Part shown: piece by piece, positions 1-64,000 of the stretch
How positions within the stretch are numbered: position 1 is the first letter of the stretch
Layout: the number at the start of each line of letters is the position of its first letter
Virus record (IMG/VR): IMGVR_UViG_3300025133_000036
Coordinates: 68,166-132,165 of that record
DNA: 64,000 bases
DNA from: a virus
Reading direction: 5' to 3' (one strand)
Program-made: the position numbers and the translations under genes
Notes under the pieces: model-generated
Databases searched by the model: none
What the model was told of the DNA's origin: nothing
Seen by the model: only the letters and a program-made list of their open reading frames with translations

Positions 1-1
1 A

Positions 2-361
2 TTTCAACATCAATTTTTAAATAATCAACTTTTGACTATTACTGGGAATGGTGAGCAACGAAGAGATTTTACACACGTATCTGATATAACAGATGCACTT
101 ATATTATTAATGACAAAAAATAACCGAGCGGATATATTCGAGTTAGGACGTGGAAAAAATCATTCCATCAATGAACTAGCAGATATGTTTGGTTTAGAGA
201 AAACTTATCTTCCTCCACGAAAAGGAGAATATGATAAAACACTATGCGACTATACAGTTGCACATGAAAGACTTGGATGGCAACCGTCTTTAGACTTAAA
301 TGACTATATAAATGAGTGGTTGCAAACAAACAACATAAACAAGGAGAATAATCATGGCTGA
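2..361 (+). CDS. NAD-dependent epimerase/dehydratase, C-terminal part (5'-truncated by window edge)
   Basis: Frame is open from position 2. ITGNGEQRRDFTHVSD and FELGRGKNHSINELA are typical of extended SDR nucleotide-sugar epimerases. Confidence 0.85.
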   Translation, partial: FQHQFLNNQLLTITGNGEQRRDFTHVSDITDALILLMTKNNRADIFELGRGKNHSINELADMFGLEKTYLPPRKGEYDKTLCDYTVAHERLGWQPSLDLNDYINEWLQTNNINKENNHG

Positions 362-665
362 AATAAAATTCACCGATGAGGAAATGAAGTCGCTTAATGA
401 GATTCAAACGCAATATAGAAATTTGCAGATGTCTATGGGCGCATTAAAGCTTCAACAAATAGCCCACGAAAAACAACACGAGACACTTGAACAAGCCGAA
501 ACGGATATGTTATTAAAACTGTCCGAAATGCAGAATAGTGAGGCAGACTTAGCTAAAACGTTAAACGACAAGTATGGTCAAGGGTCTTTAGATCCGGCTA
601 CAGGAGTTTTTACGCCGAATGAAGTTCAACCAGTTGCTGCAGATGATAAACCTGCAGATGATTAA
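354..665 (+). CDS. hypothetical coiled-coil phage protein
   Basis: AGGAG RBS, overlaps the upstream stop, heptad-rich 103 aa ending KYGQGSLDPATGVF. Confidence 0.75.
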   Translation: MAEIKFTDEEMKSLNEIQTQYRNLQMSMGALKLQQIAHEKQHETLEQAETDMLLKLSEMQNSEADLAKTLNDKYGQGSLDPATGVFTPNEVQPVAADDKPADD

Positions 666-764
666 CTATCATAAACAGCATTTTGACGTTTAGGGAATAT
701 ATTTATTAAAGAAATATATTGTCTGTAACGACAATCATTAACGTTAATTAACCGGAGAAATTCA

Positions 765-3143
765 ATGGCCGAGAGAATCGTCTCACCAGGCGTATTTACT
801 CGAGAAAAAGACTTGTCATTTCTACCTCAAGGAATTGCAGCTATCGGTGCAGCAATTATAGGACCAACCAAAAAAGGTCCTGCATTTGTACCGACAGTTA
901 TTCGTAATTTTACTGATTTTAAAGAAATGTTTGGAGGTCTATCTCAAGATTTATACGTTCCGTTTACCGTAAGAGAGTACTTGCGCAGTGCTGGTACGGT
1001 AACAATAGTACGTGTTCTTGGATTAGGTGGATATAGCGTAGGACAAATTGCAATTGGAGCTCATGCTTCAGGATCTTCAGGATCTGCCAATTATAAAACC
1101 TATGCCGTGTTAGCACCAAATGCAACGGACGCAACTGCAACTTTTGCAGGAACAACTGTATCAGGTACAGTTGGGGGCTTTGAAGTAGTAAGTGGATCTT
1201 ATGTCACTTCAGCCTCATTAACTACAACCAATGCAAAGTGGGTTGAAAATGTATTTAGTAAAAGTCCATTATCAACAAAAGCTGCTGGCGCTACGGCACC
1301 ATGGTATCTTTATAAAGTATATAAGGCAGCCGCATTAAGTAACTTAACTAGTGCTTCTGCAACCGTAGATACAGAAATAGGAACAATTTCACTAGCCCAA
1401 GATTATCAAAACGCATCAACACCAATGATTACTTCACAAAAAATTGATGGTGCAACTGATGACCTTTTTAAAGTAAAATTAAGGTCACATGGTGAAACTG
1501 ATACTCAAACAAGCTATAAAGTAGGTATCCTCAATGTAAAAAAAGCCGGCACAGTAGCTGGTTCTGATTATGGTACCTTTTCTGTTCAAGTACGCTCAAT
1601 TGATACGCAAACGTGGAAAGAATCTGATGATACAATTGTTGAACAGTTTGACAATTTAAGTATGGATCCAACAGCCGCTAATTATTTTGCTCGTAAGATC
1701 GGTGATAGATATGTAACAATAGACACAAATGGTAAACTCACCTACAATGGTGATTGGCCAAACATGTCTAAATATATTTACATTTCTGATGCTACTGATA
1801 TACAAGCAGGTAATAAGCCTAAGTCGTATGTACCATTTGGTCATGCTGCTGTAATTCAATCACATGTTTCGTCATCAAAAGCAAACTCAAGTTCAGAAGT
1901 AGCCGTATCGTTTACAACTGGACAGGTAAACTCTACAACGTCCGCATTTGACACGACCGTTTTCCATGGCTTTAATTATTCAAGTCAAGATAACAGACAA
2001 TTTCTTGGACCTGTAGACACTGCAGCTAAGGCATATGCAAATGTGACATTCAGCTTGAATGACATGACTGGTCATACCGATGCTACAGCAGCAGATTTTG
2101 CTGGATCTTCAACGTTTGTAACAAGTGCTTCAAATATAGCACTTGGATCTTCAAATGTTGCGCAGCATAAGTTTGTTATCCCTTTCCAAGGTGGATTTGA
2201 TGGAGCTAATCCAGCGAAAGAAAAGAAAACAGCGGGTAATATCACTGCAACCAATCAGCAAGGCTTTGACTGTTCAACTGCAACTGCAAGTGGATCAGTA
2301 GCTTATAAGCGTGCTATGGATGCAGTAAGTAATCAGGACGAGTTTGACATCAATATGCTTGTCACACCAGGCTTGATTTACACATTACATCCAAACCCAA
2401 TCAATCATGGAATATCAGTTGTCGAAGCTAGAGGCGATAGCTTTTATGTATTCGATGCATCTACTTGGTCAGCGAACATATCAGCTACTACTAATGCTGT
2501 ATCAACGCTAGATACCAATTATGCAGCAACATATTATCCATGGGTGAAAGTACTTGATGATAGTATTAATTTGCCAACTTGGGTACCACCTTCAGTAGTA
2601 TTACCAGGAGTATATTCTCAGAACGACAGAGTCGCTCATGAATGGTTTGCTCCTGCCGGTTTGAATAGAGGTGGATTGAGCAACGTAATTGAAGCAAAAA
2701 CAAGATTAACTCACGCCGAGCGTGATCTTCTATATGAAGATAGAATTAATCCTATTGCTTCATTTCCAGGTCAAGGTGTTGTAGTTTTCGGACAGAAAAC
2801 CTTACAAGCTAAACCTTCTGCTCTTGATAGAATCAATGTAAGAAGACTATTAATCAGATTGAAGAAATTTATTGCTTCTTCAAGCAGATATTTAGTATTT
2901 GAACAGAATACTGTTGCTACACGTAACAGGTTCTTAAACATTGTTAATCCTTACTTAGAATCAGTACAGTCCAATTCTGGTCTGTCTGCATTTAGAGTTG
3001 TTATGGATGATTCTAATAATACGCCTGACGTAATAGATCGAAACCAATTAGTTGGTCAGATCTTTGTTCAGCCGACACGTACTGCAGAGTTCATTGTATT
3101 AGACTTCGTTGTACAACCTACTGGAGCAAGCTTCCCAGCTTAA
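765..3143 (+). CDS. contractile tail sheath protein
   Basis: N-terminal SPGVFTREKDLS; C-terminal WFAPAGLNRG, GQKTLQ..SALDRINVRRL, FEQN, PTRTAEFIVLDF are sheath motifs. Confidence 0.97.
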   Translation: MAERIVSPGVFTREKDLSFLPQGIAAIGAAIIGPTKKGPAFVPTVIRNFTDFKEMFGGLSQDLYVPFTVREYLRSAGTVTIVRVLGLGGYSVGQIAIGAHASGSSGSANYKTYAVLAPNATDATATFAGTTVSGTVGGFEVVSGSYVTSASLTTTNAKWVENVFSKSPLSTKAAGATAPWYLYKVYKAAALSNLTSASATVDTEIGTISLAQDYQNASTPMITSQKIDGATDDLFKVKLRSHGETDTQTSYKVGILNVKKAGTVAGSDYGTFSVQVRSIDTQTWKESDDTIVEQFDNLSMDPTAANYFARKIGDRYVTIDTNGKLTYNGDWPNMSKYIYISDATDIQAGNKPKSYVPFGHAAVIQSHVSSSKANSSSEVAVSFTTGQVNSTTSAFDTTVFHGFNYSSQDNRQFLGPVDTAAKAYANVTFSLNDMTGHTDATAADFAGSSTFVTSASNIALGSSNVAQHKFVIPFQGGFDGANPAKEKKTAGNITATNQQGFDCSTATASGSVAYKRAMDAVSNQDEFDINMLVTPGLIYTLHPNPINHGISVVEARGDSFYVFDASTWSANISATTNAVSTLDTNYAATYYPWVKVLDDSINLPTWVPPSVVLPGVYSQNDRVAHEWFAPAGLNRGGLSNVIEAKTRLTHAERDLLYEDRINPIASFPGQGVVVFGQKTLQAKPSALDRINVRRLLIRLKKFIASSSRYLVFEQNTVATRNRFLNIVNPYLESVQSNSGLSAFRVVMDDSNNTPDVIDRNQLVGQIFVQPTRTAEFIVLDFVVQPTGASFPA

Positions 3144-3162
3144 CCCAACTAGGTACACATAT

Positions 3163-3197
3163 AAAAAAGCCCGGACTTAATTGATCTGGGCTTTTTT
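3163..3197 (+). terminator. intrinsic terminator (possibly bidirectional)
   Basis: AAAAAAGCCCGGA-loop-TCTGGGCTTTTTT hairpin flanked by A and T tracts, just after the sheath stop. Confidence 0.8.
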
Positions 3198-3263
3198 ATG
3201 TCTCGTTTTTTCTCCGGTTCCTAATATTTATAATCAAATAATATACTTTAATGGAGAATTAGA

Positions 3264-3752
3264 ATGCCACAATTAATTGATCCGAACGATATAATGTTCA
3301 CACAATTTGAACCGAAAACTCAAAATCGGTTTATCATGTATATAGAGGGAATTCCTGCTTATACAATTAAAGCTGCTGCACGACCAACAATCACATTTGA
3401 ATCAGTTACACTGGACCATATCAATACAAAACGATATGTTAAAGGTAAAGGCGAATGGCAAACTTTAGATATTACACTTTATGACCCTGTTGTACCATCT
3501 GCTGCACAGGCATGTATGGAATGGGTAAGATTATCCCATGAATCTGTAACAGGTCGCGATGGCTACTCAGATTTTTATAAGAAAAATGTTACTTTCAACG
3601 TTCTCGGACCAGTCGGAGATATTGTTGAAGAATGGCAGTTAGTTGGAACTTATATAGAGTCTGCTAACTTTGGTGAAATGGATTGGAGCACAACTGATCC
3701 AGTTAATATTACATTAACACTTCGCTACGATTACGCTATATTACAATTCTAA
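3264..3752 (+). CDS. tail tube protein (T4 gp19-like)
   Basis: Follows sheath; FEPKTQNRF, W..LDITLYDP, GPVGDIVEEWQLVG, LTLRYDYA. Confidence 0.93.
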   Translation: MPQLIDPNDIMFTQFEPKTQNRFIMYIEGIPAYTIKAAARPTITFESVTLDHINTKRYVKGKGEWQTLDITLYDPVVPSAAQACMEWVRLSHESVTGRDGYSDFYKKNVTFNVLGPVGDIVEEWQLVGTYIESANFGEMDWSTTDPVNITLTLRYDYAILQF

Positions 3753-3870
3753 TAATCGTATAATCACATATCAATTAAGAATGAAGTTGTGGCATTCTTT
3801 ATTCGTTAATTGTACCAAAATTGTTATTGTTAGATGTATATATATTAAAGGTTAACATCAAGGAGTTATA

Positions 3871-4683
3871 ATGGCAAAACAACCTATAACAAAGGGCCCT
3901 GTGTCCTCACAGGCGTCTAAGGAAATTGAGAAATCGAAATTTCCATCGGAAATCGTGGATCTCCCTAGCAAAGGTCTTCTTTATCCAAAAGGTCACCCTC
4001 TAGAACAAGGGACAATCGAGATTAAATACATGACTGCTAGGGAGGAAGATATCCTTACATCAAGTAATCTCATACAAAAAGGCCTAGTGATAGATGAACT
4101 GTTAAAATCAGTAATAACAACAAAAGTTAATTTTGATGACTTATTGATTGGAGATAAAAACGCTGTCATGTTAGCAACTCGGATATTTGGATATGGTAAA
4201 AACTATTCAACCGATGTAACTTGTCCTCAATGTGCAAATATTGAAACAGATTGCGAATTTGATCTTACAGCACTAGAGTATAAAGAGATCAACGAAGAAG
4301 ATTATCAAAATGGTAATTCTTTTACGTTTGAACTTCCTAATTCAAAACGAACCCTAGAATACAAATATCTTACACAAAAAGATGAAACAGGTATTCAGAA
4401 AGAACTTGAAAGAGTTTCTAAACATGTTGGAAAAGTTCAACCCGAAGTAACAACTCGTCTTAGATACCAAATTATTAGCGTAGATGGTGAAAAAGATCCT
4501 ACTTATATTAATAATTTTATTCAAAATGAGTTATTCGCAATGGATTCTAGAGAATTTAGAGAACATTATATCGAGTATCAGCCGGATGTTGAATTCGATA
4601 CTGGTTATGCGTGTCCTTCATGTGGTGCAGAAGTTACTGTTGATTTACCGATCTCAGTAAATTTCTTTTGGCCCTCCCGGTAA
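3871..4683 (+). CDS. baseplate hub assembly / tail assembly chaperone (T4 gp26-like)
   Basis: VDLPSKGLLY, IKYMTAREEDIL, two CxxC motifs, terminal FFWP; lies between tube and tape measure genes. Confidence 0.8.
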   Translation: MAKQPITKGPVSSQASKEIEKSKFPSEIVDLPSKGLLYPKGHPLEQGTIEIKYMTAREEDILTSSNLIQKGLVIDELLKSVITTKVNFDDLLIGDKNAVMLATRIFGYGKNYSTDVTCPQCANIETDCEFDLTALEYKEINEEDYQNGNSFTFELPNSKRTLEYKYLTQKDETGIQKELERVSKHVGKVQPEVTTRLRYQIISVDGEKDPTYINNFIQNELFAMDSREFREHYIEYQPDVEFDTGYACPSCGAEVTVDLPISVNFFWPSR

Positions 4684-4862
4684 CCCCGGAATATAGACCT
4701 AAAATACATGAAATGATTTTCCAGCTAAGTTATTTTAGCGAAGGATCAATTTCATTCAGCGAAGCATACGATATGCCGCTACATCTTAGAAGGTTCTATA
4801 TGGATCAACTGGTTAAACAGAAGAAAACAGAAAATGAACGTGTCAACAAGGCATCAAAGTAG
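4668..4862 (+). CDS. small tail assembly chaperone segment (possibly expressed as a -1 frameshift extension of the upstream gene)
   Basis: Overlaps upstream 3' end in the -1 frame; EAYDMPLHLRRFY motif; no clear RBS before the TTG. Confidence 0.6.
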   Translation: MALPVTPEYRPKIHEMIFQLSYFSEGSISFSEAYDMPLHLRRFYMDQLVKQKKTENERVNKASK

Positions 4863-4925
4863 GAAATATTAACATCTTTTCATATTTATTCTTGTACTAA
4901 TCCGTCTAACAAATGGGAGTTTACA

Positions 4926-5174
4926 ATGTCTAAGAAAGATAAAATTGACGAATCATTCATAAGCGATCTTGCAAAAAATGCAGCAGTGTATTTAACTGTA
5001 TCCGCATTAAAGCGCAAAAAATCTAATTTAAACGATGATCCTGTTATGAAACAAATGTTTAATGATCTATCTGATAAAATAGATAAGATCGAAAAACAAG
5101 CTTCAAAACGTATATCACAAATGAGCCCTGAGCAACAAAAAGTAATTGCGAAGGTCTTAAAACAAGCGAAGTAA
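4926..5174 (+). CDS. hypothetical protein
   Basis: GGGAG RBS, 82 aa, between chaperone and tape measure genes. Confidence 0.65.
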   Translation: MSKKDKIDESFISDLAKNAAVYLTVSALKRKKSNLNDDPVMKQMFNDLSDKIDKIEKQASKRISQMSPEQQKVIAKVLKQAK

Positions 5175-5182
5175 CATAACCA

Positions 5183-8100
5183 ATGCCTGCTGCTAAAAAA
5201 GGTAAAGGTCCTAACAAACCGCCTAAACAACAAAGCACTAGTAAGGTGTGGCGGGAATCAATAAAGGCCGCTGGCGAATCTGAAAAAGCATGGAAAAAAG
5301 CTGAGAAAGCTGCTGAAAGTGGGGAAAAAGCTAAAATAGCTGCTGCTAAAGCAGCAAAAGCTGCGTGGGATCAATCTATACAAACCTCTAAAGAGGCTAG
5401 AAAAGAATACTTCGTAGCTAGAAAATACGCAAATACCTTTTATAATGAAGTTATGGCCGGAGCCAAAGCAATTGCCGATCAAGGCGGTGAGTTTGGTAAA
5501 CTAACTGGAAAAGCCAAAAAAACCTGGGCATCTGCCGGTGCAGCCGCACAAAAATATTATCAGAATGGTGATAAAGCTAATTTAAAATCAATGCGAGTTC
5601 TGAAGGACGTTGAAGACAAATTGAATTCAGCTCAAAATGATAAATCACAACTTACCGCTGCAAATCTTGCACTATTAGAAGCAGAAATTTTAACTAAAGA
5701 TCAAATACTCCAATTAGATAAGGAAGATCAAGCTACTGCTGAAAAAATTGTAGAAGTTCAAAAAGATAAGCTTGCTATTTTAAAACGAGAAGCAAAGTTA
5801 CAAGACAAAATAAACGATGCTAAAACAGAAGGCCTAAATATGGTTGAAAAAATGAAACAAGGCTTCCATAATTTAATGTCAGTTCAGGGCCTATTGTTGG
5901 CCGGTGTAACTGCACTTATTGCAGTATTAAAACAAGGCATTGTAAACACGAAGGCGATTAATACTCAATTAGGTGTAGGTGTTGCATCTTCTGCGGCAAT
6001 GGCAAAAAATCTAGCATTTGCCGCTCCACTTGCAGCAGCAGCTGGTTTCAGTGAAGAAATGTCATCTGCGGCAGCAAACGCAGCTTTAGTCTCAGGTAAT
6101 CTAGATTTAGCAAAGAATGCCGCTATCGCAGTTAGCGATGCAGCAATAGCTTTTCAGACTGGAATGGAGCCAGAACAAGTTGCTCAACTAGCAGAAAATT
6201 TAGCAATAACAACAGACCTATCAAGAGAAGGCGCTTCAGCAATGTTAGGATCAGTAGCATCTTTAGCTGAAATGAATAAAGTTGCACCTAAAAAGGTCTT
6301 AGAAGATTTAGCGAACAATGCAGAATCAATGGCAAAATTTACGGATGGAAGTGCAGAGAGCTTAGCTAAAGCAGCAGTTCAAGCCGCAAGACTTGGCATT
6401 GAACTTTCAAAATCTGCTGCTATCGGTGATAAGTTACTCGATCTTGAAGAATCTATTGCATCAGAATTTGAAGCATCTGTATTAATCGGGAAAGAATTAA
6501 ATTATGATAGAGCTAGACAATTAGCTCTAAATAATGATATTGAAGGTGCCGTTGGCGAAATTGTGAATCAATTAGGTTCTGAAGCAGAATTTAATAAAAT
6601 GAACGCAATACAGAGACAGGCACTTGCAGATTCAATCGGTGTCGGCGTTGAGGATTTAGCGTCAATGGTTTCTAAACGTGGCAAAGCAGATTTAGATACA
6701 GGTAGCGATGTCCCGGCGAAACAATTAAAAACGCAAATGGATCTTGTCAAACAAGGTTATATTATGAGTGGTAAAGCAGAAGAGCATTTGGATTTATTAG
6801 GTAATATACTTTCTGCAATTATAGCTCTTGGTGCTGGCCAATTACTCGGTAAACTCACCGGTAGAATGGGAAAAGGAATAGGACGAGCAGTTACGAACAT
6901 GTTAAGTAGAGGAAAAGCAGGAGCTAGACTCGCAAGAATGAGCGGCGGAGGAAAATTTGCGCGCGCTAGAGGTATGATTCGAGGTGCTGCAGGCTCTGGT
7001 TTAGGTAAAGCTGTAGGAATTGCAGGAGCAGCTATTGAAGGATTTAAAGCGTTTGGTAATTTGAAAAAAGGTTTCTTTGACAAAGGTGTTCCTGAAGCTG
7101 AAAGAAATGAAGCCCGAGGTGCAGGTGTTGGTGGCGCTGCTGGACTTGCGATTGGTGCAGTATTAGGCGGTCCAATCGGTGCTGCAATAGGAGGTTTTGT
7201 CGGTAGAAAACTTGGCGGATATATGGGTAAGAATTGGAAGAGTATCAAAAAATTTGGTAAAAATTTAGGTGCTCTAACGAAAAAAGGATTCATAGCAGGT
7301 GTAAAAGGAATTAAAGCATACTACGGCGGAATATATGATTTAGGTAAAAAAGGATTTGAAAAAGGTAAAGAAATATTAGGAGAGTTTGGACCTAAAGTAG
7401 TTGATATGGGTAAAAAGATTGGTGGATTTGGATTGAAAATTCTTAAAACTGCAACACCAATTGGATTAGCTCAAAAAGCAATTGCTGGACTTAAAGATAA
7501 TATGCCAGCAATCAAAGAAGGTTTATCAAAAGCACGAGATACTTTTGTTAACGTGGCAAATTCTATAGGTGAGAAAGTCGGTTCAGGTTTAAAGACTGCA
7601 AAGGACAAATTTGTTAGCGTGGCAAATTCTATAGGTGAGAAAGTCGGTTCAGGTTTAATGGCTGCAAAGAACAAAGCTAACGAATTCAAAGAAAACGTTA
7701 AACAAAAATTCTCATCGGCTATCAACACTGCAAAAAGTAAAATGGCTGAATTAAGTTCAGCTACACACGAAGCTTTAGTTACGAAATTTCAAAGCGTAAA
7801 AACAAAAGTTCAGGAAGTTGCAAATGCTTTACCTGGACTAATTTCTGGAGCATTAAGTAAAGCTGGAGCTCTTCATGCGGCATTTGTTGAAAATGGCGGT
7901 TTAGTGGGCGCAGCAACTGATGCATGGAAGTTCGGGAAGGAATTTGTCTTTGGAAAAGAAAAACAAAAAGAAAAAGGTGGCCCAATTACTAAGTCAGGTA
8001 CGTATCTTGTAGGTGAAGCAGGTCCTGAATTGGTTAATCTCTCTGCTGGATCCCATGTTGTTCCAAATAATAAACTACAAGGAGGTTTAGAACAAGGACA

Positions 8101-8233
8101 ATACGGTGAAGTAGACCTTGAACCTTTAGTTGCAGCAATAATGAGTTTAAAAACTGAATTACAGCAAATTAAAGGACATACTAAAAATACCTCAAAAGGC
8201 GTTTCTAATATTTCAATAGGGAGTACAACGTAA
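5183..8233 (+). CDS. tail tape measure protein
   Basis: 1016 aa, Ala/Gly/Lys-rich and helical; ESIASEFEASVLIGKELN and C-terminal YLVGEAGPELV motifs; canonical position. Confidence 0.9.
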   Translation: MPAAKKGKGPNKPPKQQSTSKVWRESIKAAGESEKAWKKAEKAAESGEKAKIAAAKAAKAAWDQSIQTSKEARKEYFVARKYANTFYNEVMAGAKAIADQGGEFGKLTGKAKKTWASAGAAAQKYYQNGDKANLKSMRVLKDVEDKLNSAQNDKSQLTAANLALLEAEILTKDQILQLDKEDQATAEKIVEVQKDKLAILKREAKLQDKINDAKTEGLNMVEKMKQGFHNLMSVQGLLLAGVTALIAVLKQGIVNTKAINTQLGVGVASSAAMAKNLAFAAPLAAAAGFSEEMSSAAANAALVSGNLDLAKNAAIAVSDAAIAFQTGMEPEQVAQLAENLAITTDLSREGASAMLGSVASLAEMNKVAPKKVLEDLANNAESMAKFTDGSAESLAKAAVQAARLGIELSKSAAIGDKLLDLEESIASEFEASVLIGKELNYDRARQLALNNDIEGAVGEIVNQLGSEAEFNKMNAIQRQALADSIGVGVEDLASMVSKRGKADLDTGSDVPAKQLKTQMDLVKQGYIMSGKAEEHLDLLGNILSAIIALGAGQLLGKLTGRMGKGIGRAVTNMLSRGKAGARLARMSGGGKFARARGMIRGAAGSGLGKAVGIAGAAIEGFKAFGNLKKGFFDKGVPEAERNEARGAGVGGAAGLAIGAVLGGPIGAAIGGFVGRKLGGYMGKNWKSIKKFGKNLGALTKKGFIAGVKGIKAYYGGIYDLGKKGFEKGKEILGEFGPKVVDMGKKIGGFGLKILKTATPIGLAQKAIAGLKDNMPAIKEGLSKARDTFVNVANSIGEKVGSGLKTAKDKFVSVANSIGEKVGSGLMAAKNKANEFKENVKQKFSSAINTAKSKMAELSSATHEALVTKFQSVKTKVQEVANALPGLISGALSKAGALHAAFVENGGLVGAATDAWKFGKEFVFGKEKQKEKGGPITKSGTYLVGEAGPELVNLSAGSHVVPNNKLQGGLEQGQYGEVDLEPLVAAIMSLKTELQQIKGHTKNTSKGVSNISIGSTT
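7544..7675 (+). repeat. tandem 66-bp (22-aa) near-identical duplication within the tape measure gene
   Basis: TTTGTTAaCGTGGCAAATTCTATAGGTGAGAAAGTCGGTTCAGGTTTAA... at 7544-7609 and 7610-7675 (FVxVANSIGEKVGSGLxxAKxK). Confidence 0.9.
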
Positions 8234-11200
8234 TGGCATTAAAGGATTTCAACGCAAGTAAAATTAAAAGTTGGACATACCATGATACGTCTGCGAAAGA
8301 GCCACAAACATTTGATGACATCCATTCAGGTACTATCGTCACTGGACAAAGAGACAAAATTGAAGAGCAATATATGGAAGGTCTGAAAACAACTCAGGAT
8401 GTATCCGCCTATGACATACAATCTGATCCTCCATCAGCCCAAACTTTTCAAGCAGGTACATATACGGTCACCGGTATTCGGGATTTAATTGAGGCGAAAT
8501 TTTTAGAAGGTAATCCATTAACAAGTAAAAATAACGCTACTACATTAGATGACGTAATCGGTTTTAAACCTGATACGGGACAAACATATAACGTTGGTCC
8601 CTACACTGTTACAGGTGATAAAACAAAAATAGAAACACTATTAGATTCATTTGAAGCGGATCCGTTACAATATGTGGATTCATTGGCTGGATATAGTCAA
8701 GTTGTTGATCAAATTGATAGTGCGAACCCACAAATCTTTACTATATCAAACAGTGCCGGAGAATATTCAATAACAGGTTTACATGGTTCTATTGTATTTG
8801 ATGATTTAGATGATTTAAAAACAAAAAGTCTAGTTATAAAAACACTTGGTGATAAAATAGAATCTGCAACAATGCGTTCATGGGCTGCACCAGATGTTAA
8901 TAGTGCACAAAAAGGGTGGAGACAGGTTCCAATTGGACTTAGAGATTTTGGAACAGGTGAACTTGATTCAACTCCAATTAAACTTGGTGGAGATGCGACA
9001 TTCCCAGGGTTTACAGTATATCCTAAAACACCGCAATGGGCCCAATCTGTAACGGAAAACTATACAGATATTATAACAACAAATAGTTTTTATGGCAGAT
9101 TCACTGGAAAATTATCTTCGCTCGCACTCGATAATCCATCAGGTGGAGATTCCGTATTAGGTAACCCGTTTACGTCTGTTGATACACTATTTGGTTTATC
9201 AGCCGGCTTTTATTTAGGCATCCGCGGGATAACGTTAGGTAATATTTTAGGTAAACCTCAATATACTAAGCATACAACTATTTACGGGTATGATGAAAGT
9301 GGAGTTACAGGTGAAGCAGCTTTAGTAGAACCTGATGAATGGGATGGTCAAAGTGACTTTGATCGCGATGAAATGCCAAAAATGATGTATCTGTATGATA
9401 AGTTCATTCTTGGACCCGATACAGTAGACGACCCACATGTGGAAGCTTACCAGTTTAAAGCCGGTCATTTAGGTTTTTCAAAAGACGCATTGCAAGGTGC
9501 ATCAAATTTCGCAGCTGCTGGTGCAAGTTTCGTTATGAACTGGATTCTTAGTTCATTTGATGAAAAATATCCTATAATTCCTACAAGGAATCAAGTTAAT
9601 ATGAAGGGTGCCGGCAAAGATTACTTGTCTCAAACTAGCACAAAATATTTTGATTCTTCAAATGATAAAGCTTCAAGTGATACAAGCAAATCCGTTCCAT
9701 CTTTAGCAACCATTGTATTAAACAGAGATGATTCACCGTTTATTTCACAGACTTTTCTTGATGCATCTGGAACTGATCCGTCAAAGCTTGAAGACGCAGA
9801 CTTAAAAAATAAACCTTTATTAGTAACCTTATATAAAAAATTAATACTAGATGGCAGTCAAATACTTGGTGATGAATATAAAACATTATTTGATAAATCT
9901 GCACATAAAAGCATGTTTCCAAATTCATCGGTATTACCACAACATCCTCAAGGTGGAACAGCACAAGGTAAAGCATATACAGATTCTCAAAAATATGTTT
10001 CACAAGCCGAAAAACCTAGAACATATCAAGGCGATAAAGCAACAATAGCTGGAGGAGATAATCCATTTTTATTTTATTCAAAACACTCCACAACAAATTT
10101 ACGATATGACGTAGACGGCGATACAGAATTATCATCAAGATATGATACAAGTGAATTCGCAAAACATGAGGTTCTTAAAGGTTTTATTGCAACTGGAAGC
10201 TTAGACCATACGAAACCTATGAAAAGTAAACTTGTTGATAAAATTGAAAATGATATCACATCGCCACTTGGCTTTACAGATGATGATTCAGCAGGTAAAA
10301 TTCCAATCGTTGGACGTAAAAAATTAACAGAAAAGGGTCATGCATTACCATATGACAAACTTGGAAAAGAAAAAAATAGAAAATATGGTGAAATATTAAT
10401 GAGCCCAAGTGAATTCGCGGCGGTTGAAGAACTTCCAACTGAAGTAGCTGGACTAGTTAAATTAAACGAGAATAAACAACTAGATATGACCAGTACAGAA
10501 CCTAAATTTGCTAGAAATGAAGGAGCTAAAAAAGTTTATAACATTGGAAAAAATGGTTTTGTTAAAATAGATCCGGCCAGTACACAGACAACCTCTGTAT
10601 ACGATGATGCACTTGGGTTAGTCAAATTAAGTGGTGATGGTGATAACAAGTATAAAACAGATCACATTGATAAAGTTAATATGGTTGCTTACCGGAATTC
10701 TGAGGATGATCATAGCGTTGGAACATATGAAGACTTAGATTTTGTGCCATTAGTATTTCAAGATGTTTACAATGAAAAGGATATAGTATTTAGGGCTATC
10801 CTTGGTGCTATAGAAGATAAACATACCCCAGATTGGGAAGAACAGAGTTTTATCGGCAGACCAGTAAAGAGTCATGTATATAAAGGAGTCGATAGAGAAA
10901 TAAGTTTTGACTTTAAAGTTTATCCTAAAACAAAACAAGAATTTCCTGTTTTGCTAGAAAAAGTAAATTATCTTTCAGGGTTAGCATATCCAAATTTAGA
11001 TCAATATTATAGAATGTCTGGACCATTATGTAAATTAACACTTGGAGATATCTGTAAACGTCAATTAGGCTTCTTAAGTGATATTAGTGTTACATTTCCT
11101 GAAGACAGTCCTTGGGAAATTCAAAAAGGATTAAGATTTACGAAACTGATCAATGTTGCCGTTACTTTCAAATATATTGGCGGATACATCCCAGTTTCAA

Positions 11201-11340
11201 CCGGAAAACACTATGAATTAAATTGGCTTGACGGTGAGCATTATAGTAAAACTGGTGTAGCATTTGGATCCGACGAAGTTGATAGAAGTAATGATTCAAA
11301 TATGCAAAAGATATTCGCCTCAGCGACGAAGGTAACATAG
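8233..11340 (+). CDS. baseplate / tail-tube initiator-like structural protein with long N-terminal extension
   Basis: C-terminal IVFRAIL..HTPDWEEQSFIGRP..VYKGVDREISFDFKVYP..PLCKLTLGD is a tube-like baseplate domain; translationally coupled to the tape measure gene. Confidence 0.7.
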   Translation: MALKDFNASKIKSWTYHDTSAKEPQTFDDIHSGTIVTGQRDKIEEQYMEGLKTTQDVSAYDIQSDPPSAQTFQAGTYTVTGIRDLIEAKFLEGNPLTSKNNATTLDDVIGFKPDTGQTYNVGPYTVTGDKTKIETLLDSFEADPLQYVDSLAGYSQVVDQIDSANPQIFTISNSAGEYSITGLHGSIVFDDLDDLKTKSLVIKTLGDKIESATMRSWAAPDVNSAQKGWRQVPIGLRDFGTGELDSTPIKLGGDATFPGFTVYPKTPQWAQSVTENYTDIITTNSFYGRFTGKLSSLALDNPSGGDSVLGNPFTSVDTLFGLSAGFYLGIRGITLGNILGKPQYTKHTTIYGYDESGVTGEAALVEPDEWDGQSDFDRDEMPKMMYLYDKFILGPDTVDDPHVEAYQFKAGHLGFSKDALQGASNFAAAGASFVMNWILSSFDEKYPIIPTRNQVNMKGAGKDYLSQTSTKYFDSSNDKASSDTSKSVPSLATIVLNRDDSPFISQTFLDASGTDPSKLEDADLKNKPLLVTLYKKLILDGSQILGDEYKTLFDKSAHKSMFPNSSVLPQHPQGGTAQGKAYTDSQKYVSQAEKPRTYQGDKATIAGGDNPFLFYSKHSTTNLRYDVDGDTELSSRYDTSEFAKHEVLKGFIATGSLDHTKPMKSKLVDKIENDITSPLGFTDDDSAGKIPIVGRKKLTEKGHALPYDKLGKEKNRKYGEILMSPSEFAAVEELPTEVAGLVKLNENKQLDMTSTEPKFARNEGAKKVYNIGKNGFVKIDPASTQTTSVYDDALGLVKLSGDGDNKYKTDHIDKVNMVAYRNSEDDHSVGTYEDLDFVPLVFQDVYNEKDIVFRAILGAIEDKHTPDWEEQSFIGRPVKSHVYKGVDREISFDFKVYPKTKQEFPVLLEKVNYLSGLAYPNLDQYYRMSGPLCKLTLGDICKRQLGFLSDISVTFPEDSPWEIQKGLRFTKLINVAVTFKYIGGYIPVSTGKHYELNWLDGEHYSKTGVAFGSDEVDRSNDSNMQKIFASATKVT

Positions 11341-11343
11341 ACA

Positions 11344-11649
11344 ATGTTTAATAGATATAATAATGCAAGAATAAAAAGAGATGAAAAAACCCAATCTAGG
11401 TATTTTAAGCCGTCTTTTTACCCGGACATACCTGAAAAAGATACAGATATTTTTCATACTGTTAGACCTGGTGAACGTTTAGATTTATTAGCACATAAAT
11501 ACTATAAAGATGTCGGACTGTGGTGGATCATAAGTAGAGCAAATAGATTAGATCCATCTGATATAGGGTTACGAGCTGCAACTCAACTTAGAATACCTAC
11601 CGATATTGGAGAAGTAATCCGATCTTTTAAATCTATAAACATGGAGTAA
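11344..11649 (+). CDS. LysM-like baseplate wedge protein (gp53 / tail protein X type)
   Basis: HTVRPGERLDLLAHKYYKDVGLWWIISRAN..LRIP. Confidence 0.88.
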   Translation: MFNRYNNARIKRDEKTQSRYFKPSFYPDIPEKDTDIFHTVRPGERLDLLAHKYYKDVGLWWIISRANRLDPSDIGLRAATQLRIPTDIGEVIRSFKSINME

Positions 11650-11653
11650 TTCA

Positions 11654-14599
11654 TTGGGAATATTCAGAAAAAATATAGATCGCAATATTCAGATCGGATT
11701 AAATGCACGAATAAACGCAATGAGTACTTATGGTGAGACGCCCATCATAAATGATCAATTATCTTCTGTTTCAGATCCAGAGTTACAAGCCGCTGAATTT
11801 ACATTAAGTAAAGAGGCCCAAATTGCAAAATCACCATTCGTACGCTTAATCGCTCCAGGTACACAAAATACTCATATCCTATATGGTATGTTTAATACGA
11901 CTATTGAATCTTCTGGTGTAACTAAAGCTGAATTTGGATCTTCTGCGGTAGATGCATTTACTTCTTTACAAGATAATGTTAAAGGCTCTGAACAAGCGTT
12001 TTATAATCTAGATGATGCAACAAATTCTCAATCTGCGGGTTATGAGTTCGGAAGACCAACACCTGGAATAACACAAGTATCTGTTGATTTTATTAAGACA
12101 GGAGGAGCCGTAAGGAAAGCCACGATTAATTGGACAGTATTTGGACTTAGCGATTTAGAAAAATATCATGAAACTTTTTTGTCTTTAGGCAGGTATGTGA
12201 TATTAGATTGGGGTTGGGTTAGGAGCGTTAAAGGATTAGACAATATTCCTTCATTAGTTAAAACTGAAGGTTCGCGAACACAAGTCGATCCTTCTCTATT
12301 TAAAAAGGAAGAAAAAGAGATTGACGGTAAAAAAGTTTCTAATGGCCCTTCAATGTGGCAAAAAATGTTTACTGATTATTATGGCGATTGGTCCGGACTA
12401 GTTGGAGTTATATCAAAATTCGATTGGGAACAAAGAGAAGATGGCGGCTTCAATTGTACTACAGAAGTAATGGCCCAAGGAACTAGCATATTTCAACAAG
12501 ATTTACCTAAAGTAAAAGATAAAGCACTACGTCAAGAAGTTTCGATGGACGTAAAAAGTTTTGACGATTTTATGCTGGATTTTGCAAACGATTTATCCGG
12601 AGCCGTTAGAGATCATGAAGGAAATCCAATGCGACTTGATCCATCTAAAGTACAAGAGACTATGTCCGGTCCCAAATTAAATATTGTAGAACGTATTGCA
12701 AGTCTTGACGTTGAAATAATGGATAAATATTTCGGACACATTATTGCGGAAAGACTTGATCTATTATCTAGAGTTCAGTCTGGAGAATTAACTGCGGGTA
12801 CAGAAGAGTATGAAGGAGACAGTACTTATGAATTACCTGGAGCATTTCTTTCTAACGATAAAAATATTGCAGCAATAATACACCCAACTAATACTACCAT
12901 TCCTGGAGGTTATGTTGAACTGTTCAGTAGTGAAAACGAAGATTCGACTAAACGCGCAGCAGATTTTTCATCTAATATATGGGTCAAATGGGGTTGGTTT
13001 GAAGATAATGTCGTATCGTATTATTGTAGAACTAGATCAAAAGATGGTCCACGTGACATTGAATTTAGATCTATAATGCCAGAAAAATTAAACGGTCCAA
13101 CACACGCAATACCAATATACAATTCACCAGAACTTTGGACATATGATCCATCATTGTTCATACTCCCAGGCCAAACTAATGAAGAGTGGTTTCAGCAAAC
13201 TATACCAAAAGATGAAAACGGAAAAAACGGACCGCCCATAGCGTCTTTATACGAAAAATTAGCAAAAAAAATTAATTCAAATTGTGAACCATTTGGTAAT
13301 GATGCAAAAGATGTCGGATATCTTAGAAATATGTATGTAAACTTAAAACTCATCCAAAATAATTTCACCGCCGGCGCTCAAAGTATTAATAGTGCAATGT
13401 TAAATGTTTGTAGAGCATTAAATTCCGGAATAAAAATTTGGGATTGGGAAACATATTCACAAGACAATTTAACAAATACTTTAGTTACTCAATTCATATA
13501 TGATAAAAATGACCCACCACGAATAACGAAACCGGCAACGGATTCTAGTAGCGATCCACTTCCATCATTTGATGACGACCCTAAAAAAGCTTACATTTTT
13601 GAAAATTACGGTTTTAATTCGATAATAAAAGACGTTACTGTTAAAACAGAAATATCGAGTAAAATGTCCGCAATGATGGGAATAAATAGAGGGAATCCGG
13701 ATAGTGAAACTACTGACGCAATAAAAACAATAATTAGTAAACCGCCTGGAAGTAAAAGTGATGCAGAAGTAGAAGCTGAAGCTTATGCAAACTTTTTTTC
13801 ATCATTTAACCAAACAGATAAAGATACGTTAGCTTCTGGCGTTATTTCTGAAGACGATTCTACTTATGGAAATTCTTCCGTTACCACTTCTTCTCCGGGA
13901 AATTTAAATATATCTGGATTAGATTCGGCAACTACAAAGTGGAATCACAATATAAATCCATTATTGATACGCGCTAATCCAACGTCAAAAGCCAACTTTG
14001 CAGAAATGGCAGAAAAAAAGATGCATGAACAATTAGCTTCACAAGAATCAGAAATAACAACTGCCAGTGGAGATAAAGTAAAAGTAAGTGGCAATGCATT
14101 ACCTACAGTAAAAGGTTCAAGTCAAGATCAAACCATTTTACTCGAATACAGAAAACCCTATGGACTTGATGGAAAAATGAGAGCTCATTTTATACGAACA
14201 TTACAATGGTACCATGAAGATAGTCCAATGACAATGGTTAAAGCTTCTTCATCAGATATATTAATGCCGTTAAGCGTTGATATGACATTGGAGGGCTGCG
14301 GTGGAATTTATCCAGGAAATGTATTTAGACTTGCGTATTTACCGGAAAGATACGGTCAAGTACCCACACCAGGGCAACTTCCTAAAACAGGTTTTGTTAT
14401 AATGGGTGTAAACCATGAAATAACTGATGGCGGTTGGGAGACAAAAATAGATGCTCAAATGTATATGATAAAAAATAATGATCCAAAATCTGGAGAATCA
14501 TCAGGTGAAATAACAAAGCGCGAATTCTATGCAGAGAATAAAAACAAAATTGATGCTGCATTTAAAAAGAATTTCCAAAAGATGATTGATTTAGAATAA
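11654..14599 (+). CDS. baseplate hub-like structural protein
   Basis: PTPGITQVSV..RKATINW..LSLGRYVILDWGW at the N-terminus; C-terminal LSVDMTLEGCGGIYPGNVF..VNHEITDGGWETKI; position in tail module. Confidence 0.7.
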   Translation: MGIFRKNIDRNIQIGLNARINAMSTYGETPIINDQLSSVSDPELQAAEFTLSKEAQIAKSPFVRLIAPGTQNTHILYGMFNTTIESSGVTKAEFGSSAVDAFTSLQDNVKGSEQAFYNLDDATNSQSAGYEFGRPTPGITQVSVDFIKTGGAVRKATINWTVFGLSDLEKYHETFLSLGRYVILDWGWVRSVKGLDNIPSLVKTEGSRTQVDPSLFKKEEKEIDGKKVSNGPSMWQKMFTDYYGDWSGLVGVISKFDWEQREDGGFNCTTEVMAQGTSIFQQDLPKVKDKALRQEVSMDVKSFDDFMLDFANDLSGAVRDHEGNPMRLDPSKVQETMSGPKLNIVERIASLDVEIMDKYFGHIIAERLDLLSRVQSGELTAGTEEYEGDSTYELPGAFLSNDKNIAAIIHPTNTTIPGGYVELFSSENEDSTKRAADFSSNIWVKWGWFEDNVVSYYCRTRSKDGPRDIEFRSIMPEKLNGPTHAIPIYNSPELWTYDPSLFILPGQTNEEWFQQTIPKDENGKNGPPIASLYEKLAKKINSNCEPFGNDAKDVGYLRNMYVNLKLIQNNFTAGAQSINSAMLNVCRALNSGIKIWDWETYSQDNLTNTLVTQFIYDKNDPPRITKPATDSSSDPLPSFDDDPKKAYIFENYGFNSIIKDVTVKTEISSKMSAMMGINRGNPDSETTDAIKTIISKPPGSKSDAEVEAEAYANFFSSFNQTDKDTLASGVISEDDSTYGNSSVTTSSPGNLNISGLDSATTKWNHNINPLLIRANPTSKANFAEMAEKKMHEQLASQESEITTASGDKVKVSGNALPTVKGSSQDQTILLEYRKPYGLDGKMRAHFIRTLQWYHEDSPMTMVKASSSDILMPLSVDMTLEGCGGIYPGNVFRLAYLPERYGQVPTPGQLPKTGFVIMGVNHEITDGGWETKIDAQMYMIKNNDPKSGESSGEITKREFYAENKNKIDAAFKKNFQKMIDLE

Positions 14600-15261
14600 T
14601 GGCAATAGAACGAACAGACGGGCCCTTTTTAACGGGTGATCATGAATTTCACTATATAGATAGTGATTTATGGGTATTACCCGAAACATCATATTTTGTC
14701 CATTATTCAACTAATAAAATAGTAACATATGAATTAGAACAAACAAAAGAACAGATTGTCGCTATGCGCAAAAAACCTTTTGAAGTATATCAAAGGATAA
14801 CTAATCGATTAAGAGATATTTACCCAAAGAAAATTTATCCAACGGTGAAAAAATTACCGTTTGGACAGAAATTTATATCAAGGGTTTTTACACAAAGCAA
14901 GCTAATCCCTGGCGCGGAAATATATGAAACTATCTCTAAAACAAAGACAGCTAGTTATCGATTTGTAAAATTGGAATGGCAAATATCAGGGGCTGCAAGT
15001 CAAGCTGAATTACATAATTTTAATGAATTACAAAAAGCGGAAGCAATAATACCTGGTATATCTGAAGTAATTCCGGTTCTTCAATTGCATAAGACAAAAA
15101 TCAGACGCGAAAAAGATCCTGCAAATTTGATTAAAAAGAACCATCTTTACGCTAATTCAGCTACTGATGAGGTTTTACAAAATTTAACATCCCCTACAAA
15201 AGAACAATCTAGAACGTTTAAAAAGAAACGCAAGAGAAGACGAAAATCTAAAAAGAAATAA
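14599..15261 (+). CDS. hypothetical protein with basic C-terminus
   Basis: Coupled ORF (TAATG), 220 aa. Confidence 0.7.
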   Translation: MAIERTDGPFLTGDHEFHYIDSDLWVLPETSYFVHYSTNKIVTYELEQTKEQIVAMRKKPFEVYQRITNRLRDIYPKKIYPTVKKLPFGQKFISRVFTQSKLIPGAEIYETISKTKTASYRFVKLEWQISGAASQAELHNFNELQKAEAIIPGISEVIPVLQLHKTKIRREKDPANLIKKNHLYANSATDEVLQNLTSPTKEQSRTFKKKRKRRRKSKKK

Positions 15262-15303
15262 AATAAGTCAGATTTTTCTCGAAAAAATTCATATATATTA
15301 AAA

Positions 15304-16599
15304 ATGGTTATAGAATCTCAATCAATGTATGATGACATGTTACGACATATTGCTGGCAAAGAGGTGTATGCAGTTGCGATAAGAGATGATTTTAGAACAC
15401 ATCCGGCCGAATCTATTCCTATTATTTTTTCAATATCTTGTGAAACTAAAATTTATGATATAGTATTTGACCATAGTGAATCAATGTCAAATAATTTAGA
15501 TTTTACGCTATTATCATGTGCAAAACGTTTTTATGTTGAAGACATTAAACAGTTTTACCATCTCACAAAATTTAAAAACATATATGATGTCAAATTAAAT
15601 TGCTGGATAAACGATAAACAATTTAAAGAAATAGAATTACCAAAAGTATTCTCTCATATTTATTCTAATGCACCGGTAAATAGAGAGTCAAATAAAATAG
15701 TTCCACTATTTAAGGTTTTAGAGTATTCGCGTAACAAGCTTGCAAACGTTTTATTTCACTGTAATTCATTAGGCGTTTCTAAGCCGTTTTTAAAATATAA
15801 CGATGCATTAATTCAATTGGCGATCGTGGAATCAAACGGTTTAAGAATTACTCCAGGATCCTATCATACTACTTTTAAAAACGGATATGCATTTAGTAAT
15901 TACAATATACATACTGTAACCGGAAGACCTTCAAATACATTTAATAATATTAATTTTGGTGCACTTAATAAATCTGATGGTACTAGGACCGCATTTATTT
16001 CTCGACATAAAAACGGCATGCTGATTGAAATGGACTATGACGCATACCATTTAAGACTTTTAGCAGACATATTAGATTGGGATTTTCCCAAGCATAAGTC
16101 AGTACATCAATATTTTGCAGATGAAGTTTATCATTGTGAATATAAAGAAGCAAAGAAATTATCATTTCAAATGTTATACGGTCAAATACAAACAACAGCT
16201 GAAAGAAACCCCTTTTTTTACGGTGTAGATAGGCTGTCTCAAGTACTGCTCGATTCTTTTACATCTGATAAATGTCTAAAATCTCATATTTATGGAAAAG
16301 AATTTTGTTTAAAGAATGTTGAAGATCTTAATAGGAGCAAACTATTAAATTATTTTATTCAATCTTTTGAAACTGAAAGAAACTTAAATGTGATAAAATC
16401 TGTCAACAAATTTCTTAAGACTAAGAGAACTAAAATGACATTATATACTTATGATAGTTTTTTGTTTGATTTTGATATTAATGAGGGACTAAATACATTG
16501 AAAGAATTAAAAGCACTATTAGAATCCGGCGGCTACCCTATCAAAGCAAAAGCCGGTCAAACGTATCATGATATGAATGACATTACCGGGAGGTTATAA
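15304..16599 (+). CDS. family A DNA polymerase-like protein
   Basis: TGRPSN, motif A MDYDAYHLRL, motif B AKKLSFQMLYG, motif C YTYDSFLFD. Confidence 0.85.
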   Translation: MVIESQSMYDDMLRHIAGKEVYAVAIRDDFRTHPAESIPIIFSISCETKIYDIVFDHSESMSNNLDFTLLSCAKRFYVEDIKQFYHLTKFKNIYDVKLNCWINDKQFKEIELPKVFSHIYSNAPVNRESNKIVPLFKVLEYSRNKLANVLFHCNSLGVSKPFLKYNDALIQLAIVESNGLRITPGSYHTTFKNGYAFSNYNIHTVTGRPSNTFNNINFGALNKSDGTRTAFISRHKNGMLIEMDYDAYHLRLLADILDWDFPKHKSVHQYFADEVYHCEYKEAKKLSFQMLYGQIQTTAERNPFFYGVDRLSQVLLDSFTSDKCLKSHIYGKEFCLKNVEDLNRSKLLNYFIQSFETERNLNVIKSVNKFLKTKRTKMTLYTYDSFLFDFDINEGLNTLKELKALLESGGYPIKAKAGQTYHDMNDITGRL

Positions 16600-18806
16600 T
16601 GATACCAAAAAAATATAAAACTATGATAGCTGATGCACTAACTAGAGCATCTTATCGTACAAAAAATGGAATGATAGATCTATCAAACGATTTAGATTTA
16701 TTCATAGTTGTTGAAGAATTACGTAAAGAATTTTCGGAAGATATAATTCAAAAAGCGTTATTTATTGAAATTTCTCAAAATGATGATGATTATACAAATA
16801 TTGGCGGTTCTGGTTATGTATTGACAAAAGCTCTCCCAGATGATTGGGACCAAGAAAAAGATGGTATCCCTTCTGATGCTCAACGGTTCACTAAAGGTAA
16901 AGATGGAAAATATAGTTCTTCAGGAAAGGAGAAGAAGGTGAAGGCTACATCACAAGCTTTAAGCCCACAGGATTTTCCAGAAATGGGAGACGAGGGTAAA
17001 CCTGACGTTGATCCAAAACAAGTTGAAAAAGATAAGAAAAAAGCCGAAAAATTAGAAAGAGAAACAGAAGCTAAAAAAGAAGTTGTTAAAACTGAAACGA
17101 GTGGAACACTTGACCAGGTAGCATGGGAAAACGATACAGATCAAGAAGAGTTTCAAACTGCATTTGATAAACTCGTCAATGGTGAAGAGCTCACTGAAGA
17201 AGAACTAGCAATGATAAATAAATATGCAGCCGTAAAAGACAGCGATAGTGAAGCTGCCCTTTATTTGCCAAATCAAACGCCAGGTGATTTTAGACAAGGA
17301 GCAAGGGTTAAAGTAGAATTGGGAGGCAGTGCGGCAGCAAAAAGAGTATTGGCTCAAATGGTTGAAAATGGAATCCAAACTGCAGATCCTGTTACAACAG
17401 CTGAATCAGTACCAGCGAAATTGAAAACAAAAGATGCTACATTAGGTAAAATATCGGGTGGAAAAACAAAATCACATACAATAACAACTGAAAAAGATAA
17501 AGACGGTAGGGTTATTTCTGTAACAGTTGCAGGTAAGGTTATGCGAAGGCAGCTTGAGCCTGATGCTGATGTACTCATTAAAGAAGTTGTTGAAATGATT
17601 GATCAAGGGAAATCTCCCGAAGACGCTGCACGTGAAGCGCAAAAAATCCTTGCTGGAATAAAACGATACAATAATTTAATTGATAAGTACGCATCTGCAG
17701 ATCCTGCAGTAATGGAAACAGTTGAACTCGTCCCAGGCGCGGATGTATCTACACCAGAAGGAAGAAATAGAGTTGCTTCAGAAGGTCCAGGCATAGTAGC
17801 GGATGCATTAGAAAAAATGATAGATGACCCTACTGAAGCTGAACGGAAAGTACTTGATAGGATCAGAAAATTAGGTGATATTGAAGACGCAGAAGAATAT
17901 GAACGTGAAGCCATGGCTATTTTAAAACGTATGGGTGAAATTTCATCTATTAAAAAAGGAGCTCCTGATGTTGCTGAAGCATTAGTATTATGCGCAATGA
18001 ATAAAAAGGGTATACCAACTGTAGCGCCAGCAGGAGAAACTTTTAAGGTTGCAGATTTAATACAATTAGCTGAAGAAGATCTAGATCCTACAGATCCGGA
18101 ATATTTACAAAAATTAGCAGCTGGTGGACCAGTTGTAGTATTTATGACAACTGCTGGTGGATTAAGTGTTAAAAAAGATGGCGGCGCTGCATCAGGGTTT
18201 GAAGCAAAATTAGGAATGACAACGTTTAAGCTTCCTGAAACAAAAAACATGCTAACAGCAATTTTAGACCACCACAATCATGGCATTGCAACTACAAAGA
18301 AGGGTGAAGAGTTATCTCCAACAAGAATAGCGACAGCAAAAAAGAAATTAGATGAAGTTGAAAAATGGGCCAGAGAAAATGATTTAGTTGATGATAACGA
18401 TTTAAAATTTAAAGATGGTAGATCACCGGAAGAATGGGCAACTGATAGCGTTGCGGATTGGCAAGCAAAAGGTACATTACCACCAGATTGTCCAACAAAA
18501 AACGCTAAAGGTGAGTGCCTATCGGACGATAATAAGAAGAATTTGATCGACGGTCTTCACCAATACGCTCGGGGCGGGTTACTAGCTCAAGCAATTCACA
18601 ATAACGATTTAGATTTCCAAGATTATCATAACGCAAACGCAAATACTAGAACTGGTGAAATTGAACTTAGTGATGGAATTGAGTGTTTAAATGATATGCA
18701 ATTTTCTGCTAATCCAGGCTTTAAAATGAAAAAAGATAAAAACGGAAATTTTATAATGCGACCTAACGCTGTTTATGCCGGTAATTTACACAAGCGCTGC
18801 AGATGA
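16599..18806 (+). CDS. large acidic hypothetical protein, possibly with a PD-(D/E)XK-like C-terminal domain
   Basis: 735-aa coupled ORF; E..(P)..D..SVK arrangement (DVAEAL / APAGETFKVADLI / LSVKK). Function is inference only. Confidence 0.6.
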   Translation: MIPKKYKTMIADALTRASYRTKNGMIDLSNDLDLFIVVEELRKEFSEDIIQKALFIEISQNDDDYTNIGGSGYVLTKALPDDWDQEKDGIPSDAQRFTKGKDGKYSSSGKEKKVKATSQALSPQDFPEMGDEGKPDVDPKQVEKDKKKAEKLERETEAKKEVVKTETSGTLDQVAWENDTDQEEFQTAFDKLVNGEELTEEELAMINKYAAVKDSDSEAALYLPNQTPGDFRQGARVKVELGGSAAAKRVLAQMVENGIQTADPVTTAESVPAKLKTKDATLGKISGGKTKSHTITTEKDKDGRVISVTVAGKVMRRQLEPDADVLIKEVVEMIDQGKSPEDAAREAQKILAGIKRYNNLIDKYASADPAVMETVELVPGADVSTPEGRNRVASEGPGIVADALEKMIDDPTEAERKVLDRIRKLGDIEDAEEYEREAMAILKRMGEISSIKKGAPDVAEALVLCAMNKKGIPTVAPAGETFKVADLIQLAEEDLDPTDPEYLQKLAAGGPVVVFMTTAGGLSVKKDGGAASGFEAKLGMTTFKLPETKNMLTAILDHHNHGIATTKKGEELSPTRIATAKKKLDEVEKWARENDLVDDNDLKFKDGRSPEEWATDSVADWQAKGTLPPDCPTKNAKGECLSDDNKKNLIDGLHQYARGGLLAQAIHNNDLDFQDYHNANANTRTGEIELSDGIECLNDMQFSANPGFKMKKDKNGNFIMRPNAVYAGNLHKRCR

Positions 18807-19204
18807 TTAAACTAAAAGGCATATTAATGGAAGATAAGATTGTGGATACCGCCGGTATAATAGTACGTTCAGATGCCGGCATTATTTTATGTAAAGAAAG
18901 AAATAGTGATTATCAATGGGGAATTCCAAAGGGTAAAGTTGACCCAGGTGAAACACCGATACATGCGGCATGCCGTGAGACGCTTGAAGAAGCTTCAATA
19001 TTAGTTAAAGTAAATGGAAGCCATTTAAACACACCGGTCGAGGAAGTTAAAATTGCAAAAAATTCTAGAGGAGGTAAGTTTTTTATCTATGAATGCACTT
19101 TAAAACTATCAATAATACCAAATAAAAGTTTAGAACACGATGAAGTAAAATATTTTAGAAACCTTCCAGAAAATATTGACACACGATTAGAAGGATTATT
19201 ATAA
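18803..19204 (+). CDS. NUDIX hydrolase
   Basis: Nudix box GKVDPGETPIHAACRETLEEA. Confidence 0.92.
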   Translation: MIKLKGILMEDKIVDTAGIIVRSDAGIILCKERNSDYQWGIPKGKVDPGETPIHAACRETLEEASILVKVNGSHLNTPVEEVKIAKNSRGGKFFIYECTLKLSIIPNKSLEHDEVKYFRNLPENIDTRLEGLL

Positions 19205-19593
19205 TGAAAACACAATTACTATGCACTTTTTGCGTAAAACACGAATTTGACACAACTGTTGACCTAATATCTTTAGCTGCAAACGTTGTATTTAATAAAA
19301 TATATGCGTTTGAAAATCTAGACGATCCTCAGCAAATAATTTGTACTTATAATGTAGAAAAATTGGATGACTTTGTTCAAAACAATAAAACAATGGCGAT
19401 CCACCGGAAAAAAGAAACTAATACTTTATATACTATAAATGCTTTAAATGAAGCAATTCGTGAGAATAATGATGGAGTATTAGATAAGTCTTTTTCTTTA
19501 GACTGGTCAATGTATCAAAACAGTTTACTTCTTACGAACGATAAAGGTCTTAACGTTGTAAAAACAAAATTATATAAAATTGTAAACGTCTAG
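19204..19593 (+). CDS. hypothetical phage protein
   Basis: Coupled ORF; QLLCTF..HRKKETNTLYTINALN. Confidence 0.75.
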   Translation: MKTQLLCTFCVKHEFDTTVDLISLAANVVFNKIYAFENLDDPQQIICTYNVEKLDDFVQNNKTMAIHRKKETNTLYTINALNEAIRENNDGVLDKSFSLDWSMYQNSLLLTNDKGLNVVKTKLYKIVNV

Positions 19594-19601
19594 GACCTCC
19601 C

Positions 19602-19835
19602 ATGGAAATTTCAATCGAATATTGTATGCAATGAAATTACGAGCCACGAGCCTTCAGGTTGAGGGACGAACTTGGAATTAAATATCCGAATATTGATGAT
19701 TTTGATATGATACAATCAAAGGGCGGAGTATTCGAAATTAAACAAATAAACTCATCTAGCGATGAAATATTGCTATTTAGTAAAATTGCCACAGGAAGAT
19801 TTCCACATCAAGATGAAATAAAAATAAAGTTATAA
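19602..19835 (+). CDS. SelW/SelT/SelH (Rdx family) selenoprotein with in-frame TGA (Sec) at 19632-19634
   Basis: Reading through the TGA gives MEISIEYCMQ-U-NYEPRAFRLRDEL...GGVFEI...LLFSKIATGRFPHQDEIKIKL (77 aa), with CxxU, GxFEI and FSK..GRFP Rdx motifs; AGGA RBS; SECIS-like hairpin after the TGA. Confidence 0.88.
19651..19665 (+). promoter_or_regulatory. bacterial SECIS-like hairpin
   Basis: CCTTCA-GGT-TGAGGG stem-loop; the G-starting apical loop begins 22 nt after the TGA. Confidence 0.7.
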
Positions 19836-19902
19836 AAAACCTGCTTTTCGCCTTTTAATATTATATATATTTTATTACACTTACAAATGTAATAGTTTTT
19901 TG

Positions 19903-20330
19903 AAAATTTGAATTTTTTGGAAAGTACAGAGGAGTAATTAACTCTGTATGGGATTGGCCGAACAATGAGTGGATGAAGAAGCTCATAAGGCAATCTACCT
20001 TCAGATCTATAGTGGATCGGTATTCGGGCAAAATGCACAATATCTTACGACAGTATTGAGGGCTAATGTACTTCTAGAAAAACTTAAAGAACAGCGATTC
20101 TTTGACCTTGTTGTGGGTAAGGGTAATACCGAAATCCCACCAAGCTGGCTGAATAATCCAAACTTAGAGGGATAAGGCTCCTAACAGAGGTTGTGCTCGC
20201 TCAAATGTAAGGTAACACTTATGAGGAGAATCGACTTAACCGTCGGGGAAAGGGAACAAGGTAGAAAAATCTAAGCTAGAAGTTGTAGTGTAATCGCAAA
20301 TCCTACATCCTACCAAATAATTCAGATTTT
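19903..20330 (+). ncRNA. large (~430 nt) multi-helix structured non-coding RNA, family unassigned
   Basis: Closing helix 19903-19920/20313-20330 (17 of 18 pairs); nested long-range helices 20070-77/20276-83 and 20105-12/20255-62; several local hairpins; promoter-like motif upstream. Confidence 0.75.
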
Positions 20331-20395
20331 GACAATGTAACTGTATATATATTAATGTAAATAAACAATGACAAATAAAAATAGGAGTAAATGTT

Positions 20396-21151
20396 ATGGA
20401 TATTACCGCCATTAAGGCTCGCCTTAATCAACTTCAACAAGTTAATACAAGAACCTCTTCACTGTGGAAACCTTCACCAGGAAAATCTCAAGTGCGTATA
20501 GTACCTTATAAGCACAATCCGGATTCGCCATTTATTGAATTATATTTCCATTATGATATCGGTGAAAGATCATACTTGTCACCTGCATCATTTGGCCGTC
20601 CAGATCCAATTGAAGAATTTGCAGTTAAGTTGAAAACATCTGGAAATAAAGACGATTACAAATTAGGAAGAAAAATCGAGGCTAAAATGCGTACTTTCGC
20701 ACCTGTTATAGTCCGCGGTGAAGAATCCGAAGGTGTAAAGTTTTGGGGTTTTGGTAAAACAGTTTATCAAGAGCTTCTTTCTATCATTGCAGATCCAGAT
20801 TATGGTGATATTACTGATCCAGTAAGTGGTCGCGATATTGTAGTTGAGTTTAAAACTAAAGAAGAAACTGGTAAGTCATTTCCAATGACGGCTGTTCGTG
20901 CAAAACCAAATCAAACTCCGGTAACGGAAGATCCTGAGGTTATGAAGACAATCAAAGACACTCAAAAACAAATTACTGAGATTTACCAAGAGCAATCTTA
21001 TGATGATTTAAAAGAAGTCCTAAGTGGATTTCTAAATCAAGAATCAGAGCTCAGTGATAGTGACTTAAATACTGATGCAGTAAAGACTCCAGTTAAAGCT
21101 GGTAAAACTGAAGATGTATCGAGTGCTTTTGACGATCTATTCAACAACTAG
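20396..21151 (+). CDS. single-stranded DNA-binding protein (T4 gp32-like)
   Basis: WKPSPGKSQVRIVPY, VKFWGFGKTVY, DYGDITDPVSGRDIVV; acidic tail ending AFDDLFNN. Confidence 0.88.
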   Translation: MDITAIKARLNQLQQVNTRTSSLWKPSPGKSQVRIVPYKHNPDSPFIELYFHYDIGERSYLSPASFGRPDPIEEFAVKLKTSGNKDDYKLGRKIEAKMRTFAPVIVRGEESEGVKFWGFGKTVYQELLSIIADPDYGDITDPVSGRDIVVEFKTKEETGKSFPMTAVRAKPNQTPVTEDPEVMKTIKDTQKQITEIYQEQSYDDLKEVLSGFLNQESELSDSDLNTDAVKTPVKAGKTEDVSSAFDDLFNN

Positions 21152-21165
21152 AAACAAATAAACGA

Positions 21166-21191
21166 TTCGGAGCCCTAATTAGGGCTCCGAA
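21166..21191. repeat. perfect 26-bp palindrome / hairpin between ssb and recA
   Basis: TTCGGAGCCCT-AATT-AGGGCTCCGAA; no U-tract follows on the + strand. Confidence 0.85.
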
Positions 21192-21208
21192 CTACAAAGG
21201 GGAATAAT

Positions 21209-22315
21209 ATGCCTAAAAAGAACAAAGATTCATTGGCGGTTGATTTAGCGGCTTCATTGAATAGTAAATTTAAAGGTCAAAAAGTTGCGTATTTCTTAGA
21301 TGGAAAACACCAAACACCTACAGATGTAACAGACTTTATCTCAACCGGTTCATCAATGCTAGATTTAGCAATATCTAATCAAGCGGATGGTGGAATAGCC
21401 GTAGGAAGAATTACAGAAATTAACGGTTTATCTTCAACAGGTAAATCTTTATTAGGTGCACACATACTTGCTGAAACACAAAAGAACGATGGTGTTGCCG
21501 TTTATATTGATACTGAAACATCTGTAAGTCGACAATTTTTAGAAGCCATTGGATGTGATATTCCAAATTTACTTTATCTTCATATTGAAACAGTAGAACA
21601 AATTTTTCAAGCAATAGAAGATATTATTTTAAAAGTTAGAGAGTCTGATAAAGACAAACAGGTTACAATTCTTGTAGATAGTTTAGCTGCAGCATCAACT
21701 GATGTCGAAATGGAATCAGATTACGGTAAAGACGGTTGGGCAACAACCAAAGCTCTTATTGTTTCAAAAGCTCTACGAAAACTTACACAGCTAATTGGAC
21801 GACACAAAATTACTTTAGTTTTTACAAATCAATTAAGACAAAAATTAGGTGTTATGTTCGGTGATCCATATACTACAAGTGGTGGACTTGCTTTACCATT
21901 TCATTCGTCAACGCGTATCAGACTTAAAAATATGGGCCAGATAAAAGATAAAGAAAAAAATGTTATCGGTGTTAAATGTAGAGCTCAAATTATTAAAAAT
22001 AGAATTGGACCTCCAATGAGAACTGCGGATTATGACATGTATTTCGATCGTGGCATTGATGATGAAGGTGGATGGTTACAAGTTTTAAAAGGATTAGGCT
22101 ACGCTAAAAGTAGTGGAGCATGGTGGACAATTGACTATAAAGGTGAACTTAAAAAATTCATGTCTAAAGATTTTGTCGAAATGCTAAATGATGATTCTGA
22201 ATTTAAACAATATCTTTACGAGCTAATATGCAGTGAATCTATCCTCGAATATCAAGAACAACGAGGAATAGATGACGTTGAATTCACAGATGAAGTGATC
22301 AACGAAGATGCGTAA
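21209..22315 (+). CDS. recA: RecA/UvsX-like recombinase
   Basis: ISTGSSMLDLAI, Walker A GLSSTGKS, YIDTE, VDSLAA, FTNQLR, TTSGGLALPFHSSTRI, KNRIGPP. Confidence 0.93.
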   Translation: MPKKNKDSLAVDLAASLNSKFKGQKVAYFLDGKHQTPTDVTDFISTGSSMLDLAISNQADGGIAVGRITEINGLSSTGKSLLGAHILAETQKNDGVAVYIDTETSVSRQFLEAIGCDIPNLLYLHIETVEQIFQAIEDIILKVRESDKDKQVTILVDSLAAASTDVEMESDYGKDGWATTKALIVSKALRKLTQLIGRHKITLVFTNQLRQKLGVMFGDPYTTSGGLALPFHSSTRIRLKNMGQIKDKEKNVIGVKCRAQIIKNRIGPPMRTADYDMYFDRGIDDEGGWLQVLKGLGYAKSSGAWWTIDYKGELKKFMSKDFVEMLNDDSEFKQYLYELICSESILEYQEQRGIDDVEFTDEVINEDA

Positions 22316-23321
22316 GCGATATGCCGACATTTTAAAACAAATCAATTCGACAGTTAACGTCACATCTACATTAGATGATCATGTTTTACTTGTTGATGGT
22401 TTGAATAACTTCATCCGGGCTTGGTCTGCTTCCCCTGCGACCAACTCGGATGGAGATCATATTGGTGGAATGCTTGGCTTCTTACAAAGTGTTGGATTAG
22501 CAATTCGGACTATCCGACCAACAAGAGTCATCATTGCTTTTGATGGTCCTGGTGGAAGTCAACGAAGACGTAAAATCTATCCAGGTTATAAAGATAAACG
22601 AAAACCGCCAAAACGTCCTCATAGATTTAGGGAAATGGATAATGAAGATGATCAAGAAAGTCTAAGTAGACAGATAAAACGATTAGGCGAATACCTCCAA
22701 AATCTTCCACTAACTTCAGTAACAATACCAAATATCGAAGCAGACGATACTATTGGCTACATAGCAAAGTCTCTTCTCAGTAATTCTAAGATAACTATAA
22801 TGTCTTCGGATAAAGATTTTTTACAATTAGTCGATGACAGAATAACCGTATGGTCTCCGACTAAAAAAATCTTATTTGATAGAGCAAAAACAGAATCTGA
22901 GTATGAAATGCTTTCAGAGAATTTAGTATATTATAGAATTATCGATGGAGACAAGTCTGATAATATTCCAGGTATAAAGGGTTACGGATTAAAAACAATA
23001 CTAAAAAAAGTGCCATTTTTGAAAGATACGAAAATAACTAATATTAGTGACTTTATTGTAAATTCCGGACTAACATTGCATAAAGAGCTATTAGAAAGAA
23101 ATTATACACTAATGCAGTTACATGACGTAAATATATCAGGAAATGCAAAATCAAACATAATGGAAATAGTCTCTGCACAGCCAAGCAGATTAGTGAAATA
23201 TAAGTTGCATACAATGTTTTTAGAAGATAAAATTAATCAATCAATTCGAAATCCGGATGTATGGCTTCAAGATACTTTTAACGCGTTAGACTTAGTGATC
23301 GCAAATGCCTCCAGTAATTGA
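22308..23321 (+). CDS. 5'-3' exonuclease / phage RNase H (FEN family)
   Basis: LLVDGLN, AFDG, YKDKR, IEADDTIG, SSDKDFLQL, GDKSDNIPGIKGYG. Confidence 0.93.
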   Translation: MRKRYADILKQINSTVNVTSTLDDHVLLVDGLNNFIRAWSASPATNSDGDHIGGMLGFLQSVGLAIRTIRPTRVIIAFDGPGGSQRRRKIYPGYKDKRKPPKRPHRFREMDNEDDQESLSRQIKRLGEYLQNLPLTSVTIPNIEADDTIGYIAKSLLSNSKITIMSSDKDFLQLVDDRITVWSPTKKILFDRAKTESEYEMLSENLVYYRIIDGDKSDNIPGIKGYGLKTILKKVPFLKDTKITNISDFIVNSGLTLHKELLERNYTLMQLHDVNISGNAKSNIMEIVSAQPSRLVKYKLHTMFLEDKINQSIRNPDVWLQDTFNALDLVIANASSN

Positions 23322-24684
23322 TTCATTACAAAAATTTGGAACAGGATTCCAAACAAAGGTTATAACGTGTATTCTTGTAGACGAAGAGTTTATACAAACA
23401 ATTTATGATATGATTCAACCTGAACAACTTGATACTGAAGCTAAGCAGTGGATTGTTCGAGAAATCAAATCATATTTTTATGAGTATAAACACGTCCCAA
23501 CACTTGATAGTTTAAAAGTAAAATTAAATTCTGTTAAAAGTGAGATATTAAAAGAGGCAATAATAGACGAACTTCGTCAAGTTATGAAGTACGTTGAAGC
23601 AACCGATTTAGCATTTGTAAAGGATCAGACATTAGAATTTTGTAAAAATCAAGCACTTAAAGCCGCAATAATGCAATCAGTTGACCTGTTACATCAGCAA
23701 CGATATGATGAAATAAAACGTGTAGTTGATAATGCATTACGAGCTGGAACACGAAGAGATATAGGTTTAAATTATGTAAAAGATTTTGATACTATATTAG
23801 AAGATGTTTCAAGATTGACGGTAAGTACTGGCTGGGACGCTGTAGATGGTATTACAGATGGCGGTTTAGCAGGAGGTGAATTAGGAATCGTTGTTGCACC
23901 TTCTGGTGTTGGTAAAAGCTGGTTATTGCAAGCGCTAGGTGCGAATGCGTTAAGAGCCGGAAAAAATGTTATGCATTATACACTTGAATTAAATCAAGCG
24001 TATGTTGGTTTGAGATATGCGGCGATATTTTCTAAGCTTGAAACTTCACAAATTAAAGAGCAAAAAGATAAAGTCAAAAAAATGATTACAGATCAAGTTA
24101 AAGGTGAATTGCTCATTAAATATTGGCCTTCAAAATCCGCAACTGTACAGACCGTGTTTACACATCTAAAGACCGCGGAATTATTAGGCCATTCTCCAGA
24201 TATAATACTATTAGATTATGCGGATTTACTAAATGATACTTCAGGTCAAGGGGAAATCCGTCATCAGCTTGGAACAATTTATGAAGATTTACGAGGTTTA
24301 AGTGGAGAATTTAATGTTCCAATTTGGACCGCATCGCAATCAAATCGTTCAAGTATTGATTCAGAAACAATTGGAGCTGAAAAAATCGCAGAATCTTATA
24401 ATAAAATAATGACCGCGGATTTCGTAATGAGTTTATCTCGAAAAGTTGAAGATAAAATCGCAAATACCGGTAGAGTACATATAATTAAGAATAGATTCGG
24501 TCCCGATGGTTTAACATTTCCAACAACAATGAATACCTCTAATGGCCAAATAGACGTTTATGAAGCCGGCAGCGGTAGCGGTGTTCAAGTGCAAAATAAA
24601 ATGAAAAATGGGAATGAATATGTTAGGAAATTACTTAAAAAACGTTATGATGAATTTGAAACTGTTATTAATGAACCCGATTAA
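23305..24684 (+). CDS. replicative DnaB-like helicase (T4 gp41-like)
   Basis: Walker A APSGVGKS, YTLEL, LDYADLL, WTASQSNR, KNRFGPDG. Confidence 0.93.
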   Translation: MPPVIDSLQKFGTGFQTKVITCILVDEEFIQTIYDMIQPEQLDTEAKQWIVREIKSYFYEYKHVPTLDSLKVKLNSVKSEILKEAIIDELRQVMKYVEATDLAFVKDQTLEFCKNQALKAAIMQSVDLLHQQRYDEIKRVVDNALRAGTRRDIGLNYVKDFDTILEDVSRLTVSTGWDAVDGITDGGLAGGELGIVVAPSGVGKSWLLQALGANALRAGKNVMHYTLELNQAYVGLRYAAIFSKLETSQIKEQKDKVKKMITDQVKGELLIKYWPSKSATVQTVFTHLKTAELLGHSPDIILLDYADLLNDTSGQGEIRHQLGTIYEDLRGLSGEFNVPIWTASQSNRSSIDSETIGAEKIAESYNKIMTADFVMSLSRKVEDKIANTGRVHIIKNRFGPDGLTFPTTMNTSNGQIDVYEAGSGSGVQVQNKMKNGNEYVRKLLKKRYDEFETVINEPD

Positions 24685-24702
24685 AAGTTAAGGAGAGTTA
24701 TT

Positions 24703-26676
24703 ATGAATGAAAAATTTACGTTGTCACTTGGGTTTATAGATAAGTACAAAAGAAAAAAACCACCATTCGGATTTAATGGATTAGGAGAGTTAGTTTATAT
24801 GCGGACCTATTCTCGCATAAAAGATGACGGTAAAAATGAAATGTGGTGGGAAACTATTCAACGAGTTGTAGAAGGCACATATTCTATGCAAAAAAGTTGG
24901 ATTGACCAACATCAACTTGGTTGGAATCCTTGGCAAGCACAAGCGTCTGCTCAAGAAATGTATGACAGAATGTTTAACATGAAGTTTTTACCTCCTGGTC
25001 GGGGGTTATGGGCGATGGGAACCGCGATAACAGAAGAAAAGAATCTTTACGCAGCGCTTAATAATTGTGCATTTGTATCTACAAAAACACTAAAAGAAGA
25101 TCACGCAAAACCGTTTTGTTTTTTGATGGATGCGTCAATGTTAGGTGTAGGGGTCGGTTTTGATACAAAAGGTGCCGGCGAGATAATGATAAAAGGTATC
25201 GCGACTAACAGAGATGTACAACAGTATGAAATACCAGATACTCGTGAGGGGTGGGTAGATTCTGTTAGAATTCTATTAGAAAGTTATTTCCATGGAACTG
25301 CTCCAATTGAATTTGATTATACAAAAATAAGACCTGCAGGAATTCCAATTAAAGGTTTTGGAGGACAGTCAAGTGGACCGGATCCGTTAAAAGAAGTTCA
25401 TGAAAAAATCCGGATAACTTTAGAAACCAATACTGGAGATCCAATTACAATAACTACAATCGTCAACATAATGAACCTTATTGGCAAGTGTGTAGTAGCA
25501 GGAAACGTAAGAAGAACTGCTGAGATCGTGTTTGGAGATCCAGATTCTGAAGAATATCTAGATCTTAAAAATTATAAAGTTAATCCTGAGAGAGAAGAAT
25601 TTGGATGGACGTCAAATAATTCTATATTTGCAGAACTTGGTATGGATTATACCGAATCAGCAAAAAGAATTATAGATAATGGTGAACCAGGATTCGCATG
25701 GTTAGAAAACATGAGAAAATATTCTCGCATGAAAAATGGTGGAGACAATAAAGATCATCGTGCTATGGGTGGTAATCCTTGTTTAGAGCAAACATTAGAG
25801 TCTTATGAATTATGTTGTCTTGTTGAAACTTTTCCAAATAATCATGAGTCTTTGGATGATTATGCTAGAACATTAAAATACGCATATTTGTATGCAAAAA
25901 CCGTCACTCTTGGTAAAACACAGTGGTCTGAAACAAATCGTGTAATGTTAAGAAATCGAAGAATAGGATGTTCAGTGAGTGGCGTTGCTCAATTTATCAC
26001 CAATCACGGTTTAGGAGAATTAAAGACTTGGTTAAATTCTGGATATGACGTTATACAAGAATGGGACAAAATGTATTCTGATTGGTTTGCAGTACCACGT
26101 TCAATCAAAACTACATCTGTTAAACCTAGCGGTACAGTTTCACTCCTCGCGGGAGCAACACCTGGATTACATTACCCAGAAAGTCGATTCTATATACGAA
26201 GGATCCGATTAGGAATCAATTCAGAATTAATTATGCCACTAGAAAAAGCCGGATATAAAATAGAACCCGCATTCGGTTCAGAATCTACTACAGTTGTTGT
26301 TGAAGTTCCAGTCGATGCCGGTCAAGGTATCAGAACAGTTAATGACTTATCTATTTGGGAACAATTCAGTTTAGCTGCATTTATGCAAAGACATTGGGCC
26401 GATAATCAGGTGAGCTGCACAGTCACATTTGATCCTAAAACAGAAGGCGTAGAATTACCTCAAGCATTAACTTACTTTCAATATCATTTAAAAGGAATCA
26501 GTTGTTTACCGAAACATGATTCTGGTGCTTATCGTCAAATGCCGTATGAAGAAATAGATAAAAAAACTTATAAAGGTATGCTTTTAAAATTAAAAAAATT
26601 AAGCTTTAGAAAAGTCAAAGGTAATGAGGCTATTGTTGAAAAATTTTGCGATGGAGATACGTGTGAACTTGAATAA
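24703..26676 (+). CDS. nrdJ: adenosylcobalamin-dependent (class II) ribonucleotide reductase
   Basis: LPPGRGLW, NNCAF, GNVRRTAEI, NPCLEQ, TTSVKPSGTVS, C-terminal FCDGDTC. Confidence 0.95.
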   Translation: MNEKFTLSLGFIDKYKRKKPPFGFNGLGELVYMRTYSRIKDDGKNEMWWETIQRVVEGTYSMQKSWIDQHQLGWNPWQAQASAQEMYDRMFNMKFLPPGRGLWAMGTAITEEKNLYAALNNCAFVSTKTLKEDHAKPFCFLMDASMLGVGVGFDTKGAGEIMIKGIATNRDVQQYEIPDTREGWVDSVRILLESYFHGTAPIEFDYTKIRPAGIPIKGFGGQSSGPDPLKEVHEKIRITLETNTGDPITITTIVNIMNLIGKCVVAGNVRRTAEIVFGDPDSEEYLDLKNYKVNPEREEFGWTSNNSIFAELGMDYTESAKRIIDNGEPGFAWLENMRKYSRMKNGGDNKDHRAMGGNPCLEQTLESYELCCLVETFPNNHESLDDYARTLKYAYLYAKTVTLGKTQWSETNRVMLRNRRIGCSVSGVAQFITNHGLGELKTWLNSGYDVIQEWDKMYSDWFAVPRSIKTTSVKPSGTVSLLAGATPGLHYPESRFYIRRIRLGINSELIMPLEKAGYKIEPAFGSESTTVVVEVPVDAGQGIRTVNDLSIWEQFSLAAFMQRHWADNQVSCTVTFDPKTEGVELPQALTYFQYHLKGISCLPKHDSGAYRQMPYEEIDKKTYKGMLLKLKKLSFRKVKGNEAIVEKFCDGDTCELE

Positions 26677-26724
26677 AAATTCGATTTTGACGAAAATAAA
26701 ATATATATAAAATAAAGAGGTTAT

Positions 26725-27594
26725 ATGCAAGGTTTTAAAAATCTTAATGAAATGTATTGGTATCTTTTAGCGGATCTTGATAGTGAAGGGCTAGAAGTTA
26801 GCAGTAGAGGTTCAAATCAAAAAGAAAAAATATATGTTCAATGTGGATTTAATGATCCAACTGATTTACAAGTACTATATCCAAGTAGAAAATTTAATCA
26901 GGAATATGCAATGACTGAATGGTTGTGGTATTGTTCACTTGATTCAAACGTAAAAAACATAGGAAAATTGGCTCAACTATGGAAACGCATATCAGATGAC
27001 AATAATCACGTTGAATCTAATTATGGTCCTTATTTCTTTAATCCCATTAATCAACCACATTTTCAAGGTAGTCAATGGGAATGGGTTAAAGAAGAACTAA
27101 TTAATGATCCAGATAGTAGAAGAGCCTCGATTGTTATTAATCAACCATATCATAAAGGAAAAAATCCATTAGACGTTCCATGTACACAATATGTTCAATT
27201 TTTCATTCGCCAAAATAAATTACACTTAGGCGTTTCAATGAGATCAAATGATATTGTTTATGGTTTAACCAATGATGCGTTTACATTCAGTTTATTTCAG
27301 CAGATGATGTATAATGAGTTAAAACTTAAAATGCCAGATTTAGAGCTTGGAACGTATAATCATTTTGCTGGATCGATGCATGTGTATGAAATGCATTATG
27401 AAATGGCAAGCAAAATCTTATCAGAATCCGAATATATCAATGAGAAAACTGATAGGAAATTTAAGCTTAAAGAAGATATCACATGGAATGTTATGATGAA
27501 AGATATAAATCCAAAATCAAAACTTATTGCGGATTCTCCTAAAGACGAAATTTTAGAGTATGTTAAAGAAAAAGAAAAGGAATTATTTGAATGA
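26725..27594 (+). CDS. thymidylate synthase-fold protein, dCMP hydroxymethylase-like (paralog 1)
   Basis: DSRRA, catalytic PC (DVPCT), MRSNDIVYGLTND with Asp at the pyrimidine-specificity position, GSMHVY. Confidence 0.85.
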   Translation: MQGFKNLNEMYWYLLADLDSEGLEVSSRGSNQKEKIYVQCGFNDPTDLQVLYPSRKFNQEYAMTEWLWYCSLDSNVKNIGKLAQLWKRISDDNNHVESNYGPYFFNPINQPHFQGSQWEWVKEELINDPDSRRASIVINQPYHKGKNPLDVPCTQYVQFFIRQNKLHLGVSMRSNDIVYGLTNDAFTFSLFQQMMYNELKLKMPDLELGTYNHFAGSMHVYEMHYEMASKILSESEYINEKTDRKFKLKEDITWNVMMKDINPKSKLIADSPKDEILEYVKEKEKELFE

Positions 27595-28085
27595 TAGTAT
27601 TTGTTGAAGGTTTATCAAAATCCGGAAAAACTCTTTTAATAAATAAATATTGTAAAAAATATCCTGATGCTGTAAGGTTCAAGGGAGCCGGACAAATTGT
27701 CATAGGATATGGCAATCGTTGGGATGAATACAATTATTGGATGCATAATATTGTTGAGCGAATGGACGAATTAAATGATTACAAAAAAGTAATACTTTGG
27801 GACAGAGGACTTACTGAATCTGTATATGGTAATTCTCAAGTTGAGCGTTATGCAAAATGCCACATACATAAAATGGCCGCTTTTATTGATATTCCATTTA
27901 AAATTCTTGCAGAAAGGGGAACAAAGGAAGGTGTCGAAACAGAACGTCACTTTCAAAAATATGAAAAAACGCTTTCAAAATTTGACACCGTACATCTTTT
28001 TTCAGATCAGCCAACTCATCATATAACGAACCGTATGATTGAAACTTTACATGAGGAAATAAAATGCAGATTAGCGATTATTTAG
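27591..28085 (+). CDS. P-loop nucleotide monophosphate kinase (dNMP kinase-like)
   Basis: IVFVEGLSKSGKT Walker A; ILWDRG..ESVY thymidylate-kinase-like motif. Confidence 0.8.
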   Translation: MIVFVEGLSKSGKTLLINKYCKKYPDAVRFKGAGQIVIGYGNRWDEYNYWMHNIVERMDELNDYKKVILWDRGLTESVYGNSQVERYAKCHIHKMAAFIDIPFKILAERGTKEGVETERHFQKYEKTLSKFDTVHLFSDQPTHHITNRMIETLHEEIKCRLAII

Positions 28086-29329
28086 ACCGAATTAATTCCA
28101 TATCATCTGCAAGAAATGTAGAAGATAAAGCACATCTTGCTCGACATGTCAAAAACATAACTGTTATAATTACAGGTTCTCGTGGGGGTTCTTCGCTATT
28201 CAAAGAGGCACTTACCAGGTCTCCAGAATTATTGTTCACTTCCGGAGAAGAATCACCATTTTTAGCTCTTACGCAAAATGAATTCCCGTTTGTTCCTTCG
28301 GATTTTCTTCAATCCAACAACATACAGTATAAAGATGAATTAATAAGTAATATATTAGATGATCTTGGTTTAAGAATTGAAGATGGTGATTTATCAATGA
28401 ATGCGTTTATTGAGCAAATGAGAAAACGCTTACTCCTTCAACTTCCAATTGAAGATTTTGATTTTAGTAAAGAACATTTAGAATCCATATTTTTTAAAAT
28501 TTTTGAAGACCATAGATTTTGGGCTGGAAATTATGACGAATTAATCAGGAAATTTTTAATTGAATTCACAGCCGGCAAAAATAAGCCATGGTTATACTAT
28601 TATGATACTTTTTTAAACGGACCCGAAGAACATTATCCACTTGATTGGAAAGTTGAAGATACGCCATTTGTTGTACCAAAATTAAAACAGCCATTAACAA
28701 AAAGCGATCTCGAGAAACATTCTTTAGTTTTTAAAACTCCTCAAAACGTTTATAGAGCCGGCATGTTTGAAACCTTATTTCCACGTGCCAAAGTAAAATA
28801 TCTTCACATGACAAGGGGTTTTGCTCAATCTGTCAACGGATTAATGGATGGATGGTTACATGATAAAGGGTTTTTCGCTAAAAATCTTGCTATGGATGGA
28901 CATACGTTAAATATAAAAGGATATTCCGACATAAAAGAATACGGCGATAAGTGGTGGAAATTTGATTTACCTCCTAATTGGGAAAATTTTAAAAATAATG
29001 CGTTATATGAAGTATGTGCTAATCAATGGGCTTCCGCACATGAACACGCACTAAACATTAAAATACTCAATAGCCCAGAGAACTATATGCAATTAAAATT
29101 TGAAGACTTTTTAGATTATCCACAGAAAATGATGAATGAGGTAACTGAATTTATAAACATAAAACCAATCAGTGTTGCAAATTTACCATTAGTTATGATA
29201 ACAAACAAGCCTAGAAAATATAGATGGCATAAAAGAAAAAAGTTAATACGAGAATTAGCAGATCAACCAAGAATTAAATCATTAATGAAAGCATTAAAAT
29301 ATAGCATGGAGGAAAATACATGGATATAG
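28064..29329 (+). CDS. PAPS-dependent sulfotransferase family protein
   Basis: 5'-PSB loop ITGSRGGSSL, FKTP, 3'-PB LHMTRG..SVNGL, LKFEDFLDYP. Confidence 0.8.
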   Translation: MQISDYLDRINSISSARNVEDKAHLARHVKNITVIITGSRGGSSLFKEALTRSPELLFTSGEESPFLALTQNEFPFVPSDFLQSNNIQYKDELISNILDDLGLRIEDGDLSMNAFIEQMRKRLLLQLPIEDFDFSKEHLESIFFKIFEDHRFWAGNYDELIRKFLIEFTAGKNKPWLYYYDTFLNGPEEHYPLDWKVEDTPFVVPKLKQPLTKSDLEKHSLVFKTPQNVYRAGMFETLFPRAKVKYLHMTRGFAQSVNGLMDGWLHDKGFFAKNLAMDGHTLNIKGYSDIKEYGDKWWKFDLPPNWENFKNNALYEVCANQWASAHEHALNIKILNSPENYMQLKFEDFLDYPQKMMNEVTEFINIKPISVANLPLVMITNKPRKYRWHKRKKLIRELADQPRIKSLMKALKYSMEENTWI

Positions 29330-30231
29330 GAGTCAATAGCGAATTTGGAAAATTAAAATCGGTATTATTACATGTCCCAACACGAGAAGAATTTGCATTT
29401 AATTCTGCAGAAGACATGATGTTTTTAGAAGAACCAAATTATGATAAAGTTTTATATGAAATAAATGCATACATTGAATTATTGGAATCTTTAGATATTA
29501 CGGTTTATACGGATATAGGATTTCCTCTTAGAACATCAATGGCTGTTGAATTTCCAAATCTTATTTACATGAAAGATTTAGCAATAGCAACTCCTGATCA
29601 GTTGATTCTTTGTCGTCCACATCACGATGTACGTAAAGGTGAAGAAGTATATTTACACAAGCTATTAAAACACATTGGCGTAACGGATGATCAGATCAAT
29701 TTTATTCCAGTAGGGGATCATGAAGGAGCAGATATTGTATGGTTAAATCCAAAAAAGATCATGATAAATGAAGGTTATCGTACAACTTTTAAAGCATCCG
29801 AAGAAATATCTAGATTTTTTAATTCACGATATGATATTGATTCTCATAAAATTGAAGGTAATAAACATCACCAAATACCTCAACATATTCAAGGATCAAA
29901 GCATATTTTTTCATTGACCAATGCTGCATACAGAAAAGAACTCGAGCCGTGGGACATGGATTTTGAAAATACATACGCGTTTAGTGAAACAGAAGAAATT
30001 GTAAAAGGCTTTTCATTAAACGTTATTACAGTGAATGAAAATGAAATTATAATGCCATCTGAATGTCCTGAAACTAAGGCAGCTTATGAATCTTTAGGTG
30101 TTAAATGTCACGAGTCTCCAATGAGCGAAATAACAAAGGGCGCTGGTGGATTTGCATGCATGACACTATTTTTAAATAGAGAAAAAGTATGGATGGGATT
30201 ACTTCCGGAAGGATTACCAAATGAATATTAA
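29320..30231 (+). CDS. amidinotransferase / arginine deiminase / DDAH (pentein) family protein
   Basis: VNSEFGKLKSVLLHVP, PNLIYMKD, EGAD, LNVITV, SEITKGAGGFACMT with the catalytic Cys. Confidence 0.88.
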   Translation: MDIGVNSEFGKLKSVLLHVPTREEFAFNSAEDMMFLEEPNYDKVLYEINAYIELLESLDITVYTDIGFPLRTSMAVEFPNLIYMKDLAIATPDQLILCRPHHDVRKGEEVYLHKLLKHIGVTDDQINFIPVGDHEGADIVWLNPKKIMINEGYRTTFKASEEISRFFNSRYDIDSHKIEGNKHHQIPQHIQGSKHIFSLTNAAYRKELEPWDMDFENTYAFSETEEIVKGFSLNVITVNENEIIMPSECPETKAAYESLGVKCHESPMSEITKGAGGFACMTLFLNREKVWMGLLPEGLPNEY

Positions 30232-30979
30232 AACTTGTAATACTGCAGGTGAAGCATTTGAATGGATGAGAGACGCCGTTAAGACTCGCGGATATGTCCA
30301 TGAATCCCGTGGTAAACGCACTAAAGAATTAATGCATGTAATGGTTGAAATAAAACGTCCTGACATGTCAGTTGTATGTATACCAAGTTTCAAGTGGGAT
30401 TTTATTTCACAGGAAGTTAGAGATATAATGACTGAAAATGATGTTAGTGCAATTCATTCAAAAGAAATGTTGGAATATACCATGGGCAGCCCTGATGCAA
30501 AATTCTTCTTCGGTGCTGAAGTCCGCGAAGCATTATCACCATGGTCTCTTGATGCAATATTTGAGTTGTTTAAACAAGATAAAGATACTCGAAAAGCCGT
30601 ATTAGATTTAGGAAATCGTAAACCTGAAGAGCATATTCCCTGTCTTTCGTTCGCCCACTTAGTAATTAGAGATAACAAGTTACATTGCACCCTTGAAACA
30701 CGCAGTACAGATTTAGCATTTGGGTATCCATACGATACAGTTTTATTTACAGTTATGCAAAGATATATGTTACACAGATTGCAAGAAATATATCCTGAGT
30801 TAAAATTAGGTTCATTCTTTTATAAAAGTATTTGCATGCATTATTACTTAAAGAATAATGATACACCACTAAAAGATTTAAACTTAACAACTAATGATCC
30901 AGAGGATTGCTGGTTACCTCCAGATACTCAAGGCTGGTTTGAAGATTGCATCATATCAGGAGATCCAAATCATGCCTAG
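30221..30979 (+). CDS. thymidylate synthase-fold protein, dCMP hydroxymethylase-like (paralog 2)
   Basis: DTRKA, HIPCLS, RSTDLAFGYPYD (Asp at specificity position), CMHYY. Confidence 0.82.
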   Translation: MNIKTCNTAGEAFEWMRDAVKTRGYVHESRGKRTKELMHVMVEIKRPDMSVVCIPSFKWDFISQEVRDIMTENDVSAIHSKEMLEYTMGSPDAKFFFGAEVREALSPWSLDAIFELFKQDKDTRKAVLDLGNRKPEEHIPCLSFAHLVIRDNKLHCTLETRSTDLAFGYPYDTVLFTVMQRYMLHRLQEIYPELKLGSFFYKSICMHYYLKNNDTPLKDLNLTTNDPEDCWLPPDTQGWFEDCIISGDPNHA

Positions 30980-31835
30980 AAATTCAACTAAAATAGAAAT
31001 AATAGACGATAAAAAAGTTATGGTCAAAACAATGTCTACAAAACTTTATAATCCGGCAATTTATGATTGGCAAAATGAAGTACATGACCATTTTTTAGAT
31101 AATACTGGTTTTTACATCAATAAAGTTTTAGGTCACAGTAATGGAGTTTTGCATTTAGACTATATTGATTATAAGTCAAAACCTACTACAAATAAAGATT
31201 TACAGTTATTTGGTAAGTCAATGGCTAAATTACACAATTCTGGAAGAGACTGGAATTTTTCATGGACAATGGCGCGAAATGGTGATGCTGGATGGATAAA
31301 AACCAGTCTTCCATATAAAGATGAAACATATAGCACCATGGCGTCGTGGAATAATATACGTAGAAATGATTGGCTATTTTTAAAATCAAAAGGTATACGC
31401 AAAGAAATATTCGAAACATTAAAAACATTAGATAAATTACCTGATCAGCCGAAATCTAAACTCCATAGAGATTTTAGATTACATAATATTTTGTATGACG
31501 AACGCGGTTACCATTTAATAGATTTTGATTTTGCTTCAATTGATTTTATATCATTAGAAGTAATGGGGTTATTTACGGACTTATATGAGCTTGTTCCTGA
31601 AATGGCACGACAATTTTTGATTGGTTATCATAGTGAGTCAAAAGATTGGGAATGGTCAAGTGGAATGGTTGATTTATTTTTGTGCTATCTTTGTACAAAT
31701 ACATTTCCATTTTCAATGTCAAGTCATATGGATAAAAATGAAGTAGAAGCTTTAGCCGATGAACGAAATGCAAGACTAAGAATTATTTATGAAAATAAAG
31801 AAAACATATTAAAAATGATTGAGGAAATAAAATGA
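30972..31835 (+). CDS. aminoglycoside phosphotransferase / choline kinase-like small-molecule kinase
   Basis: MAKLH, Brenner motif HRDFRLHNIL, IDFD; start taken at ATG 30972 (GGAG RBS, overlaps upstream stop). Confidence 0.82.
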   Translation: MPRNSTKIEIIDDKKVMVKTMSTKLYNPAIYDWQNEVHDHFLDNTGFYINKVLGHSNGVLHLDYIDYKSKPTTNKDLQLFGKSMAKLHNSGRDWNFSWTMARNGDAGWIKTSLPYKDETYSTMASWNNIRRNDWLFLKSKGIRKEIFETLKTLDKLPDQPKSKLHRDFRLHNILYDERGYHLIDFDFASIDFISLEVMGLFTDLYELVPEMARQFLIGYHSESKDWEWSSGMVDLFLCYLCTNTFPFSMSSHMDKNEVEALADERNARLRIIYENKENILKMIEEIK

Positions 31836-32275
31836 AAATAAGTAAAATACGAGACGTTAAAACGCCAGTACGAGCAAATGGTAATGATGCCGGCATAGAT
31901 TTTTTTATACCAAACAAATGGAATATCGGCAATGAATATCATCTATCACCAGGCCAACAAGCACTAATACCTTCAGGTGTCAAAGTAAATGTTCCAGAAG
32001 GTTATGCATTAATTGCGTTTAATAAATCAGGCATTGCCACTAAAAAACAATTGATTGCTGGCGCTGCAGTAGTAGATGAAGGTTATCAAGGGGAGCTTCA
32101 TATACACGTAATCAATGCTGGTTCAACTGTTCAGACATTGATCGCCGGCGACAAAATAATGCAATTTATTTTAGTACCTATGTTTTATGATTCAATTGAA
32201 GAAGTAGATGCATCAGTATTATTTGAAGATAATTCAACTAGGGGTGCTGGCGGATTTGGTTCAACCGGTGAATAA
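31832..32275 (+). CDS. dut: trimeric dUTPase
   Basis: AGIDF, KSG, VVDEGYQGEL, GDKIMQ, RGAGGFGSTG. Confidence 0.93.
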   Translation: MKISKIRDVKTPVRANGNDAGIDFFIPNKWNIGNEYHLSPGQQALIPSGVKVNVPEGYALIAFNKSGIATKKQLIAGAAVVDEGYQGELHIHVINAGSTVQTLIAGDKIMQFILVPMFYDSIEEVDASVLFEDNSTRGAGGFGSTGE

Positions 32276-32290
32276 TTGACCTATTTCAAT

Positions 32291-32363
32291 GGGGCTGTAG
32301 CTCAGTTGGGAGAGCGCCGCACTTGCACTGCGGAGGTCGCAGGTTCGATCCCTGTCAGCTCCA
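32291..32363 (+). tRNA. tRNA-Ala(TGC)
   Basis: GGGGCTG/CAGCTCC acceptor with G3:U70, anticodon arm CCGCA-CTTGCAC-TGCGG, GGTTCGATCCC T-arm; no encoded CCA. Confidence 0.95.
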
Positions 32364-32368
32364 CAAAT

Positions 32369-32439
32369 GTAGAGGTGTCCGAATGGCTAGGTAACGGATT
32401 GCAACCCCGTGTATGTGAGTTCGAATCTCATCCTCTACT
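32369..32439 (+). tRNA. tRNA-Cys(GCA)
   Basis: GTAGAGG/CCTCTAC acceptor, U73 discriminator, anticodon loop TTGCAAC, GAGTTCGAATCTC T-arm. Confidence 0.88.
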
Positions 32440-32460
32440 CAAAATAAAACAAAAAAGTAC

Positions 32461-32490
32461 TTTGGTTTTACGTAAAAAAGTATTAGGTTA
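32461..32490 (+). promoter_or_regulatory. putative promoter TTTGGN-N17-TAGGTTA upstream of polB
   Basis: Same bipartite motif and 17-nt spacer at 52275, 59368 and 60788. Confidence 0.6.
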
Positions 32491-32514
32491 TACCAACAAT
32501 AATAAAGGATTTAT

Positions 32515-34965
32515 ATGTCATTTGAACTAACCCGCATTGCTTCTAAGTTCAATAAAGGTCAATTTAAAATGTTTTTAACAGGCTATGAAGATGGAAAGCG
32601 TGTAACAAAGTATGATATGTTTCAAGATTATTTCTATTATGATACTGAACATATTTCTGACGTTGAAAGCAAGCCCGGGTTTACAGTTGATAAGACTTCT
32701 GAAATAAAAACCATTGACGATAAAAAGGGCTATAAAGTAAATTATACATCAATCGTCAATAAGAAAAGATTTATCAGAAAACATACGGACAGATCATATA
32801 TTGCCGATGTATCACCTGAATTCAAATATATTCAAGATAAGAATCTGAAATGGTCACATAAACGTAACATATGTTTTTTTGATATTGAAACGTGGTATGA
32901 TCCTGATAATCCAAGAGCAAACAAACCTGATAATGCCCAAATGCCTATTACATCAATGGTTGCATATGCAGTTGATACTGAAAAATATTTTGTATTTTCT
33001 TGGCATCCTGAACATACTAAAAATGATGAAAAACCTAGACGTGAAGATAAAGATAATGTTGCATTCATCTATCTAAAAGACGAAGAAACCATGATCGAAG
33101 CGTTTCTTTATTATGTTAAGAAAAACAATGTAGATGTTCTCACAGGATGGTATTCATCGCAATTTGATTTACCATACATTATAAACCGGTGCAAAAACTT
33201 AGATATTGATTATTCCAAGCTTTCTCCAGTTGGTTACATTAAAATGTATAAAAAACAAGATTATTTTAAATTAACAGTCAATGGTCTTGACTGTATTGAT
33301 CTTATGGATTCTATGCAAGACCTTGGATTTAAACTCACAAATTGGAAACTTGATACAGCTGCGAAAGAAGTTGTTGGAACAGTAGAAAAAATGACAGAGT
33401 TTACATGGAAAGACTGGCTTGAAAATTATGAAGGGTTTTTAGAATATAATATACAAGACGTAAAAATACTTCTTGAAATAGAAAAGAAATTAAATATTTT
33501 TTCTTTGTATTGTATTATTCAAGAGATTGCGGGTCTTGAAGCTTTTAAGTTTATATTCTTTAAATCGATGCTAGTTGACTATTACATTCTTAAAGCCTTT
33601 AACGGCAAAATGCTTTTTCCAACACAACAAGTAAAACAGCGACAATCATTTGCAGGCGCCATTGTATTAGATCCACAAGAGCCGGGAGGCCATGAAGATG
33701 TTGCAACATTAGATTATACATCTCTATATCCAACAAGCATAATGGCATTTAATATTAGCCCTGAAACTTTTATTTGCAGTGAAGAAAATGCCATAGAAGA
33801 AACCGGAATGACAATCGATCAAATCGCCAGCGAGTTAAAAACTAGGAAGATTGATTTCATAGATACTGGTCATGATGCAACCTTATTCGGCAAACGCTAT
33901 CTGTTTTTTGGTCACTCTCACAGACTGGGTATTATGCCCTTTCTGTTGAAAACGTTATTCTTAATGCGTAAAGATATTAATGCAAAGTTAGACGCTGGTG
34001 AAATACCTGAAAAAGATAGAGTTGCAAACGAACGCAAACAGCGAGCTATTAAATTAATTCTTAATTCCGCATATGGGGCTATGGGTTTTAATTATTTTAG
34101 AATGTATAAGCCTGAATGCGCTGATGCAACAACGTATTTCGGTAGACAAGCGTTATTGTACGCTGTTGATACAATGAAAAATGAGTATGACATGCCAGTT
34201 TTATATGGCGATACTGATTCAACTTTTGTAAAACAAAATGGCAAATCTATTAATCAAATTGTAGATTTACTTGAAGGTGATTTTACAGATAAACTTAGAA
34301 ATGTATTTGTTCCAAAGTACTCAACAACAGTTAATGACGATTACTTTTATCTTGATCTTAAATTTGAAAAAGATCTTGAACATGTATATTTTGGTAATGC
34401 TAAAAAACGTTATTATGGTATTGAACGAACCTCCGGTAAGCGGTACATCCGTGGCCTAAACATTATTCGTAAAGACGCTCCAACATATTGTAAAAAGATA
34501 CTCGACACCCTTGCAGAAAAAGCTGTAAGAGGCAAGTTAACAGCGGATGATCTTATACGTATACGTAAAGAGATTGCTCAAGTACCGTTAAGTCAAATTG
34601 GTATTGTCAAAAGTTTTAGTAAACGATTTGAAGAGTATATTAAAAGTAAACCTCAACATCTTACAGCGTGCCAATGGGCTAATGAAATATTTGACATCAG
34701 CATCAATAATATGGACAAGCCATTACTGTTTTATGCTACAGCGCTACAAGAAGATCACTTAAAACCTAAAAAACGTCATCGTGCAATATGTGTACTTGAC
34801 GATCAATTAGATCTTTTAAAGAAAGAAAATGAATTTTTCAAACTCGATTATGATACATTTTTTAAAAAGCAAATTTACGAACAACTAGAAGAATTTAGTC
34901 AAATACCCTATATTGAAACTATTTTAAAGGAATATGATGAAACGGCGAAGACTATTAACTTTTAA
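32515..34965 (+). CDS. family B DNA polymerase
   Basis: Exo motifs FDIET, FDLPYI, YNIQD; pol motifs LDYTSLYPT, KLILNSAYG, YGDTDS, KKRY. Confidence 0.96.
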   Translation: MSFELTRIASKFNKGQFKMFLTGYEDGKRVTKYDMFQDYFYYDTEHISDVESKPGFTVDKTSEIKTIDDKKGYKVNYTSIVNKKRFIRKHTDRSYIADVSPEFKYIQDKNLKWSHKRNICFFDIETWYDPDNPRANKPDNAQMPITSMVAYAVDTEKYFVFSWHPEHTKNDEKPRREDKDNVAFIYLKDEETMIEAFLYYVKKNNVDVLTGWYSSQFDLPYIINRCKNLDIDYSKLSPVGYIKMYKKQDYFKLTVNGLDCIDLMDSMQDLGFKLTNWKLDTAAKEVVGTVEKMTEFTWKDWLENYEGFLEYNIQDVKILLEIEKKLNIFSLYCIIQEIAGLEAFKFIFFKSMLVDYYILKAFNGKMLFPTQQVKQRQSFAGAIVLDPQEPGGHEDVATLDYTSLYPTSIMAFNISPETFICSEENAIEETGMTIDQIASELKTRKIDFIDTGHDATLFGKRYLFFGHSHRLGIMPFLLKTLFLMRKDINAKLDAGEIPEKDRVANERKQRAIKLILNSAYGAMGFNYFRMYKPECADATTYFGRQALLYAVDTMKNEYDMPVLYGDTDSTFVKQNGKSINQIVDLLEGDFTDKLRNVFVPKYSTTVNDDYFYLDLKFEKDLEHVYFGNAKKRYYGIERTSGKRYIRGLNIIRKDAPTYCKKILDTLAEKAVRGKLTADDLIRIRKEIAQVPLSQIGIVKSFSKRFEEYIKSKPQHLTACQWANEIFDISINNMDKPLLFYATALQEDHLKPKKRHRAICVLDDQLDLLKKENEFFKLDYDTFFKKQIYEQLEEFSQIPYIETILKEYDETAKTINF

Positions 34966-35410
34966 ACGAATATTAAAAGCCCTTGAGTACTCATCGACAT
35001 GTGCAAAAATAAAAGTTGCGGCAATTGTTGTTAAAGAAGGAAGAGTTATATCGACCGGCTGGAACGGTTCTCCATCTGCAATGCCACATTGTGAAGATGT
35101 TTTTAAAGGTAAAGATCTCGGTCGGCCAGGCGATAAAACGAAATTATCAAACGAACACCATGATTTCGCAGTACACAATGAAATACACGCCGAAATGAAT
35201 GCAATATCGTTTGCTGCAAGATATGGAACATCAACTGATGGTGCAACATTGATTTGTTCATGGTCACCATGCCTTGAATGTGCAAAGATAGTTGTAGGTT
35301 CTGGAATTAAAGAAGTATATTATACTAATTTGTATGGGCGTCAACCTGAAGGAATAGACTTTTTAGAAAAATGCGGAATTAAGACGCAATATATAGGAAA
35401 GAAACAATAA
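34934..35410 (+). CDS. dCMP deaminase
   Basis: TGWNG, HAEMNAI, SPCLEC zinc motifs. Confidence 0.93.
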   Translation: MMKRRRLLTFKRILKALEYSSTCAKIKVAAIVVKEGRVISTGWNGSPSAMPHCEDVFKGKDLGRPGDKTKLSNEHHDFAVHNEIHAEMNAISFAARYGTSTDGATLICSWSPCLECAKIVVGSGIKEVYYTNLYGRQPEGIDFLEKCGIKTQYIGKKQ

Positions 35411-35430
35411 ATTTAATTAAGGAGAATAAG

Positions 35431-35808
35431 ATGAAAACTATAAAAGATACATCACATTCATTACCAAAATCGCCCGCTGAATCTATTTTAGATAATGCTT
35501 ATCCACAAATGATAGCAGAATTTAAAAAGGTTCAACAAGAACAATTTGATCTCTTCTGTAAAAAACAACACGATTACGGTCCAGGAAACATTTCTGTAGG
35601 CACTCAACTTCAAACCGAAGATGAAATAAAGCTTTCACTAACCGGACTTTGGTTCAGGATTAATGACAAATGCCAGAGATTAAAGAATCTTTTAATGAGC
35701 GGTAGACAACCTGCTGTAACTGACGAACCAATGGAAGACGCGTATCTTGATATATCGAATTATGGTATCATGGCGACAATTGTTGCTAGAGGAAAATGGG
35801 GTAAATAA
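35431..35808 (+). CDS. nucleotide modification-associated domain 1 (Nmad1/DUF1599-like) protein
   Basis: KKQHDYGPGNI..RINDKCQRL..EDAYLDISNYGI pattern. Confidence 0.75.
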   Translation: MKTIKDTSHSLPKSPAESILDNAYPQMIAEFKKVQQEQFDLFCKKQHDYGPGNISVGTQLQTEDEIKLSLTGLWFRINDKCQRLKNLLMSGRQPAVTDEPMEDAYLDISNYGIMATIVARGKWGK

Positions 35809-35891
35809 TGGTAATGTTTACTATGGTATTTATTGGTAGTTTAATAATGTGGTTTTTAATAGAACAAGAATCAAAGAGGCGAAGAAAATGA
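35808..35891 (+). CDS. 27-aa hydrophobic peptide
   Basis: MVMFTMVFIGSLIMWFLIEQESKRRRK; coupled at both ends (TAATG and ATGA). Confidence 0.5.
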   Translation: MVMFTMVFIGSLIMWFLIEQESKRRRK

Positions 35892-36931
35892 AAACATATT
35901 TAGAATATATTTGGATTGACGGTACTATTCCAACAAGTAAATTAAGAGCTAAAACAAAAATTTTGAGTGAGCCTATTAAAGATATTCAAGATATTCCTAT
36001 TTGGGGTTTTGATGGTAGCTCAACAAATCAAGCGTCCGGTGATAGTTCCGATTGTGTTCTTAAACCTGTAAAAATGGTTAAAGATCCATTTAGAATTTGT
36101 GGTGAAGATGAACAAGCTTTACTAGTATTGTGTGAAGTATACGATGTACCAAAGACGGCTTTTGGAATCGACGAAGTTGCACACACAACAAATACCAGAA
36201 TGGAGTTATTAATGACGATGATGCAATATAATACGACTTCAGCGTGGGTAGGGTTCGAACAAGAATATACATTGTTTAAAGATGGACGCCCATTAGGCTG
36301 GCCTGAAAAAGGCTATCCACCTCCACAGGGTCCATTTTATTGTGGAATAGGTGCAGATGAGGTTTACGGTCGTGATATTGTTGAGGAACATTTATTTGCA
36401 TGTCACTACGCAGATTTAGCAGTTTGCGGTGTTAATGCAGAAGTAATGCCTGGTCAATGGGAATATCAAGTTGGTGCTGGAGATTTATTGGTAATGTGTG
36501 ATGATTTATGGTTGTCTCGTTATATCCTGTATCGTATAGCGGAAAAACATGACGTTGTAGTTACACTTCATCCAAAGCCCGTAGCAGGAGATTGGAATGG
36601 TGCGGGAATGCATACAAATTTTTCAACTGCTCAAATGAGAGAACCTGGCGGTTATACCAAAGAAATTATACCAGCAATGGATAAGTTGAAAAATAACGTG
36701 GATCATTGTATTGCTGCGTATGGACAAGACAACGACTTAAGACTTACAGGCCTTCATGAAACGTGTGACATTAATACTTTCAAGTGGGGAGTATCAGACA
36801 GAGGAGCATCAATTAGAATTCCTTGGCAAGTTGTTAAAGACGGTAGAGGATATTTCGAAGATAGAAGACCATCCGCTAATGCAGATCCTTATTTAGTTGC
36901 ATCTGTAATATTAGATACAGTATCTGAATAA
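35888..36931 (+). CDS. glnII: glutamine synthetase type II
   Basis: LEYIWIDG, WGFDGSST, GFEQEY, NAEVMPGQWEYQ, HPKP..DWNGAGMHTN, RLTGLHET, DRGASIRIP, EDRRP. Confidence 0.95.
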   Translation: MKTYLEYIWIDGTIPTSKLRAKTKILSEPIKDIQDIPIWGFDGSSTNQASGDSSDCVLKPVKMVKDPFRICGEDEQALLVLCEVYDVPKTAFGIDEVAHTTNTRMELLMTMMQYNTTSAWVGFEQEYTLFKDGRPLGWPEKGYPPPQGPFYCGIGADEVYGRDIVEEHLFACHYADLAVCGVNAEVMPGQWEYQVGAGDLLVMCDDLWLSRYILYRIAEKHDVVVTLHPKPVAGDWNGAGMHTNFSTAQMREPGGYTKEIIPAMDKLKNNVDHCIAAYGQDNDLRLTGLHETCDINTFKWGVSDRGASIRIPWQVVKDGRGYFEDRRPSANADPYLVASVILDTVSE

Positions 36932-37299
36932 TGTACGGTTACAATGGATTTGAAAAAGCTGCAATGAGAATAATGGTCTTGATTGTTCTTGGATGTGTAC
37001 TGTTGCTTTATTTGCAATTGATATCATGTACAAATTCACCTAACGGTGCAATTAATTTAAGTCCAAAGAATCCTAAAGGTCCGCAGGGTTATGAGCTTAA
37101 GGGTTTCCATGGTCAAATGCATAGATATAAAGAAGACATCAGTGCTATTCCATTATCTGATTTTCCAAGTGTTAACAGATATTTAACGCAGTTTTGTTTA
37201 AACCATCATAGTACAGAATGTATATCATTAAGAATTACAAATATTAATAATGAAAAGAAAACAAATTACATAATGAATGATTGTAGAGGTCGTAAGTAA
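36931..37299 (+). CDS. hypothetical membrane-anchored or lipoprotein
   Basis: Hydrophobic N-terminus ending LISC; coupled ORF. Confidence 0.55.
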   Translation: MYGYNGFEKAAMRIMVLIVLGCVLLLYLQLISCTNSPNGAINLSPKNPKGPQGYELKGFHGQMHRYKEDISAIPLSDFPSVNRYLTQFCLNHHSTECISLRITNINNEKKTNYIMNDCRGRK

Positions 37300-38164
37300 T
37301 ATGCAAAAAATAAGTTGGTCACAATATTCGGCATGGAAATCATGTCCTCAAAAATGGAAGCTTCGCTACATCGATAAACAGAAAATCTATACGGATTCTA
37401 TATACACTGTTTATGGTAAAGCTTTCCATGAAGTATTACAAACGTACCTTACTGTAATGTATTCAGAGTCAATAAAGGCTGCAGACGAATTAGATTTGGG
37501 TAATATGCTCGTTGAATCGCTTAGAAAGATTTACTCAGAAGCTGTAGCATCAATGGGAGGCTCTCATTTTTCAAAAAAATCTGAACTTATAGAGTTTTGC
37601 ATCCAGGGCGCAAAGGCTTTAGATTGGTTTAAAAAGAAACGGGCTCATTATTTTACAAAAAATGGTTGGGAACTTTTAGGTATTGAAGTACCATTGGAAG
37701 ACGAATACAACGGTGTAAAAGTTTTAGGGTATATTGATATTCTTATGAAAAATATAGATACCGGCCGAATAAGGGTTATAGACATTAAGACTTCAACCCG
37801 AGGATGGAAAAAAGAAAAAAAAGATCCAATGAAACGCGGCCAATTATTATTTTATAAAAAATTTATTGCGGACAAATATGAGTGTGATCTTAGCATGGTA
37901 GATGTTGAATTTCTTATCTTTAAACGTTTACTTTGGGAAAATTCGGATTTTCCACAAAAATGGGTACAATCATTTGAACCACCGTCTGCAAATGTGTCTA
38001 TTAACAGAACTTTTAAAGAGATTGACATATTTATTAGTGAATGTTTCAATCCAGATGGAAGTTATAATACTGAAGCACAATATGAACAATTAGGCATAGA
38101 GAGTGGATGCAAATGGTGTGAATTTAAAGACAAACCACTTTTGTGTGATAGGAGCGGCAGATGA
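37277..38164 (+). CDS. Cas4-like / RecB-family PD-(D/E)XK exonuclease
   Basis: SWSQY..CP, GKAFHE, GYIDIL, IDIKTS, QLLFY, C-terminal CKWCEF..C Fe-S ligands. Confidence 0.88.
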   Translation: MIVEVVSNMQKISWSQYSAWKSCPQKWKLRYIDKQKIYTDSIYTVYGKAFHEVLQTYLTVMYSESIKAADELDLGNMLVESLRKIYSEAVASMGGSHFSKKSELIEFCIQGAKALDWFKKKRAHYFTKNGWELLGIEVPLEDEYNGVKVLGYIDILMKNIDTGRIRVIDIKTSTRGWKKEKKDPMKRGQLLFYKKFIADKYECDLSMVDVEFLIFKRLLWENSDFPQKWVQSFEPPSANVSINRTFKEIDIFISECFNPDGSYNTEAQYEQLGIESGCKWCEFKDKPLLCDRSGR

Positions 38165-38595
38165 TACCAGAAGTAAAGATTAGAGGATTAGATTTTATTA
38201 GTACTGAATATGAGGAAGCTGTATGGTCTTATATTTCTAATATTCAACATGATATAAGAGGCGAGTTTATTATCACATTTCACGGCGAATCAAGTGATGA
38301 AATAAAGATTATTTCTGCTTCAGCTATCAAGCATGCAAATTCATTAAGAATACGAACAAACATAGTATTGTCTAGATTATGTCGTAAATTTGTATTTTTA
38401 GATATAACGTCAAACGATACTATAGACAATAGTTCTGAGTTTAGATTTCAAATACGAAAGGAAGCTCCAGTAAATATTATACACGGCTTGCGCTTTATAA
38501 AAGATCACATGAACCATATTGCAACTCCAATACATCATTCTAATGAAAAGCGGCAAAAAAGAAATGACTCATCCGAATTTAATTACAATAAATAA
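38161..38595 (+). CDS. hypothetical protein
   Basis: Coupled ORF (ATGA), 144 aa. Confidence 0.6.
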   Translation: MIPEVKIRGLDFISTEYEEAVWSYISNIQHDIRGEFIITFHGESSDEIKIISASAIKHANSLRIRTNIVLSRLCRKFVFLDITSNDTIDNSSEFRFQIRKEAPVNIIHGLRFIKDHMNHIATPIHHSNEKRQKRNDSSEFNYNK

Positions 38596-39088
38596 CAGTA
38601 TACAAAAAGTCATATCTTTCATTGTAGAGGATTTAGAGATGGGAAATGAAGGATTGTACGATATACAATTATGCGGTAGTTATGTGAATGGCTTTGTAGA
38701 TGATAAGAGCGATATAGATATTGTATTTATAGTAGAAGACGTGGATAAATGGAGGCAGAAAATATCCTCTAGACTCAAAAGAAAGATTAAATCTGAGGAT
38801 AATGTGGACATTTTAATGGTCTCAAAAAACCGTTATTTAAAAGTTAAACATCTGTTACGGAATTATTCATTAACTAAAAATAAGTTTTTATACAATGAAG
38901 AACATGAATATATGCCGACTATTTTTCCTGGACCTAGAATACGGTCAAGTACAGCTGACTATACGCTAAAAATAAAACGTAGCAAAATAAAAAGATTAAA
39001 ACAAGCATACAAGGATGACAAAATATTTTTTCCGACAAAACAACTTGAACAAGAGTGGCTAGAATTGTTAGATAAAACAACCAAGTAA
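38564..39088 (+). CDS. minimal nucleotidyltransferase (Pol-beta superfamily)
   Basis: LCGSYVNG..KSDIDIVF..VDIL signature. Confidence 0.8.
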   Translation: MTHPNLITINNSIQKVISFIVEDLEMGNEGLYDIQLCGSYVNGFVDDKSDIDIVFIVEDVDKWRQKISSRLKRKIKSEDNVDILMVSKNRYLKVKHLLRNYSLTKNKFLYNEEHEYMPTIFPGPRIRSSTADYTLKIKRSKIKRLKQAYKDDKIFFPTKQLEQEWLELLDKTTK

Positions 39089-39158
39089 CATTGAATTTCA
39101 GAAAAAGTAGTTTTTTGCTAAAGTTTTTCATATATATTAATAATAAATATGAGACGTT

Positions 39159-39356
39159 ATGATGATAAAATCACTATGGAAACTTACATCAATCAAATTA
39201 TTATCTGAGCTTTATGCCGAATTTAAAACTAATTCGGACATAACACTACAAAAACTTGTTAACAGAGCAATGTTTTTATATTTGAATGATGAATCCTTTG
39301 CAGAAAAAATCAGAAACACAAAAGATTTAAAAGAAAACTTTAAAACTGGTTATTAA
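39159..39356 (+). CDS. small hypothetical protein (ribbon-helix-helix-like)
   Basis: KLTSIKL..LYAEFK..TLQKLVNRAMFLYL; start uncertain. Confidence 0.6.
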   Translation: MMIKSLWKLTSIKLLSELYAEFKTNSDITLQKLVNRAMFLYLNDESFAEKIRNTKDLKENFKTGY

Positions 39357-39376
39357 TAATAATTTAAGGAGGTTAT

Positions 39377-40861
39377 ATGTTTAAAATTGGAGATATTCGA
39401 AATGGATATCCGGTCCTTCCTCGGGAAGAACGTAAAACAATGCTTCTATTATCAGATGATTTTAGAATGACATCTGGTGTAGGTAATGTATCCCGGGAGT
39501 TTGTATTGGGAACTTGTCATAGATTCAATTGGGTGCAAATTGGTGGGGCCATAAAGCATCCTGAAGCAGGGAATGCAATTGACATGAATGATGATCTGAT
39601 AGAACGTACAGGTGTTCCGGAAGTAGAATGTAAAATTCATCCAGTAGATGGTTATGGAAATCCTGATATTGTACGTGGAGCAATGGCGCACTACAATTTG
39701 TCTGGCATAATGATTTATACGGATCCACGATTTTGGGAATGGTTATTTCAAATGGAACGAGAAGTCCGTCAATTTTTACCTATAATGTATTATAACATAT
39801 GGGATGATCTTCCGTATCCAATGTGGAATCAAAAGTATTATGATTCTGTAGATGCATTGTTTAATATTTCAAAACAAACATGCAATATTGTGCGAAATGT
39901 TAGATCATCATATGAGGATTGGCAAGTAACGTATATTCCTCATGGAATAAATAAAAAAGATTATTTTCCGCTTCCAGTTAACTATGAAAAAGCCGATCAG
40001 TTTAATAAATTTAAAAATGAAGGATTTGACGGAAAAGATAAAGATTTTGTTATACTATTTAATGCTCGTAATATTAGAAGAAAATTACCAGCAGATATTA
40101 TTTACGCGTATAGAACATTTTGTGATTCTATTTCAAAAGAGGATGCGTCAAAATGCTTACTAGTAATGCACTGCAATCCGCAAGACGAAAACGGCACAAA
40201 TTTACCAGAAGTTGCAACTCAACTTGCAGGTGAGTATGATGTTGCATTTTCACCGAATAAGTTTGAACGCGAACAAATAAATTGGTTATACAATACAGCA
40301 GATGTAACCATATTAATAAGCTCCAACGAGGGATTTGGCTTATCAGGCGCAGAATCATTGATGTGTGGAACTCCAATAATTGTTAACGTATCTGGTGGAA
40401 TGCAAGATTATTGTGGATTCAAAAAAGAAGATGGAACTTATTTAACACATGAAGATTATACCCCTGAATGGGGATCTAATCATGATGGTCGATATAAAGA
40501 TCATGGTGAATGGGTATTTCCAGTGTGGGCAACAAGTAGATCCTTACAGGGCTCTATGCCAACACCATATATTTCAGATGACAGACCGGATTTTCAAGAT
40601 ATAGCAATACAAATGAAAAAAGCATGGTCTGAAAGAGGTGAAAAGTTAAACGCTAGGGGAATGGCTGGGAGAAAGTACGTTACAAATCCAGAATTTGGAT
40701 TTGAATCGGATGAAATGAATAAGCGGTTTACTCATGACATTGAAAATACACTTAAAATGTGGAAACCTAGATCGAGAATCGATATTCATGATGCTAGTAA
40801 ATGGGAAATTCCAAAAAACAAATACAATGGGCTAACATTGACAAAGGAAATTGAAGTATGA
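39377..40861 (+). CDS. glycosyltransferase, GT4/GT-B
   Basis: YIPHGIN, NARNIRRK, YNTADV..SSNEGFGLSGAESLMCGTPII. Confidence 0.92.
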   Translation: MFKIGDIRNGYPVLPREERKTMLLLSDDFRMTSGVGNVSREFVLGTCHRFNWVQIGGAIKHPEAGNAIDMNDDLIERTGVPEVECKIHPVDGYGNPDIVRGAMAHYNLSGIMIYTDPRFWEWLFQMEREVRQFLPIMYYNIWDDLPYPMWNQKYYDSVDALFNISKQTCNIVRNVRSSYEDWQVTYIPHGINKKDYFPLPVNYEKADQFNKFKNEGFDGKDKDFVILFNARNIRRKLPADIIYAYRTFCDSISKEDASKCLLVMHCNPQDENGTNLPEVATQLAGEYDVAFSPNKFEREQINWLYNTADVTILISSNEGFGLSGAESLMCGTPIIVNVSGGMQDYCGFKKEDGTYLTHEDYTPEWGSNHDGRYKDHGEWVFPVWATSRSLQGSMPTPYISDDRPDFQDIAIQMKKAWSERGEKLNARGMAGRKYVTNPEFGFESDEMNKRFTHDIENTLKMWKPRSRIDIHDASKWEIPKNKYNGLTLTKEIEV

Positions 40862-42153
40862 TAAAAAGTGCAGTTAAATCAAAACCAAAAGTACTAGTGA
40901 CGGCACCAGTCGGTACAAGATCGGGTTATGGTTCTAGATCAAGAGATATTGTTAGAGCATTAGTTTCACTTGATAAATATGATGTTGCTGTCAATCCTGT
41001 CCCATGGGGAAATACGCCTCAAAATGCACTTGACAAAACAGACGAAAAAGATCTTATAATTATTAATAGAATACGACAAGTTACAGAAAAACCCGACGTA
41101 CATATTCACATTGTAGTACCCAATGAATTTGCTTCAATAGGAACATATAATATTGGCATTACAGCGGGATTAGAAACTACTCTTATACCGCAGCCATGGA
41201 TTGAAGGCTGCAATAGAATGGATCTTGTCTTAACAAGTTCAGCGTTTGCAAAAGATAGTATGGTTGGCACTGAATATACGAATTCAGAAACACAAGAATC
41301 TTTGAAGGTTGAAACCCCTGTCGAAGTATTATTTGAAGGTGCAGACCTTGAAACATATTTTCCGACGTCTTCATGTTCAAAGATTTTGGCAGATGAAATG
41401 GAGAAAATTGAGACTGATTGGAATTATTTATTTGTTGGCCATTGGCTCCAAGGGGCTCTCGGTCATGATCGTAAAGATGTTGGAATGTTAGTTAAAGTGT
41501 TTATGGAAACATTTTCTGATAAAAGTAATGTTGGACTAATATTAAAGACTAGTGGTGCAACTCCTTCAATAATGGACATTGAAGATATTAGTAGAAAAAT
41601 TTTCGAAATCAAATCAACCGTCAAAAACCCAAACCCACCATCAGTTTATTTTATGTCAGCAGATCTACATGATAGTGAAATGAATGATTTATATAATCAT
41701 CCGAAAGTAAAAGCTCATATTTCATTTACTCATGGAGAAGGATTTGGAAGACCATTGTTGGAAGCTTCTTTATCAGAAAAACCAGTTCTGGTACCAAAAT
41801 TTAGTGGACATGTTGATTTTTTACGCGGTAAACAACAAAAATGGCTACCCGGTGGACTAATTAATGTTGAACAAGATGCATTTCCAGATGGTATGTGGAT
41901 TGAAGGTCAACAGTGGTTCGGTGTTAATTATGGCGCTGCAGCTGATATGATGAAACATCTTAAATTCAACTATAGAAAAGCTAAACTTTGGGCTAAAAAG
42001 CTAGCAGCAAACAATAGATCCAAATTTTCAATGCGTGCCATGGAAATTAAATTGAATTCTATTTTAGATTCAAAATTACCCGAATTTACACAAACTGTTG
42101 GATTAAATTTGCCAAAATTAAATTTGCCAAAACTAGAAAAGGTTAAGGAATAA
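40858..42153 (+). CDS. glycosyltransferase, GT4/GT-B
   Basis: TRSGYG, DRKDVG, THGEGFGRPLLEASLSEKPV. Confidence 0.9.
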   Translation: MIKSAVKSKPKVLVTAPVGTRSGYGSRSRDIVRALVSLDKYDVAVNPVPWGNTPQNALDKTDEKDLIIINRIRQVTEKPDVHIHIVVPNEFASIGTYNIGITAGLETTLIPQPWIEGCNRMDLVLTSSAFAKDSMVGTEYTNSETQESLKVETPVEVLFEGADLETYFPTSSCSKILADEMEKIETDWNYLFVGHWLQGALGHDRKDVGMLVKVFMETFSDKSNVGLILKTSGATPSIMDIEDISRKIFEIKSTVKNPNPPSVYFMSADLHDSEMNDLYNHPKVKAHISFTHGEGFGRPLLEASLSEKPVLVPKFSGHVDFLRGKQQKWLPGGLINVEQDAFPDGMWIEGQQWFGVNYGAAADMMKHLKFNYRKAKLWAKKLAANNRSKFSMRAMEIKLNSILDSKLPEFTQTVGLNLPKLNLPKLEKVKE

Positions 42154-42154
42154 C

Positions 42155-42604
42155 ATGGAAAGAGTAGTACAATGCGCCCATTGCGCAACAGAAGACCATT
42201 GCTTTGAAGAAATGCAAGAAACCTATAGTTCGTTTATGTGTTTCAATTGTGGATTTATGAGTGATACTAGATTCACTAAAAAAAATGAAGAAAAACTCAC
42301 TCCGGATTCTACAATATTAGTGAATAAATTAAAAATATTTGATAAAGAAAGAAAGATATGGTGGTTCCCAGCCGTAGTCAATATGGGTAAACTAGGAATC
42401 ATATTTCCTGAAGGTACAGAAGAAGCGTGGAACTGGAAATATGCAAAGGCTATTAAAGTTTCAGAAGAAAAGAAAGAAGAAATCGGCGATTTTGAGATGA
42501 TGTTAGATACAGAAAATGCAGAGAGTTATGAAAAATTTGATTTTTTAAGTGCGTGTCAAGACATGGGTATTGCTAAAGATCTTACCCTAGCATCAGATGG
42601 CTAA
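42155..42604 (+). CDS. hypothetical Zn-ribbon protein
   Basis: CAHC..CFNCGF. Confidence 0.65.
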   Translation: MERVVQCAHCATEDHCFEEMQETYSSFMCFNCGFMSDTRFTKKNEEKLTPDSTILVNKLKIFDKERKIWWFPAVVNMGKLGIIFPEGTEEAWNWKYAKAIKVSEEKKEEIGDFEMMLDTENAESYEKFDFLSACQDMGIAKDLTLASDG

Positions 42605-43079
42605 AGTAAGAATTACGTGGTCAAATGTTACAGCTGGCGATGTAGTACAATTTCGATACAAGGGGAAATCAGGTAAGAGTCGTCTTAGAACTTGCCTTAT
42701 ACTTAACGAAAAATTTATGTATAAACGAGTTAAAGATGGTAAAAGAGTTAGACTTGTTCATGCACTACAACTCAATGCACAACCGAAGCCTCCTAAGTCT
42801 AAACGAATTACAGAGAGTCAATATAAGAAAATGTTTCAAAAAGTAGGTGGTCTTGAACTTCGAGATCAACGGTATGGAGTTGATACTGAAAGAGCCCAAG
42901 CAAAACAAACATATTCTAAATTGGCTAGTCTTATAAAGGGCAGAGGAATTTATAGAACATTTAGCTGGCATGTATTACGGACAAGAGCCGCGTTTGTTCC
43001 AGACGATTTTAAATGGCCTAATCAGTTATTAAAAGAATTACAGGATAGTATCCCAGAAGTTGATGAAGAAATGTTATAG
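42597..43079 (+). CDS. hypothetical basic protein
   Basis: Overlapping ORF, 160 aa. Confidence 0.6.
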   Translation: MAKVRITWSNVTAGDVVQFRYKGKSGKSRLRTCLILNEKFMYKRVKDGKRVRLVHALQLNAQPKPPKSKRITESQYKKMFQKVGGLELRDQRYGVDTERAQAKQTYSKLASLIKGRGIYRTFSWHVLRTRAAFVPDDFKWPNQLLKELQDSIPEVDEEML

Positions 43080-43087
43080 GAGGTAAA

Positions 43088-43657
43088 ATGGCCCATATAG
43101 AGCAATGGGATTTTTGTAAAGAAGTTAAACGTAACTTCCCACAGTTTTTTAAAAATGTTAAGGTTTTAGATATTGGATCTTTTGATGTAAACGGAAACGA
43201 AGAATTTTTATTTGACGATTCGGATTTTTCTGGATTAGATTTAATGGAAGGTCCAGGAGTTGATATCGTTTGTACTGCACAAGAATACGACGCTCCTGAT
43301 GAAACATACGATACAATTATTTCATGTGAGTGTTGGGAACATAATCCTTACTATGCAGAAAGTATGCAAAATGCTGTAAGAATGTTAAAGTCAAAAGGCT
43401 TTTTTATTTTTACATGTGCAACGACTGGCCGACCTGTTCATGGAACGCTATCTCTTGAAGAGACAAGTAAAGAAGAACATGAAAATTGGAAAACTATGCC
43501 TAATGTTAGAAGACCAAATTGGGATAACGAATACTATAGAAACGTCACAGAAGAAATGGTAAGAGAGGCAATTGATATTGAAAATACCTTTTCAGAGTTT
43601 GAATTTTCTATCCACGAAGAACATTCTGATTTGTACTTTTGGGGAATAAAAAAATAA
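43088..43657 (+). CDS. class I SAM-dependent methyltransferase
   Basis: VLDIGS, GLDL..GPGVD, YDTIISCECWEH. Confidence 0.88.
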   Translation: MAHIEQWDFCKEVKRNFPQFFKNVKVLDIGSFDVNGNEEFLFDDSDFSGLDLMEGPGVDIVCTAQEYDAPDETYDTIISCECWEHNPYYAESMQNAVRMLKSKGFFIFTCATTGRPVHGTLSLEETSKEEHENWKTMPNVRRPNWDNEYYRNVTEEMVREAIDIENTFSEFEFSIHEEHSDLYFWGIKK

Positions 43658-43689
43658 TTTTTGAACAACCAAACTTATATATATTATAA

Positions 43690-44319
43690 ATGAAAATAAG
43701 TTACGCCGTTACAACACATAATGAGCACAAAGAAATAGAACAGCTCATACCTTTTATATTAGAATTTAAAGACGATGAAGATGAATTAGTTATAATTGAT
43801 GATGGTTCTGACCATAAAACCTGGGCGGTTTTTGACAAATATATTCACGATAAAAGCAATAACATAAACTTTGTTGAGCGTGGATTTAACGGGGATTTTT
43901 CTGTTCACAAAAATTTTATGATGTCACAATGTAGTGGTGATTGGATTTTCAATTTAGATGCTGATGAAATACCTCACGAAATATTAATGTTAAACGCAAA
44001 AAACTTTATAAAAGCAAATCCAATAATAGAATTATTTTGGGTTCCAAGATGGAATACGGTTGAGGGAATTACAGAGGAGCACGCAAAGAGATGGGGCTGG
44101 AATGTTGACGGCTTAGGTAGGATCAATTGGCCAGATCCTCAACAAAGGTTATGGAAGAATGAATCGCACATCAAGTGGCAGAGGCGGGTTCATGAGAGAT
44201 TAACCGGCCCCACTCATGATACTACATTACCTTTTGAAGAAGACTATTGCATCTACCATCACAAAACAATAAACAAACAGGAAGAACAAAATGCACATTA
44301 CGAGAGGTTAATGAGATGA
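43690..44319 (+). CDS. glycosyltransferase family 2
   Basis: ISYAVTTHNE, IDDGSD, LDADE, RVHE. Confidence 0.9.
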   Translation: MKISYAVTTHNEHKEIEQLIPFILEFKDDEDELVIIDDGSDHKTWAVFDKYIHDKSNNINFVERGFNGDFSVHKNFMMSQCSGDWIFNLDADEIPHEILMLNAKNFIKANPIIELFWVPRWNTVEGITEEHAKRWGWNVDGLGRINWPDPQQRLWKNESHIKWQRRVHERLTGPTHDTTLPFEEDYCIYHHKTINKQEEQNAHYERLMR

Positions 44320-45365
44320 TAGACGTTAAGGTAAGAATTTTAACAAACGATTACCACACTTTTAGACCATACATAAAATCTTTTAATCAATTAGCAACGT
44401 ATGGAATTGAATTAGTTGATTCAGATGCTAAAGATTATGATATTACAATGGTTGGACATTCATTATTCCAGGATAAAAAATTAGGATCGTTTGAAGCGAG
44501 TGTCCAAAAAGGGCTAGATTTTTTAGATAAAATTGAAGGACCTTATATTTTACTTGACAGTCAAGATTCTTCATCAGTAATTGGAGCGTGGGAAACTTTC
44601 ATTGAATCACGAGCTATATGTTTACTTAAAGACACGTTACTAAAGGATAGATCGCTATATAAAGAAGGATGGGTTGGTGGAAGATGGTATTGGGGTAAAT
44701 CTGAAGACTGGGGTATACCTGATCAAAACTATATTCCAAAAGATTGGGATATTCATGAAGATAAACTTTTTTTATCTGGAAAAAACTGGCTTGGTGTAGA
44801 AGATTATAATTTCAATATAGACTGGAAATCAATCGATAAATTATTTGATCTTTCTTTAATGTTTCAATATCCACATCCTGAATGTCATGAATTTGATTTA
44901 AAACCTTCTCAAGATTTTTATTATAATGCATACAGAAAAAGAATATTTGATAAGACTAAAGATTCTCAATACATGATTGCAAAATTAAACAACGGTAAAC
45001 GATTAGACGGGCAAGAATGGTCAAAGTATCAAGCATCGTCAAAAGTTATTTTATCACCGTTTGGTTATGGAGCATACGGAGCTCCACGAGATATTGCTGC
45101 AGTTACGTTAGGATCAATATTGCTTAAAGAAGACTTAAGTTATTTAGACACTTATCCAAATGTTTATCGTCCTGATGAAACATACATTGCATGTAAAAAC
45201 GATTTTAGCGATCTTGAAGAAAAGATCGAATACTGTGTCGAAAACTTTACAGCTCTCAGATCAGAATTAGTAAACAATATGATAACCGCTTATAATCAAG
45301 CATATCATCCTGAATATTTAGCCCAATACACTCATAAACTGTTTAAAAATATAGGAGTGATGTAA
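44316..45365 (+). CDS. putative glycosyltransferase (GT-B-like)
   Basis: SKVILSPFGYG..RD..GSILLK..YIACKNDFSDLEEKI; lies in glycosylation cluster. Confidence 0.65.
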   Translation: MIDVKVRILTNDYHTFRPYIKSFNQLATYGIELVDSDAKDYDITMVGHSLFQDKKLGSFEASVQKGLDFLDKIEGPYILLDSQDSSSVIGAWETFIESRAICLLKDTLLKDRSLYKEGWVGGRWYWGKSEDWGIPDQNYIPKDWDIHEDKLFLSGKNWLGVEDYNFNIDWKSIDKLFDLSLMFQYPHPECHEFDLKPSQDFYYNAYRKRIFDKTKDSQYMIAKLNNGKRLDGQEWSKYQASSKVILSPFGYGAYGAPRDIAAVTLGSILLKEDLSYLDTYPNVYRPDETYIACKNDFSDLEEKIEYCVENFTALRSELVNNMITAYNQAYHPEYLAQYTHKLFKNIGVM

Positions 45366-46393
45366 TGGATACGGATAAAGTAATAATCTTTGGTCCATGG
45401 GTTGGAGAATTTAGTTATGAACTTAGTTGGTGGAATCCGGAGTGTAGAAAAATTAGAGAAGATTATCCAGATCATTGGGCAGTATGTTTAGGATTTAATG
45501 GACGAAATGTCGCGTATGGAGATTTTATTGATGAATATATTCCACACCCATCGGAATTAGAAGCTTCACTCACATATCCTGCTACATTCGGCGAACACCA
45601 AGATAAAACTCTTTCAGGTGATATACCTGTCGTAACGGGCGGAGTTGGAGACGATGTAATTCCTAAACGATTTGTAGATCATCTTGAAAAAATCATTAAA
45701 GAATTTCAATTTAGAGGGTTTAAAGATATAGTTGTTCATAAACCTGGTGATGTTCCTATAACAAGAGAACGATGTTTATCTGATTATCCTTTTGGTCGAT
45801 ATGTACACTATGAAGTAAATAACACTTTATTGTACGATGTAAAAAGCAAAATAAATTCTTATTTTGATAATGATGATCCTACAATATTTTTAATGGCAAG
45901 ACTTAGAAGCCGGGATGACGAACCATGTTATTTAGATTGGCATCCAGATAACTGGCCACTTTTTACTAAAAAAGTTATTGAAGAATTAGGCGTTAATGTT
46001 ATTAGTTTATCGATCAAAACACAAGGTAGCCGCGGTGGAGCACAGGGACTTGCGGGTCATGAATTATTTAAAGATTTACAACATAAGATAATGAATTATG
46101 AAATGGAAAAAGATAATCCTAATTCATTAGAAGAACAGTTAGCTATTTTGAAAAGTACAAAGTGTAGTATTTATGGTGCAAGTGGAGCTGCAGTGGTACC
46201 ATTTTTTGTTAATACACCATCATTTACTCAACAAACAAAGGAAGAAGGTTTTCGTTTAGAATTGGGTTGGGAAAAGGATTTAATGGACTTCAAACACTTT
46301 AAAAACTTTGATAAGTATCATAATAATGATATCTACAATTCACCTGTTGAAGAACTATTTAAAGAGTTTGTAGATTTCTACAAGGAGTTATAA
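45365..46393 (+). CDS. putative glycosyltransferase-like protein
   Basis: GPWVGEFSYE N-terminus; LEEQLAILKS..YGASG resembles a GT9-like C-terminus; cluster context. Confidence 0.5.
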   Translation: MDTDKVIIFGPWVGEFSYELSWWNPECRKIREDYPDHWAVCLGFNGRNVAYGDFIDEYIPHPSELEASLTYPATFGEHQDKTLSGDIPVVTGGVGDDVIPKRFVDHLEKIIKEFQFRGFKDIVVHKPGDVPITRERCLSDYPFGRYVHYEVNNTLLYDVKSKINSYFDNDDPTIFLMARLRSRDDEPCYLDWHPDNWPLFTKKVIEELGVNVISLSIKTQGSRGGAQGLAGHELFKDLQHKIMNYEMEKDNPNSLEEQLAILKSTKCSIYGASGAAVVPFFVNTPSFTQQTKEEGFRLELGWEKDLMDFKHFKNFDKYHNNDIYNSPVEELFKEFVDFYKEL

Positions 46394-46394
46394 C

Positions 46395-47498
46395 ATGGAA
46401 ATAAGAGAAAAAATGCTACCAGTCTTAGGACCTAAGGGTGGAGTTGAAGAAGTTGACGCTCTTAGAGAAGTAATAGAAAGTGGTTGGTGGGGTAAAGGAC
46501 CCAAGGTTGCAGAGTTTGAAGAAAAGTTTGCAGAAATGGTAGGACATAAATATGCATGTGCCGTTACAAGTGCTTCCCATGGTCAAGATTTAGTTATGAA
46601 AGCTATGGGTTGGAAAGGTATTGATGTTATTAATCCTGCAATGTCGTTTATCGCTACTGCAATGATTCCATTATGGAACGGTTATACATCTAATATTGTT
46701 GATGTGACAAGAGATACATTATGTATAGACCCAGTTGAGGTTGAGAAATGGAAAAAACCTAATAGTGAGTTACTGATTGCTGTAAATGAAGCAGGTGTTC
46801 CAGCAGATTATGAAGCTTTAAGAAAAGCATTCGGTGGATTTATACTTGAAGATACAGCACACAGTTGTTATACTCCAGGTGCAGGACAAGGAGGAGACTG
46901 TGCAGTATGGAGTTTTCAAGCAGTGAAAACAATGCCTTGTGGTGATGGAGGAATGATAACAAGTAATGATAAAGAATTAATTGAAAAATGTAGAGAAATG
47001 ACATGGTTTGGAGTTTCATCAACATGGAGTAGAGCACAGGGTGCAAGTGGAAAACCTGGATATTCATGGGATTATCAGGTAGATTTAATAGGTTACAAAT
47101 ACTATATGATAGATATTATGGCCGCAATATGCCTTGAACAAATGAAAAAACTTCCAGCTCATTTGGAATTTCGTAGACATGTTCAATCCCGATATAATGC
47201 TGAATTACCAGAAATTATGGAAAGACCACCACATTCAGAGACAGTACAATATTACGTGTCAAGAGTTCCCGAAGAACATAGAGATAAATTGATTGATTAT
47301 TTAGGCGATAAAAAAATACACACATCTGTACACTTTAAACCGTTATATCTTTATGGACCATTACTTCAAGATAGAAGTTATCCAGTTTGTGATTCAGAAT
47401 GGACAAAACTAATAACTCTTCCTTGTCATAACAGAATGACTGAAGAAGATATTGACTATGTAATTTATTGGGTCAAAAAGTATTTCGGAGAGAGTTAG
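46395..47498 (+). CDS. DegT/DnrJ/EryC1/StrS PLP-dependent sugar aminotransferase
   Basis: GPKVAEFE, EDTAHS, WSFQAVKTMPCGDGGMI. Confidence 0.93.
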   Translation: MEIREKMLPVLGPKGGVEEVDALREVIESGWWGKGPKVAEFEEKFAEMVGHKYACAVTSASHGQDLVMKAMGWKGIDVINPAMSFIATAMIPLWNGYTSNIVDVTRDTLCIDPVEVEKWKKPNSELLIAVNEAGVPADYEALRKAFGGFILEDTAHSCYTPGAGQGGDCAVWSFQAVKTMPCGDGGMITSNDKELIEKCREMTWFGVSSTWSRAQGASGKPGYSWDYQVDLIGYKYYMIDIMAAICLEQMKKLPAHLEFRRHVQSRYNAELPEIMERPPHSETVQYYVSRVPEEHRDKLIDYLGDKKIHTSVHFKPLYLYGPLLQDRSYPVCDSEWTKLITLPCHNRMTEEDIDYVIYWVKKYFGES

Positions 47499-47563
47499 TG
47501 CAATTAGATAGATACTGTTTAGAAATAACCACAAAGATAGGTTGTTCTAATGTTTGTGAGTAA
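47498..47563 (+). pseudogene. truncated radical SAM gene remnant
   Basis: GGAGAG RBS then GTG: MQLDRYCLEITTKIGCSNVCE*, stopping inside a CxxxCxxC-like motif. Confidence 0.55.
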
Positions 47564-47592
47564 TGAATGGCGAACTAAAAAGGGTTATAGAA

Positions 47593-48441
47593 ATGAATGA
47601 CTTGTATAAAATTGAAGGTACATTGAACCATGATAATCATCAATGCTATAATAATCCGAATACGTTTCCACAATTTCAGGAAGGTCTTGAACATTTTAAA
47701 ACCCACATAAAACAACTCGTTGATACTAATTCAAGTGCAACGTTTTATAAATTCGGCGATGGAGATTATAGGTTTCTAAATCAAATACCTGAAGGGAGTG
47801 CTAAACCCGGACAGCGAGCATTAAGTTTACCTTATGATAAAATTGATATTGAAGCACATAGAAAAGGTGCACAGTTATGTGACTTTTATACATGTGAATT
47901 GTATCCTGAGAATCAAAAATGGTTTTCTGAAGTTATCAATAAAGATATAAATTATCCAGCAGAATACGGATATGGACTTGTTGCAAATAGATGGTTTACA
48001 AAAACGTTTGATAGTATAGGATTAATCGGTGCAGGACCTAAAATGGTAATTACCGAGACGTTAATGCACTATCGGGAATACAAAGAGTATTTGGGCTTGG
48101 ATCACTTCACAGATTATATTTATTTTCCTCAAAAATTTGCTGCGGATGATCTTGATAAGTTAGAACGTTTAATGAAACCTAGAATTGAACAGTCAAAATC
48201 TAAATTGTTTTTAGTTGGTATAGGTCATGCAAAAAGTGGAATATTACACAAATTCAAAGAATGGACTGATGCAGTATTTTTAGATGTAGGTGGAGGTATT
48301 GATATGTTAGCTGGCTGTATTAACACAAGACGACCATTTGCCGGCGAATGGAAAAATTTCAGACATCCACAATTTAATTATGATACGATTGATTATATGA
48401 ATTATAATCATGGTAATGAAAAAATGGTAAAAGGATTATGA
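47593..48441 (+). CDS. putative glycosyltransferase-associated protein (GT-D-like)
   Basis: FYKFGDGD, FLVGIGHAK, FLDVGGGID; cluster context; start could be 47563. Confidence 0.55.
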   Translation: MNDLYKIEGTLNHDNHQCYNNPNTFPQFQEGLEHFKTHIKQLVDTNSSATFYKFGDGDYRFLNQIPEGSAKPGQRALSLPYDKIDIEAHRKGAQLCDFYTCELYPENQKWFSEVINKDINYPAEYGYGLVANRWFTKTFDSIGLIGAGPKMVITETLMHYREYKEYLGLDHFTDYIYFPQKFAADDLDKLERLMKPRIEQSKSKLFLVGIGHAKSGILHKFKEWTDAVFLDVGGGIDMLAGCINTRRPFAGEWKNFRHPQFNYDTIDYMNYNHGNEKMVKGL

Positions 48442-49154
48442 AGAATTTAGTTTACATTGTAGCAATCGGAATGGAAGTAAAAGAACATACTGAAAAGGCA
48501 TGGAAATTTTATTGTGAAAAGTATAATTGCGATTTTAAAGTTATAACTAAAGCATCAAGAAAAAATATGGCTCCACATTGGGAACGGTATACTATATTTG
48601 AAAAGTATCCTGGCTATGACAAATACTTATATGTAGATGCAGATGCTATGGTAAAATGGGATGCGCCAAACTTTTTTGAAACGGTGCATTATACACCATC
48701 CGCGATTCACGCCGTTAAAGACATTGGATCACTCGAGTGGGTTTATAACAGTATTTTAGGTTATCAGGACTTATTCCCAAATCAAGACTTGAAATGGTGG
48801 GAATATGTCACAACCGGATGGTTACTGTTCGATAATACACTAAAAGATTTTTTTACTAAAGTAATGAAATTCCATGCGGAGAATAATGAAGAACTTAATT
48901 TGCGACAATACAATACATTAAAGAAAGGCTTCGATCAAACACCAGTAAATTATCTTATTAGACAAGAGAATATTCAGTTAAAAGTATTACCTGAGGTTTT
49001 TTCTCTTGCACACTTACATAAAAAAGATATTTTTCAAAATGGAATGTTTGTAAATCTTCCGGCATATATTTGGCAGTTCAATGGCATACCAAAAGAACAG
49101 CTTCCATATATTATGGAACAATTATGGAATCATGTAAAGGATCAATACAAATGA
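48438..49154 (+). CDS. GT-A glycosyltransferase (GT8/GT34-like)
   Basis: YLYVDADAMV DxD motif, FDQTPVNY. Confidence 0.75.
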   Translation: MKNLVYIVAIGMEVKEHTEKAWKFYCEKYNCDFKVITKASRKNMAPHWERYTIFEKYPGYDKYLYVDADAMVKWDAPNFFETVHYTPSAIHAVKDIGSLEWVYNSILGYQDLFPNQDLKWWEYVTTGWLLFDNTLKDFFTKVMKFHAENNEELNLRQYNTLKKGFDQTPVNYLIRQENIQLKVLPEVFSLAHLHKKDIFQNGMFVNLPAYIWQFNGIPKEQLPYIMEQLWNHVKDQYK

Positions 49155-49987
49155 TGACTTTTTGTATATCTACGTATAACAATTTAGACTATTTGAAGCT
49201 AGCTGTTAAATCTGTTAGAAAAAACTCATATTATAAAGATGCTCCTTTTATTGTTCACGCTGAAAACTGTAATGATGGAACTGATAATTGGTTAGATTCA
49301 AATTTCAAAAAATACAATTTAGAGTACTACATAGATAAAAATGACCCTCCTTTAGGAATTGGCGGCGGAATGAATTTTTGTGCCGATAAGGTACAAACTG
49401 AATTCATAAACTTTTTACATTCAGATTTCTATGTAACAAAAAATTGGGATAAAGCCTTAATGGATATATTTGAAAAGTATCCAGAAGAAAAATTATGGGT
49501 AAATTCACATAGAATAGAGCCTCAAATGTTTTCCGATTCAGAATCTAGACCTGGAACACTTGTCGTATCACAGAATACGTTTGGAGCATATTATAACGAT
49601 TTTGATACTGACTTGTTTGATGAATGGTCAAGTGAATTTGTAAAAATTAATAATTTTGAAATAGCAAAAGGTGAAGGAGTTAGTGGGTTAATAAGAAAAA
49701 AAGATTGGGACGAAATAGGTGGAAATGATCCGCTGTTCGCCCCGGCTAGTTGGGAAGACATGGATTTATTTTTAAGAATGTTAAACAAAGGCTTTAAGTT
49801 TGTTTTACCTTCAACGTCATTAATATGGCATTTTGGCGCTCGAGGAAGTCACAGACTTGAAGAAAACGAAGGTCAAAGTTCTGAGAGACAAATAAAGGCA
49901 GAACAAGACAACGAAACTAAATGGTTAAAAAAATGGGGTAGAATGCCTCAATACGATGAAATAGGATTTATATGCGGACTTCAATGA
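49151..49987 (+). CDS. glycosyltransferase family 2
   Basis: ISTYNNLDYL, DGT, HSD, GGND..WEDMD. Confidence 0.88.
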   Translation: MMTFCISTYNNLDYLKLAVKSVRKNSYYKDAPFIVHAENCNDGTDNWLDSNFKKYNLEYYIDKNDPPLGIGGGMNFCADKVQTEFINFLHSDFYVTKNWDKALMDIFEKYPEEKLWVNSHRIEPQMFSDSESRPGTLVVSQNTFGAYYNDFDTDLFDEWSSEFVKINNFEIAKGEGVSGLIRKKDWDEIGGNDPLFAPASWEDMDLFLRMLNKGFKFVLPSTSLIWHFGARGSHRLEENEGQSSERQIKAEQDNETKWLKKWGRMPQYDEIGFICGLQ

Positions 49988-50430
49988 TATGGCCCGTCAA
50001 AAGACATAATACTTTTGAGGATAATAGAGGATCGTTTACTCCAATGACTGCAGATTTGGATGGAGTAAAATGGGATCAGTTTAATGTTGTAACAAATAAT
50101 AACGCATGGGTTTTTAGGGGAATGCACTATCAAACTGATCCTCCACAAACGAAATCTATTCATGTTATCAAAGGTGAAATTTTAGATTTTGTTTATGATC
50201 TTGAAACAAAAGAAATACAACACTTTCATTTGACACCGAATGAATATTTGCACGTTCCAGATTGTAAGGCTCATGGATATTGTACAATAGTTCCAAATAC
50301 TATAGTTGCATATTTTGTTAAAGGAGCTTATTCTCCCGATTCAGAACATACAATACCATGGCATACACTTCCTGAGATAAAAGAACACCTTCCAATTAGC
50401 AGAATAACAACATCAGATAAGGATAGTTAA
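49984..50430 (+). CDS. rmlC: dTDP-4-dehydrorhamnose 3,5-epimerase
   Basis: FEDNRGSF, RGMHYQ, KGEILDFV, AHGY. Confidence 0.88.
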   Translation: MIWPVKRHNTFEDNRGSFTPMTADLDGVKWDQFNVVTNNNAWVFRGMHYQTDPPQTKSIHVIKGEILDFVYDLETKEIQHFHLTPNEYLHVPDCKAHGYCTIVPNTIVAYFVKGAYSPDSEHTIPWHTLPEIKEHLPISRITTSDKDS

Positions 50431-50431
50431 A

Positions 50432-51607
50432 ATGGTAAGTTTAATAGCACCTTCTTATAATAATTTAAGACATTTAAAAAATTTGGTTGAATCATATAAT
50501 AAATGGGGCCCTGATGATTCGGAATTAATTATTGTTGATGATTATAGTGACGACGGAACAGAAGAATGGGTTACGTCAATAGTAACGGACAAGATTAGAT
50601 TTTATAGGAATAATGATAGGAGAGTTGGACATACAGTATTATACGATTGGGGTATTGAAAAAGCAAAAGGCGATGTTGTAGGTATTCTTCACGCTGATAT
50701 GATTTTAGGTAAAAATTGTATTGAGAATATGCTTAAGCATTTACGCCCGGGAAGTGTAGTGTGCGCTACAAGAGTTGAACCACCATTACATCCTCCATCT
50801 CCTGAAAAAATAATTAAACCTTTTGGAATAGATTTTGATACTTTAGATATACCAATGTTTGATAAGTTTGTAGATCATGCATTAGTTGAATATAAAGATT
50901 TAGTTTCTCAGGGAATGTTTGCTCCATGGATATTATACAAAAAAGATTGGGATGAAGTTGGAGGTCATGATCACGTCCTTGCGCCTTTTCCGTTTGAAGA
51001 TTCCGATATATTTCAAAGATGGCTTATCCATCAATTTCAATTGCTTCAAAGTAAAGATGCCATTGTTTATCATCTTACGTGTAGAGGCCATAAATGGAAC
51101 AAAAAACTTAATGTTGAAGATGACGGATTTGAAGTATTTCAAAGAAACGCTAGTAGAAATTTTACTCGAAAATGGGGAACATGGATTGAAAATGATGAAC
51201 ACTATCATCCTATAGTACATAATAAATATGACATTGGATTTGTAATAAAAAACTGTACAAAGGCAATCCTTACAGGGCTAGAGATATGGGCTTCTGATAT
51301 CTATGTGGATTGTACTAGCGATGACATACAATCATATGTCAAAGAAGAACAACAGACTACAATGTACGATTTAGAATCGAGAGTTCATTCTATAGACGTG
51401 GAAAAGTTAAATGATGTTATTATACATTTTGACGCGGATAAGCTGACTAATGAAAACATTTTATACCCAAACATGTTTAACAAAATACTTGACGATTCAG
51501 GTACAATTGGATCCTTCAAACTTGATATTTTCGATATTAAGATCAAAGAATTAAATCCATTAGTAGAAGATCAATTGCACGTATTTAAAAAGAATGTCGA
51601 TATTTAA
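50432..51607 (+). CDS. glycosyltransferase family 2
   Basis: PSYNNL, VDDYSDDGT, LHADM, FEDSD. Confidence 0.9.
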   Translation: MVSLIAPSYNNLRHLKNLVESYNKWGPDDSELIIVDDYSDDGTEEWVTSIVTDKIRFYRNNDRRVGHTVLYDWGIEKAKGDVVGILHADMILGKNCIENMLKHLRPGSVVCATRVEPPLHPPSPEKIIKPFGIDFDTLDIPMFDKFVDHALVEYKDLVSQGMFAPWILYKKDWDEVGGHDHVLAPFPFEDSDIFQRWLIHQFQLLQSKDAIVYHLTCRGHKWNKKLNVEDDGFEVFQRNASRNFTRKWGTWIENDEHYHPIVHNKYDIGFVIKNCTKAILTGLEIWASDIYVDCTSDDIQSYVKEEQQTTMYDLESRVHSIDVEKLNDVIIHFDADKLTNENILYPNMFNKILDDSGTIGSFKLDIFDIKIKELNPLVEDQLHVFKKNVDI

Positions 51608-51631
51608 TACTATACACATAGGAGAGTTGCA

Positions 51632-52123
51632 ATGGCTAAAAAACCAGCGCCGTTTGAATATAACGGTACATTGATAAAAGTTTTAGATGGAGATACAATT
51701 GATTGTTTCATTGATTTAGGTTTCGATTTAAAAATCAAGAAAAGAATTAGATACATGGGCATCGATACTTGGGAAAGTAGAACTCGTGATAAAGAAGAGA
51801 AAGTAAAAGGTCTTGCAGCTAAAGCTCGTAATAAAGAGTTATTAGAAGCTGGAGTTTTTAAAATTGTATCTTTTGGAACGGGTAAATTCGGAAGAGTTTT
51901 AGGTGAAATATTTGTTTCTCCTGATGCTGTAGGACATGAGATATCAGAAGGTGTTGATACCATTGCCGGCGGATTAGTAAGTATAAATGACATACTAATT
52001 GCAGAAGGTCATGCCTATGAATATCATGGCGGAAAGAAAAAAGATTTTGAAAAAGAAATTGCAAAAGAAAAAGCCGCTAAAAAAGAAGACTTAATCGATA
52101 AACCTGCAGAGGAATCTGCATAG
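51632..52123 (+). CDS. thermonuclease (SNase-like) protein
   Basis: KVLDGDTID, IRYMGIDTWE, GKFGRVLG, INDILIAEGHA. Confidence 0.88.
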   Translation: MAKKPAPFEYNGTLIKVLDGDTIDCFIDLGFDLKIKKRIRYMGIDTWESRTRDKEEKVKGLAAKARNKELLEAGVFKIVSFGTGKFGRVLGEIFVSPDAVGHEISEGVDTIAGGLVSINDILIAEGHAYEYHGGKKKDFEKEIAKEKAAKKEDLIDKPAEESA

Positions 52124-52135
52124 CAAAGGAAAGTG

Positions 52136-52273
52136 ATGAGAAGTATTTCTCAACGCGAGGAAGCTATCTTACGACAACAGTTATTTCTATTATATGGTAG
52201 GAATCCAGGAAAACCGTATATCTGGACACGAGTTATAACGCGCTTCATGAAATGTTTAAACATTCGTAAATGA
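52136..52273 (+). CDS. 45-aa hypothetical protein
   Basis: AAGGA RBS; MRSISQREEAIL...; fills the intergenic gap. Confidence 0.4.
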   Translation: MRSISQREEAILRQQLFLLYGRNPGKPYIWTRVITRFMKCLNIRK

Positions 52274-52274
52274 C

Positions 52275-52304
52275 TTTGGGGTCTGAAAGATCTTTGTTAG
52301 GTTA
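52275..52304 (+). promoter_or_regulatory. putative promoter TTTGGG-N17-TAGGTTA
   Basis: Preceded by TCGTAAATG as in the 59357 and 60777 copies. Confidence 0.6.
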
Positions 52305-52308
52305 GTGT

Positions 52309-52557
52309 ATGCCGACTACATATTATATTATGCTACCAGAAGACGGACAAAATGAATTGCTTTATGAGTCAAATACTTTAGGCGATGAAAGCTTTGGAAC
52401 ATTTTACGCAAATAGTGGAATGAATTCATTATATGAAATCGTAAACAACCATCCCGAGTTATTACCACATACACAAATCGTAGACCAAACCGGTGTAAAA
52501 TTCACAATTACAGAATTCATGGATAAATTAAATGAATGGAAATTAAGGTTCAACTGA
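52309..52557 (+). CDS. hypothetical protein (possibly leaderless)
   Basis: ATG lies just after the putative -10 element; 82 aa. Confidence 0.65.
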   Translation: MPTTYYIMLPEDGQNELLYESNTLGDESFGTFYANSGMNSLYEIVNNHPELLPHTQIVDQTGVKFTITEFMDKLNEWKLRFN

Positions 52558-52568
52558 GGAGAAAGATT

Positions 52569-52736
52569 ATGAGCCAACATTGGACACACTACGTAGAAGA
52601 GTACGAAGAATTAGAACAAAAAGAGCATGTTGATGCGATAAAACATAAAAAACCAAAACTTGGTCATAAAAAAGCCAAACAAATAAAGGAAACAAAAAAA
52701 AATGGGGTCAAATATCCTAAAAAACCTAAGCGTTAG
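52569..52736 (+). CDS. small basic hypothetical protein
   Basis: GAGGAG RBS before ATG 52569. Confidence 0.55.
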   Translation: MSQHWTHYVEEYEELEQKEHVDAIKHKKPKLGHKKAKQIKETKKNGVKYPKKPKR

Positions 52737-53223
52737 TTTCTTATTTTTATTTACTATCGGGTGTGAAGATACTCGTATGGAAGATCCGGGAAATTTTGAC
52801 GATTCCTACGGCACAGTATATGTTTCAGTTGACTCTATACCTGAAATTGTAATAAATGAATCTTCATGGCAAACTCTAAAAACAATATGGGGAGAGTTGA
52901 CATCTGATATTGATGTAACTTATACAAGAGTTGAATGGGATTCTGATATGTTTTGGGTAATAAATGATACGACCGGATATTTTAAAGCTAATTGTAAAAA
53001 ATGTACGGTTGGATTATGGTACGATAATGACGGTACAACTCAGGCAATGGAATATGATTTTCATACTATGGCTCCTGTAACTAATCAAGTCTCGATTGTA
53101 AACGATGAAAGTAAATTTGGTAATGTTCTTGCGCCTGTAAAAGCAATGCGCGGTGATAAAATGTGGCTGTGGTGGTCTATAGCAGGCGTTTATACGGACT
53201 CAATGCAAATTGAATTAAATTAA
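52702..53223 (+). CDS. putative lipoprotein
   Basis: Signal peptide ending FTIGC (lipobox-like). Confidence 0.65.
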   Translation: MGSNILKNLSVSFLFLFTIGCEDTRMEDPGNFDDSYGTVYVSVDSIPEIVINESSWQTLKTIWGELTSDIDVTYTRVEWDSDMFWVINDTTGYFKANCKKCTVGLWYDNDGTTQAMEYDFHTMAPVTNQVSIVNDESKFGNVLAPVKAMRGDKMWLWWSIAGVYTDSMQIELN

Positions 53224-53236
53224 TGGGAGAAATATA

Positions 53237-53503
53237 GTGAAATGGATTTTAGTCAATCGACGAGATGAGATAGTAGATTCATGTGAAATTGCTAGCCAAG
53301 TTGGAGTATCTGGGGCTAGAACATATTTTAAAGGTATAAAACAAATGCAAGACGATAAAGCCTTTGATTCATTGTGGAAAGTAATGTCAAGGGCTGAGTA
53401 TGATAGAATACTGGAGATGGGGTTAAGGAAGCCATCATCACATGGACAAGTAGAATGGTGGAAAGAAGATAAAGAAATAATAGATGAGGAATTAGGTTCG
53501 TGA
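53237..53503 (+). CDS. hypothetical protein
   Basis: GGGAG RBS, GTG start, 88 aa. Confidence 0.65.
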   Translation: MKWILVNRRDEIVDSCEIASQVGVSGARTYFKGIKQMQDDKAFDSLWKVMSRAEYDRILEMGLRKPSSHGQVEWWKEDKEIIDEELGS

Positions 53504-54276
53504 TCAATAATACATTTGAATGGTGGAAAGAAAATCATCAAAAATATATGTCAGAAGAGCCGTTTAAACATTGGGAAATAAACGGATTCTTTAAAGATGA
53601 AATATTAAGTCCTATTGCAACCGAACAACGCTTTCAGGACGCGTGGGAAATGGCCCTGGAAACAGGTCAGGGTGTTGCGCACTTTCTCGGTGAATACGAA
53701 AGAAAAATGGGCTTTAATAATGTATTAGACCCAGAAATGTTAAGCATATTAAAGTATTTAAATAGTGAAGAGATGCTTGATTTTTTAAGACACATCACAG
53801 GCATTCCAGATCTCATTGGGGATGATACTTTTTCAGGTGGTGGCGGTCATCTTATTCCTGTTAATGGTAAATTAGGTGTACACATAGATTTTTCAATACA
53901 TGATGACATAAAATTTAAAGGTTATTGGCGAAGAGCAAATGTATTATTATATCTAAATAAAGAATGGAAACAAGAATGGAATGGACAATTAGAACTATGG
54001 GATAAACTCAGTAAAAAAGGAGGTAAATGTGTAAAAAAAATAAATCCGGATTTTAACAAGATGATAATTTTTGGTACTTTACGGAATTCATGGCATGGAC
54101 ACCCTATCGCGTTAAAATGTCCTGAAGATAGGAACAGAATATCACTGGCTACGTATTATTACTCAAAACAACCAAGCAATGACAAATCACATCACTCTAC
54201 CTTGTTTGCTGAGAATGATCAACAAATAGAATGGTACGAAAACGAACTTGACCGTATACAAGGTGAAGAGGTATGA
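53500..54276 (+). CDS. 2OG-Fe(II) oxygenase
   Basis: GGGHL..LGVHIDF (HxD), LLYLN..W..GQLELW, SWHGHP, RISLATYYY. Confidence 0.9.
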   Translation: MINNTFEWWKENHQKYMSEEPFKHWEINGFFKDEILSPIATEQRFQDAWEMALETGQGVAHFLGEYERKMGFNNVLDPEMLSILKYLNSEEMLDFLRHITGIPDLIGDDTFSGGGGHLIPVNGKLGVHIDFSIHDDIKFKGYWRRANVLLYLNKEWKQEWNGQLELWDKLSKKGGKCVKKINPDFNKMIIFGTLRNSWHGHPIALKCPEDRNRISLATYYYSKQPSNDKSHHSTLFAENDQQIEWYENELDRIQGEEV

Positions 54277-54294
54277 TTTATATGGAGATAACAT

Positions 54295-55029
54295 ATGAAC
54301 CGCAAGTACAAGTCAACAATAGGAGCTATCCCTAAGATAGTTAACAATTTTGAACCCAAAACAGAAAATCAACAATTGTTTCATTCGAAACTCGGATACG
54401 AGGAGAATCAACTCGTATTGTGTCACGGAATTGCCGGTACCGGAAAAACATATGTCTCAATTTATAAAGCATTGCAAGACGTTTTAAGACGCGGTACCGT
54501 TTACGATAAATTAATTATAATAAATCCTACTGTTGATGTTGGCAATGAAGATAAATTAGGCTTTTTACCCGGAGAGCTTGACAAAAAGATCCAGCAATAT
54601 AACGAATCAACATTTACCATCCTTGATAAAATCGTAGGTAAAGATAAAGCTCTAAAATTAGTAGAAAGAAATAAAGTACAAATTGGTGTACTTAATTTTC
54701 TTAGAGGCGTTAACCTTGAAAACTGTTACGTAATACTCGATGAAGCACAAAATGTTTCGCCAATGCAAATCAAAACACTTGTTACCAGAATTTCAGAAAA
54801 TTGCAAAATGATAATTCAAGGAGACATGTCACAGTGTGATAAATACAAGAATAATGGGGAACCTGCGTTTGAAAAGAGCGGATTTTGGGACATGTGGTTT
54901 CGTACAAACGGTGTAAAAGGTGTAGATCACATGGCATTCAATCGCGAAGATTGTATTAGGCACCCAATTGTCAAAAGAATACTGTTAACATATGAAGAAT
55001 CTCAACCAATCAATTTAACATTATCGTAA
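54295..55029 (+). CDS. phoH: PhoH family ATPase
   Basis: GIAGTGKT, LGFLPG, FLRG, ILDEAQN, TRI, GD..QCD, RHPIV. Confidence 0.93.
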   Translation: MNRKYKSTIGAIPKIVNNFEPKTENQQLFHSKLGYEENQLVLCHGIAGTGKTYVSIYKALQDVLRRGTVYDKLIIINPTVDVGNEDKLGFLPGELDKKIQQYNESTFTILDKIVGKDKALKLVERNKVQIGVLNFLRGVNLENCYVILDEAQNVSPMQIKTLVTRISENCKMIIQGDMSQCDKYKNNGEPAFEKSGFWDMWFRTNGVKGVDHMAFNREDCIRHPIVKRILLTYEESQPINLTLS

Positions 55030-55262
55030 CATGCAACATATTGGTACACATGTTCAAAAGTGTACATATATAATGTAACATTTTGATAATATGACCGTTC
55101 AGTAAATCCCATTAGAATAAACTCGGTAAAACACATGCAACAATATCAGCATTTATAGTTTTACTGTTTAAATCCCTGATTTTTGGCATACTTTTTTCAC
55201 TATAATATATAAGAAAGGCATTTGGCTGATCTTGAACTGAAAAAAGTAAAAGGAGAACTGAA

Positions 55263-55922
55263 ATGTTCGAAACAATAAAAAAACTCGTAAAATCTTTTAT
55301 GAGAAACATTAAAAGTACTAAAGGTAATTCACTTGCTGAATTTGCTGTTACCACCGCTATGATGGCAACTCTCGCGACAACTGCTGCACCCAAATTTGGT
55401 AATATTGGCGCAGGAGCTAAAGAAAAGAAATCAATGGCAAATATTGATAAAATCTTAACAGTCGCTAACAACTATTACAATCAAACTGTATCTGAAGAAG
55501 GTAAGGGCAGATTTCCTGGCCAATCCAAATATGATGTTGCGGTAGGTGGTATTGAGCTAGGTGAAGGTGAAACAACAGATCAAGTATTAGAAGTATACAT
55601 TGAAACGATATTAGAAAGCAAAGTTGGTTATACAGCCGGACTGTCTGAATTCGTTTATACATTTTCACCGGCAGTTGACGATGATGATGCATTGCAAGGT
55701 GAATGGATGAACCTTGAAACAGATGTTGGTTTTTCTGAGACAGGTGCAAACGATTTCAAAAAAGACTTTGGTAATAAGGGAATCAAATCACCTTTTCAGG
55801 ACGGTTCATATTGCTACCTAGTAATACCCGGAAGCGGTAGCGGTACAGATGCACAAGCGCCGGCATGTGTCGTAATTGATACAGAAAACCCAGCAAAACT
55901 ATTTAAAACATTAGTACCGTAA
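55263..55922 (+). CDS. type IV pilin / pseudopilin-like protein (atypical prepilin motif)
   Basis: Basic leader then KG|NSLAEFAVTTAMMATLATTAAPKF with Glu at +5 and Pro near +22. Confidence 0.7.
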   Translation: MFETIKKLVKSFMRNIKSTKGNSLAEFAVTTAMMATLATTAAPKFGNIGAGAKEKKSMANIDKILTVANNYYNQTVSEEGKGRFPGQSKYDVAVGGIELGEGETTDQVLEVYIETILESKVGYTAGLSEFVYTFSPAVDDDDALQGEWMNLETDVGFSETGANDFKKDFGNKGIKSPFQDGSYCYLVIPGSGSGTDAQAPACVVIDTENPAKLFKTLVP

Positions 55923-55941
55923 ATTATAAGGAAAAAATACA

Positions 55942-56388
55942 ATGAAGAATATATTAAAAAATACGAATAAAGGTTTCACTTTGATTGAACTGGTAATGGT
56001 TACAATCATATTAGGAATCTTAGCTGCAGTTGCAATACCGCGTTATACACAAACAGTTGATAATGCTGAAGCTGCAACCGAAAAAGCATTCGTTGATATG
56101 ATATGGGCTGGATTAGAAGAAGAGGCTAGTCAAAGAAGGTTAGAATCAGGACTTGAATCTTGGCCGTATAATCCGCTATCAGTAATTGGTAGAACTCGGA
56201 ACATTGTATTGACCATGTATGACGGTGTACCTGATGAAGATGGTGAATGGCAGTTTAGTATAGATGCAGTTGGAGATCCAGCAGTATTCCATCATAGAAG
56301 AAATGATGAAATTTACTACTTTTCTTACGATTCAACCGCATTTGAACTAGACGAAATACCTACTTTATATACACAAGACTCAGAGTAA
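55942..56388 (+). CDS. type IV pilin (class III signal peptide)
   Basis: KG|FTLIELVMVTIILGILAAVAIPRY, a canonical N-methylation motif. Confidence 0.92.
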   Translation: MKNILKNTNKGFTLIELVMVTIILGILAAVAIPRYTQTVDNAEAATEKAFVDMIWAGLEEEASQRRLESGLESWPYNPLSVIGRTRNIVLTMYDGVPDEDGEWQFSIDAVGDPAVFHHRRNDEIYYFSYDSTAFELDEIPTLYTQDSE

Positions 56389-56817
56389 GTGACGTTTAAT
56401 CAGTTATTAGAATACGGACTCATCACGGCTATCGGAGTCGTGTTGAGTTTCGTGTTTTTAATAGGAGATGATCCTGGTTTTGTAGATCTAAAAATCGAGC
56501 CTACAATGGAAGAGTTTTATGAATACCCTTTACAGGTTTGGATGGGTAATGACGGTGATGGTGACGTAGTTTTAGTTCGTTATCTTGTAACTAGAGAAAA
56601 AACAAAACTTTATATGTATAATAGACATGGCAAAGTGGTTCACAAGCAACATATAGCATTAAGTCCGCATAAGGATGGTAGAGAACGAATCGAGATATAT
56701 ACTTGGAAATTATATCGAACCGAATGGACGGATAGAATCGGTCCTGGTCAGTATTTAATAATTGTTGGAACAACTCACGATAAAAACGGAGATTCAATTG
56801 AAATTACTATACCTTAG
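56389..56817 (+). CDS. hypothetical membrane-anchored protein
   Basis: N-terminal TM segment followed by a beta-rich domain (YTW..IGPGQYLIIV). Confidence 0.6.
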   Translation: MTFNQLLEYGLITAIGVVLSFVFLIGDDPGFVDLKIEPTMEEFYEYPLQVWMGNDGDGDVVLVRYLVTREKTKLYMYNRHGKVVHKQHIALSPHKDGRERIEIYTWKLYRTEWTDRIGPGQYLIIVGTTHDKNGDSIEITIP

Positions 56818-57436
56818 TTTTTTACTAAGCGTCATATATTCTCAAGATACATTGGTCACTATTCAATGGCCTCACATTAACCGTACATCTAATTTTAAGA
56901 CGTCCGTATTCCAAGGAAAACCCTGCGATGATACAGAATATCGCGATGAAAACGGATCACCGGCGTGGAAGAATTATGGCGGATGGTTGAGTGAGTGTGA
57001 TTCTATACGGACTGTCGAATTTGATAGAGAGTTCGCGCTGCGAGATAAACTTAGAAAAAAACAGCAAGCAAAAAAAGATAGTCTTGATAATGTAGAGTTT
57101 GCGAACTTAGACCTTGACGTAGAATTAGATTTGGATGCTATGTGGGAAAATACAGTTTGGAATGAGATAACAGATATTGGTGAAGAATATGTTGGTGAGG
57201 TAGAACAGATAACAGCGGTTGCAGGTGTTCGTGGAGCAGAAGCAGAAGATGAAGCATTGCAACATTTATATTATAGAAGGTCAATGAAACAATTAGCGTT
57301 GATAGATTTACAAAAAGCATATGGAAAATTAACAATTAAAAAAGACAAATTAATCCGACTTAAACGGCCTACCAAAAAAATTGATGAATATTTATCTATG
57401 ATAGATCGCAAAATAAAATCTAGAACTAGAAGCTAA
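56798..57436 (+). CDS. hypothetical secreted protein
   Basis: GGAGA RBS and TTG at 56798; signal-peptide-like MKLLYLSFLLSVIYS. Confidence 0.6.
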   Translation: MKLLYLSFLLSVIYSQDTLVTIQWPHINRTSNFKTSVFQGKPCDDTEYRDENGSPAWKNYGGWLSECDSIRTVEFDREFALRDKLRKKQQAKKDSLDNVEFANLDLDVELDLDAMWENTVWNEITDIGEEYVGEVEQITAVAGVRGAEAEDEALQHLYYRRSMKQLALIDLQKAYGKLTIKKDKLIRLKRPTKKIDEYLSMIDRKIKSRTRS

Positions 57437-57473
57437 TATTACCAAAATAAAATAAAACAAAAGAGAAACATAC

Positions 57474-57815
57474 ATGGAACAGATTCTACAAAAGGTTGTA
57501 GGAGAATATTCATGGTTACTTATATCAGGGATTGCATTATTATTGTTTAATGCAACTATACAGGAAGCTGTTGAGGGGATTATGATATTCCTCGGCAATG
57601 ATTATAACGAAGATGATGTTGTTGAAGTTGATGGCTCACCAGGCCGCATAGTAAGAGTCGGTGTATGGAAAACTGTATTCTTTATTTATCACATAGTAAA
57701 TGGAAAAATAGTAGGTGGTTCTAAATTAGTTGTTGTAAATTCAAAATTAAAAGATTTAAAAATAGAAAAACCGTTACCGACATTAGATTTGTCTAAATAT
57801 CAAGACAACGATTAA
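57474..57815 (+). CDS. short MscS-like (mechanosensitive channel domain) membrane protein
   Basis: TM helix then YNEDDVVEVDGSPGRIVRVGVWKT..VVNSKL, matching the MscS beta-domain pattern. Confidence 0.7.
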   Translation: MEQILQKVVGEYSWLLISGIALLLFNATIQEAVEGIMIFLGNDYNEDDVVEVDGSPGRIVRVGVWKTVFFIYHIVNGKIVGGSKLVVVNSKLKDLKIEKPLPTLDLSKYQDND

Positions 57816-57913
57816 GTTTCATTCCACCAAATTTTTGCAAATATCACAAAAACAATTAGACCTACAATGGTTGGGGACCAATCATATAACCACTGTCCAA
57901 TTAACGATAACAT
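57812..57913 (-). CDS. 33-aa single-TM peptide
   Basis: AGGAG RBS; MLSLIGQWLYDWSPTIVGLIVFVIFAKIWWNET*. Confidence 0.55.
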   Translation of the reverse strand: MLSLIGQWLYDWSPTIVGLIVFVIFAKIWWNET

Positions 57914-58025
57914 CTCTATCTCCTAAAATAGCGAGATACCGCTACCGGTAGTCTTCCGTACCTCGCTAAGTAAATTATTCACGTTACAAATTCGCGGGCC
58001 AAATGACCCGCGAATTCTGATTCCG

Positions 58026-58247
58026 TTACTTACGGAACAAACCTACTAACACAAGCATTGCTACTAAACCTGCGAATCCAGAGGATCCGAAAGTACCAAT
58101 GATTTTAGTTAGATTTCCAATAACATTTACTCCGAAGACGCCACTGCCAAAGAGGACTTCTGACATAGCACCGACTGCTACAAAGGACATGAGTAGATGA
58201 GCTAAATCATCCATCCATCCTTTGACCATTGTTATTGCTTCTTTCAT
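58026..58247 (-). CDS. small two-TM membrane protein
   Basis: AGGAG RBS, 73 aa hydrophobic and Gly-rich, flanked by hairpins. Confidence 0.8.
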   Translation of the reverse strand: MKEAITMVKGWMDDLAHLLMSFVAVGAMSEVLFGSGVFGVNVIGNLTKIIGTFGSSGFAGLVAMLVLVGLFRK

Positions 58248-58377
58248 AAGGTTATTCTCCTAGTTGTTCCTTAACGCAAAAAGGACCATGCGACAGTCGC
58301 ATAGTCCTCTTATTACTACTAAATATTCGTATATAAGAGTTCAAAGTGATACTTATAATAAAAGGACTGGAGTCTTT

Positions 58378-58701
58378 ATGGACCAAGATGGCAAATATTA
58401 TCGTACTGATAGATTGTTTTTATTAACTGGAGAACAGCTTAATGTAACAATTTGGGCAATAAAATTATTGATTGAAGACTTCCCACCAGGATCTGAAAGT
58501 AGAAGCGTTTTAAGTACTGTATTGGCAGCTCTAGAACGAAAAGAATCTTATGAAAAACTATTAGATAGAATGGGTGCATCATTGCAAGCCCCAACAGAAG
58601 ATGAAGTTAAAAAGAATTCAGAAAATGATAGCGACATAACTTGGAAAACATATCTAGCATCATTCGGATTAAAGCCCCCAGAAGTTGACGAGAGAAATTA
58701 A
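58378..58701 (+). CDS. hypothetical protein
   Basis: GGAG RBS before ATG 58378. Confidence 0.65.
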   Translation: MDQDGKYYRTDRLFLLTGEQLNVTIWAIKLLIEDFPPGSESRSVLSTVLAALERKESYEKLLDRMGASLQAPTEDEVKKNSENDSDITWKTYLASFGLKPPEVDERN

Positions 58702-59352
58702 ATGGATGTAGGAGTTGTTGCTGGACATCTAGCGTTCGGATTAATAGCGTTTTCGTTTTTAGTAAAAGATATTTTATGGTTAAGACTTATGTCTGTACTT
58801 GCAAGTCTATTCTCTGTATTTTACAATTATGTTATACCGCCAGATCCTATGTGGATTCCGATAGGTTGGAATTTCGTATTCGTTGCAGTTAATTTATATC
58901 ATATCGCAATAATATTCTATGAAAAACGCCCAGTCAAAATGGACGATAAAGATACAGAGTTATACGAAACACTATTTAAAGACATGTCTCCTGTTGAATA
59001 TTTAAAGATTAGTAAAGTTGCCCAATGGAACACATATAAATCAGGGCATCATATCACAAAAGAAGGATCATTAGTACATAACCTAATATTGATTTACAAC
59101 GGAACAGTTGACGTTGCAGTTAAAGGTAGAAAGGTTGCAGAATTACGAGATGGTCAATTTGTTGGTGAAATGTCTTTCCTTACAGAGAAACCCGCTACAG
59201 CAACTTGTGTAGTAAAACATCCATGCGAGTGTTTAGTATGGAAACAAAAAGAATTTAAAGAGTTATTGAAACGGAATCCATCGCTTTATTTTACACTACA
59301 ATCATTATTAAGTGCTCAAGTATCGAGCAATCTTGTCGGAAAAAACGAATAA
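58702..59352 (+). CDS. Popeye-domain-like membrane protein with cyclic nucleotide-binding domain
   Basis: Three TM helices (..KDILWLR..WNFVFVAVN) then a CNBD (LIYNGTVDV..GQFVGEMSFL..PATAT..CLVW). Confidence 0.85.
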   Translation: MDVGVVAGHLAFGLIAFSFLVKDILWLRLMSVLASLFSVFYNYVIPPDPMWIPIGWNFVFVAVNLYHIAIIFYEKRPVKMDDKDTELYETLFKDMSPVEYLKISKVAQWNTYKSGHHITKEGSLVHNLILIYNGTVDVAVKGRKVAELRDGQFVGEMSFLTEKPATATCVVKHPCECLVWKQKEFKELLKRNPSLYFTLQSLLSAQVSSNLVGKNE

Positions 59353-59356
59353 TATA

Positions 59357-59411
59357 TCGTAAATGTCTTTGGGTTGTCGTTTTTTATGCTTAGGTTAGAC
59401 CGTACAATAAA
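59357..59411 (+). repeat. 55-bp promoter-containing repeat, copy 1
   Basis: TCGTAAATGTCTTTGGGTTGTCGTTTTTTATGCTTAGGTTAGACCGTACAATAAA; near-identical to 60777-60831. Confidence 0.9.
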
Positions 59412-59427
59412 TAAGGAAAACTATCAA

Positions 59428-59649
59428 ATGGCAAAAAAAGCAAATCTAAAAGAAGTAAAAAACTTATTAGTCGAAAAAATAAACGACGATAAGAAGTATA
59501 AGAACATTACACTTGAAAATTACGAATATCTTCCAGAAAGTTATAAAGTTGAAATGTTGAGAGAAGTTCGATCTGACAATAAAGGAAACATGGATATTTG
59601 GAGAGCGGTAGCTAGGTTGATTCAAAGTTTAAACACTAAAAAATATTAA
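59428..59649 (+). CDS. hypothetical protein
   Basis: AAGGA RBS, ATG 59428, downstream of the repeat. Confidence 0.65.
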   Translation: MAKKANLKEVKNLLVEKINDDKKYKNITLENYEYLPESYKVEMLREVRSDNKGNMDIWRAVARLIQSLNTKKY

Positions 59650-59663
59650 AAAAGAGGTTACAT

Positions 59664-59897
59664 ATGTCATTACAAACAATAACAATTCCAAAAGATGCCC
59701 ACCCGGCATTACCGAATTCTTTCTCAGTTGATTTCCATTGGGGAAAGAATGGTTTAAATATTTTATCTTTAACTGACGCACCATTTACAATGAATGAAGT
59801 ACTTCATGAAAATCACACAACTGGCGCGAAATATTACTTCAAATATCTCATAGACGATTTTATTCAAGGCGTTTCAGAATTAGGAGAGATATCATAA
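59664..59897 (+). CDS. hypothetical protein
   Basis: GAGG RBS, 77 aa. Confidence 0.6.
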   Translation: MSLQTITIPKDAHPALPNSFSVDFHWGKNGLNILSLTDAPFTMNEVLHENHTTGAKYYFKYLIDDFIQGVSELGEIS

Positions 59898-60367
59898 TCA
59901 AATACGGAACAAACATTAAAAATACTATTATATTTGATCTTGATGGAACTCTTGCTGACATAGAAATTCGCCGCAAGCATTGCACGAAACCAAATGGTAA
60001 ACTCGATTGGGATAAATTTTTTGATCCTAAACATATAAAATTAGATAAACCGAATCTTCCTGTTATAGCAATGGCTAAAGCATTTTGGGACAAGGGCTAT
60101 CGTTTAGTAATATTTTCAGGTCGGTCTGCATCAACTCAATTTGAAACTGAAAGATGGTTGGATAGTCACGATATAAAATACGATATGTTGAAAATGCGTC
60201 CTACACACAAGAAATGGTTTCCAGATGATATATTAAAAAAAGAAATGCTTGATAGATTTGTTGATAAAAAAAGCGTGTTCTTAGTAGTCGATGATAGACA
60301 GAAAGTTGTTGACATGTGGAGAAAAGAAGGCTTAACGTGTTTTCAGGTCGCAGAAGGTAACTTTTAG
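59894..60367 (+). CDS. HAD-family phosphatase (T4 PseT/polynucleotide kinase phosphatase domain-like), apparent ATA start
   Basis: Frame upstream of ATG 60071 contains IIFDLDGTLAD; also FSGR, LKMRP, VDDRQKVVDMWR..GLTCFQV. Confidence 0.8.
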   Translation: MIKYGTNIKNTIIFDLDGTLADIEIRRKHCTKPNGKLDWDKFFDPKHIKLDKPNLPVIAMAKAFWDKGYRLVIFSGRSASTQFETERWLDSHDIKYDMLKMRPTHKKWFPDDILKKEMLDRFVDKKSVFLVVDDRQKVVDMWRKEGLTCFQVAEGNF

Positions 60368-60555
60368 TGAGATTATTCAAATGGCTAATAAAGAAACGGT
60401 ATAAACATAGCCCAGTTTGCAATTGTGGTTGGACTATGAAACCATTTGAAAGATATACTGATAGATATCAATGGAAATGTATTTGGAAAAAATGTGGTTG
60501 GGAAGCATTCGACAATGGTGATAGTAAATTGCATTGGTGGTGGAGGTATAAATGA
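60367..60555 (+). CDS. small Cys/Trp-rich hypothetical protein
   Basis: CNCG..CIWKKCG; coupled ORF. Confidence 0.55.
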   Translation: MRLFKWLIKKRYKHSPVCNCGWTMKPFERYTDRYQWKCIWKKCGWEAFDNGDSKLHWWWRYK

Positions 60556-60782
60556 TGACCGTAGTTGAAAGGTTGCTGCCAATTATCATAGACTTAAAGA
60601 GACACAGTCCTATGTTAGCAGAACAGAGACTACAGAATGTCTGTGGAGAAATTATATATGGGTTAAAATGTGCAAAACGAATCCACGCAGGAAATTACAA
60701 AAAAGAGGAGTATCCCAAATTGAATCAGTCAATAAAACGTTCCTTTGAATTAATAGGAAATTATTTTCATTTATTTTCGTAA
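60552..60782 (+). CDS. hypothetical protein
   Basis: GGAGG RBS, ATGA coupling. Confidence 0.55.
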   Translation: MMTVVERLLPIIIDLKRHSPMLAEQRLQNVCGEIIYGLKCAKRIHAGNYKKEEYPKLNQSIKRSFELIGNYFHLFS

Positions 60783-60831
60783 ATGTCTTTGGGTTGTCGT
60801 TTTTTTATGTTAGGTTAGACCGTACAATAAA
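60777..60831 (+). repeat. 55-bp promoter-containing repeat, copy 2
   Basis: Near-identical to 59357-59411. Confidence 0.9.
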
Positions 60832-60855
60832 ACACGCAAATAAAGGTTATACTAA

Positions 60856-62904
60856 ATGAAAAATTTTAACACAAACTCAAACTATTGGATCGGTAATCTA
60901 ACTGGCTCATTAGATGATGCATGGTGGAGAGAAGACGATGCAGATAAACCAAAAGGTAAAGATTTAGTCGCTCTCGCTGGCTATAAAAAAGCTATTTCAA
61001 ATTTTGTTAATATCGTTACTACTCGAAGCGACATTCCAGTCGTATATAATTCAAAAGGTGGATCTTACACGAACGGAAAAAAAGTTGTTCTTTCTGGCAG
61101 AATGAACGATAAGAATTTTGATTCTTCAGTTGGACTTGCTCTTCACGAAGGCAGTCATATTGTTCATACTGATTTTGATCTTCTTAAAGATATTAGAGAT
61201 ATTGTAAGAGAAGAACTTAAGTTAAGAAATAACAATTGGGAAGAAAGACAAGAATTAGCTGAACATACTCGTAAAGTTAAAGATCTTCTTAATTACGTAG
61301 AAGATAGAAGAATTGATTATATCATTTTCAAATCTGCGCCAGGTTATAAGAATTATTACCACGCAATGTATAAAAAATATTTTGAATTTAAAGTTATCAA
61401 TAAAGCCCTTAAAACTGGTCAATATACTGATGATACTTCTTACGATTCATACGAATTTCGCATTATTAATTTTCTTAATCAATTTACAGATTTAGATGCA
61501 TTACCTGGCTTAAGAGAAATTTATAAGACAATTAATTTCAAAAATATTTCAAGATTAAATAACACCCGCGAAGCGCTTGATGTAGCACTTGAAATGTATA
61601 AAATCATTCTAGCGAATCTTAAACCTGCACCTAAAGTGCAGCAACCAGATGATCAGCAAACAGACGATGATCAACAAGAATCTGCTCAAGATGGTGATAC
61701 CTCAGATAGCGAATCTTCAACTTCCAATAACGCTTCAAGTTCTGAAGATCCTAATTCTGATTCACCATCTGAGCAGCTCACCGAAGCTTCAGATGAAACA
61801 GCAGATGAAACAGCAGATGAAACATCCGCGAATAAACCAGTTGAATTGTCTGATAAAGAGAAAAAGTCTTTAGCAAAAGCAATCGAACAACAAAAAGCTT
61901 TTACTTCAGGCGCAGTTAAAAAATCAAATCTTACGAAAAAAGACAATCAAACTCTTAAAGCTGTAGAAGATTCTCAAGCTTATACTCAGTCAGTTGGTAC
62001 GAAAAGCGGAAAAACGGATTGTATAGTTGTTCCAAGATTAACTAAATCGATGATACCTAAAAGCTGGGGAGACGGAGCATATAACTTTTTAAGATTCAGA
62101 TCAGACGACTATCTCGATAGAGCTATTCAAGAAGGAATCGTATTAGGTAAAAGACTTGGTAAAAAGCTTCAAGTTAGAAATGAATCACGTGAAACCAAAT
62201 GGACTCGTCAAGACTCAGGTCGTATCGATAAAAGATTAATTGCAGAGCTTGGATTTGATAACAGAAATGTTTTTTCTCAAGTATCAATCGACAAATATAA
62301 CGATGCATTCATTCACATTTCAGTTGACGCATCAGGTTCAATGTCAGGAGACAATTGGAATAACGCGATGAAATCAGCTGCAGCAATTGCACAAGCTTCT
62401 AGCATGTGTGGTAACATCCACGTTCAAGTTTCTATCAGAACAACGCAATCTACCGGTAAAGATCATATGCCAATTATCGCTATAATTTACGATTCAAACG
62501 TTAATAAGATTATCCACATAAAACAAATTTGGAAATTCTTAACAGCCGGCGGTACTACTCCAGAAGGACTTTGCTTCGAAGCAATTGAAAAACAGATCTT
62601 AAAAGACGCTAACGGAAGAGATTCTTATTTCTTAAATCTTTCAGACGGTCAACCTTACTTTTCAACTAAGAGTTTTTGGTACTCTGGAGATTCTGCATAT
62701 TCTCATACAAGATCTAAAGTTGATAATTTTAAGAAAGCTGGTATTAAAGTACTATCATTTTTTATTACAAGCGGTTACTACCAACCTAGAGATGGTGTTC
62801 TATCGGCGTTTAAAACGATGTACGGAAAAGACGCCGTAACTATCGATCCAACGTCTTTAGTAAGTTTAGCTAAAGTTTTAAATGCTAAATTTTTAGAAGC
62901 TTAA
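60856..62904 (+). CDS. vWA-domain protein with N-terminal HExxH metallopeptidase-like domain (CobT-like architecture)
   Basis: ALHEGSH, NYVEDRRI, acidic linker, MIDAS VDASGSMS, GGTTPE, LSDGQP. Confidence 0.88.
   Translation: MKNFNTNSNYWIGNLTGSLDDAWWREDDADKPKGKDLVALAGYKKAISNFVNIVTTRSDIPVVYNSKGGSYTNGKKVVLSGRMNDKNFDSSVGLALHEGSHIVHTDFDLLKDIRDIVREELKLRNNNWEERQELAEHTRKVKDLLNYVEDRRIDYIIFKSAPGYKNYYHAMYKKYFEFKVINKALKTGQYTDDTSYDSYEFRIINFLNQFTDLDALPGLREIYKTINFKNISRLNNTREALDVALEMYKIILANLKPAPKVQQPDDQQTDDDQQESAQDGDTSDSESSTSNNASSSEDPNSDSPSEQLTEASDETADETADETSANKPVELSDKEKKSLAKAIEQQKAFTSGAVKKSNLTKKDNQTLKAVEDSQAYTQSVGTKSGKTDCIVVPRLTKSMIPKSWGDGAYNFLRFRSDDYLDRAIQEGIVLGKRLGKKLQVRNESRETKWTRQDSGRIDKRLIAELGFDNRNVFSQVSIDKYNDAFIHISVDASGSMSGDNWNNAMKSAAAIAQASSMCGNIHVQVSIRTTQSTGKDHMPIIAIIYDSNVNKIIHIKQIWKFLTAGGTTPEGLCFEAIEKQILKDANGRDSYFLNLSDGQPYFSTKSFWYSGDSAYSHTRSKVDNFKKAGIKVLSFFITSGYYQPRDGVLSAFKTMYGKDAVTIDPTSLVSLAKVLNAKFLEA
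61790..61824 (+). repeat. 3x 12-bp tandem repeat in the acidic linker (ADET)
   Basis: CAGATGAAACAG x3, last copy incomplete. Confidence 0.85.
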
Positions 62905-62990
62905 TATTTATCTATGAAAAAACAAAATGTATTATTACAAAAGGTTCAAATGCTATAAATTAATTAATAAATAAACATAGGTACTGAAGC

Positions 62991-63272
62991 ATGAACGCCA
63001 AAGACAAGCAAGATTTAGAACTAGTACATTATAGATTAGATGAGTTAGATAAGAAATTTGACACAATGAAGCATGACATGTCTATGGCGAATGGAAAAAC
63101 GGATGCATCACTAAGGTTTATCAAAGAAAATTTATTCAATCCAAATGAAGGGTTATGGGCCGAGACAAAACAAAATTCATTATTTAGAGTTAACTCACAA
63201 AAATGGAGAGGAATTGTCGGAGCTGGATTTGTTGCTCTAATAGTCGATAAAATTTGGAGTATGTTTACATAA
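62991..63272 (+). CDS. hypothetical coiled-coil protein with C-terminal TM
   Basis: 93 aa; C-terminal hydrophobic segment. Confidence 0.65.
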   Translation: MNAKDKQDLELVHYRLDELDKKFDTMKHDMSMANGKTDASLRFIKENLFNPNEGLWAETKQNSLFRVNSQKWRGIVGAGFVALIVDKIWSMFT

Positions 63273-63281
63273 GGAGTTACA

Positions 63282-63521
63282 ATGGCTATAAAAATAGTTG
63301 CAAATAGAGTCCCACCTGGAGATAGATGGGTACTCACCAATGAAGTTACATCGGACCAATCAGTTATATCATCACTCACTGAAACTTTAAACACGATTTA
63401 TCAACAGACAGAGGATCGTATCTTTACAGTTGATGCAGTTAAAGGTGAGATTCAAGTAGATACTGAAATACAAGAAGGACCACGCAAATGGGACCTATAC
63501 GGAGAATACGGCGATGAGTAA
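63282..63521 (+). CDS. hypothetical protein
   Basis: AGGAG RBS; IVANRVPPGDRW. Confidence 0.7.
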   Translation: MAIKIVANRVPPGDRWVLTNEVTSDQSVISSLTETLNTIYQQTEDRIFTVDAVKGEIQVDTEIQEGPRKWDLYGEYGDE

Positions 63522-63789
63522 AATAATGAACGCTAGCGAATTAATTGAACACAATAGACATTTGTCTGCAGAGATAGATTATTGGGTTGCTCAACGATCT
63601 GAAGCATTAGCGATATTAGACTCGCTGTTTAATCGAACTAGTGTTATTGGAGAAACTGGTGCAATACAAGATGAAATTCATAAATGGACGTCAACCTTAA
63701 GTACTGCAGTACAAAATCTCGAAAATCTTAAAACGTATTTCGATCGAGGCGGAGAAGTAAAGCCAGTTAAATCACTATTACAAGGATAA
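63514..63789 (+). CDS. hypothetical protein
   Basis: Overlapping ORF, 91 aa. Confidence 0.65.
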   Translation: MSKIMNASELIEHNRHLSAEIDYWVAQRSEALAILDSLFNRTSVIGETGAIQDEIHKWTSTLSTAVQNLENLKTYFDRGGEVKPVKSLLQG

Positions 63790-63792
63790 GTT

Positions 63793-64000
63793 ATGAATCA
63801 ACAACAATCACAAGTACAAATAGACCCATCACAAGGGGAGCTCGTAAAATGTGAGTCTCTCAATTGTAAAGGAGCCGGCAAAGGTCATTGGGATCAAAAG
63901 TTAACAGTCAAGCGGTTATCCGCTATTACCAGTCCGACAGGAAAAGAGATGTACATTCAAGTACCTATCATGACGTGCACGGATTGCGGCGACGAGTTTC
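63793..64000 (+). CDS. Zn-ribbon hypothetical protein (3'-truncated)
   Basis: MNQQQSQVQID..CESLNC..SPTGKE..CTDCG; open to the window end. Confidence 0.65.
   Translation, partial: MNQQQSQVQIDPSQGELVKCESLNCKGAGKGHWDQKLTVKRLSAITSPTGKEMYIQVPIMTCTDCGDEF

What the first reader, a model, noticed from the sequence alone, without database searches (positions are those of the whole stretch)
19602..19835. Hidden phage-encoded selenoprotein (SelW/Rdx family, CxxU) with bacterial SECIS-like hairpin
Seen: this gap in the ORF track reads ATG GAA ATT TCA ATC GAA TAT TGT ATG CAA TGA AAT TAC GAG CCA CGA... and stays open for 66 sense codons after the TGA, giving IEYCMQ*NYEPRA...GGVFEI...FSKIATGRFP. A hairpin CCTTCA-GGT-TGAGGG has its G-starting loop 22 nt after the TGA. 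TGA is an ordinary stop elsewhere (e.g. 18804, 27592, 31833), so this is not global recoding. Established: Rdx/SelW proteins have I.YCxxU/C, GxFEV and SK..GRFP motifs, and bacterial SECIS elements lie immediately 3' of the Sec codon. Inference: the phage uses host SelA/SelB/tRNA-Sec to make a selenium redox protein near its replication genes. This would restrict the host to Sec-using bacteria. Selenoproteins in phages are rarely described.
Basis: partly seen in the sequence, partly recalled or inferred. Interest (0 to 1): 0.88.

Follow-up and report, generated by a model that had tools for sequence, protein, structure and literature searches.

The report
Selenoprotein gene in a marine phage
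An uncultured marine phage carries a small SelW-type redox-protein gene whose internal UGA "stop" is almost certainly read as selenocysteine with the help of a co-evolving RNA hairpin, something I found reported for no virus of bacteria.

Summary
Window 19602-19835 (+) is a 77-codon frame with one in-frame TGA (19632-19634) at the second redox position of a CxxU motif. Read through, it is a clear Rdx/SelW-like protein: Pfam PF10262 62.5 bits against a cut-off of 22.6, and TIGR02174 above its cut-off.

- **TGA conservation:** a pattern search that left this codon free found TGA in 116 of 117 places, the window's own included (the exception is one TAA). None has Cys or Trp.
- **Hairpin:** the hairpin 22 nt downstream is kept in relatives through compensatory changes at synonymous sites. 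Its loop starts with a conserved G-U.
- **Selection:** codons after the TGA are under purifying selection (median dN/dS 0.27).
- **No global recoding:** TGA ends 18 of 108 ORFs in this 132-kb virus record.
- **Phage clade:** AT-rich copies occur only in viral and metagenome contigs. 35 of 56 share genes with this phage, against 0 of 60 GC-rich copies.
- **Sec machinery:** 5 of 5 bacterial genomes tested that carry close homologs encode SelB. The phage record has no selA, selB, selD or tRNA-Sec, so it must use its host's machinery.

The host is unknown and Sec insertion is not shown by experiment. This scan's earlier notes report the same kind of gene in at least 6 other marine phage genomes. 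Six literature searches found no published report.

The parts
19602..19835 (+). Selenoprotein gene: 77 codons including one Sec codon, plus the TAA stop. Rdx/SelW-like thioredoxin-fold protein.
   Evidence: Translation. Pfam PF10262 62.5 bits and TIGR02174 51.8 bits. AF2 model pLDDT 93.2. Foldseek TMq 0.78-0.84 to bacterial SelW-related structures.
19623..19634 (+). Redox motif C-M-Q-U (TGT ATG CAA TGA), in the loop between strand 1 and helix 1.
   Evidence: C8 and position 11 are the only invariant Cys columns in the 62-row alignment. Model secondary structure has E2-8 then H14-27.
19632..19634 (+). In-frame UGA, read as selenocysteine.
   Evidence: TGA in 116 of 117 places found with the codon left free, the window's own included. 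It aligns with Cys in CxxC homologs. Intact in contigs of two other runs.
19651..19665 (+). SECIS-like hairpin: 6-bp stem CCUUCA/UGAGGG with loop GGU. The loop G is 22 nt after the UGA.
   Evidence: Pair counts with compensatory changes on 72 distinct rows and on 29 distinct AT-rich rows. Loop positions G32 and U33 are at least 90% conserved.
19592..19595 (+). AGGA, a possible ribosome-binding site 6 nt before the ATG. It overlaps the TAG stop of the upstream ORF.
   Evidence: Read directly from the sequence. Not tested further.

Best explanation
The gene encodes a 77-residue SelW-like (Rdx family) thiol/selenol oxidoreductase with a C-M-Q-U active site. During infection the host's SelB, loaded with Sec-tRNA(Sec), binds the short hairpin that starts 16 nt after the UGA. 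That hairpin lies inside the coding sequence and has a G-U at the start of its loop. SelB then delivers selenocysteine at the UGA in place of termination, as happens in the bacterial homologs.

The phage record carries none of the Sec machinery, so the protein can be made only in a Sec-decoding host.

The likely role is inferred, not shown: a fast redox carrier or redox-control protein that serves phage DNA and nucleotide metabolism. It is the only thioredoxin-fold redox protein found in the held record, and it sits in the replication/RNR module.

Shown: the frame, family, fold, TGA conservation, hairpin covariation, purifying selection, absence of global recoding, and the phage context. Inferred: SelB dependence, Sec insertion itself, and the function.
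For: - Family and fold: PF10262 E 4.2e-17, 62.5 bits against 22.6. TIGR02174 51.8 bits against 34.2. The profile of the family hits 8 solved Rdx/SelW structures, best 2fa8 at 3.6e-18. The AF2 model has pLDDT 93.2. Foldseek top hits are all bacterial SelW-related proteins, TMq 0.78-0.84.
- TGA conservation: viral contigs 8 of 8, metagenome contigs 81 of 82, species genomes 26 of 26.
- Hairpin: on 72 distinct rows, 59 cells carry changes on both sides against 14.6 in shuffles (0 of 500 shuffles reach the observed value), and the true register beats all six slid registers.
- Hairpin within the AT-rich (phage) rows: pair 27-39 is C-G 12, U-A 16, mismatch 1. Pair 30-36 is C-G 18, U-A 11, mismatch 0. 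All four of these columns are synonymous third codon positions.
- Translation past the TGA: median dN/dS is 0.274 downstream, and 396 of 426 pairs are below 0.5.
- TGA is a normal stop: 18 of 108 ORFs end in it. Two AT-rich and 13 GC-rich family members end their own gene with a second TGA.
- SelB is above its cut-off in 5 of 5 bacterial carriers tested, out of 26 found.
- Phage context: terminase, portal and major head protein are in the same record. 35 of 56 AT-rich loci share proteins with this phage, against 0 of 60 GC-rich loci.
Against: - No experiment shows Se incorporation.
- The host is unknown. The nearest cultured relatives by capsid and RecA infect Microcystis and Flavobacterium. 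I did not test whether such hosts decode Sec.
- The record is only about 70% complete, so absence of sel genes is not proven.
- The hairpin is not exceptional in energy and matches no Rfam SECIS model.
- One relative (L011) has TAA at the position.
- One AT-rich row has a C-A mismatch at pair 27-39 and one at pair 26-40.
- The pattern search required the flanking residues EYCMQ and NYEP, so it could not find diverged Cys forms. '116 of 117' therefore describes this subfamily only.
- NF041051 (the Campylobacter equivalog) scores 76.4, below its cut-off of 88.
Confidence: 0.85

Rival explanations
1. SelB-independent read-through. The host has no Sec system, and the UGA is read at low level by a near-cognate tRNA (Trp or Cys), giving a CxxW or CxxC protein. 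The hairpin would only slow termination.
For: The host is unknown. The cultured relatives infect a cyanobacterium and a Flavobacterium. A preprint (10.64898/2026.04.03.716425) reports no selC in 135 Pelagibacter genomes, a very abundant AT-rich marine group, though nothing links these phages to that host (passages). The phage carries its own canonical tRNA-Cys(GCA).
Against: The same motif, hairpin and G-U loop occur in bacterial genomes that encode SelB (5 of 5 tested). If Cys or Trp were the intended residue, a one-base change would fix it, yet 0 of 117 places have TGY or TGG. The phage tRNA-Cys has an ordinary 7/5 cloverleaf and a GCA anticodon.
Confidence: 0.07
2. Two products. Translation stops at the UGA, and the downstream part is made separately from the TTG at 19659 as the 58-aa protein that gene callers predict.
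For: Gene callers give exactly this 58-aa product (P0001).
Against: The 10 codons before the TGA supply strand 1 and the first Cys of the fold, and they are nearly invariant in all relatives. The Rdx HMM aligns across the TGA, residues 2-74. In relatives the codon aligned with the window's TTG is most often AGT or CGT, so no start is conserved there.
Confidence: 0.03
3. Global recoding of TGA (code 4 or code 25) in this phage or its host.
For: Public protein sets write W at this position in 33 of the 52 listed relatives. This suggests some pipelines called these short contigs with TGA = Trp.
Against: The standard code gives 94% coding cover, with 18 of 108 ORFs ending in TGA, several in ATGA overlaps. 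Family genes use TGA as their own stop. The position is the catalytic Cys/Sec of the family.
Confidence: 0.01
4. A pseudogene or a sequencing error.
For: One relative has TAA at the site (L011).
Against: 116 of 117 places have TGA. Purifying selection acts downstream of it. The TGA is identical in contigs of two other runs, one of them from another study.
Confidence: 0.01

Closest known systems
Bacterial SelW-like selenoproteins (Rdx family: Pfam PF10262, NCBIfam TIGR02174 CXXU_selWTH). The GOS survey lists this as the most abundant marine selenoprotein family, with 427 Sec and 56 Cys forms (PMC2398784, passages).
   Same: Size, CxxU motif after strand 1, the GGxFE and SK..GRFP motifs, and a SECIS hairpin inside the coding sequence right after the UGA with a conserved loop G. 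Close bacterial homologs share the exact EYCMQ-U-NYEP core.
   Different: This one is carried by a phage of about 190 kb, inside its replication module. The AT-rich copies were found in no bacterial species genome: 0 of 26 genome hits are AT-rich. The hairpin is a 6-bp stem with a 3-nt GUU or GGU loop, whereas most GC-rich copies have 5 bp and a 5-nt loop.
Solved Cys-form bacterial Rdx proteins: 2fa8 (Atu0228), 2obk, 2oka, 3dex, 2p0g.
   Same: The fold (TMq 0.78-0.84, rmsd 1.3-2.0 A) and the aligned CxxC position.
   Different: They have Cys where this gene has UGA. Sequence identity is 25-31%. Their biochemical function is also unknown.
Selenoproteins of eukaryotic viruses, i.e. the glutathione peroxidases of molluscum contagiosum virus and fowlpox virus. 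This is recalled from memory and comes from no call.
   Same: A virus-borne selenoprotein that depends wholly on the host's Sec machinery.
   Different: A different protein family, and a eukaryotic SECIS in the 3' UTR rather than a hairpin in the coding sequence. The hosts are animals.
Phage T4 NrdC thioredoxin and phage glutaredoxins, which act as reductants of phage ribonucleotide reductase. Recalled from memory.
   Same: A small thioredoxin-fold redox protein encoded next to nucleotide-metabolism genes. The held record has no Trx or Grx domain of its own, but it does have a class II RNR.
   Different: A different family, with no selenium. A link between this protein and the RNR is only my inference.
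Escherichia coli fdhF SECIS, the SelB-binding hairpin with G and U in the apical loop. Recalled from memory. The conserved loop guanosine in bacterial SECIS elements is stated in PMC2398784 (figure legend).
   Same: Position just 3' of the UGA, within the reading frame, and a conserved G-U at the start of the loop.
   Different: Shorter, with no bulged U, and SelB binding was not tested.

Membership tests
Rdx family (Pfam PF10262) / TIGR02174 CXXU_selWTH | HMM score above the curated cut-off | tested here: met
   PF10262 62.5 bits against 22.6. TIGR02174 51.8 bits against 34.2.
Rdx family (Pfam PF10262) / TIGR02174 CXXU_selWTH | CxxC or CxxU motif between strand 1 and helix 1 | tested here: met
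   C8-M-Q-U11. Both columns are invariant in 62 rows. The model has E2-8 and H14-27.
Rdx family (Pfam PF10262) / TIGR02174 CXXU_selWTH | Thioredoxin-like fold as in solved members | tested here: met
   pLDDT 93.2. Foldseek hits 2oka, 2obk, 2fa8, 3dex and 2p0g at TMq 0.78-0.84, E as low as 6e-6.
NF041051 SelTWH_Campy (equivalog) | Score above the equivalog cut-off | tested here: not met
   76.4 bits against a cut-off of 88. It is a relative of that equivalog, not a member.
Bacterial selenoprotein gene | In-frame UGA aligned with Cys in homologs and conserved among close relatives | tested here: met
   116 of 117 places have TGA. 15 of the 52 listed homologs have Cys there. Solved CxxC proteins align to the same position.
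Bacterial selenoprotein gene | SECIS hairpin just 3' of the UGA with a conserved loop G, supported by covariation | tested here: met
   Its energy alone is unremarkable, and there is no Rfam SECIS hit.
Bacterial selenoprotein gene | Sec machinery (selA, selB, selC, selD) available in the translating cell | not testable with these tools
   The host is unknown. The phage record has none of these genes. Bacterial carriers of close homologs have SelB, 5 of 5 tested.
Bacterial selenoprotein gene | Selenium in the protein | not testable with these tools
   Needs 75Se labelling or mass spectrometry.
Phage (virus of bacteria) gene | Lies on a contig with phage hallmark genes and is syntenic in related phage contigs | tested here: met
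   Terminase, portal and major head protein are present. gp32, RecA and DnaB are neighbours. The gene holds the same position upstream of gp32 in L009, L062, L049, L008, L013 and L030.

The most novel reading that the evidence does not exclude
The hosts of this phage lineage do not themselves decode Sec. Its nearest cultured relatives infect a cyanobacterium and a Flavobacterium. In that case the phages would either bring the missing parts of the Sec system in the unsequenced third of their genomes, or use a SelB-independent way of reading a hairpin-marked UGA.

A milder version follows directly from the evidence and would still be new. A sizeable share of the ocean's most abundant selenoprotein family is phage-encoded, so infection creates a viral demand for selenium.
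Probability: 0.08. Interest if true: 0.92.

Novelty: new variant of a known kind. Interest (0 to 1): 0.82.

Why it matters
- **First of its kind in print, as far as I could search.** Selenoproteins are known from cells and from a few animal viruses. Six full-text searches found none reported from viruses of bacteria.
- **A whole clade, hidden from annotation.** Here it is a clade of marine phage contigs (37 distinct full-length AT-rich variants; hits related to Mel-JY01 for those tested). Standard gene callers cut the gene at the UGA, so it never appears in annotation: no PHROG family, no hit in 50,697 deposited phage genomes, and no match in BFVD.
- **It ties the phage to a host trait.** Phage fitness would depend on the host's recoding machinery and on selenium supply. 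That gives a sequence marker for narrowing the host range.
- **It affects published surveys.** Some of the 'SelW-like' reads that dominate marine selenoproteome surveys (PMC2398784; PMC9402790) may be viral.

Tried and rejected
- **Single-sequence folding.** The hairpin is not thermodynamically special, so I dropped energy as evidence and used covariation.
- **Rfam.** No SECIS family matched. I read this as uninformative, because the Actinomarina preprint (passage) says bacterial SECIS elements are poorly represented in Rfam.
- **The search for related loci with the protein in viral contigs.** It found nothing confirmed by tblastn, probably because back-translated patterns cannot contain TGA. 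I replaced it with a DNA pattern that left the codon free.
- **Transcription.** Two metatranscriptome runs (X10, X16) were laid on 18800-21200. Their contigs do not cover 19602-19835. This says nothing either way.
- **Host identity.**
  - The five related viral records hold no tRNA-Sec above the cut-off.
  - A tblastn with a bacterial SelB against deposited phages gave 22 records. None is marine or Mel-JY01-like, and several look like bacterial DNA filed as phage.
  - One run labelled with a single coded organism (X4) holds an identical 2-kb contig at depth 2. I did not try to decode it.
- **A second selenoprotein gene in the record.** A scan for TGA-read-through frames in ORF gaps gave no other credible candidate.
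- **A dedicated reductant for the class II RNR.** This remains only an inference. I ran no complex prediction because I do not claim binding.
- **Tree.** AT-rich rows fall on one side of a branch, but with weak support (60/75, and 58% of bootstrap trees). I therefore do not claim a single acquisition. Rows shorter than 60 residues were left out of the tree. L089 (wrong start) and rows without a found start were left out of the alignments.
- **Supplements.** The supplementary tables of PMC9402790 (viral share per family) and of the Actinomarina preprint (sequence of its uncharacterised 78-aa selenoprotein family) may bear on host and novelty.

Full report
**The stretch itself.** Window 19602-19835 (+) begins with ATG and carries TGA at 19632-19634, then runs open for 66 more codons to TAA at 19833. 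Standard ORF calling sees only a 58-aa piece that starts at a TTG at 19659. Public protein sets hold that same piece (P0001). An AGGA lies 6 nt before the ATG and overlaps the TAG of the upstream ORF.

**What the record is.** The window is the last 64 kb of a 132,165-base IMG/VR virus record, with no end repeats and a CheckV completeness estimate of 70%.
- GC is 36%. 105 of 108 ORFs of at least 80 aa lie on one strand, and they cover 94% of the record.
- The first half holds the large terminase, portal and major head protein.
- Around the finding lie a PolA-like fragment, NUDIX, gp32, RecA, 5'-3' exonuclease, a DnaB-like helicase and class II RNR. A family-B-type DNA polymerase lies further on.
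- The nearest deposited phages are distant. The major head protein is 54% identical to an uncultured 484-kb phage, 51% to Microcystis phage Mel-JY01 and 50% to the Flavobacterium 'immuto' phages. RecA is 51.5% identical to Mel-JY01. The polymerase is only about 26% identical to cyanomyophage gp43.
- No DNA-level match was found.

**Family and fold.** Read through, the 77 residues match Pfam Rdx (E 4.2e-17, 62.5 bits, cut-off 22.6; residues 2-74, so the match runs across the TGA).
- TIGR02174 scores 51.8 bits against a cut-off of 34.2. NF041051 scores 76.4, below its cut-off of 88.
- No PHROG family matches.
- A profile of 62 relatives (A3) hits eight solved Rdx/SelW proteins, from 2fa8 at 3.6e-18 to mouse SelW 2npb at 3.2e-8. 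Their CxxC aligns with C-M-Q-U.
- The AlphaFold model has mean pLDDT 93.2, with strand 2-8, helix 14-27, three strands and short helices.
- Its best Foldseek matches in the PDB are all bacterial SelW-related proteins (TMq 0.78-0.84). Ordinary thioredoxin-like folds follow only at E > 0.02.
- In the library of predicted viral structures nothing reaches E 0.001.
- A tblastn against 50,697 deposited phage genomes finds no relative at E 0.01.

**Is the TGA kept?** I scanned three collections with a pattern for E-Y-C-M-Q-x-N-Y-E-P in which the codon in question was NNN.
- Viral contigs: 8 of 8 have TGA.
- Metagenome contigs: 81 of 82 have TGA. One has TAA (L011), and its near-identical relatives L063 and L116 have TGA.
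- One genome per species: 26 of 26 have TGA.
- No hit has TGY or TGG.

Caveats apply. The pattern fixes the flanking residues, so this describes one subfamily. Several loci are the same contig held in two collections. More distant relatives do use Cys. Among the 52 proteins returned by the two protein searches, 15 have C at the position, 33 are written with W, one has S, two are C-terminal pieces and one is an unrelated long protein. Some of them, however, match loci in which I see TGA. P0027 matches L043 over its first 56 residues, and P0002 is almost the same protein as the one in L013. W is therefore most likely a gene-caller's reading of TGA.

**Is the hairpin real?** The 82 distinct 66-nt stretches, cut to 48 nt starting at the Met codon of the motif, align without gaps; 72 of the 48-nt rows are distinct (A2). 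I counted the stem at columns 26-31/35-40 plus one optional outer pair.
- 80.4% of cells pair, against 66.4% in shuffles.
- 59 cells carry changes on both sides, against 14.6 in shuffles (0 of 500 shuffles reach this).
- The covariation score is 0.395, against 0.068-0.277 for the six slid registers.
- The five inner pairs are each paired in at least 93% of rows.
- The outer pair 25-41 holds in only 12 of 72 rows. The innermost pair 31-35 fails in 29 of 72 rows, mostly GC-rich copies, which then have a 5-nt loop.
- Among the 29 distinct AT-rich rows every one of the six pairs is at least 97% paired.
- Pair 27-39 joins the third base of an Ala codon with the third base of an Arg/Lys codon. It reads C-G in 12 rows, U-A in 16 and C-A in 1.
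- Pair 30-36 joins the third bases of a Leu/Phe codon and a Leu codon. It reads C-G in 18 rows and U-A in 11, with no mismatch.
- Covariation between synonymous sites cannot come from selection on the protein.
- Loop positions 1 and 2 are G and U in at least 90% of rows. [quoted passage not shown] The fuller bSECISearch rules and the E. coli fdhF details are recalled from memory, not taken from a call.
- The shuffle control ignores relatedness, so the slid-register control and the synonymous-site pattern carry more weight.

**Is the part after the TGA translated?** In the 37 distinct full-length AT-rich genes, pairwise dN/dS over the codons after the TGA has a median of 0.274. 396 of 426 pairs with dS between 0.05 and 3 are below 0.5. 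For the window's copy the values are 0.14-0.40.

**Is TGA recoded globally?** No.
- 18 of 108 ORFs end in TGA, and read-through would add 0-40 codons to them.
- Two AT-rich and 13 GC-rich family genes end with a second TGA.
- No other TGA-containing frame in an ORF gap looks like a gene.

**Independent reads.** A contig of another study's run (X2) covers 19406-20124 with one difference, at 20002. A contig of run X4 covers 19202-21159 with none. The TGA is therefore not an assembly error.

**Phage or bacterium?** The pattern hits fall into two groups by GC.
- All 26 genome hits and 34 metagenome hits have GC 0.48-0.70. The named ones are MAGs of Gamma- and Alphaproteobacteria and Planctomycetota.
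- 56 loci have GC 0.29-0.41 and come only from viral and metagenome contigs.
- 35 of these 56 share at least one protein with this phage at E 1e-5, and 18 share at least two. None of the 60 GC-rich loci does.
- Of the 21 without a hit, five are IMG/VR records and most of the rest are under 3.5 kb. One short locus, L046 (GC 0.413), has the bacterial type of hairpin.
- L004 has a baseplate wedge protein 46.5% identical to Mel-JY01's.
- L047 has a CobT-like protein shared with the same uncultured 484-kb phage.
- In L009, L062, L049, L008, L013 and L030 the gene sits where it does here, just upstream of gp32. In others it lies near homologs of window ORFs 60856 and 51632.
- In a tree of 89 proteins the AT-rich rows need only one change of label, but support is weak (60/75). 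They sit with the Pseudomonadota rows in a group supported at 95/88.

**Machinery.**
- The held record has only tRNA-Ala(UGC) and a canonical tRNA-Cys(GCA).
- It has no tRNA-Sec above the cut-off (best 23 bits against 47, and that is the tRNA-Ala).
- It has no selB, selD or selA.
- Five related viral records, each 11-27% complete, also lack tRNA-Sec.
- Five bacterial genomes with close homologs, picked from the 26, all encode a full-length SelB at 350-435 bits against a cut-off of 242.
- The simplest reading is that the phage gene is decoded by the host's SelB system, as in those bacteria.

**Function.** The family's biochemical role is unsettled even in cells. In this record no thioredoxin or glutaredoxin domain was found, while a class II RNR is present. 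I therefore suggest, as an inference only, that the protein serves as a redox carrier for phage nucleotide or DNA metabolism.

**Host.** The host is unknown.
- A preprint reports universal Sec machinery in Actinomarina (GC about 33%), with an uncharacterised 78-aa family as its commonest selenoprotein. It reports no selC in 135 Pelagibacter genomes (10.64898/2026.04.03.716425, passages).
- That makes Actinomarina-like hosts conceivable and SAR11 unlikely. Nothing here links the phage to either.

**Literature.** I ran six full-text searches of the held library. None found a paper that reports a selenoprotein encoded by a bacteriophage.
- PMC2398784 (GOS selenoproteome): the word 'phage' does not occur.
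- PMC9402790: passages say that families other than RNR II, plastocyanin and Cu-Zn SOD have few or no viral sequences.
- PMC10747093: passages mention predicted tRNA-Sec genes in huge wastewater phages and speculate about Sec use, without naming a selenoprotein.
- PMC5389517: passages describe unusual tRNAs in phages, not selenoproteins.
- PMC7029224: the only occurrence is a reference-list entry.
- PMC5029168: passages only.
- Subscription journals are not covered by the library.

**Earlier notes of this scan.** These are AI notes that I have not checked. They report the same kind of gene in at least six other marine phage genomes. This copy adds a record whose nearest deposited phages are Mel-JY01 and the Flavobacterium 'immuto' phages. 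It also adds the synonymous-site covariation, the SelB control and the dN/dS test.

**Verdict.** This is a genuine phage-borne SelW-like selenoprotein gene with a functional-looking bacterial SECIS (confidence 0.85). The kind of gene and the mechanism are known. The carrier, and what that implies, are new.

Noticed in passing
window 20112-20316 (+); also L008 629-824, L013 8343-8544 (-), L030 1743-1938: A manA-RNA-like structure (Rfam RF01745) lies between the selenoprotein gene and gp32. It spans the full model length and scores 40.5-51.2 bits, below the gathering score of 55.2, with E from 1.6e-8 to 2.5e-10. It is present in 3 of the 4 syntenic relatives searched and absent in L009, where the gap is about 75 nt. 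Its roughly 45-nt core (20093-20141) has the highest depth in two metatranscriptome runs, from contigs that run on unlike this phage.
   Followed up: partly
window 19176-19205 (+): A perfect sigma-70 consensus match (TTGACA, 18 nt, TATAAT; 12 of 12) ends at the start of ORF 19204-19593, about 400 nt upstream of the selenoprotein gene. The overall count of promoter-like sites is not above shuffles, at 11 against 7.8.
   Followed up: no
window 32291-32440 (+): The record's only two tRNA genes are tRNA-Ala(UGC) and a canonical 7/5 tRNA-Cys(GCA), 4 nt apart. A Cys tRNA in a phage with a CxxU gene is a coincidence worth recording. Nothing suggests that it reads UGA.
   Followed up: partly
public protein sets, P0002-P0052: 33 of the 52 listed SelW-like relatives are written with W at the Sec position. 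This is probably TGA read as Trp by gene callers on short contigs, and such entries hide selenoproteins as apparent CxxW proteins.
   Followed up: partly
G000:C1 10074-26006 (before the window): A single open frame of 5,310 codons lies in the structural half of the record. Earlier first-reader notes describe giant collagen-like proteins further on in the structural half, at 45357-61704.
   Followed up: no
run X4 (coded 'organism A'), window 19202-21159: A run labelled with a single organism, not a metagenome, holds a 2-kb contig identical to the window at depth 2. It could be a culture or host-associated sample that contains this phage. I did not decode it.
   Followed up: no
window 60856-62904 and 51632-52123: A 682-aa protein gives weak hits to a PHROG of unknown function, and its L047 homolog hits a cobalamin-biosynthesis (CobT-like) family. 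There is also a 163-aa endonuclease. In many related contigs these are the neighbours of the selenoprotein gene, so the gene has at least two genomic settings in this clade.
   Followed up: partly

What the first reader, a model, noticed from the sequence alone, without database searches (positions are those of the whole stretch)
19903..20330. ~430-nt ornate non-coding RNA between the selenoprotein gene and ssb
Seen: the longest non-coding stretch in the window, richer in G+C than other spacers, closed by an 18-nt helix (AAAATTTGAATTTTTTGG / CCAAATAATTCAGATTTT). Nested long-range pairs: ACTTCTAG(20070)/CTAGAAGT(20276) and ACCTTGTT(20105)/AACAAGGT(20255). Local hairpins: TACAGAG/CTCTGTA, GATTG-GCC..ATGAG/CTCAT..GGC-AATC, GATCTA/TGGATC, CAATA/TATTG, AAAGAA/TTCTTT, GTGGG/CCCAC, CTCA..TAAG/CTTA..TGAG, CGAC/GTCG, TGTAG/CTACA. 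TATATATT promoter-like motifs lie just upstream (~19865) and just downstream (~20346), suggesting a stand-alone transcript. It lacks tmRNA ends and RNase P signature sequences. Inference: a large phage ncRNA in the style of GOLLD/ROOL, possibly a new class.
Basis: partly seen in the sequence, partly recalled or inferred. Interest (0 to 1): 0.8.

Follow-up and report, generated by a model that had tools for sequence, protein, structure and literature searches.

The report
Nested two-core manA-type phage RNA
The gene-free gap before this marine phage's single-strand-DNA-binding protein gene encodes a real, intricately folded RNA of about 430 bases that is an enlarged relative of the known "manA" phage RNA, with a second manA-like core built inside the first.

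Summary
Window 19903-20330 (+) is a conserved, non-coding, highly structured RNA. I collected about 97 homologous entries (68 distinct sequences) from uncultured viral contigs. On 32 representatives, a 97-pair structure is 93.5% paired (36-45% when partners are slid), and 76 pairs show changes on both sides.

It is not a wholly new class. Its only Rfam relative is manA (RF01745), always below threshold: 40.5 bits here, 34-54 bits in 11 of 11 homologs, cut-off 55.2. The layout is an outer manA-like fold whose long hairpin is replaced by helices P4-P6, a second manA-like core and a covarying pseudoknot. A canonical manA (phage P-SSM2) is a single 198-nt unit.

The RNA sits before gp32 in 88 of 97 entries. 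It has its own conserved TATATATA-type promoter-like motif, and 41 of 57 distinct downstream stretches carry a terminator-like hairpin. This window's copy lacks that hairpin and abuts the gp32 promoter-like motif.

Exact-match contigs occur in three ocean RNA libraries. Function is unknown. By analogy with a 2026 preprint on manA cages, a free-standing, possibly self-assembling RNA is my best guess.

This scan reached the same nested-double-manA reading earlier on other genomes. I found no paper describing this form.

The parts
19845..19869 (+). Promoter-like bipartite motif of the RNA: TTTTCGC, 10 nt, TATATATA
   Evidence: The same TTTTGRN-N10-TATATATA layout stands just upstream of ORF starts at 20327-20351, 26702 and 43676. 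A TATATAW motif lies 75-125 nt upstream of the GGGRUUG anchor in 53 of 65 distinct upstream stretches of homologs. Promoter function is inferred.
19872..19901 (+). Hairpin (ATTACA/TGTAAT core) followed by a U6 run, between the promoter-like motif and the RNA body
   Evidence: A hairpin with different stem sequences sits at this place in each of the 7 informative homologs of the 8 sequences folded (L004's segment started at an earlier TATATA and did not reach it) and in alignment A1. Role is inferred: a 5' stem-loop of the transcript, or a terminator for upstream read-through.
19903..19920 (+). P0, 5' strand of the outer closing helix
   Evidence: duplex -14.7 kcal/mol; 0 of 200 shuffles as good.
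19924..19949 (+). P1 hairpin of the outer core; its loop 19932-19941 holds the palindrome TAATTA
   Evidence: helix 1: 5 of 7 pairs change on both sides. Loop palindromes.
19950..19954 (+). GGGAU, 5' strand of the long-range helix PKa (equivalent of the manA 'pseudoknot' strand)
   Evidence: Pairs with 20307-20311 in 32 of 32 sequences, with one A-U to G-C exchange. A local alternative partner at 19992-19996 is also compatible.
19957..19991 (+). P2/P2a of the outer core (GCCGAACAA, stem-loop, UAAGGC)
   Evidence: helices 3 and 4. Aligned with high posterior probability to manA model positions 1-75.
19999..20061 (+). P3 multiloop of the outer core with hairpins P3a (GUGGUG-type loop), P3b and P3c (GACA loop)
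   Evidence: helices 5-8. Colinear with P3 of the canonical P-SSM2 manA.
20070..20077 (+). P4, 5' strand (long-range)
   Evidence: Pairs with 20276-20283. At least six different covarying versions. 23 of 23 group-A and 9 of 9 group-B sequences pair, the latter in a register shifted by two alignment columns.
20086..20103 (+). P5 hairpin (AAAGAA / TTCTTT)
   Evidence: Forms in 32 of 32 homologs with varied stems.
20106..20111 (+). P6, 5' strand; closes the inner core
   Evidence: Pairs with 20256-20261. helix 10: 5 of 6 pairs change on both sides, 98.4% paired.
20113..20252 (+). Inner manA-like core: P1' (20113-20140), P2'/P2a' (20148-20178), P3' multiloop with P3a', P3b', P3c' (20181-20252)
   Evidence: helices 11-19. 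This part plus the 3' end is what RF01745 aligns to (20112-20316, 40.5 bits).
20163..20168 (+). PKb, 5' strand: loop of P2a' forming a pseudoknot
   Evidence: Pairs with 20270-20275 in 32 of 32 sequences at all 6 pairs; 3 pairs change on both sides (helix 14).
20256..20261 (+). P6, 3' strand
   Evidence: helix 10.
20270..20275 (+). PKb, 3' strand
   Evidence: helix 14.
20276..20283 (+). P4, 3' strand
20285..20306 (+). P7 hairpin (equivalent of the last hairpin of manA)
   Evidence: helix 20: 100% paired, 3 of 4 pairs change on both sides. Aligned to manA model positions 165-182.
20307..20311 (+). PKa, 3' strand (AUCCU)
20313..20330 (+). P0, 3' strand; its last four T overlap the next promoter-like motif
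20327..20351 (+). Promoter-like motif of gp32 (TTTTGAC, 10 nt, TATATATA)
   Evidence: A TATATAW motif is present in 39 of 53 distinct RNA-to-gp32 spacers of homologs.
20396..21151 (+). gp32-like single-strand DNA-binding protein gene, the conserved downstream neighbour
   Evidence: Pfam PF08804, 50.1 bits. Downstream and co-oriented in 88 of 97 entries.

Best explanation
Window 19903-20330 (+) is a gene for a folded RNA of about 430 nt. It belongs to the wider manA family (Rfam RF01745) but has a nested two-core architecture.

The outer core has the manA parts in order: P1 hairpin, GGGAU strand, GAAYAA...UAAGG helix, three-hairpin multiloop, last hairpin, and AUCC strand. Where canonical manA has one long hairpin, this RNA has two long-range helices (P4, P6), a small hairpin (P5) and a second manA-like core. 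A pseudoknot ties that inner core back to the outer one: the P2a' loop pairs with 20270-20275.

The RNA is most likely transcribed from its own TATATATA-type promoter. It most likely works as a free-standing structural RNA during replication-stage infection, not as a switch for gp32. By analogy with canonical manA it may associate with copies of itself, for example through the palindromic loop of P1.

In this particular phage the family's terminator hairpin is missing, so transcription probably runs on into gene 32.

Shown here: conservation, the fold, the relation to manA, the gene neighbourhood, and presence in RNA libraries. Inferred: the promoter, the transcript ends, action in trans, and any self-assembly.
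For: Fold. On 32 representatives (under 93% identical; 46-88% identical to the window), 97 pairs in 20 helices are 93.5% paired against 36.1-44.7% for slid partners. 76 pairs have changes on both sides, and 0 of 500 shuffles reach the observed values. RNAalifold independently gave 65 pairs, 51 of them with compensatory changes.

Strand. Invariant G-U pairs occur on the + strand: 338-355 in 32 of 32 sequences and 79-93 in 31 of 32.

Not coding.

Relation to manA.
- RF01745 is the only Rfam family with a meaningful match: 40.5 bits, E 8.2e-9, and 34.3-54 bits in 11 of 11 homologs.
- The 5' part alone also draws only manA (9.7 bits, E 2.1), with P1, GGG and P2 confidently aligned.
- A model of the outer 5' core (R1) finds the inner P2' as best hit in the rest of the RNA: 12.3 bits, E 0.0043 in the window and 12.2 bits, E 0.0044 in L039.
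- R1 aligns end to end and colinearly with the canonical P-SSM2 manA: 6.9 bits, E 0.048 in a 241-nt search.
- The canonical P-SSM2 manA is one 198-nt unit, 33 nt after regA and 16 nt before purL, with no room for a second core.

Own gene.
- The promoter-like motif is conserved upstream.
- 41 of 57 distinct downstream stretches carry a covarying stem ending at a T-run, 73-148 nt after the RNA.
- A second promoter-like motif precedes gp32 in 39 of 53 spacers.
- The downstream gene is not always gp32: it is hsp20 in L112 and L217.
- Only 12 of 80 gp32 loci have the RNA.

Presence in RNA libraries. Contigs with no differences from the window come from three metatranscriptomic runs of three studies (20107-20355, 20053-20261, 20144-20396). 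Further contigs of relatives match the conserved core.

Self-association hint. 13 of 16 P1-loop types hold a Watson-Crick palindrome of 4-6 nt, against 6.5 expected; seven different palindromes occur across clades. Canonical manA RNAs form decamers and a 60-mer in vitro through kissing loops (preprint 10.64898/2026.07.01.735769, passages read).
Against: - All manA scores are below Rfam's cut-off.
- R1 gave no hit on the P-SSM2 locus in the unrestricted 67-kb search. The restricted-search E-values (0.004-0.05) come from a roughly calibrated model.
- The RNA is directly upstream of, and co-oriented with, gp32 in 88 of 97 entries. That is what a cis-acting leader would look like.
- This window's copy has no terminator and only 84 nt to the gp32 start. 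One RNA-library contig bridges 20144-20396.
- RNA-library contigs can derive from contaminating DNA, and they give no ends or strand.
- The loop palindromes are in A/U-rich loops where chance rates are 0.2-0.7 per loop type, and the loop types are not phylogenetically independent.
- No assembly, ligand or protein partner was tested. The cages in the preprint are in vitro only.
- The GGGAU strand has two possible partners, which could equally indicate a switch.
Confidence: 0.55

Rival explanations
1. Cis-acting leader of gene 32, and of hsp20 in some phages. The RNA is the 5' part of the gp32 mRNA. It tunes gp32 synthesis, either by binding a metabolite (a tandem riboswitch-like sensor, as first proposed for manA) or by binding gp32 itself, as in T4 autoregulation.
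For: - gp32 lies downstream and co-oriented in 88 of 97 entries.
- In this window no terminator separates them, and the RNA's closing helix overlaps the gp32 promoter-like motif.
- An RNA-library contig spans 20144-20396.
- manA was proposed as a cis-regulatory or riboswitch candidate upstream of nucleotide-synthesis, ibpA/hsp20 and photosynthesis genes (PMC2864571, passages).
- The GGGAU strand has two mutually exclusive partners.
- A 2023 survey reports 12 candidate structured RNAs directly upstream of GP32 genes and recalls T4 gp32 autoregulation through a leader pseudoknot (PMC10690425, passages).
Against: - In 41 of 57 distinct downstream stretches a stem plus T-run ends the RNA unit before gp32. 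A separate promoter-like motif follows in 39 of 53 spacers.
- Spacers to the gp32 start are 168-898 nt and sometimes hold another small ORF.
- No part of the conserved fold overlaps a ribosome-binding site or terminator in an either/or manner.
- 68 of 80 gp32 relatives do without the RNA.
Confidence: 0.25
2. A wholly new RNA class unrelated to manA. The sub-threshold manA match would reflect convergence or a shared small motif only.
For: - All manA scores lie under the 55.2-bit cut-off.
- The outer 5' core model does not find the P-SSM2 manA in an unrestricted search.
- The size is double that of manA, and the helices P0, P4, P5, P6 and PKb have no counterpart in the Rfam model.
Against: - 12 of 12 family members tested give full-length (model 1-192) manA alignments at E 8e-9 to 3.6e-5.
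- The shared elements are many and colinear: CUGAAUAA...UAAGG, a GUGGUG-type loop, a UAAC-type loop, the last hairpin with AAUCC, and the closing C-rich strand.
Confidence: 0.07
3. A DNA-level element (replication origin, packaging or recombination site) whose hairpins act in single-stranded DNA bound by the neighbouring SSB.
For: It sits at the head of the replication and recombination module (gp32, RecA/UvsX-like, 5'-3' exonuclease, DnaB-like helicase). The minus strand also folds well as a single sequence (z -3.3).
Against: - There are no iterons or other direct repeats beyond an 11-nt T-rich pair.
- Conserved G-U pairs exist on the + strand only; on the other strand they would be C-A mismatches.
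- A pseudoknot and nested long-range helices are maintained by compensatory changes.
- The region matches an RNA family and is present in RNA libraries.
Confidence: 0.03

Closest known systems
manA RNA motif (Rfam RF01745; Weinberg et al. 2010, PMC2864571). Canonical example examined here: Prochlorococcus phage P-SSM2, AY939844 142837-143034
   Same: The order and sequence signatures of the core elements match: P1 hairpin, G-rich strand, CUGAAUAA-stem-UAAGG, three-hairpin multiloop with a GUGGUG-type loop, last hairpin, and a C-rich strand pairing back to the G-rich strand. Both occur in marine phages and both have their own promoter. Both are linked with hsp20 or nucleotide/DNA-metabolism genes.
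   Different: - About 430 nt against about 190-200 nt.
- Scores of 34-54 bits, below the 55.2-bit cut-off.
- The long hairpin is replaced by P4, P5 and P6 plus a second manA-like core.
- Extra pseudoknot PKb and an extra A/U-rich closing helix P0.
- Sits before gp32 in a non-cyanophage-like marine phage clade; the closest cultured gp32 is 50.6% identical (Microcystis phage Mel-JY01).
- The promoter-like motif is TATATATA-type, not the TTGACA-N17-TATAAT seen in P-SSM2.
Self-assembling manA particles (preprint 'Structural assemblies for an RNA world', 10.64898/2026.07.01.735769; passages read)
   Same: Same family core. Conserved apical loops are available for loop-loop contacts. The intramolecular PKb, and a palindromic P1 loop, could play the part of the kissing loops that build manA pentamers.
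   Different: Nothing was tested for this RNA. The preprint passages I searched contain no mention of 'tandem' or 'fused', and the one 'duplicat' match concerns duplicate particles in image processing. The work is in vitro only. Its supplementary figures, which hold the helix numbering, were not available to me.
Large ornate bacterial and phage RNAs GOLLD, ROOL and OLE
   Same: Large size, many helices, phage association, unknown function, and a possible RNA-only quaternary structure. That these RNAs form assemblies is recalled, plus the mention of earlier long-RNA multimers in the preprint.
   Different: No sequence or structure match to any Rfam family other than manA at E<=10, which includes their models. 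This RNA is smaller (about 430 nt) and its fold is manA-derived.
T4 gene 32 mRNA leader pseudoknot, and the 12 candidate RNAs upstream of GP32 genes in PMC10690425
   Same: A position upstream of the SSB gene, and presence of a pseudoknot.
   Different: The T4 element is a small leader adjoining the ribosome-binding site and acts in cis through gp32 binding (as stated in PMC10690425). The paper's candidates lie within 25 bases of GP32. This RNA is 84 nt (here) to 168-898 nt (relatives) away and usually has its own terminator-like hairpin. Whether that paper's supplementary catalogue contains this family I could not see.

Membership tests
manA RNA (Rfam RF01745) | Score at or above the curated gathering score (55.2 bits) | tested here: not met
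   40.5 bits in the window. 34.3-54.0 bits in 11 of 11 homologs. No match over the cut-off in the phage's own 132-kb record.
manA RNA (Rfam RF01745) | Full-length, significant alignment to the model | tested here: met
   Model positions 1-192 aligned at E 8.2e-9 and E 5e-11 to 3.6e-5. The aligned stretch is the inner core plus the outer 3' end.
manA RNA (Rfam RF01745) | P1 hairpin, then a G-rich strand that pairs with a C-rich strand at the 3' end | tested here: met
   19924-19949, then GGGAU 19950-19954 pairing with 20307-20311 in 32 of 32 sequences. A local alternative partner exists.
manA RNA (Rfam RF01745) | CUGAAUAA, stem-loop, UAAGG helix (P2) | tested here: met
   Present twice, at 19957-19991 and 20148-20178. 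Both covary (helices 3, 4, 12, 13). R1 links the two at E 0.004.
manA RNA (Rfam RF01745) | Three-hairpin multiloop with a GUGGUG-type loop | tested here: met
   Present twice, at 19999-20061 and 20181-20252 (helices 5-8 and 15-19).
manA RNA (Rfam RF01745) | A single long hairpin between the multiloop and the last hairpin; overall length about 190 nt | tested here: not met
   Replaced by P4, P5 and P6 plus the inner core; total about 430 nt. That model region is the poorly matched part of the alignment. The canonical form was seen in P-SSM2.
manA RNA (Rfam RF01745) | Homo-oligomeric assembly (decamer or 60-mer) as in the 2026 preprint | not testable with these tools
   Only a hint: palindromic P1 loops in 13 of 16 loop types against 6.5 expected.
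GOLLD / ROOL / other large ornate RNAs in Rfam | Match to the family covariance model | tested here: not met
   No such family among the 6 matches at E<=10, and none at gathering score.
tmRNA / RNase P RNA / tRNA-like | Detection by ARAGORN or Rfam | tested here: not met
   0 genes. No Rfam match.
IMES-4 RNA motif (RF02037) | Significant match to the model | tested here: not met
   21.8 bits against a cut-off of 48, E 0.64, at 19871-19950. Not seen at E<=1 in 11 homolog loci.
Riboswitch / cis-regulatory leader | Conserved aptamer coupled to an expression platform (terminator or RBS sequestration) of the downstream gene | tested here: inconclusive
   Conserved position before gp32, but no fold element overlaps the RBS. 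Most relatives have a constitutive-looking stem plus T-run and a new promoter-like motif in between. No ligand was tested.

The most novel reading that the evidence does not exclude
The nested double-manA RNA is a hard-wired building block of an RNA-only particle that marine phages make in infected cells. The intramolecular pseudoknot between inner and outer cores would replace one of the intermolecular kissing contacts of canonical manA. The palindromic P1 loop would then join blocks into dimers or closed shells. Expressed with the replication genes (gp32, hsp20), the particle would give the in-vitro manA cages a natural, biologically used counterpart.
Probability: 0.2. Interest if true: 0.85.

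Novelty: new variant of a known kind. Interest (0 to 1): 0.5.

Why it matters
manA has been an orphan RNA since 2009-2010. A 2026 preprint reports that it builds RNA-only cages in vitro, but nobody knows what it does in a cell.

This family shows that evolution has enlarged the manA fold by nesting a second core inside the first. The family is widespread: about 68 distinct sequences in uncultured marine viral contigs. It keeps its length tightly (418-448 nt in 32 representatives) and is present in ocean RNA libraries.

That gives structural biologists a natural 'covalent dimer' for testing how manA contacts are used. It gives phage biologists a fixed genomic address, just before the SSB gene, where they can look for function. 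It also marks a gap in Rfam: every member scores below the manA cut-off, so automatic annotation misses them all.

Tried and rejected
Searches that led nowhere:
- DNA similarity against 50,697 phage records found nothing for the RNA. Only one distant match came up, for the recA region.
- The closest cultured relative by gp32 (Mel-JY01) has only a short gap before its gp32 and no Rfam match at E<=1.
- The Rdx protein found no relatives by the search for related loci.
- The IMES-4 resemblance was dropped.
- R1 found no further copies near the other 68 gp32 loci. The 5 weak hits (E 0.13-0.92) lie inside gp32 coding sequence.
- Ten gp32 loci with long gaps but no RNA gave no Rfam match at E<=0.01.
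- R1 against the P-SSM2 locus in the 67-kb search gave nothing at E<=10. Only the restricted search gave a marginal hit.

Methods that fell short:
- My first terminator detector was too strict (25 of 57). I replaced it with a duplex-energy test.
- My first 3'-anchor regex was too strict and was corrected.
- The pattern had one N too many by my mistake. It therefore caught only the subgroup with a 1-nt insertion, which still yielded 37 new homologs. The intended spacing was run.
- The genome-contig scan gave 56 hits, about the number expected by chance for 17 fixed bases. Only 1 was a true homolog.

Read laying:
- Bins 19500-19922 had no cover in the four RNA runs.
- Contig depths cannot rank the RNA against gp32.

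Not attempted:
- Supplementary files of PMC2864571, PMC10690425 and the 2026 preprint were closed. They may list the genes next to manA, the csRNA catalogue and the helix numbering.

The claim that the nested form is not in print rests on searches, and on passages of five papers. The library lacks most subscription journals.
Full report
SETTING. The window is the last 64 kb of a 132,165-bp uncultured virus record. Around the finding lie genes for a NUDIX hydrolase, a 129-aa protein of no family and an Rdx/SelW-like protein with an in-frame TGA (19602-19835). The 560-nt gap follows, and then come a gp32-like SSB (20396-21151), a RecA/UvsX-like recombinase, a 5'-3' exonuclease and a DnaB-like helicase. 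The closest cultured gp32 is that of Microcystis phage Mel-JY01 at 50.6% identity. DNA searches of phage records find nothing like the gap.

COLLECTING RELATIVES. Of the 80 best gp32 loci in IMG/VR (587 were confirmed), 12 hold a full-length or end-cut homolog of the whole 450-nt stretch (nhmmer). Three scans with short RNA motifs, independent of gp32, added more:
- 22 of 22 pattern hits were homologs.
- 37 of 71 new loci were homologs.
- 26 of 58 new loci were homologs.
Together this gives about 97 entries, with some contigs fetched twice. They collapse to 68 distinct sequences and 34 representatives under 93% identical. The 32 full-length representatives are 418-448 nt long over the stretch equivalent to window 19896-20336.

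COVARIATION.
- RNAalifold on 32 representatives predicts 65 pairs, 51 of them with compensatory changes.
- My curated structure has 97 pairs in 20 helices, including one pseudoknot. It is 93.5% paired against 36.1-44.7% when the 3' partners are slid by 1-3 columns.
- 76 pairs have changes on both sides, and 0 of 500 shuffles reach any of the five measures.
- Two helices, P4 and P1', look weaker in that count only because MAFFT put nine divergent sequences two columns out of register. In the shifted register they pair 9 of 9 at every position.
- P5 forms in 32 of 32 sequences.
- The A/U-rich closing helix P0 beats 95% of shuffles in 24 of 32.
- Invariant G-U pairs fix the + strand as the RNA strand.
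- No ORF is conserved. There is no tRNA or tmRNA and there are no iterons.

WHAT IS IT? At gathering thresholds Rfam finds only two tRNAs elsewhere in the window. With E-value reporting, the one meaningful match is manA (RF01745) at 20112-20316: 40.5 bits against a cut-off of 55.2, E 8.2e-9, over the full model length. All 11 homolog loci tested give the same sub-threshold match, at 34.3-54.0 bits.

The alignment covers an internal block plus the 3' end. It leaves the model's 5' G-rich 'pseudoknot' strand unmatched. That strand is found 160 nt further upstream (GGGAU, 19950-19954). There it follows a hairpin (P1) and precedes a second copy of the manA signature helix (GAAYAA, stem, UAAGG) and a second three-hairpin multiloop with a GUGGUG-type loop. 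So the RNA has two manA-like cores.
- The outer core supplies P1, the G strand, P2, P3, the last hairpin P7 and the C strand.
- The place of manA's long hairpin is taken by long-range helices P4 and P6, hairpin P5 and the inner core (P1', P2', P3').
- A six-pair pseudoknot (PKb) joins the inner P2a' loop to 20270-20275. It is paired in 32 of 32 sequences, with three covarying positions.

TESTS OF THE TWO-CORE READING.
- The 5' part alone draws manA as the only Rfam family at E<=10. The score is weak (9.7 bits, E 2.1), but P1, GGG and P2 are aligned confidently.
- A covariance model of the outer 5' core (R1) picks the inner P2' as its best hit in the rest of the RNA: E 0.0043 in the window and E 0.0044 in L039.
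- R1 aligns end to end, element by element, with the canonical manA of phage P-SSM2, at a marginal 6.9 bits and E 0.048 in a 241-nt search. It found nothing there in a 67-kb search.
R1's E-values are rough by the tool's own statement. I therefore call homology of the inner core with manA well supported, and that of the outer 5' core probable.

The canonical P-SSM2 manA scores 181.6 bits. It is one 198-nt unit wedged between regA and purL behind a TTGACA-N17-TATAAT promoter, so the double form is not simply an unannotated feature of all manA genes.

One ambiguity remains. GGGAU can pair with the distal AUCC strand (32 of 32 at all five pairs). It can also pair locally with 19992-19996 (23-32 of 32 per pair). 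The single covarying position fits both partners.

GENE OR LEADER? For a leader: gp32 lies downstream on the same strand in 88 of 97 entries. For a separate gene:
- A conserved TTTTGRN-N10-TATATATA motif precedes the RNA, with TATATAW in the expected range in 53 of 65 distinct upstream stretches. The same motif stands just before four other ORFs or units in the window.
- In 41 of 57 distinct downstream stretches, a stem with covarying arms ends at a T-run 73-148 nt after the RNA.
- A second TATATAW motif precedes gp32 in 39 of 53 distinct spacers, which are 168-898 nt long.
- In some contigs the next gene is hsp20, or an unknown gene followed by Mom-like and DNA polymerase III alpha genes.
- 68 of 80 gp32 relatives lack the RNA.

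This window's copy is the odd one. Its spacer to the gp32 start is only 84 nt and there is no stem plus T-run. The last four bases of P0 are the first four of the gp32 promoter-like motif. Here the RNA probably runs on into gene 32.

EXPRESSION. Six runs on record as RNA hold part of the stretch, and I laid four of them. Contigs identical to the window cover 20107-20355, 20053-20261, 20144-20396, 20396-20572 and 20379-20622. Those on the RNA come from three runs of three studies. Further contigs of relatives match the conserved core. These are assembled contigs. They show presence in RNA libraries, not ends, strand or level, and DNA carry-over cannot be excluded.

HOW MIGHT IT WORK? Function is unknown for the whole manA family. 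It was proposed as a riboswitch candidate in 2010 (PMC2864571). A July 2026 preprint reports that canonical manA RNAs form decamers, octamers and a 60-subunit cage in vitro through kissing loops. The passages I searched mention no tandem or fused form and no in-vivo work.

In the present family the P1 loop carries a Watson-Crick palindrome in 13 of 16 loop types, against 6.5 expected (P about 2e-4, not corrected for relatedness). Seven different palindromes occur in different clades.

My best reading, at moderate confidence, is a free-standing structural RNA that may self-associate. The cis-leader reading remains a serious rival.

EARLIER FINDINGS AND NOVELTY. I stated my reading before opening the scan's notes. 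Those notes show that follow-ups on other genomes reached the same 'nested or fused double manA' conclusion, so this is a repeat find within the scan. In the searchable literature I found no description of the double form. A 2023 catalogue of more than 10,000 viral candidate RNAs may contain it unnamed in supplements that I could not open.

Verdict: a real feature and a new variant of a known kind. The points specific to this window are the lost terminator and the fusion with the gp32 promoter-like motif.

Noticed in passing
window 19602-19835 (+): Small Rdx/SelW-like gene with an in-frame TGA at 19632-19634 in a CxxU-type motif. Pfam Rdx scores 62.5 bits when the TGA is read through. Rdx-like genes also sit just upstream of the RNA in the L015/L085/L097/L098 and L195/L211 entries. 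This is already the subject of another finding of this scan.
   Followed up: partly
window 3837, 19862, 20344, 26702, 43676 (+): All five TATATATA sites are intergenic and 15-50 nt before an ORF start or the RNA. Four are preceded by TTTTGAC/TTTTGAA/TTTTCGC exactly 10 nt upstream. The spacing does not fit sigma-70, so this may be a phage-specific promoter class.
   Followed up: partly
relatives, e.g. L106, L122, L126, L204: 20-90 nt after the RNA: The terminator-like hairpin after the RNA encloses a conserved sequence (TTTTAGTTTCCAC ... AAACTTAAAA) in 32 of 57 distinct downstream stretches. It may be a functional 3' extension of the RNA. It is absent from this window.
   Followed up: partly
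relatives L106, L125 (RNA leader) and many gp32 leaders: In relatives, both the RNA and gp32 start with the same layout: a TATATATT motif, then a hairpin of the type TGTATC...GATAC. This suggests a shared 5' stem-loop on transcripts from this promoter type.
   Followed up: no
L003-L081: The slot between the 129-aa gene and gp32 is hypervariable. In many loci it is about 100 nt. In others it is 250-2500 nt without the RNA and without any Rfam match. In 12 of 80 it holds the RNA.
   Followed up: partly
L251:2187-5200: The same module (129-aa gene, RNA, gp32, recA) lies on a 16-kb contig binned into a 'Candidatus Pelagibacter' MAG, at 32% G+C. This is either a hint at a SAR11 host or a mis-binned phage contig.
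   Followed up: partly
L112:2567-3040, L217:8376-8852: In two contigs the double-manA RNA precedes an hsp20 gene instead of gp32. This echoes the hsp20/ibpA link of canonical manA.
   Followed up: no
window 32291-32439 (+): Two adjacent tRNA genes, the only Rfam matches at gathering score in the window.
   Followed up: no
L035:1496-1567: In the L035 group a tRNA gene lies directly upstream of the RNA's promoter-like motif.
   Followed up: no

Follow-up and report, generated by a model that had tools for sequence, protein, structure and literature searches.

A mobile six-gene cassette of an uncultured marine phage as a candidate pathway to an arginine-derived hypermodified cytosine

Six overlapping genes of an uncultured marine phage raise the question of what two TS-fold proteins, two kinases, a sulfotransferase and a guanidino-processing enzyme could make together. 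The window analyzed here is a stretch of 64,000 nucleotides from the 132-kb record of this phage. As originally predicted, it carries the six open reading frames at positions 26725–31835 in the order TS1, P-loop kinase, sulfotransferase (SULT), pentein, TS2 and APH kinase, all on the plus strand, as are the flanking genes given below with coordinates. Successive genes overlap by 4, 22, 10, 11 and 86 nt, and the six are translationally coupled. With Met27 (position 30972) as the start of the APH kinase, only 8 nt of the final overlap would remain. The cassette is placed within a replication and nucleotide-metabolism block. Upstream lies a B12-dependent ribonucleotide reductase of the nrdJ type (24703–26676; PF17975, 4.9e-43), which is outside the mobile core. 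Downstream follow a dUTPase-family gene (31832–32275; PF00692, 2.5e-16; TIGR00576, 94 bits at a cut-off of 102.55) overlapping the APH kinase gene by 4 nt, a family-B polymerase, a dCMP deaminase (34934–35410; PF00383, 3.7e-21) and an Nmad1/DUF1599 gene (35431–35808; PF07659, 1e-6). These family matches confirm the flanks named in the original prediction.

The first gene, TS1 (26725–27594; PF00303, 2e-20), has as its best solved relatives the CMP hydroxymethylase MilA (1.3e-22) and the T4 dCMP hydroxymethylase (4e-18). In alignments to solved structures, its LDVPC motif provides Cys146 and L143D, RSND retains Asp169 and GLTND gives N177D, and these residues are identical in 7/7 TS1 orthologues. 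Carrying the full residue signature of 5-hydroxymethyl-(d)CMP synthases defined in PMC13326640, TS1 is predicted to be a T4/MilA-type (d)CMP hydroxymethylase; with CMP-specific MilA as the closest solved relative, its substrate may be the ribo- or the deoxyribonucleotide.

TS2 (30221–30979; PF00303, 6.6e-7) is the short form of a divergent TS-fold clade and is alignable to ThyA over residues 113–217 of the latter only. The clade comprises 42 protein clusters at or above 161 bits, the next match scoring 109 bits, and is by its sequences phage-only. Cys146, a His at L143, an Asp at N177, Arg166, Arg126 and His207 are invariant in all 34 sequences compared, the last three serving to bind a free mononucleotide by its 5'-phosphate and 3'-OH. 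Alignment to solved structures places the Asp of its GYPYD motif at ThyA Asn177, so both TS-fold proteins have the catalytic Cys and the Asp that had been predicted for them. The site has been described as the cytosine-specificity residue (PMC13326640), and its occupation by Asp in TS1 and TS2 argues against dUMP as the substrate of either. The view of both as dCMP hydroxymethylases, which fits TS1, is too simple for TS2: it lacks the hydroxymethylase signature, having His rather than an acidic residue at L143, and Asp169, the folate contact, varies across the clade (Asp in 6, Glu in 9, Ala in 15 and Ser in 4 of the 34 sequences, never Asn). The subclade of the window keeps Asp169 in 6/6 short-form sequences, so that use of methylene-tetrahydrofolate would be possible for this phage.

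For the P-loop protein (27591–28085), the Pfam model Thymidylate_kin scored 0.05, under the cut-off, and phrog_761 'thymidylate kinase' 3.6e-4, while the APS_kinase, HMUDK and Ploopntkinase3 models gave no match at E ≤ 1 in the search of the phage's own genome. Both its Walker A motif, GLSKSGKT, and its LWDRG motif are unchanged in 9/9 orthologues. The AF2 model (pLDDT 89) reached its top TM-scores of 0.66–0.68 with S. aureus thymidylate kinase, and shikimate and gluconate kinases matched it with E-values similar to TMK. Taken together, the protein has an NMP-kinase fold and is probably a TMK-like kinase of a modified dNMP. The second kinase (30894–31835, probable start 30972) is an APH/choline-kinase-fold small-molecule kinase (PF01636, 4.9e-10; 40 bits at a cut-off of 23.2) with the motifs HRDFRLHN and IDFDF. 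Its protein Atlas entry is exactly the 287-aa form starting at Met27, surrounded there by thiamine-kinase, fructosamine-kinase and CotS-type APH clusters.

SULT (28064–29329) shows a PAPS-type sulfotransferase fold with a helical insertion, as indicated by PF13469 Sulfotransfer_3 (1.5e-6; 29.1 bits at a cut-off of 27) and by its AF2 model (pLDDT 89.5), for which Foldseek returned eight chains at E ≤ 0.001, sulfotransferases only. The top matches were the activating sulfotransferase domains of an olefin synthase (4gox, 8e-6) and of CurM (4gbm, 9e-6). All 24 aligned sequences share a P-loop-like SRxGSSLxK segment and also the TRGFAQSVNGLMDGW segment; the homologue search yielded 363 proteins, and SULT was not found in any GenBank phage. 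The adjoining pentein (29320–30231; PF02274, 9e-12) had been labeled an amidinotransferase, a label that we revise: the family profile matched P. aeruginosa DDAH over its full length at 1.2e-20 and arginine deiminase (ADI) at 2e-15, far better than AGAT, which matched at 1e-6 and over the carboxy-terminal 60 residues only. Cys280, His189, Glu135, Asp86, Arg105 and Arg154 are invariant in 10/10 orthologues and align with DDAH positions that we take to be catalytic and substrate-binding. Because the pentein resembles DDAH and arginine deiminase, hydrolysis of a guanidino group appears more likely than amidino transfer.

The core order of kinase, SULT, pentein, TS2 and APH recurs in otherwise unrelated uncultured phages, and the cassette gene order is repeated in dozens of further phage contigs, so that the arrangement is not due to chance. 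An IMG/VR scan seeded with SULT gave 11 loci: the pentein adjoins SULT in ten, an arginase-family gene takes its place in the eleventh (L013), the P-loop kinase, TS2 and APH are present as well in seven, and one more locus ends at the contig edge. Seeding with TS2 returned SULT, pentein and APH in 8/8 IMG/VR loci. Among 35 TS2-seeded metagenome loci, counting for each gene only those with sufficient flank, we found the pentein in 30/32, SULT in 25/26, the P-loop kinase in 17/20 and APH in 24/25, where it lies directly 3' of TS2; SULT, pentein, TS2 and APH were all present in the 14/14 loci long enough to contain the complete cassette. Wherever sequence was available in either collection, SULT and pentein accompanied the TS paralogs, which supports the original prediction. 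The flanks vary by lineage, with sigma factor, subtilase and RNase H-like genes on the one hand and nrdJ and polB on the other; the window-like lineage has the nrdJ-type reductase 5' of the cassette also in L003, L103 and L105, and the dUTPase-family gene 3' of it in the latter two. None of 36 window proteins tested had a match outside the cassette in L004–L012, and homing-endonuclease inserts interrupt the cassette of related loci. The differing flanks and these inserts indicate a module held together by selection rather than by genome-wide shared ancestry. An adjacent TS1 is missing from one lineage (L130 and L131, with 5–8 kb of flank on each side, and also L008 and L009), so that TS2 would there act on dCMP directly or on 5hm-dCMP supplied from elsewhere.

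A link to DNA comes from thymine-hypermodification operons. In L011, SULT and pentein are flanked by Ploopntkinase3 and ADDT and follow ParB and Tet/JBP; in L010 the pair adjoins ADDT; and in L013 SULT lies between a 5-hmdU DNA kinase and ADDT. The surrounding kinase, transferase and ParB/5mYOX genes are published components of T hypermodification (PMC8989533, PMC13229309). Together with the co-occurrence, these operons support the original view of one functional module connected to DNA-base modification. SULT also has homologues in Burkholderiales, with 35–41% identity over the full length and the same invariant residues, which form one separate clade (99/98 support in a tree of 27 bacterial and 12 phage sequences). 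Their operon consists of an MTase, SULT and an arginase-family gene, arginase- or DcsB-like, with the arginase present in 77/80 and the MTase in 74/80 loci. TS-fold, kinase or pentein genes within 10 kb were found in 0/80 loci, and none of the 80 had DNA-modification neighbors. With no nucleotide enzymes nearby, the step of SULT and hydrolase need not touch the base, and since the bacterial homologues work without such enzymes, SULT more probably acts on an arginine-type small molecule than on the base.

Only three things are established: the family of each gene, the conservation of active-site residues, and a co-occurrence of the genes that is both strict and mobile. From these, a modest balance of probability favors a pre-replicative pathway in which the six genes would build a hypermodified C5 cytosine, to take the place of cytosine in the phage DNA or to occur beside it. 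TS1 would convert dCMP to 5-hydroxymethyl-dCMP, as suggested by its complete published signature, and the APH-type kinase would phosphorylate the 5-hydroxymethyl group, by analogy with 5-HMUDK and ThiD. Profile searches of the window's genome gave no match to ADDT, HMUDK, Ploopntkinase3 or Tet/JBP, and therefore another enzyme must perform the attachment. We propose TS2 for this novel step: its Cys would add to C6, the leaving group would be expelled, an exocyclic C5 methylene, an intermediate native to TS-fold enzymes, would form, and an amine would add. The mechanism proposed for AADT likewise involves covalent activation and an exocyclic C5 methylene (PMC8989533); here this chemistry would be moved to a mononucleotide and a TS fold, APH and TS2 on 5hm-dCMP paralleling 5-HMUDK and AADT on DNA. 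The amine may be an arginine-type amino acid made or trimmed by SULT and the DDAH-like hydrolase, because SULT, in phages and bacteria alike, always has a guanidino-processing partner, either the pentein or, as the alternative, an arginase- or DcsB-like enzyme. Finally, the TMK-like kinase would turn the modified dNMP into its dNDP on the way to incorporation by the family-B polymerase. The cassette would thereby yield a still undescribed, arginine-derived and possibly sulfated cytosine through kinds of enzymes that have so far had no link to DNA bases; the finished base may bear a sulfate, a phosphate or a guanidino group. A literature search found no description of this enzyme combination, in line with the lack of precedent noted originally. 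A point against the pathway is that the 132-kb record, about 70% complete, yielded no gene for PAPS synthesis.

The characterized amino-acid hypermodifications are, as PMC8989533 presents them, all post-replicative, which points to another order of events, namely that TS1 and the P-loop kinase would provide 5hm-dCTP, as happens in T4, and that TS2 and pentein, with APH and/or SULT as activators, would then act on 5hmC within the DNA polymer, comparable to 5-HMUDK and AADT on 5hmU. The presence of SULT and pentein in operons with a kinase and a transferase that work on DNA would fit this order, as would the closest structural matches of SULT, which are 'activating' sulfotransferases and generate a leaving group. 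We nevertheless judge this order improbable, as TS2 retains its mononucleotide binders Arg166, Arg126 and His207, the Pfam search detected a DNA-binding domain in none of the six cassette proteins, and the bacterial SULT homologues lack DNA-modification neighbors. Moreover, we know of no TS-fold enzyme that acts on polymeric DNA.

The relation of TS1 to MilA, an enzyme of mildiomycin biosynthesis, suggests a different destination for the product. Mildiomycin combines 5-hydroxymethylcytosine with an arginine-derived chain, and the cassette could make a free nucleotide- or nucleoside-derived compound during infection that stays out of the DNA, for example one similar to mildiomycin or an anti-defense metabolite. 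Kinases of the APH fold and sulfotransferases commonly tailor small molecules, and the bacterial SULT operon evidently yields a small molecule. However, the conserved core has neither a nucleotide hydrolase or nucleosidase of the MilB type nor a peptide-ligating enzyme, the cassette sits in a DNA replication block with an NMP-kinase-like gene of its own, and the SULT–pentein pair occurs within genuine operons of DNA hypermodification, so that we give such a metabolite little credence. Ordinary nucleotide metabolism next to unrelated genes, with the TS paralogs as plain dTMP or 5hm-dCMP synthases and with SULT and pentein acting on virion glycans or proteins, could draw on the many glycosyltransferase and sugar-nucleotide genes clustered downstream (39377–51607) but is very improbable, since these glycan genes do not travel with the cassette in L004–L012, the linkage of SULT, pentein, TS2 and APH holds in all complete loci, and the Asp at N177 of both TS proteins speaks against dUMP (PMC13326640).

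The proposed pre-replicative cytosine pathway resembles at its start that of T4, with the gp42 dCMP hydroxymethylase and the gp1 dNMP kinase: TS1 shares Cys146, L143D, Asp169 and N177D, an NMP-kinase-like gene directly follows it, and genes for a dCMP deaminase and a dUTPase-family protein lie close by. In contrast, SULT, pentein, TS2 and APH are without T4 counterpart, the P-loop kinase remains below every dNMP-kinase family cut-off, and a MazG-type dCTPase was not found in the 132-kb record. RB69 and DLP3 have flavin-dependent 5-hydroxy-dCMP synthases, which are TS homologues carrying D169N and set a precedent for a phage TS fold with an altered Asp169 that abandons folate chemistry and places another C5 substituent on dCMP (PMC13326640). 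The diagnostic D169N is absent here, TS1 and the window's TS2 having Asp and the clade Asp, Glu, Ala or Ser, and the His at L143 has no mention in the available text of that paper.

The thymidine pathways of M6, ViI and PaMx11, with 5-HMUDK and AADT/aGPT-Pplase, share the kinase-activated hydroxymethyl-pyrimidine, the entry of an amine via a C5 methylene and subsequent trimming (PMC8989533), and orthologues of the SULT–pentein pair (L010, L011) or of SULT (L013) reside inside such operons. They differ in that the window's genome lacks their HMUDK, Ploopntkinase3 and ADDT, the base here is of the cytosine type by the Asp at N177, and the proposed transferase has a TS fold and the kinase an APH fold, with the chemistry probably on the mononucleotide; the main text of PMC8989533 makes no mention of sulfotransferase or DDAH-like tailoring enzymes. 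Likewise, L011 has ParB_N, Tet/JBP, P-loop kinase and AADT in the arrangement published for 5mYOX/ParB clusters (PMC13229309), with orthologues of the window's SULT and pentein inserted between kinase and AADT, whereas the window has TS-fold enzymes instead of Tet/JBP; 'sulfo', 'arginase' and 'deiminase' have no occurrence in the main text of PMC13229309.

In the CurM and olefin synthase domains (4gbm, 4gox), the closest structural matches of the SULT model, sulfate is a transient leaving group. A permanent sulfate would add negative charge to DNA, the opposite of the known cationic hypermodifications, and a transient one would spare the DNA this lasting charge. Identity to SULT is just 13–14% at TM-scores of 0.34–0.55, and the phage enzyme differs by its large helical insertion. 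The Burkholderiales operon, although without TS-fold, kinase or pentein genes nearby, again pairs SULT with a guanidino-group hydrolase, in this case arginase- or DcsB-like.

The window makes up the final 64 kb of a 132-kb viral record in IMG/VR, whose completeness is put at ~70%. G+C content is ~34% across the window, the cassette included. At 26725–31835 six + strand ORFs follow one another with overlapping stop and start codons. They encode a thymidylate-synthase-fold protein (TS1; PF00303, 2e-20), a 164-aa P-loop protein with sub-threshold thymidylate-kinase matches only (Pfam, PHROGs, NCBIfam), a 421-aa sulfotransferase (SULT; Sulfotransfer_3, 29.1 bits against a cut-off of 27), a 303-aa pentein-superfamily protein (PF02274, 9e-12), a second, weaker TS-fold protein (TS2; 6.6e-7) and an APH-fold kinase (APH; 4.9e-10), which probably starts at Met27 (30972), the form present in the protein Atlas. 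Genes for RecA-like, FEN, DnaB-like and B12-type RNR proteins are located upstream of the cassette, and genes for a dUTPase-family protein, a family-B polymerase, a dCMP deaminase and Nmad1 downstream. Based on ORF calls and Pfam, PHROGs and NCBIfam searches, the six overlapping genes and their neighbours were described correctly in the original prediction in all points but one label, the "amidinotransferase".

The cassette genes strictly co-occur as a mobile unit. An alignment of SULT homologues led to 11 IMG/VR loci, each of which was searched with 36 window proteins; single-sequence searches for related loci with SULT and with the pentein returned no relatives, which were found by alignment-based scans. 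We number the loci seeded with SULT or TS2 as L003–L013 and L100 in IMG/VR and above L100 in JGI metagenomes. L003, a relative of the window phage, carries nrdJ, TS1, P-loop, SULT and pentein genes in the same order as the window before the contig ends. L004–L007 and L012 exhibit the order P-loop, SULT, pentein, TS2, APH, TS1, and L008 and L009 the order P-loop, SULT, pentein, TS2, APH without TS1. None of these non-window-like loci (L004–L009, L012) matched any other of the 36 window proteins, and their flanks comprise a sigma factor, a subtilase, an RNase H-like protein and a PD-(D/E)XK nuclease.

Scanning IMG/VR with TS2 as the seed yielded SULT, pentein and APH in 8/8 loci, seven on contigs also found with SULT and one, L100, being new. 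The TS2-seeded scan of JGI metagenomes returned 35 loci, counted as loci with overlap with the IMG/VR phages not removed and including three pairs with identical gene coordinates that may be near-duplicates (L114/L116, L129/L135, L130/L131). Considering for each gene only loci with sufficient flank, the pentein was present in 30/32, SULT in 25/26, the P-loop protein in 17/20 and APH in 24/25. Among the misses, L107, L121 and L128 are contigs starting inside the cassette behind an insertion; L111, L132 and L136 are the others. All 14 loci with space for the entire cassette carry SULT, pentein, TS2 and APH, and all but L130 and L131 also carry TS1 (12/14). The co-occurrence of SULT and pentein with the TS paralogs in other genomes, on which the original prediction depended, was hence recovered in 8/8 IMG/VR and 14/14 roomy metagenome loci.

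The pentein–TS2 junction is an insertion hot spot, with inserts of 0.8–4.2 kb (L005:12169–12903, L007:8504–9229, L012, L106, L107, L124, L128). GIY-YIG homing-endonuclease-like ORFs form the insert in L005 and L007, and the 4.2-kb insert of L012 contains an ORF (L012:13024–14133) with a match to the T4 Gp23 family of major capsid proteins (2.8e-21). In the long-form TS2 lineage the genes for a guanylate-kinase-family protein (3.2e-21) and for a conserved 190–250-aa protein lacking a Pfam match sit ahead of the cassette (L004:8354–9477; same position in L005–L007, L012 and nine metagenome loci); neither has a homologue adjoining the window cassette. In the window itself, Nmad1 is directly followed by a GlnII-type glutamine synthetase gene (35849–36931, +; NF041605, 6.4e-139, 462.7 bits against a 500-bit cut-off). 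Next come genes for a PD-(D/E)XK nuclease (6.8e-17), a 144-aa ORF without Pfam match and a Pol-beta-type nucleotidyltransferase (37277–39088, +), and a glycan-synthesis block (39377–51607, +) with two GT4 (one also matching "GT4 in conflict systems"), four GT2, a GT8-like protein, a DegT-type aminotransferase (5.8e-74), a dTDP-sugar isomerase-like protein and a methyltransferase. We rejected the glutamine synthetase and the glycan cluster as parts of the pathway, as neither travels with the cassette in other phages.

Three SULT loci are devoid of TS2. L011 shows the order ParB_N, Tet/JBP dioxygenase, Ploopntkinase3, SULT, pentein, ADDT; L010 the order ADDT, SULT, pentein; and L013 the order HMUDK helical domain, 5-hmdU DNA kinase (5-HMUDK), SULT, ADDT, arginase-family protein, where ADDT (also AADT) denotes the amino acid:DNA transferase. 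We term these loci type B, and those combining SULT and pentein with TS2 and APH type A. In L010, an adenylosuccinate-synthetase-family gene (L010:5300–6373; 1.5e-53, 357 aa, PurZ-like in size) lies ~2.6 kb upstream of ADDT, SULT and pentein, and this phage may combine purine replacement with thymine hypermodification.

For the TS fold, the parts of PMC13326640 that set out a residue code assign catalysis to Cys146, dCMP specificity to N177D, a hydroxymethyl product to L143D/E and 5-hydroxy-dCMP synthase activity to D169N. TS1 contains LDVPC, RSND and GLTND and thereby shows every residue of the 5-hydroxymethyl-(d)CMP synthase signature, with the same residues in 7/7 TS1 orthologues, and its closest solved structures are MilA (1.3e-22) and T4 dCMP hydroxymethylase (4e-18). 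The TS2 clade comprises 42 protein clusters of at least 161 bits, all from metagenomes, the next score being 109 bits. Among 34 aligned members the catalytic Cys146, Arg166, Arg126, His207 and an Asp at the N177 site are invariant, whereas the L143 site is occupied by His in 34/34 instead of the acidic residue of the hydroxymethylases. Of the two dCMP-hydroxymethylase-like genes originally proposed, TS1 therefore carries the full signature and TS2 does not; the catalytic Cys and the Asp at the N177 site, read in both proteins, are indeed found in both alignments.

The folate-contacting Asp169 site is Asp in 6, Glu in 9, Ala in 15, Ser in 4 and Asn in none of the 34 TS2-clade sequences, with Asp kept in the 6 short-form sequences, the form to which the window TS2 belongs. 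The clade profile is alignable to ThyA residues 113–217 only. Likewise, the window TS2 scored 29.2 against PF00303 (cut-off 24.3) with the match confined to profile positions 115–218, and most long-form members have no precomputed PF00303 match. A 5-hydroxy-dCMP synthase of the RB69 gp48 type was rejected for TS1 and TS2, as D169N is absent from both (Asp in 7/7 TS1 orthologues, Asn in 0/34 TS2).

Along its full length the pentein family profile matched DDAH (1.2e-20), and it also matched arginine deiminases (2e-15), whereas matches to AGAT (1e-6) and StrB1 (0.007) covered only the last ~60 residues, at the C-terminus, on which basis we rejected an amidinotransferase of the AGAT/StrB1/CyrA type. 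Cys280, His189, Glu135, Asp86, Arg105 and Arg154 are invariant in 10/10 orthologues and align with DDAH positions that we take to be the catalytic (Cys-His-acid) and substrate-holding residues. From this conservation we expect the substrate to be of the arginine type and to have a free carboxylate, and the protein is predicted to be a guanidino hydrolase of the DDAH/arginine deiminase type. It missed every NCBIfam equivalog cut-off (48 bits against 450) and so is not orthologous to any named enzyme.

The two kinases differ in how well they can be placed. The P-loop protein reached 13.7 bits against the Pfam TMK cut-off of 27, and its model (pLDDT 89) adopts an NMP-kinase fold with top TM-scores to thymidylate kinases and similar E-values for shikimate/gluconate kinases. 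An APS kinase supplying PAPS was rejected on the fold match (TM 0.44 versus 0.66–0.68 for TMK) and on the lack of a PF01583 match at E ≤ 1 in the ~70% complete record. A 5-HMUDK-type DNA kinase was rejected on the hhalign match to the L011 Ploopntkinase3, which spans 22 residues around Walker A at a probability of 30%, and on the lack of PF18748 and PF18751 matches in the same record. APH scored 40 bits against PF01636 (cut-off 23.2), and its HRDFRLHN and IDFDF motifs match HxDxxxxN and DF[DE], presumably the catalytic and metal-binding motifs of APH-fold kinases. Among small-molecule kinases, it is similar to those of the thiamine-kinase, fructosamine-kinase and CotS type.

For the SULT model (pLDDT 89.5), all 8 Foldseek matches at E ≤ 0.001 were sulfotransferases, with the "activating" domains from olefin synthase and CurM ranking first. 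In 24 SULT sequences, SRxGSSLxK and TRGxAQS vary little or not at all; we take them to be the 5'-phosphosulfate-binding loop and the 3'-phosphate-binding Arg/Ser strand of PAPS-type sulfotransferases. Based on fold and motifs, SULT is predicted to be a PAPS-dependent sulfotransferase carrying out sulfate transfer. A predicted SULT–pentein complex obtained a score of 0.00 in a run without controls.

A genome scan returned 98 SULT relatives, the best 80 of which we analyzed; they stem mostly from Oxalobacteraceae and Sphaerotilaceae, with some CPR MAGs. Within 10 kb of these best 80 of 98, homologues of the pentein, TS-fold proteins and kinases were found in 0/80 loci. An arginase-family gene lies directly downstream of SULT in 77/80 and a small N-methyltransferase-type gene directly upstream in 74/80, each partner being assigned by Pfam from one example. 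The bacterial arginase-family partner matches arginases (4e-11) and the N-omega-hydroxy-arginine amidinohydrolase DcsB (2.8e-10), as does the arginase-family partner in the phage locus L013. A guanidino-processing enzyme thus accompanies SULT in three independent settings, and N-omega-substituted arginines are cleaved by DDAH as well as DcsB. This pairing and specificity make it probable that SULT acts on a small molecule of the arginine type, or on an arginine that already carries an N-alkyl group on the alpha-amine, rather than on the pyrimidine.

SULT could alternatively activate the hydroxymethyl base. We judge this less likely and on balance improbable, as type-B operons already possess 5-HMUDK, type-A cassettes already have two kinases and the bacterial SULT homologues have no pyrimidine enzyme nearby. 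In an unrooted tree of 12 phage SULT sequences and 27 bacterial ones, sampled at every third of the 80 loci, the bacteria formed one clade with 99/98 support; L010, L011 and L013 are long phage branches, and the order of types A and B is not settled by this tree. The same SULT–hydrolase pair in Burkholderiales points to an arginine-derived metabolite, whose identification the phage pathway could help.

We consider it likely that the cassette makes a modified cytosine for phage DNA, and slightly favour action at the nucleotide level. An arginine-derived nature of the attached group is an even call, and the assignment of TS2 as the attaching enzyme is tentative. It is doubtful that the sulfate is retained in the final base, the alternative being a transient role. 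In its most specific and speculative form, this reading makes TS2 a new functional class of the TS fold, a folate-independent "C5-methylene transferase" that would replace the kinase-activated leaving group of 5-hydroxymethyl-dCMP with an arginine-derived amine. It would do on the mononucleotide what the amino acid:DNA transferases do on DNA, giving a DNA cytosine with a side chain of the citrulline, ornithine or arginine type, and PAPS-dependent sulfation would be needed to make it.

Several observations speak against the modified-cytosine reading: the TS2 subclade of the window keeps Asp169, some lineages have no adjacent TS1, and no PAPS-synthesis gene (APS kinase, PF01583) matched at E ≤ 1 in the 132-kb, ~70% complete record. 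The P-loop kinase, moreover, fits no family, and TS1 is MilA-like, so CMP is a possible substrate. Among the rival readings, we regard post-replicative action of the cassette as quite unlikely and give equally little weight to a free, mildiomycin-like nucleotide metabolite as the product. An unrelated function is hardly credible.

The cassette appears to be new. Searching 50,697 GenBank phage records, we obtained no blastn match to the 5.1-kb cassette and no tblastn match to SULT at 1e-3, and the top match to TS2 had 29% identity, among generic pyrimidine hydroxymethylases; with neither SULT nor a close TS2 relative in these records, no cultured phage is at hand for the cassette. Nor did we find a paper that describes it or ties a sulfotransferase or DDAH-type enzyme to phage base modification, in line with the original statement that no phage base modification using a sulfotransferase together with an amidinotransferase was known. 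The main texts of PMC8989533, PMC13229309 and PMC8670742 contain no mention of such enzymes, and the supplements of PMC8989533 and PMC13229309 could list SULT or pentein genes. Phage pyrimidine hypermodification itself is known; the novelty lies in enzyme types foreign to it.

The cassette is frequent in uncultured phages, with 35 metagenome and 12 IMG/VR loci. Near-identical low-depth contigs of the window phage occur in runs X4, X5 and X6, three studies labelled marine metagenome, covering 29, 29 and 27 of 30 bins, respectively, with 0–1 differences per contig; no RNA run is listed as containing the phage. Run X2 had a word share of 0.96 on 26725–31835, yet gave five short, mostly unlike pieces, and a filter in the search drops some records. 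Given the frequency of the cassette, environmental viromes may commonly contain an unrecognised base, with a possible bias in their sequencing.

Phage DNA hypermodifications govern whether genomes are readable for restriction enzymes, CRISPR nucleases and sequencing chemistries, and have been a source of new DNA-labelling enzymes. To our knowledge, the amino-acid-type hypermodifications described to date are all on thymine, and 5-HMUDK and AADT produce them on polymeric DNA. If correct, the proposed pathway would carry this chemistry over to cytosine and the nucleotide pool, add a new reaction to the TS fold and represent the first sulfotransferase and DDAH-type chemistry in the making of a DNA base, bringing sulfotransferases and DDAH-like hydrolases into nucleic-acid biochemistry.

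ParB, 5mYOX, a P-loop kinase and AADT belong to the thymine-hypermodification machinery as presented in the pertinent parts of PMC13229309 and PMC8989533. In this machinery, phosphorylation of 5hmU in DNA precedes the installation of a free amino acid, which tailoring enzymes then "sculpt"; the AADT route proposed in PMC8989533 runs through covalent activation and phosphate elimination to an exocyclic C5 methylene, followed by Michael addition of the amine. In contrast to this 5-HMUDK and AADT system, the window genome has neither component: ADDT, HMUDK and Ploopntkinase3 (PF18724, PF18748, PF18751) as well as Tet/JBP went unmatched at E ≤ 1 across the 132-kb, ~70% complete record. In the type-A chassis other enzymes must therefore replace these genes, and the sole conserved candidates for their jobs are the APH kinase and TS2. 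An exocyclic C5 methylene is the native intermediate of the TS fold. Since this is the species proposed for AADT, APH and TS2 may be nucleotide-level analogues of 5-HMUDK and AADT, respectively. The SULT–guanidino hydrolase pair, being present in TS2 as well as ADDT/5-HMUDK loci, would thus constitute a tailoring or donor sub-module that fits two base-activation chassis.
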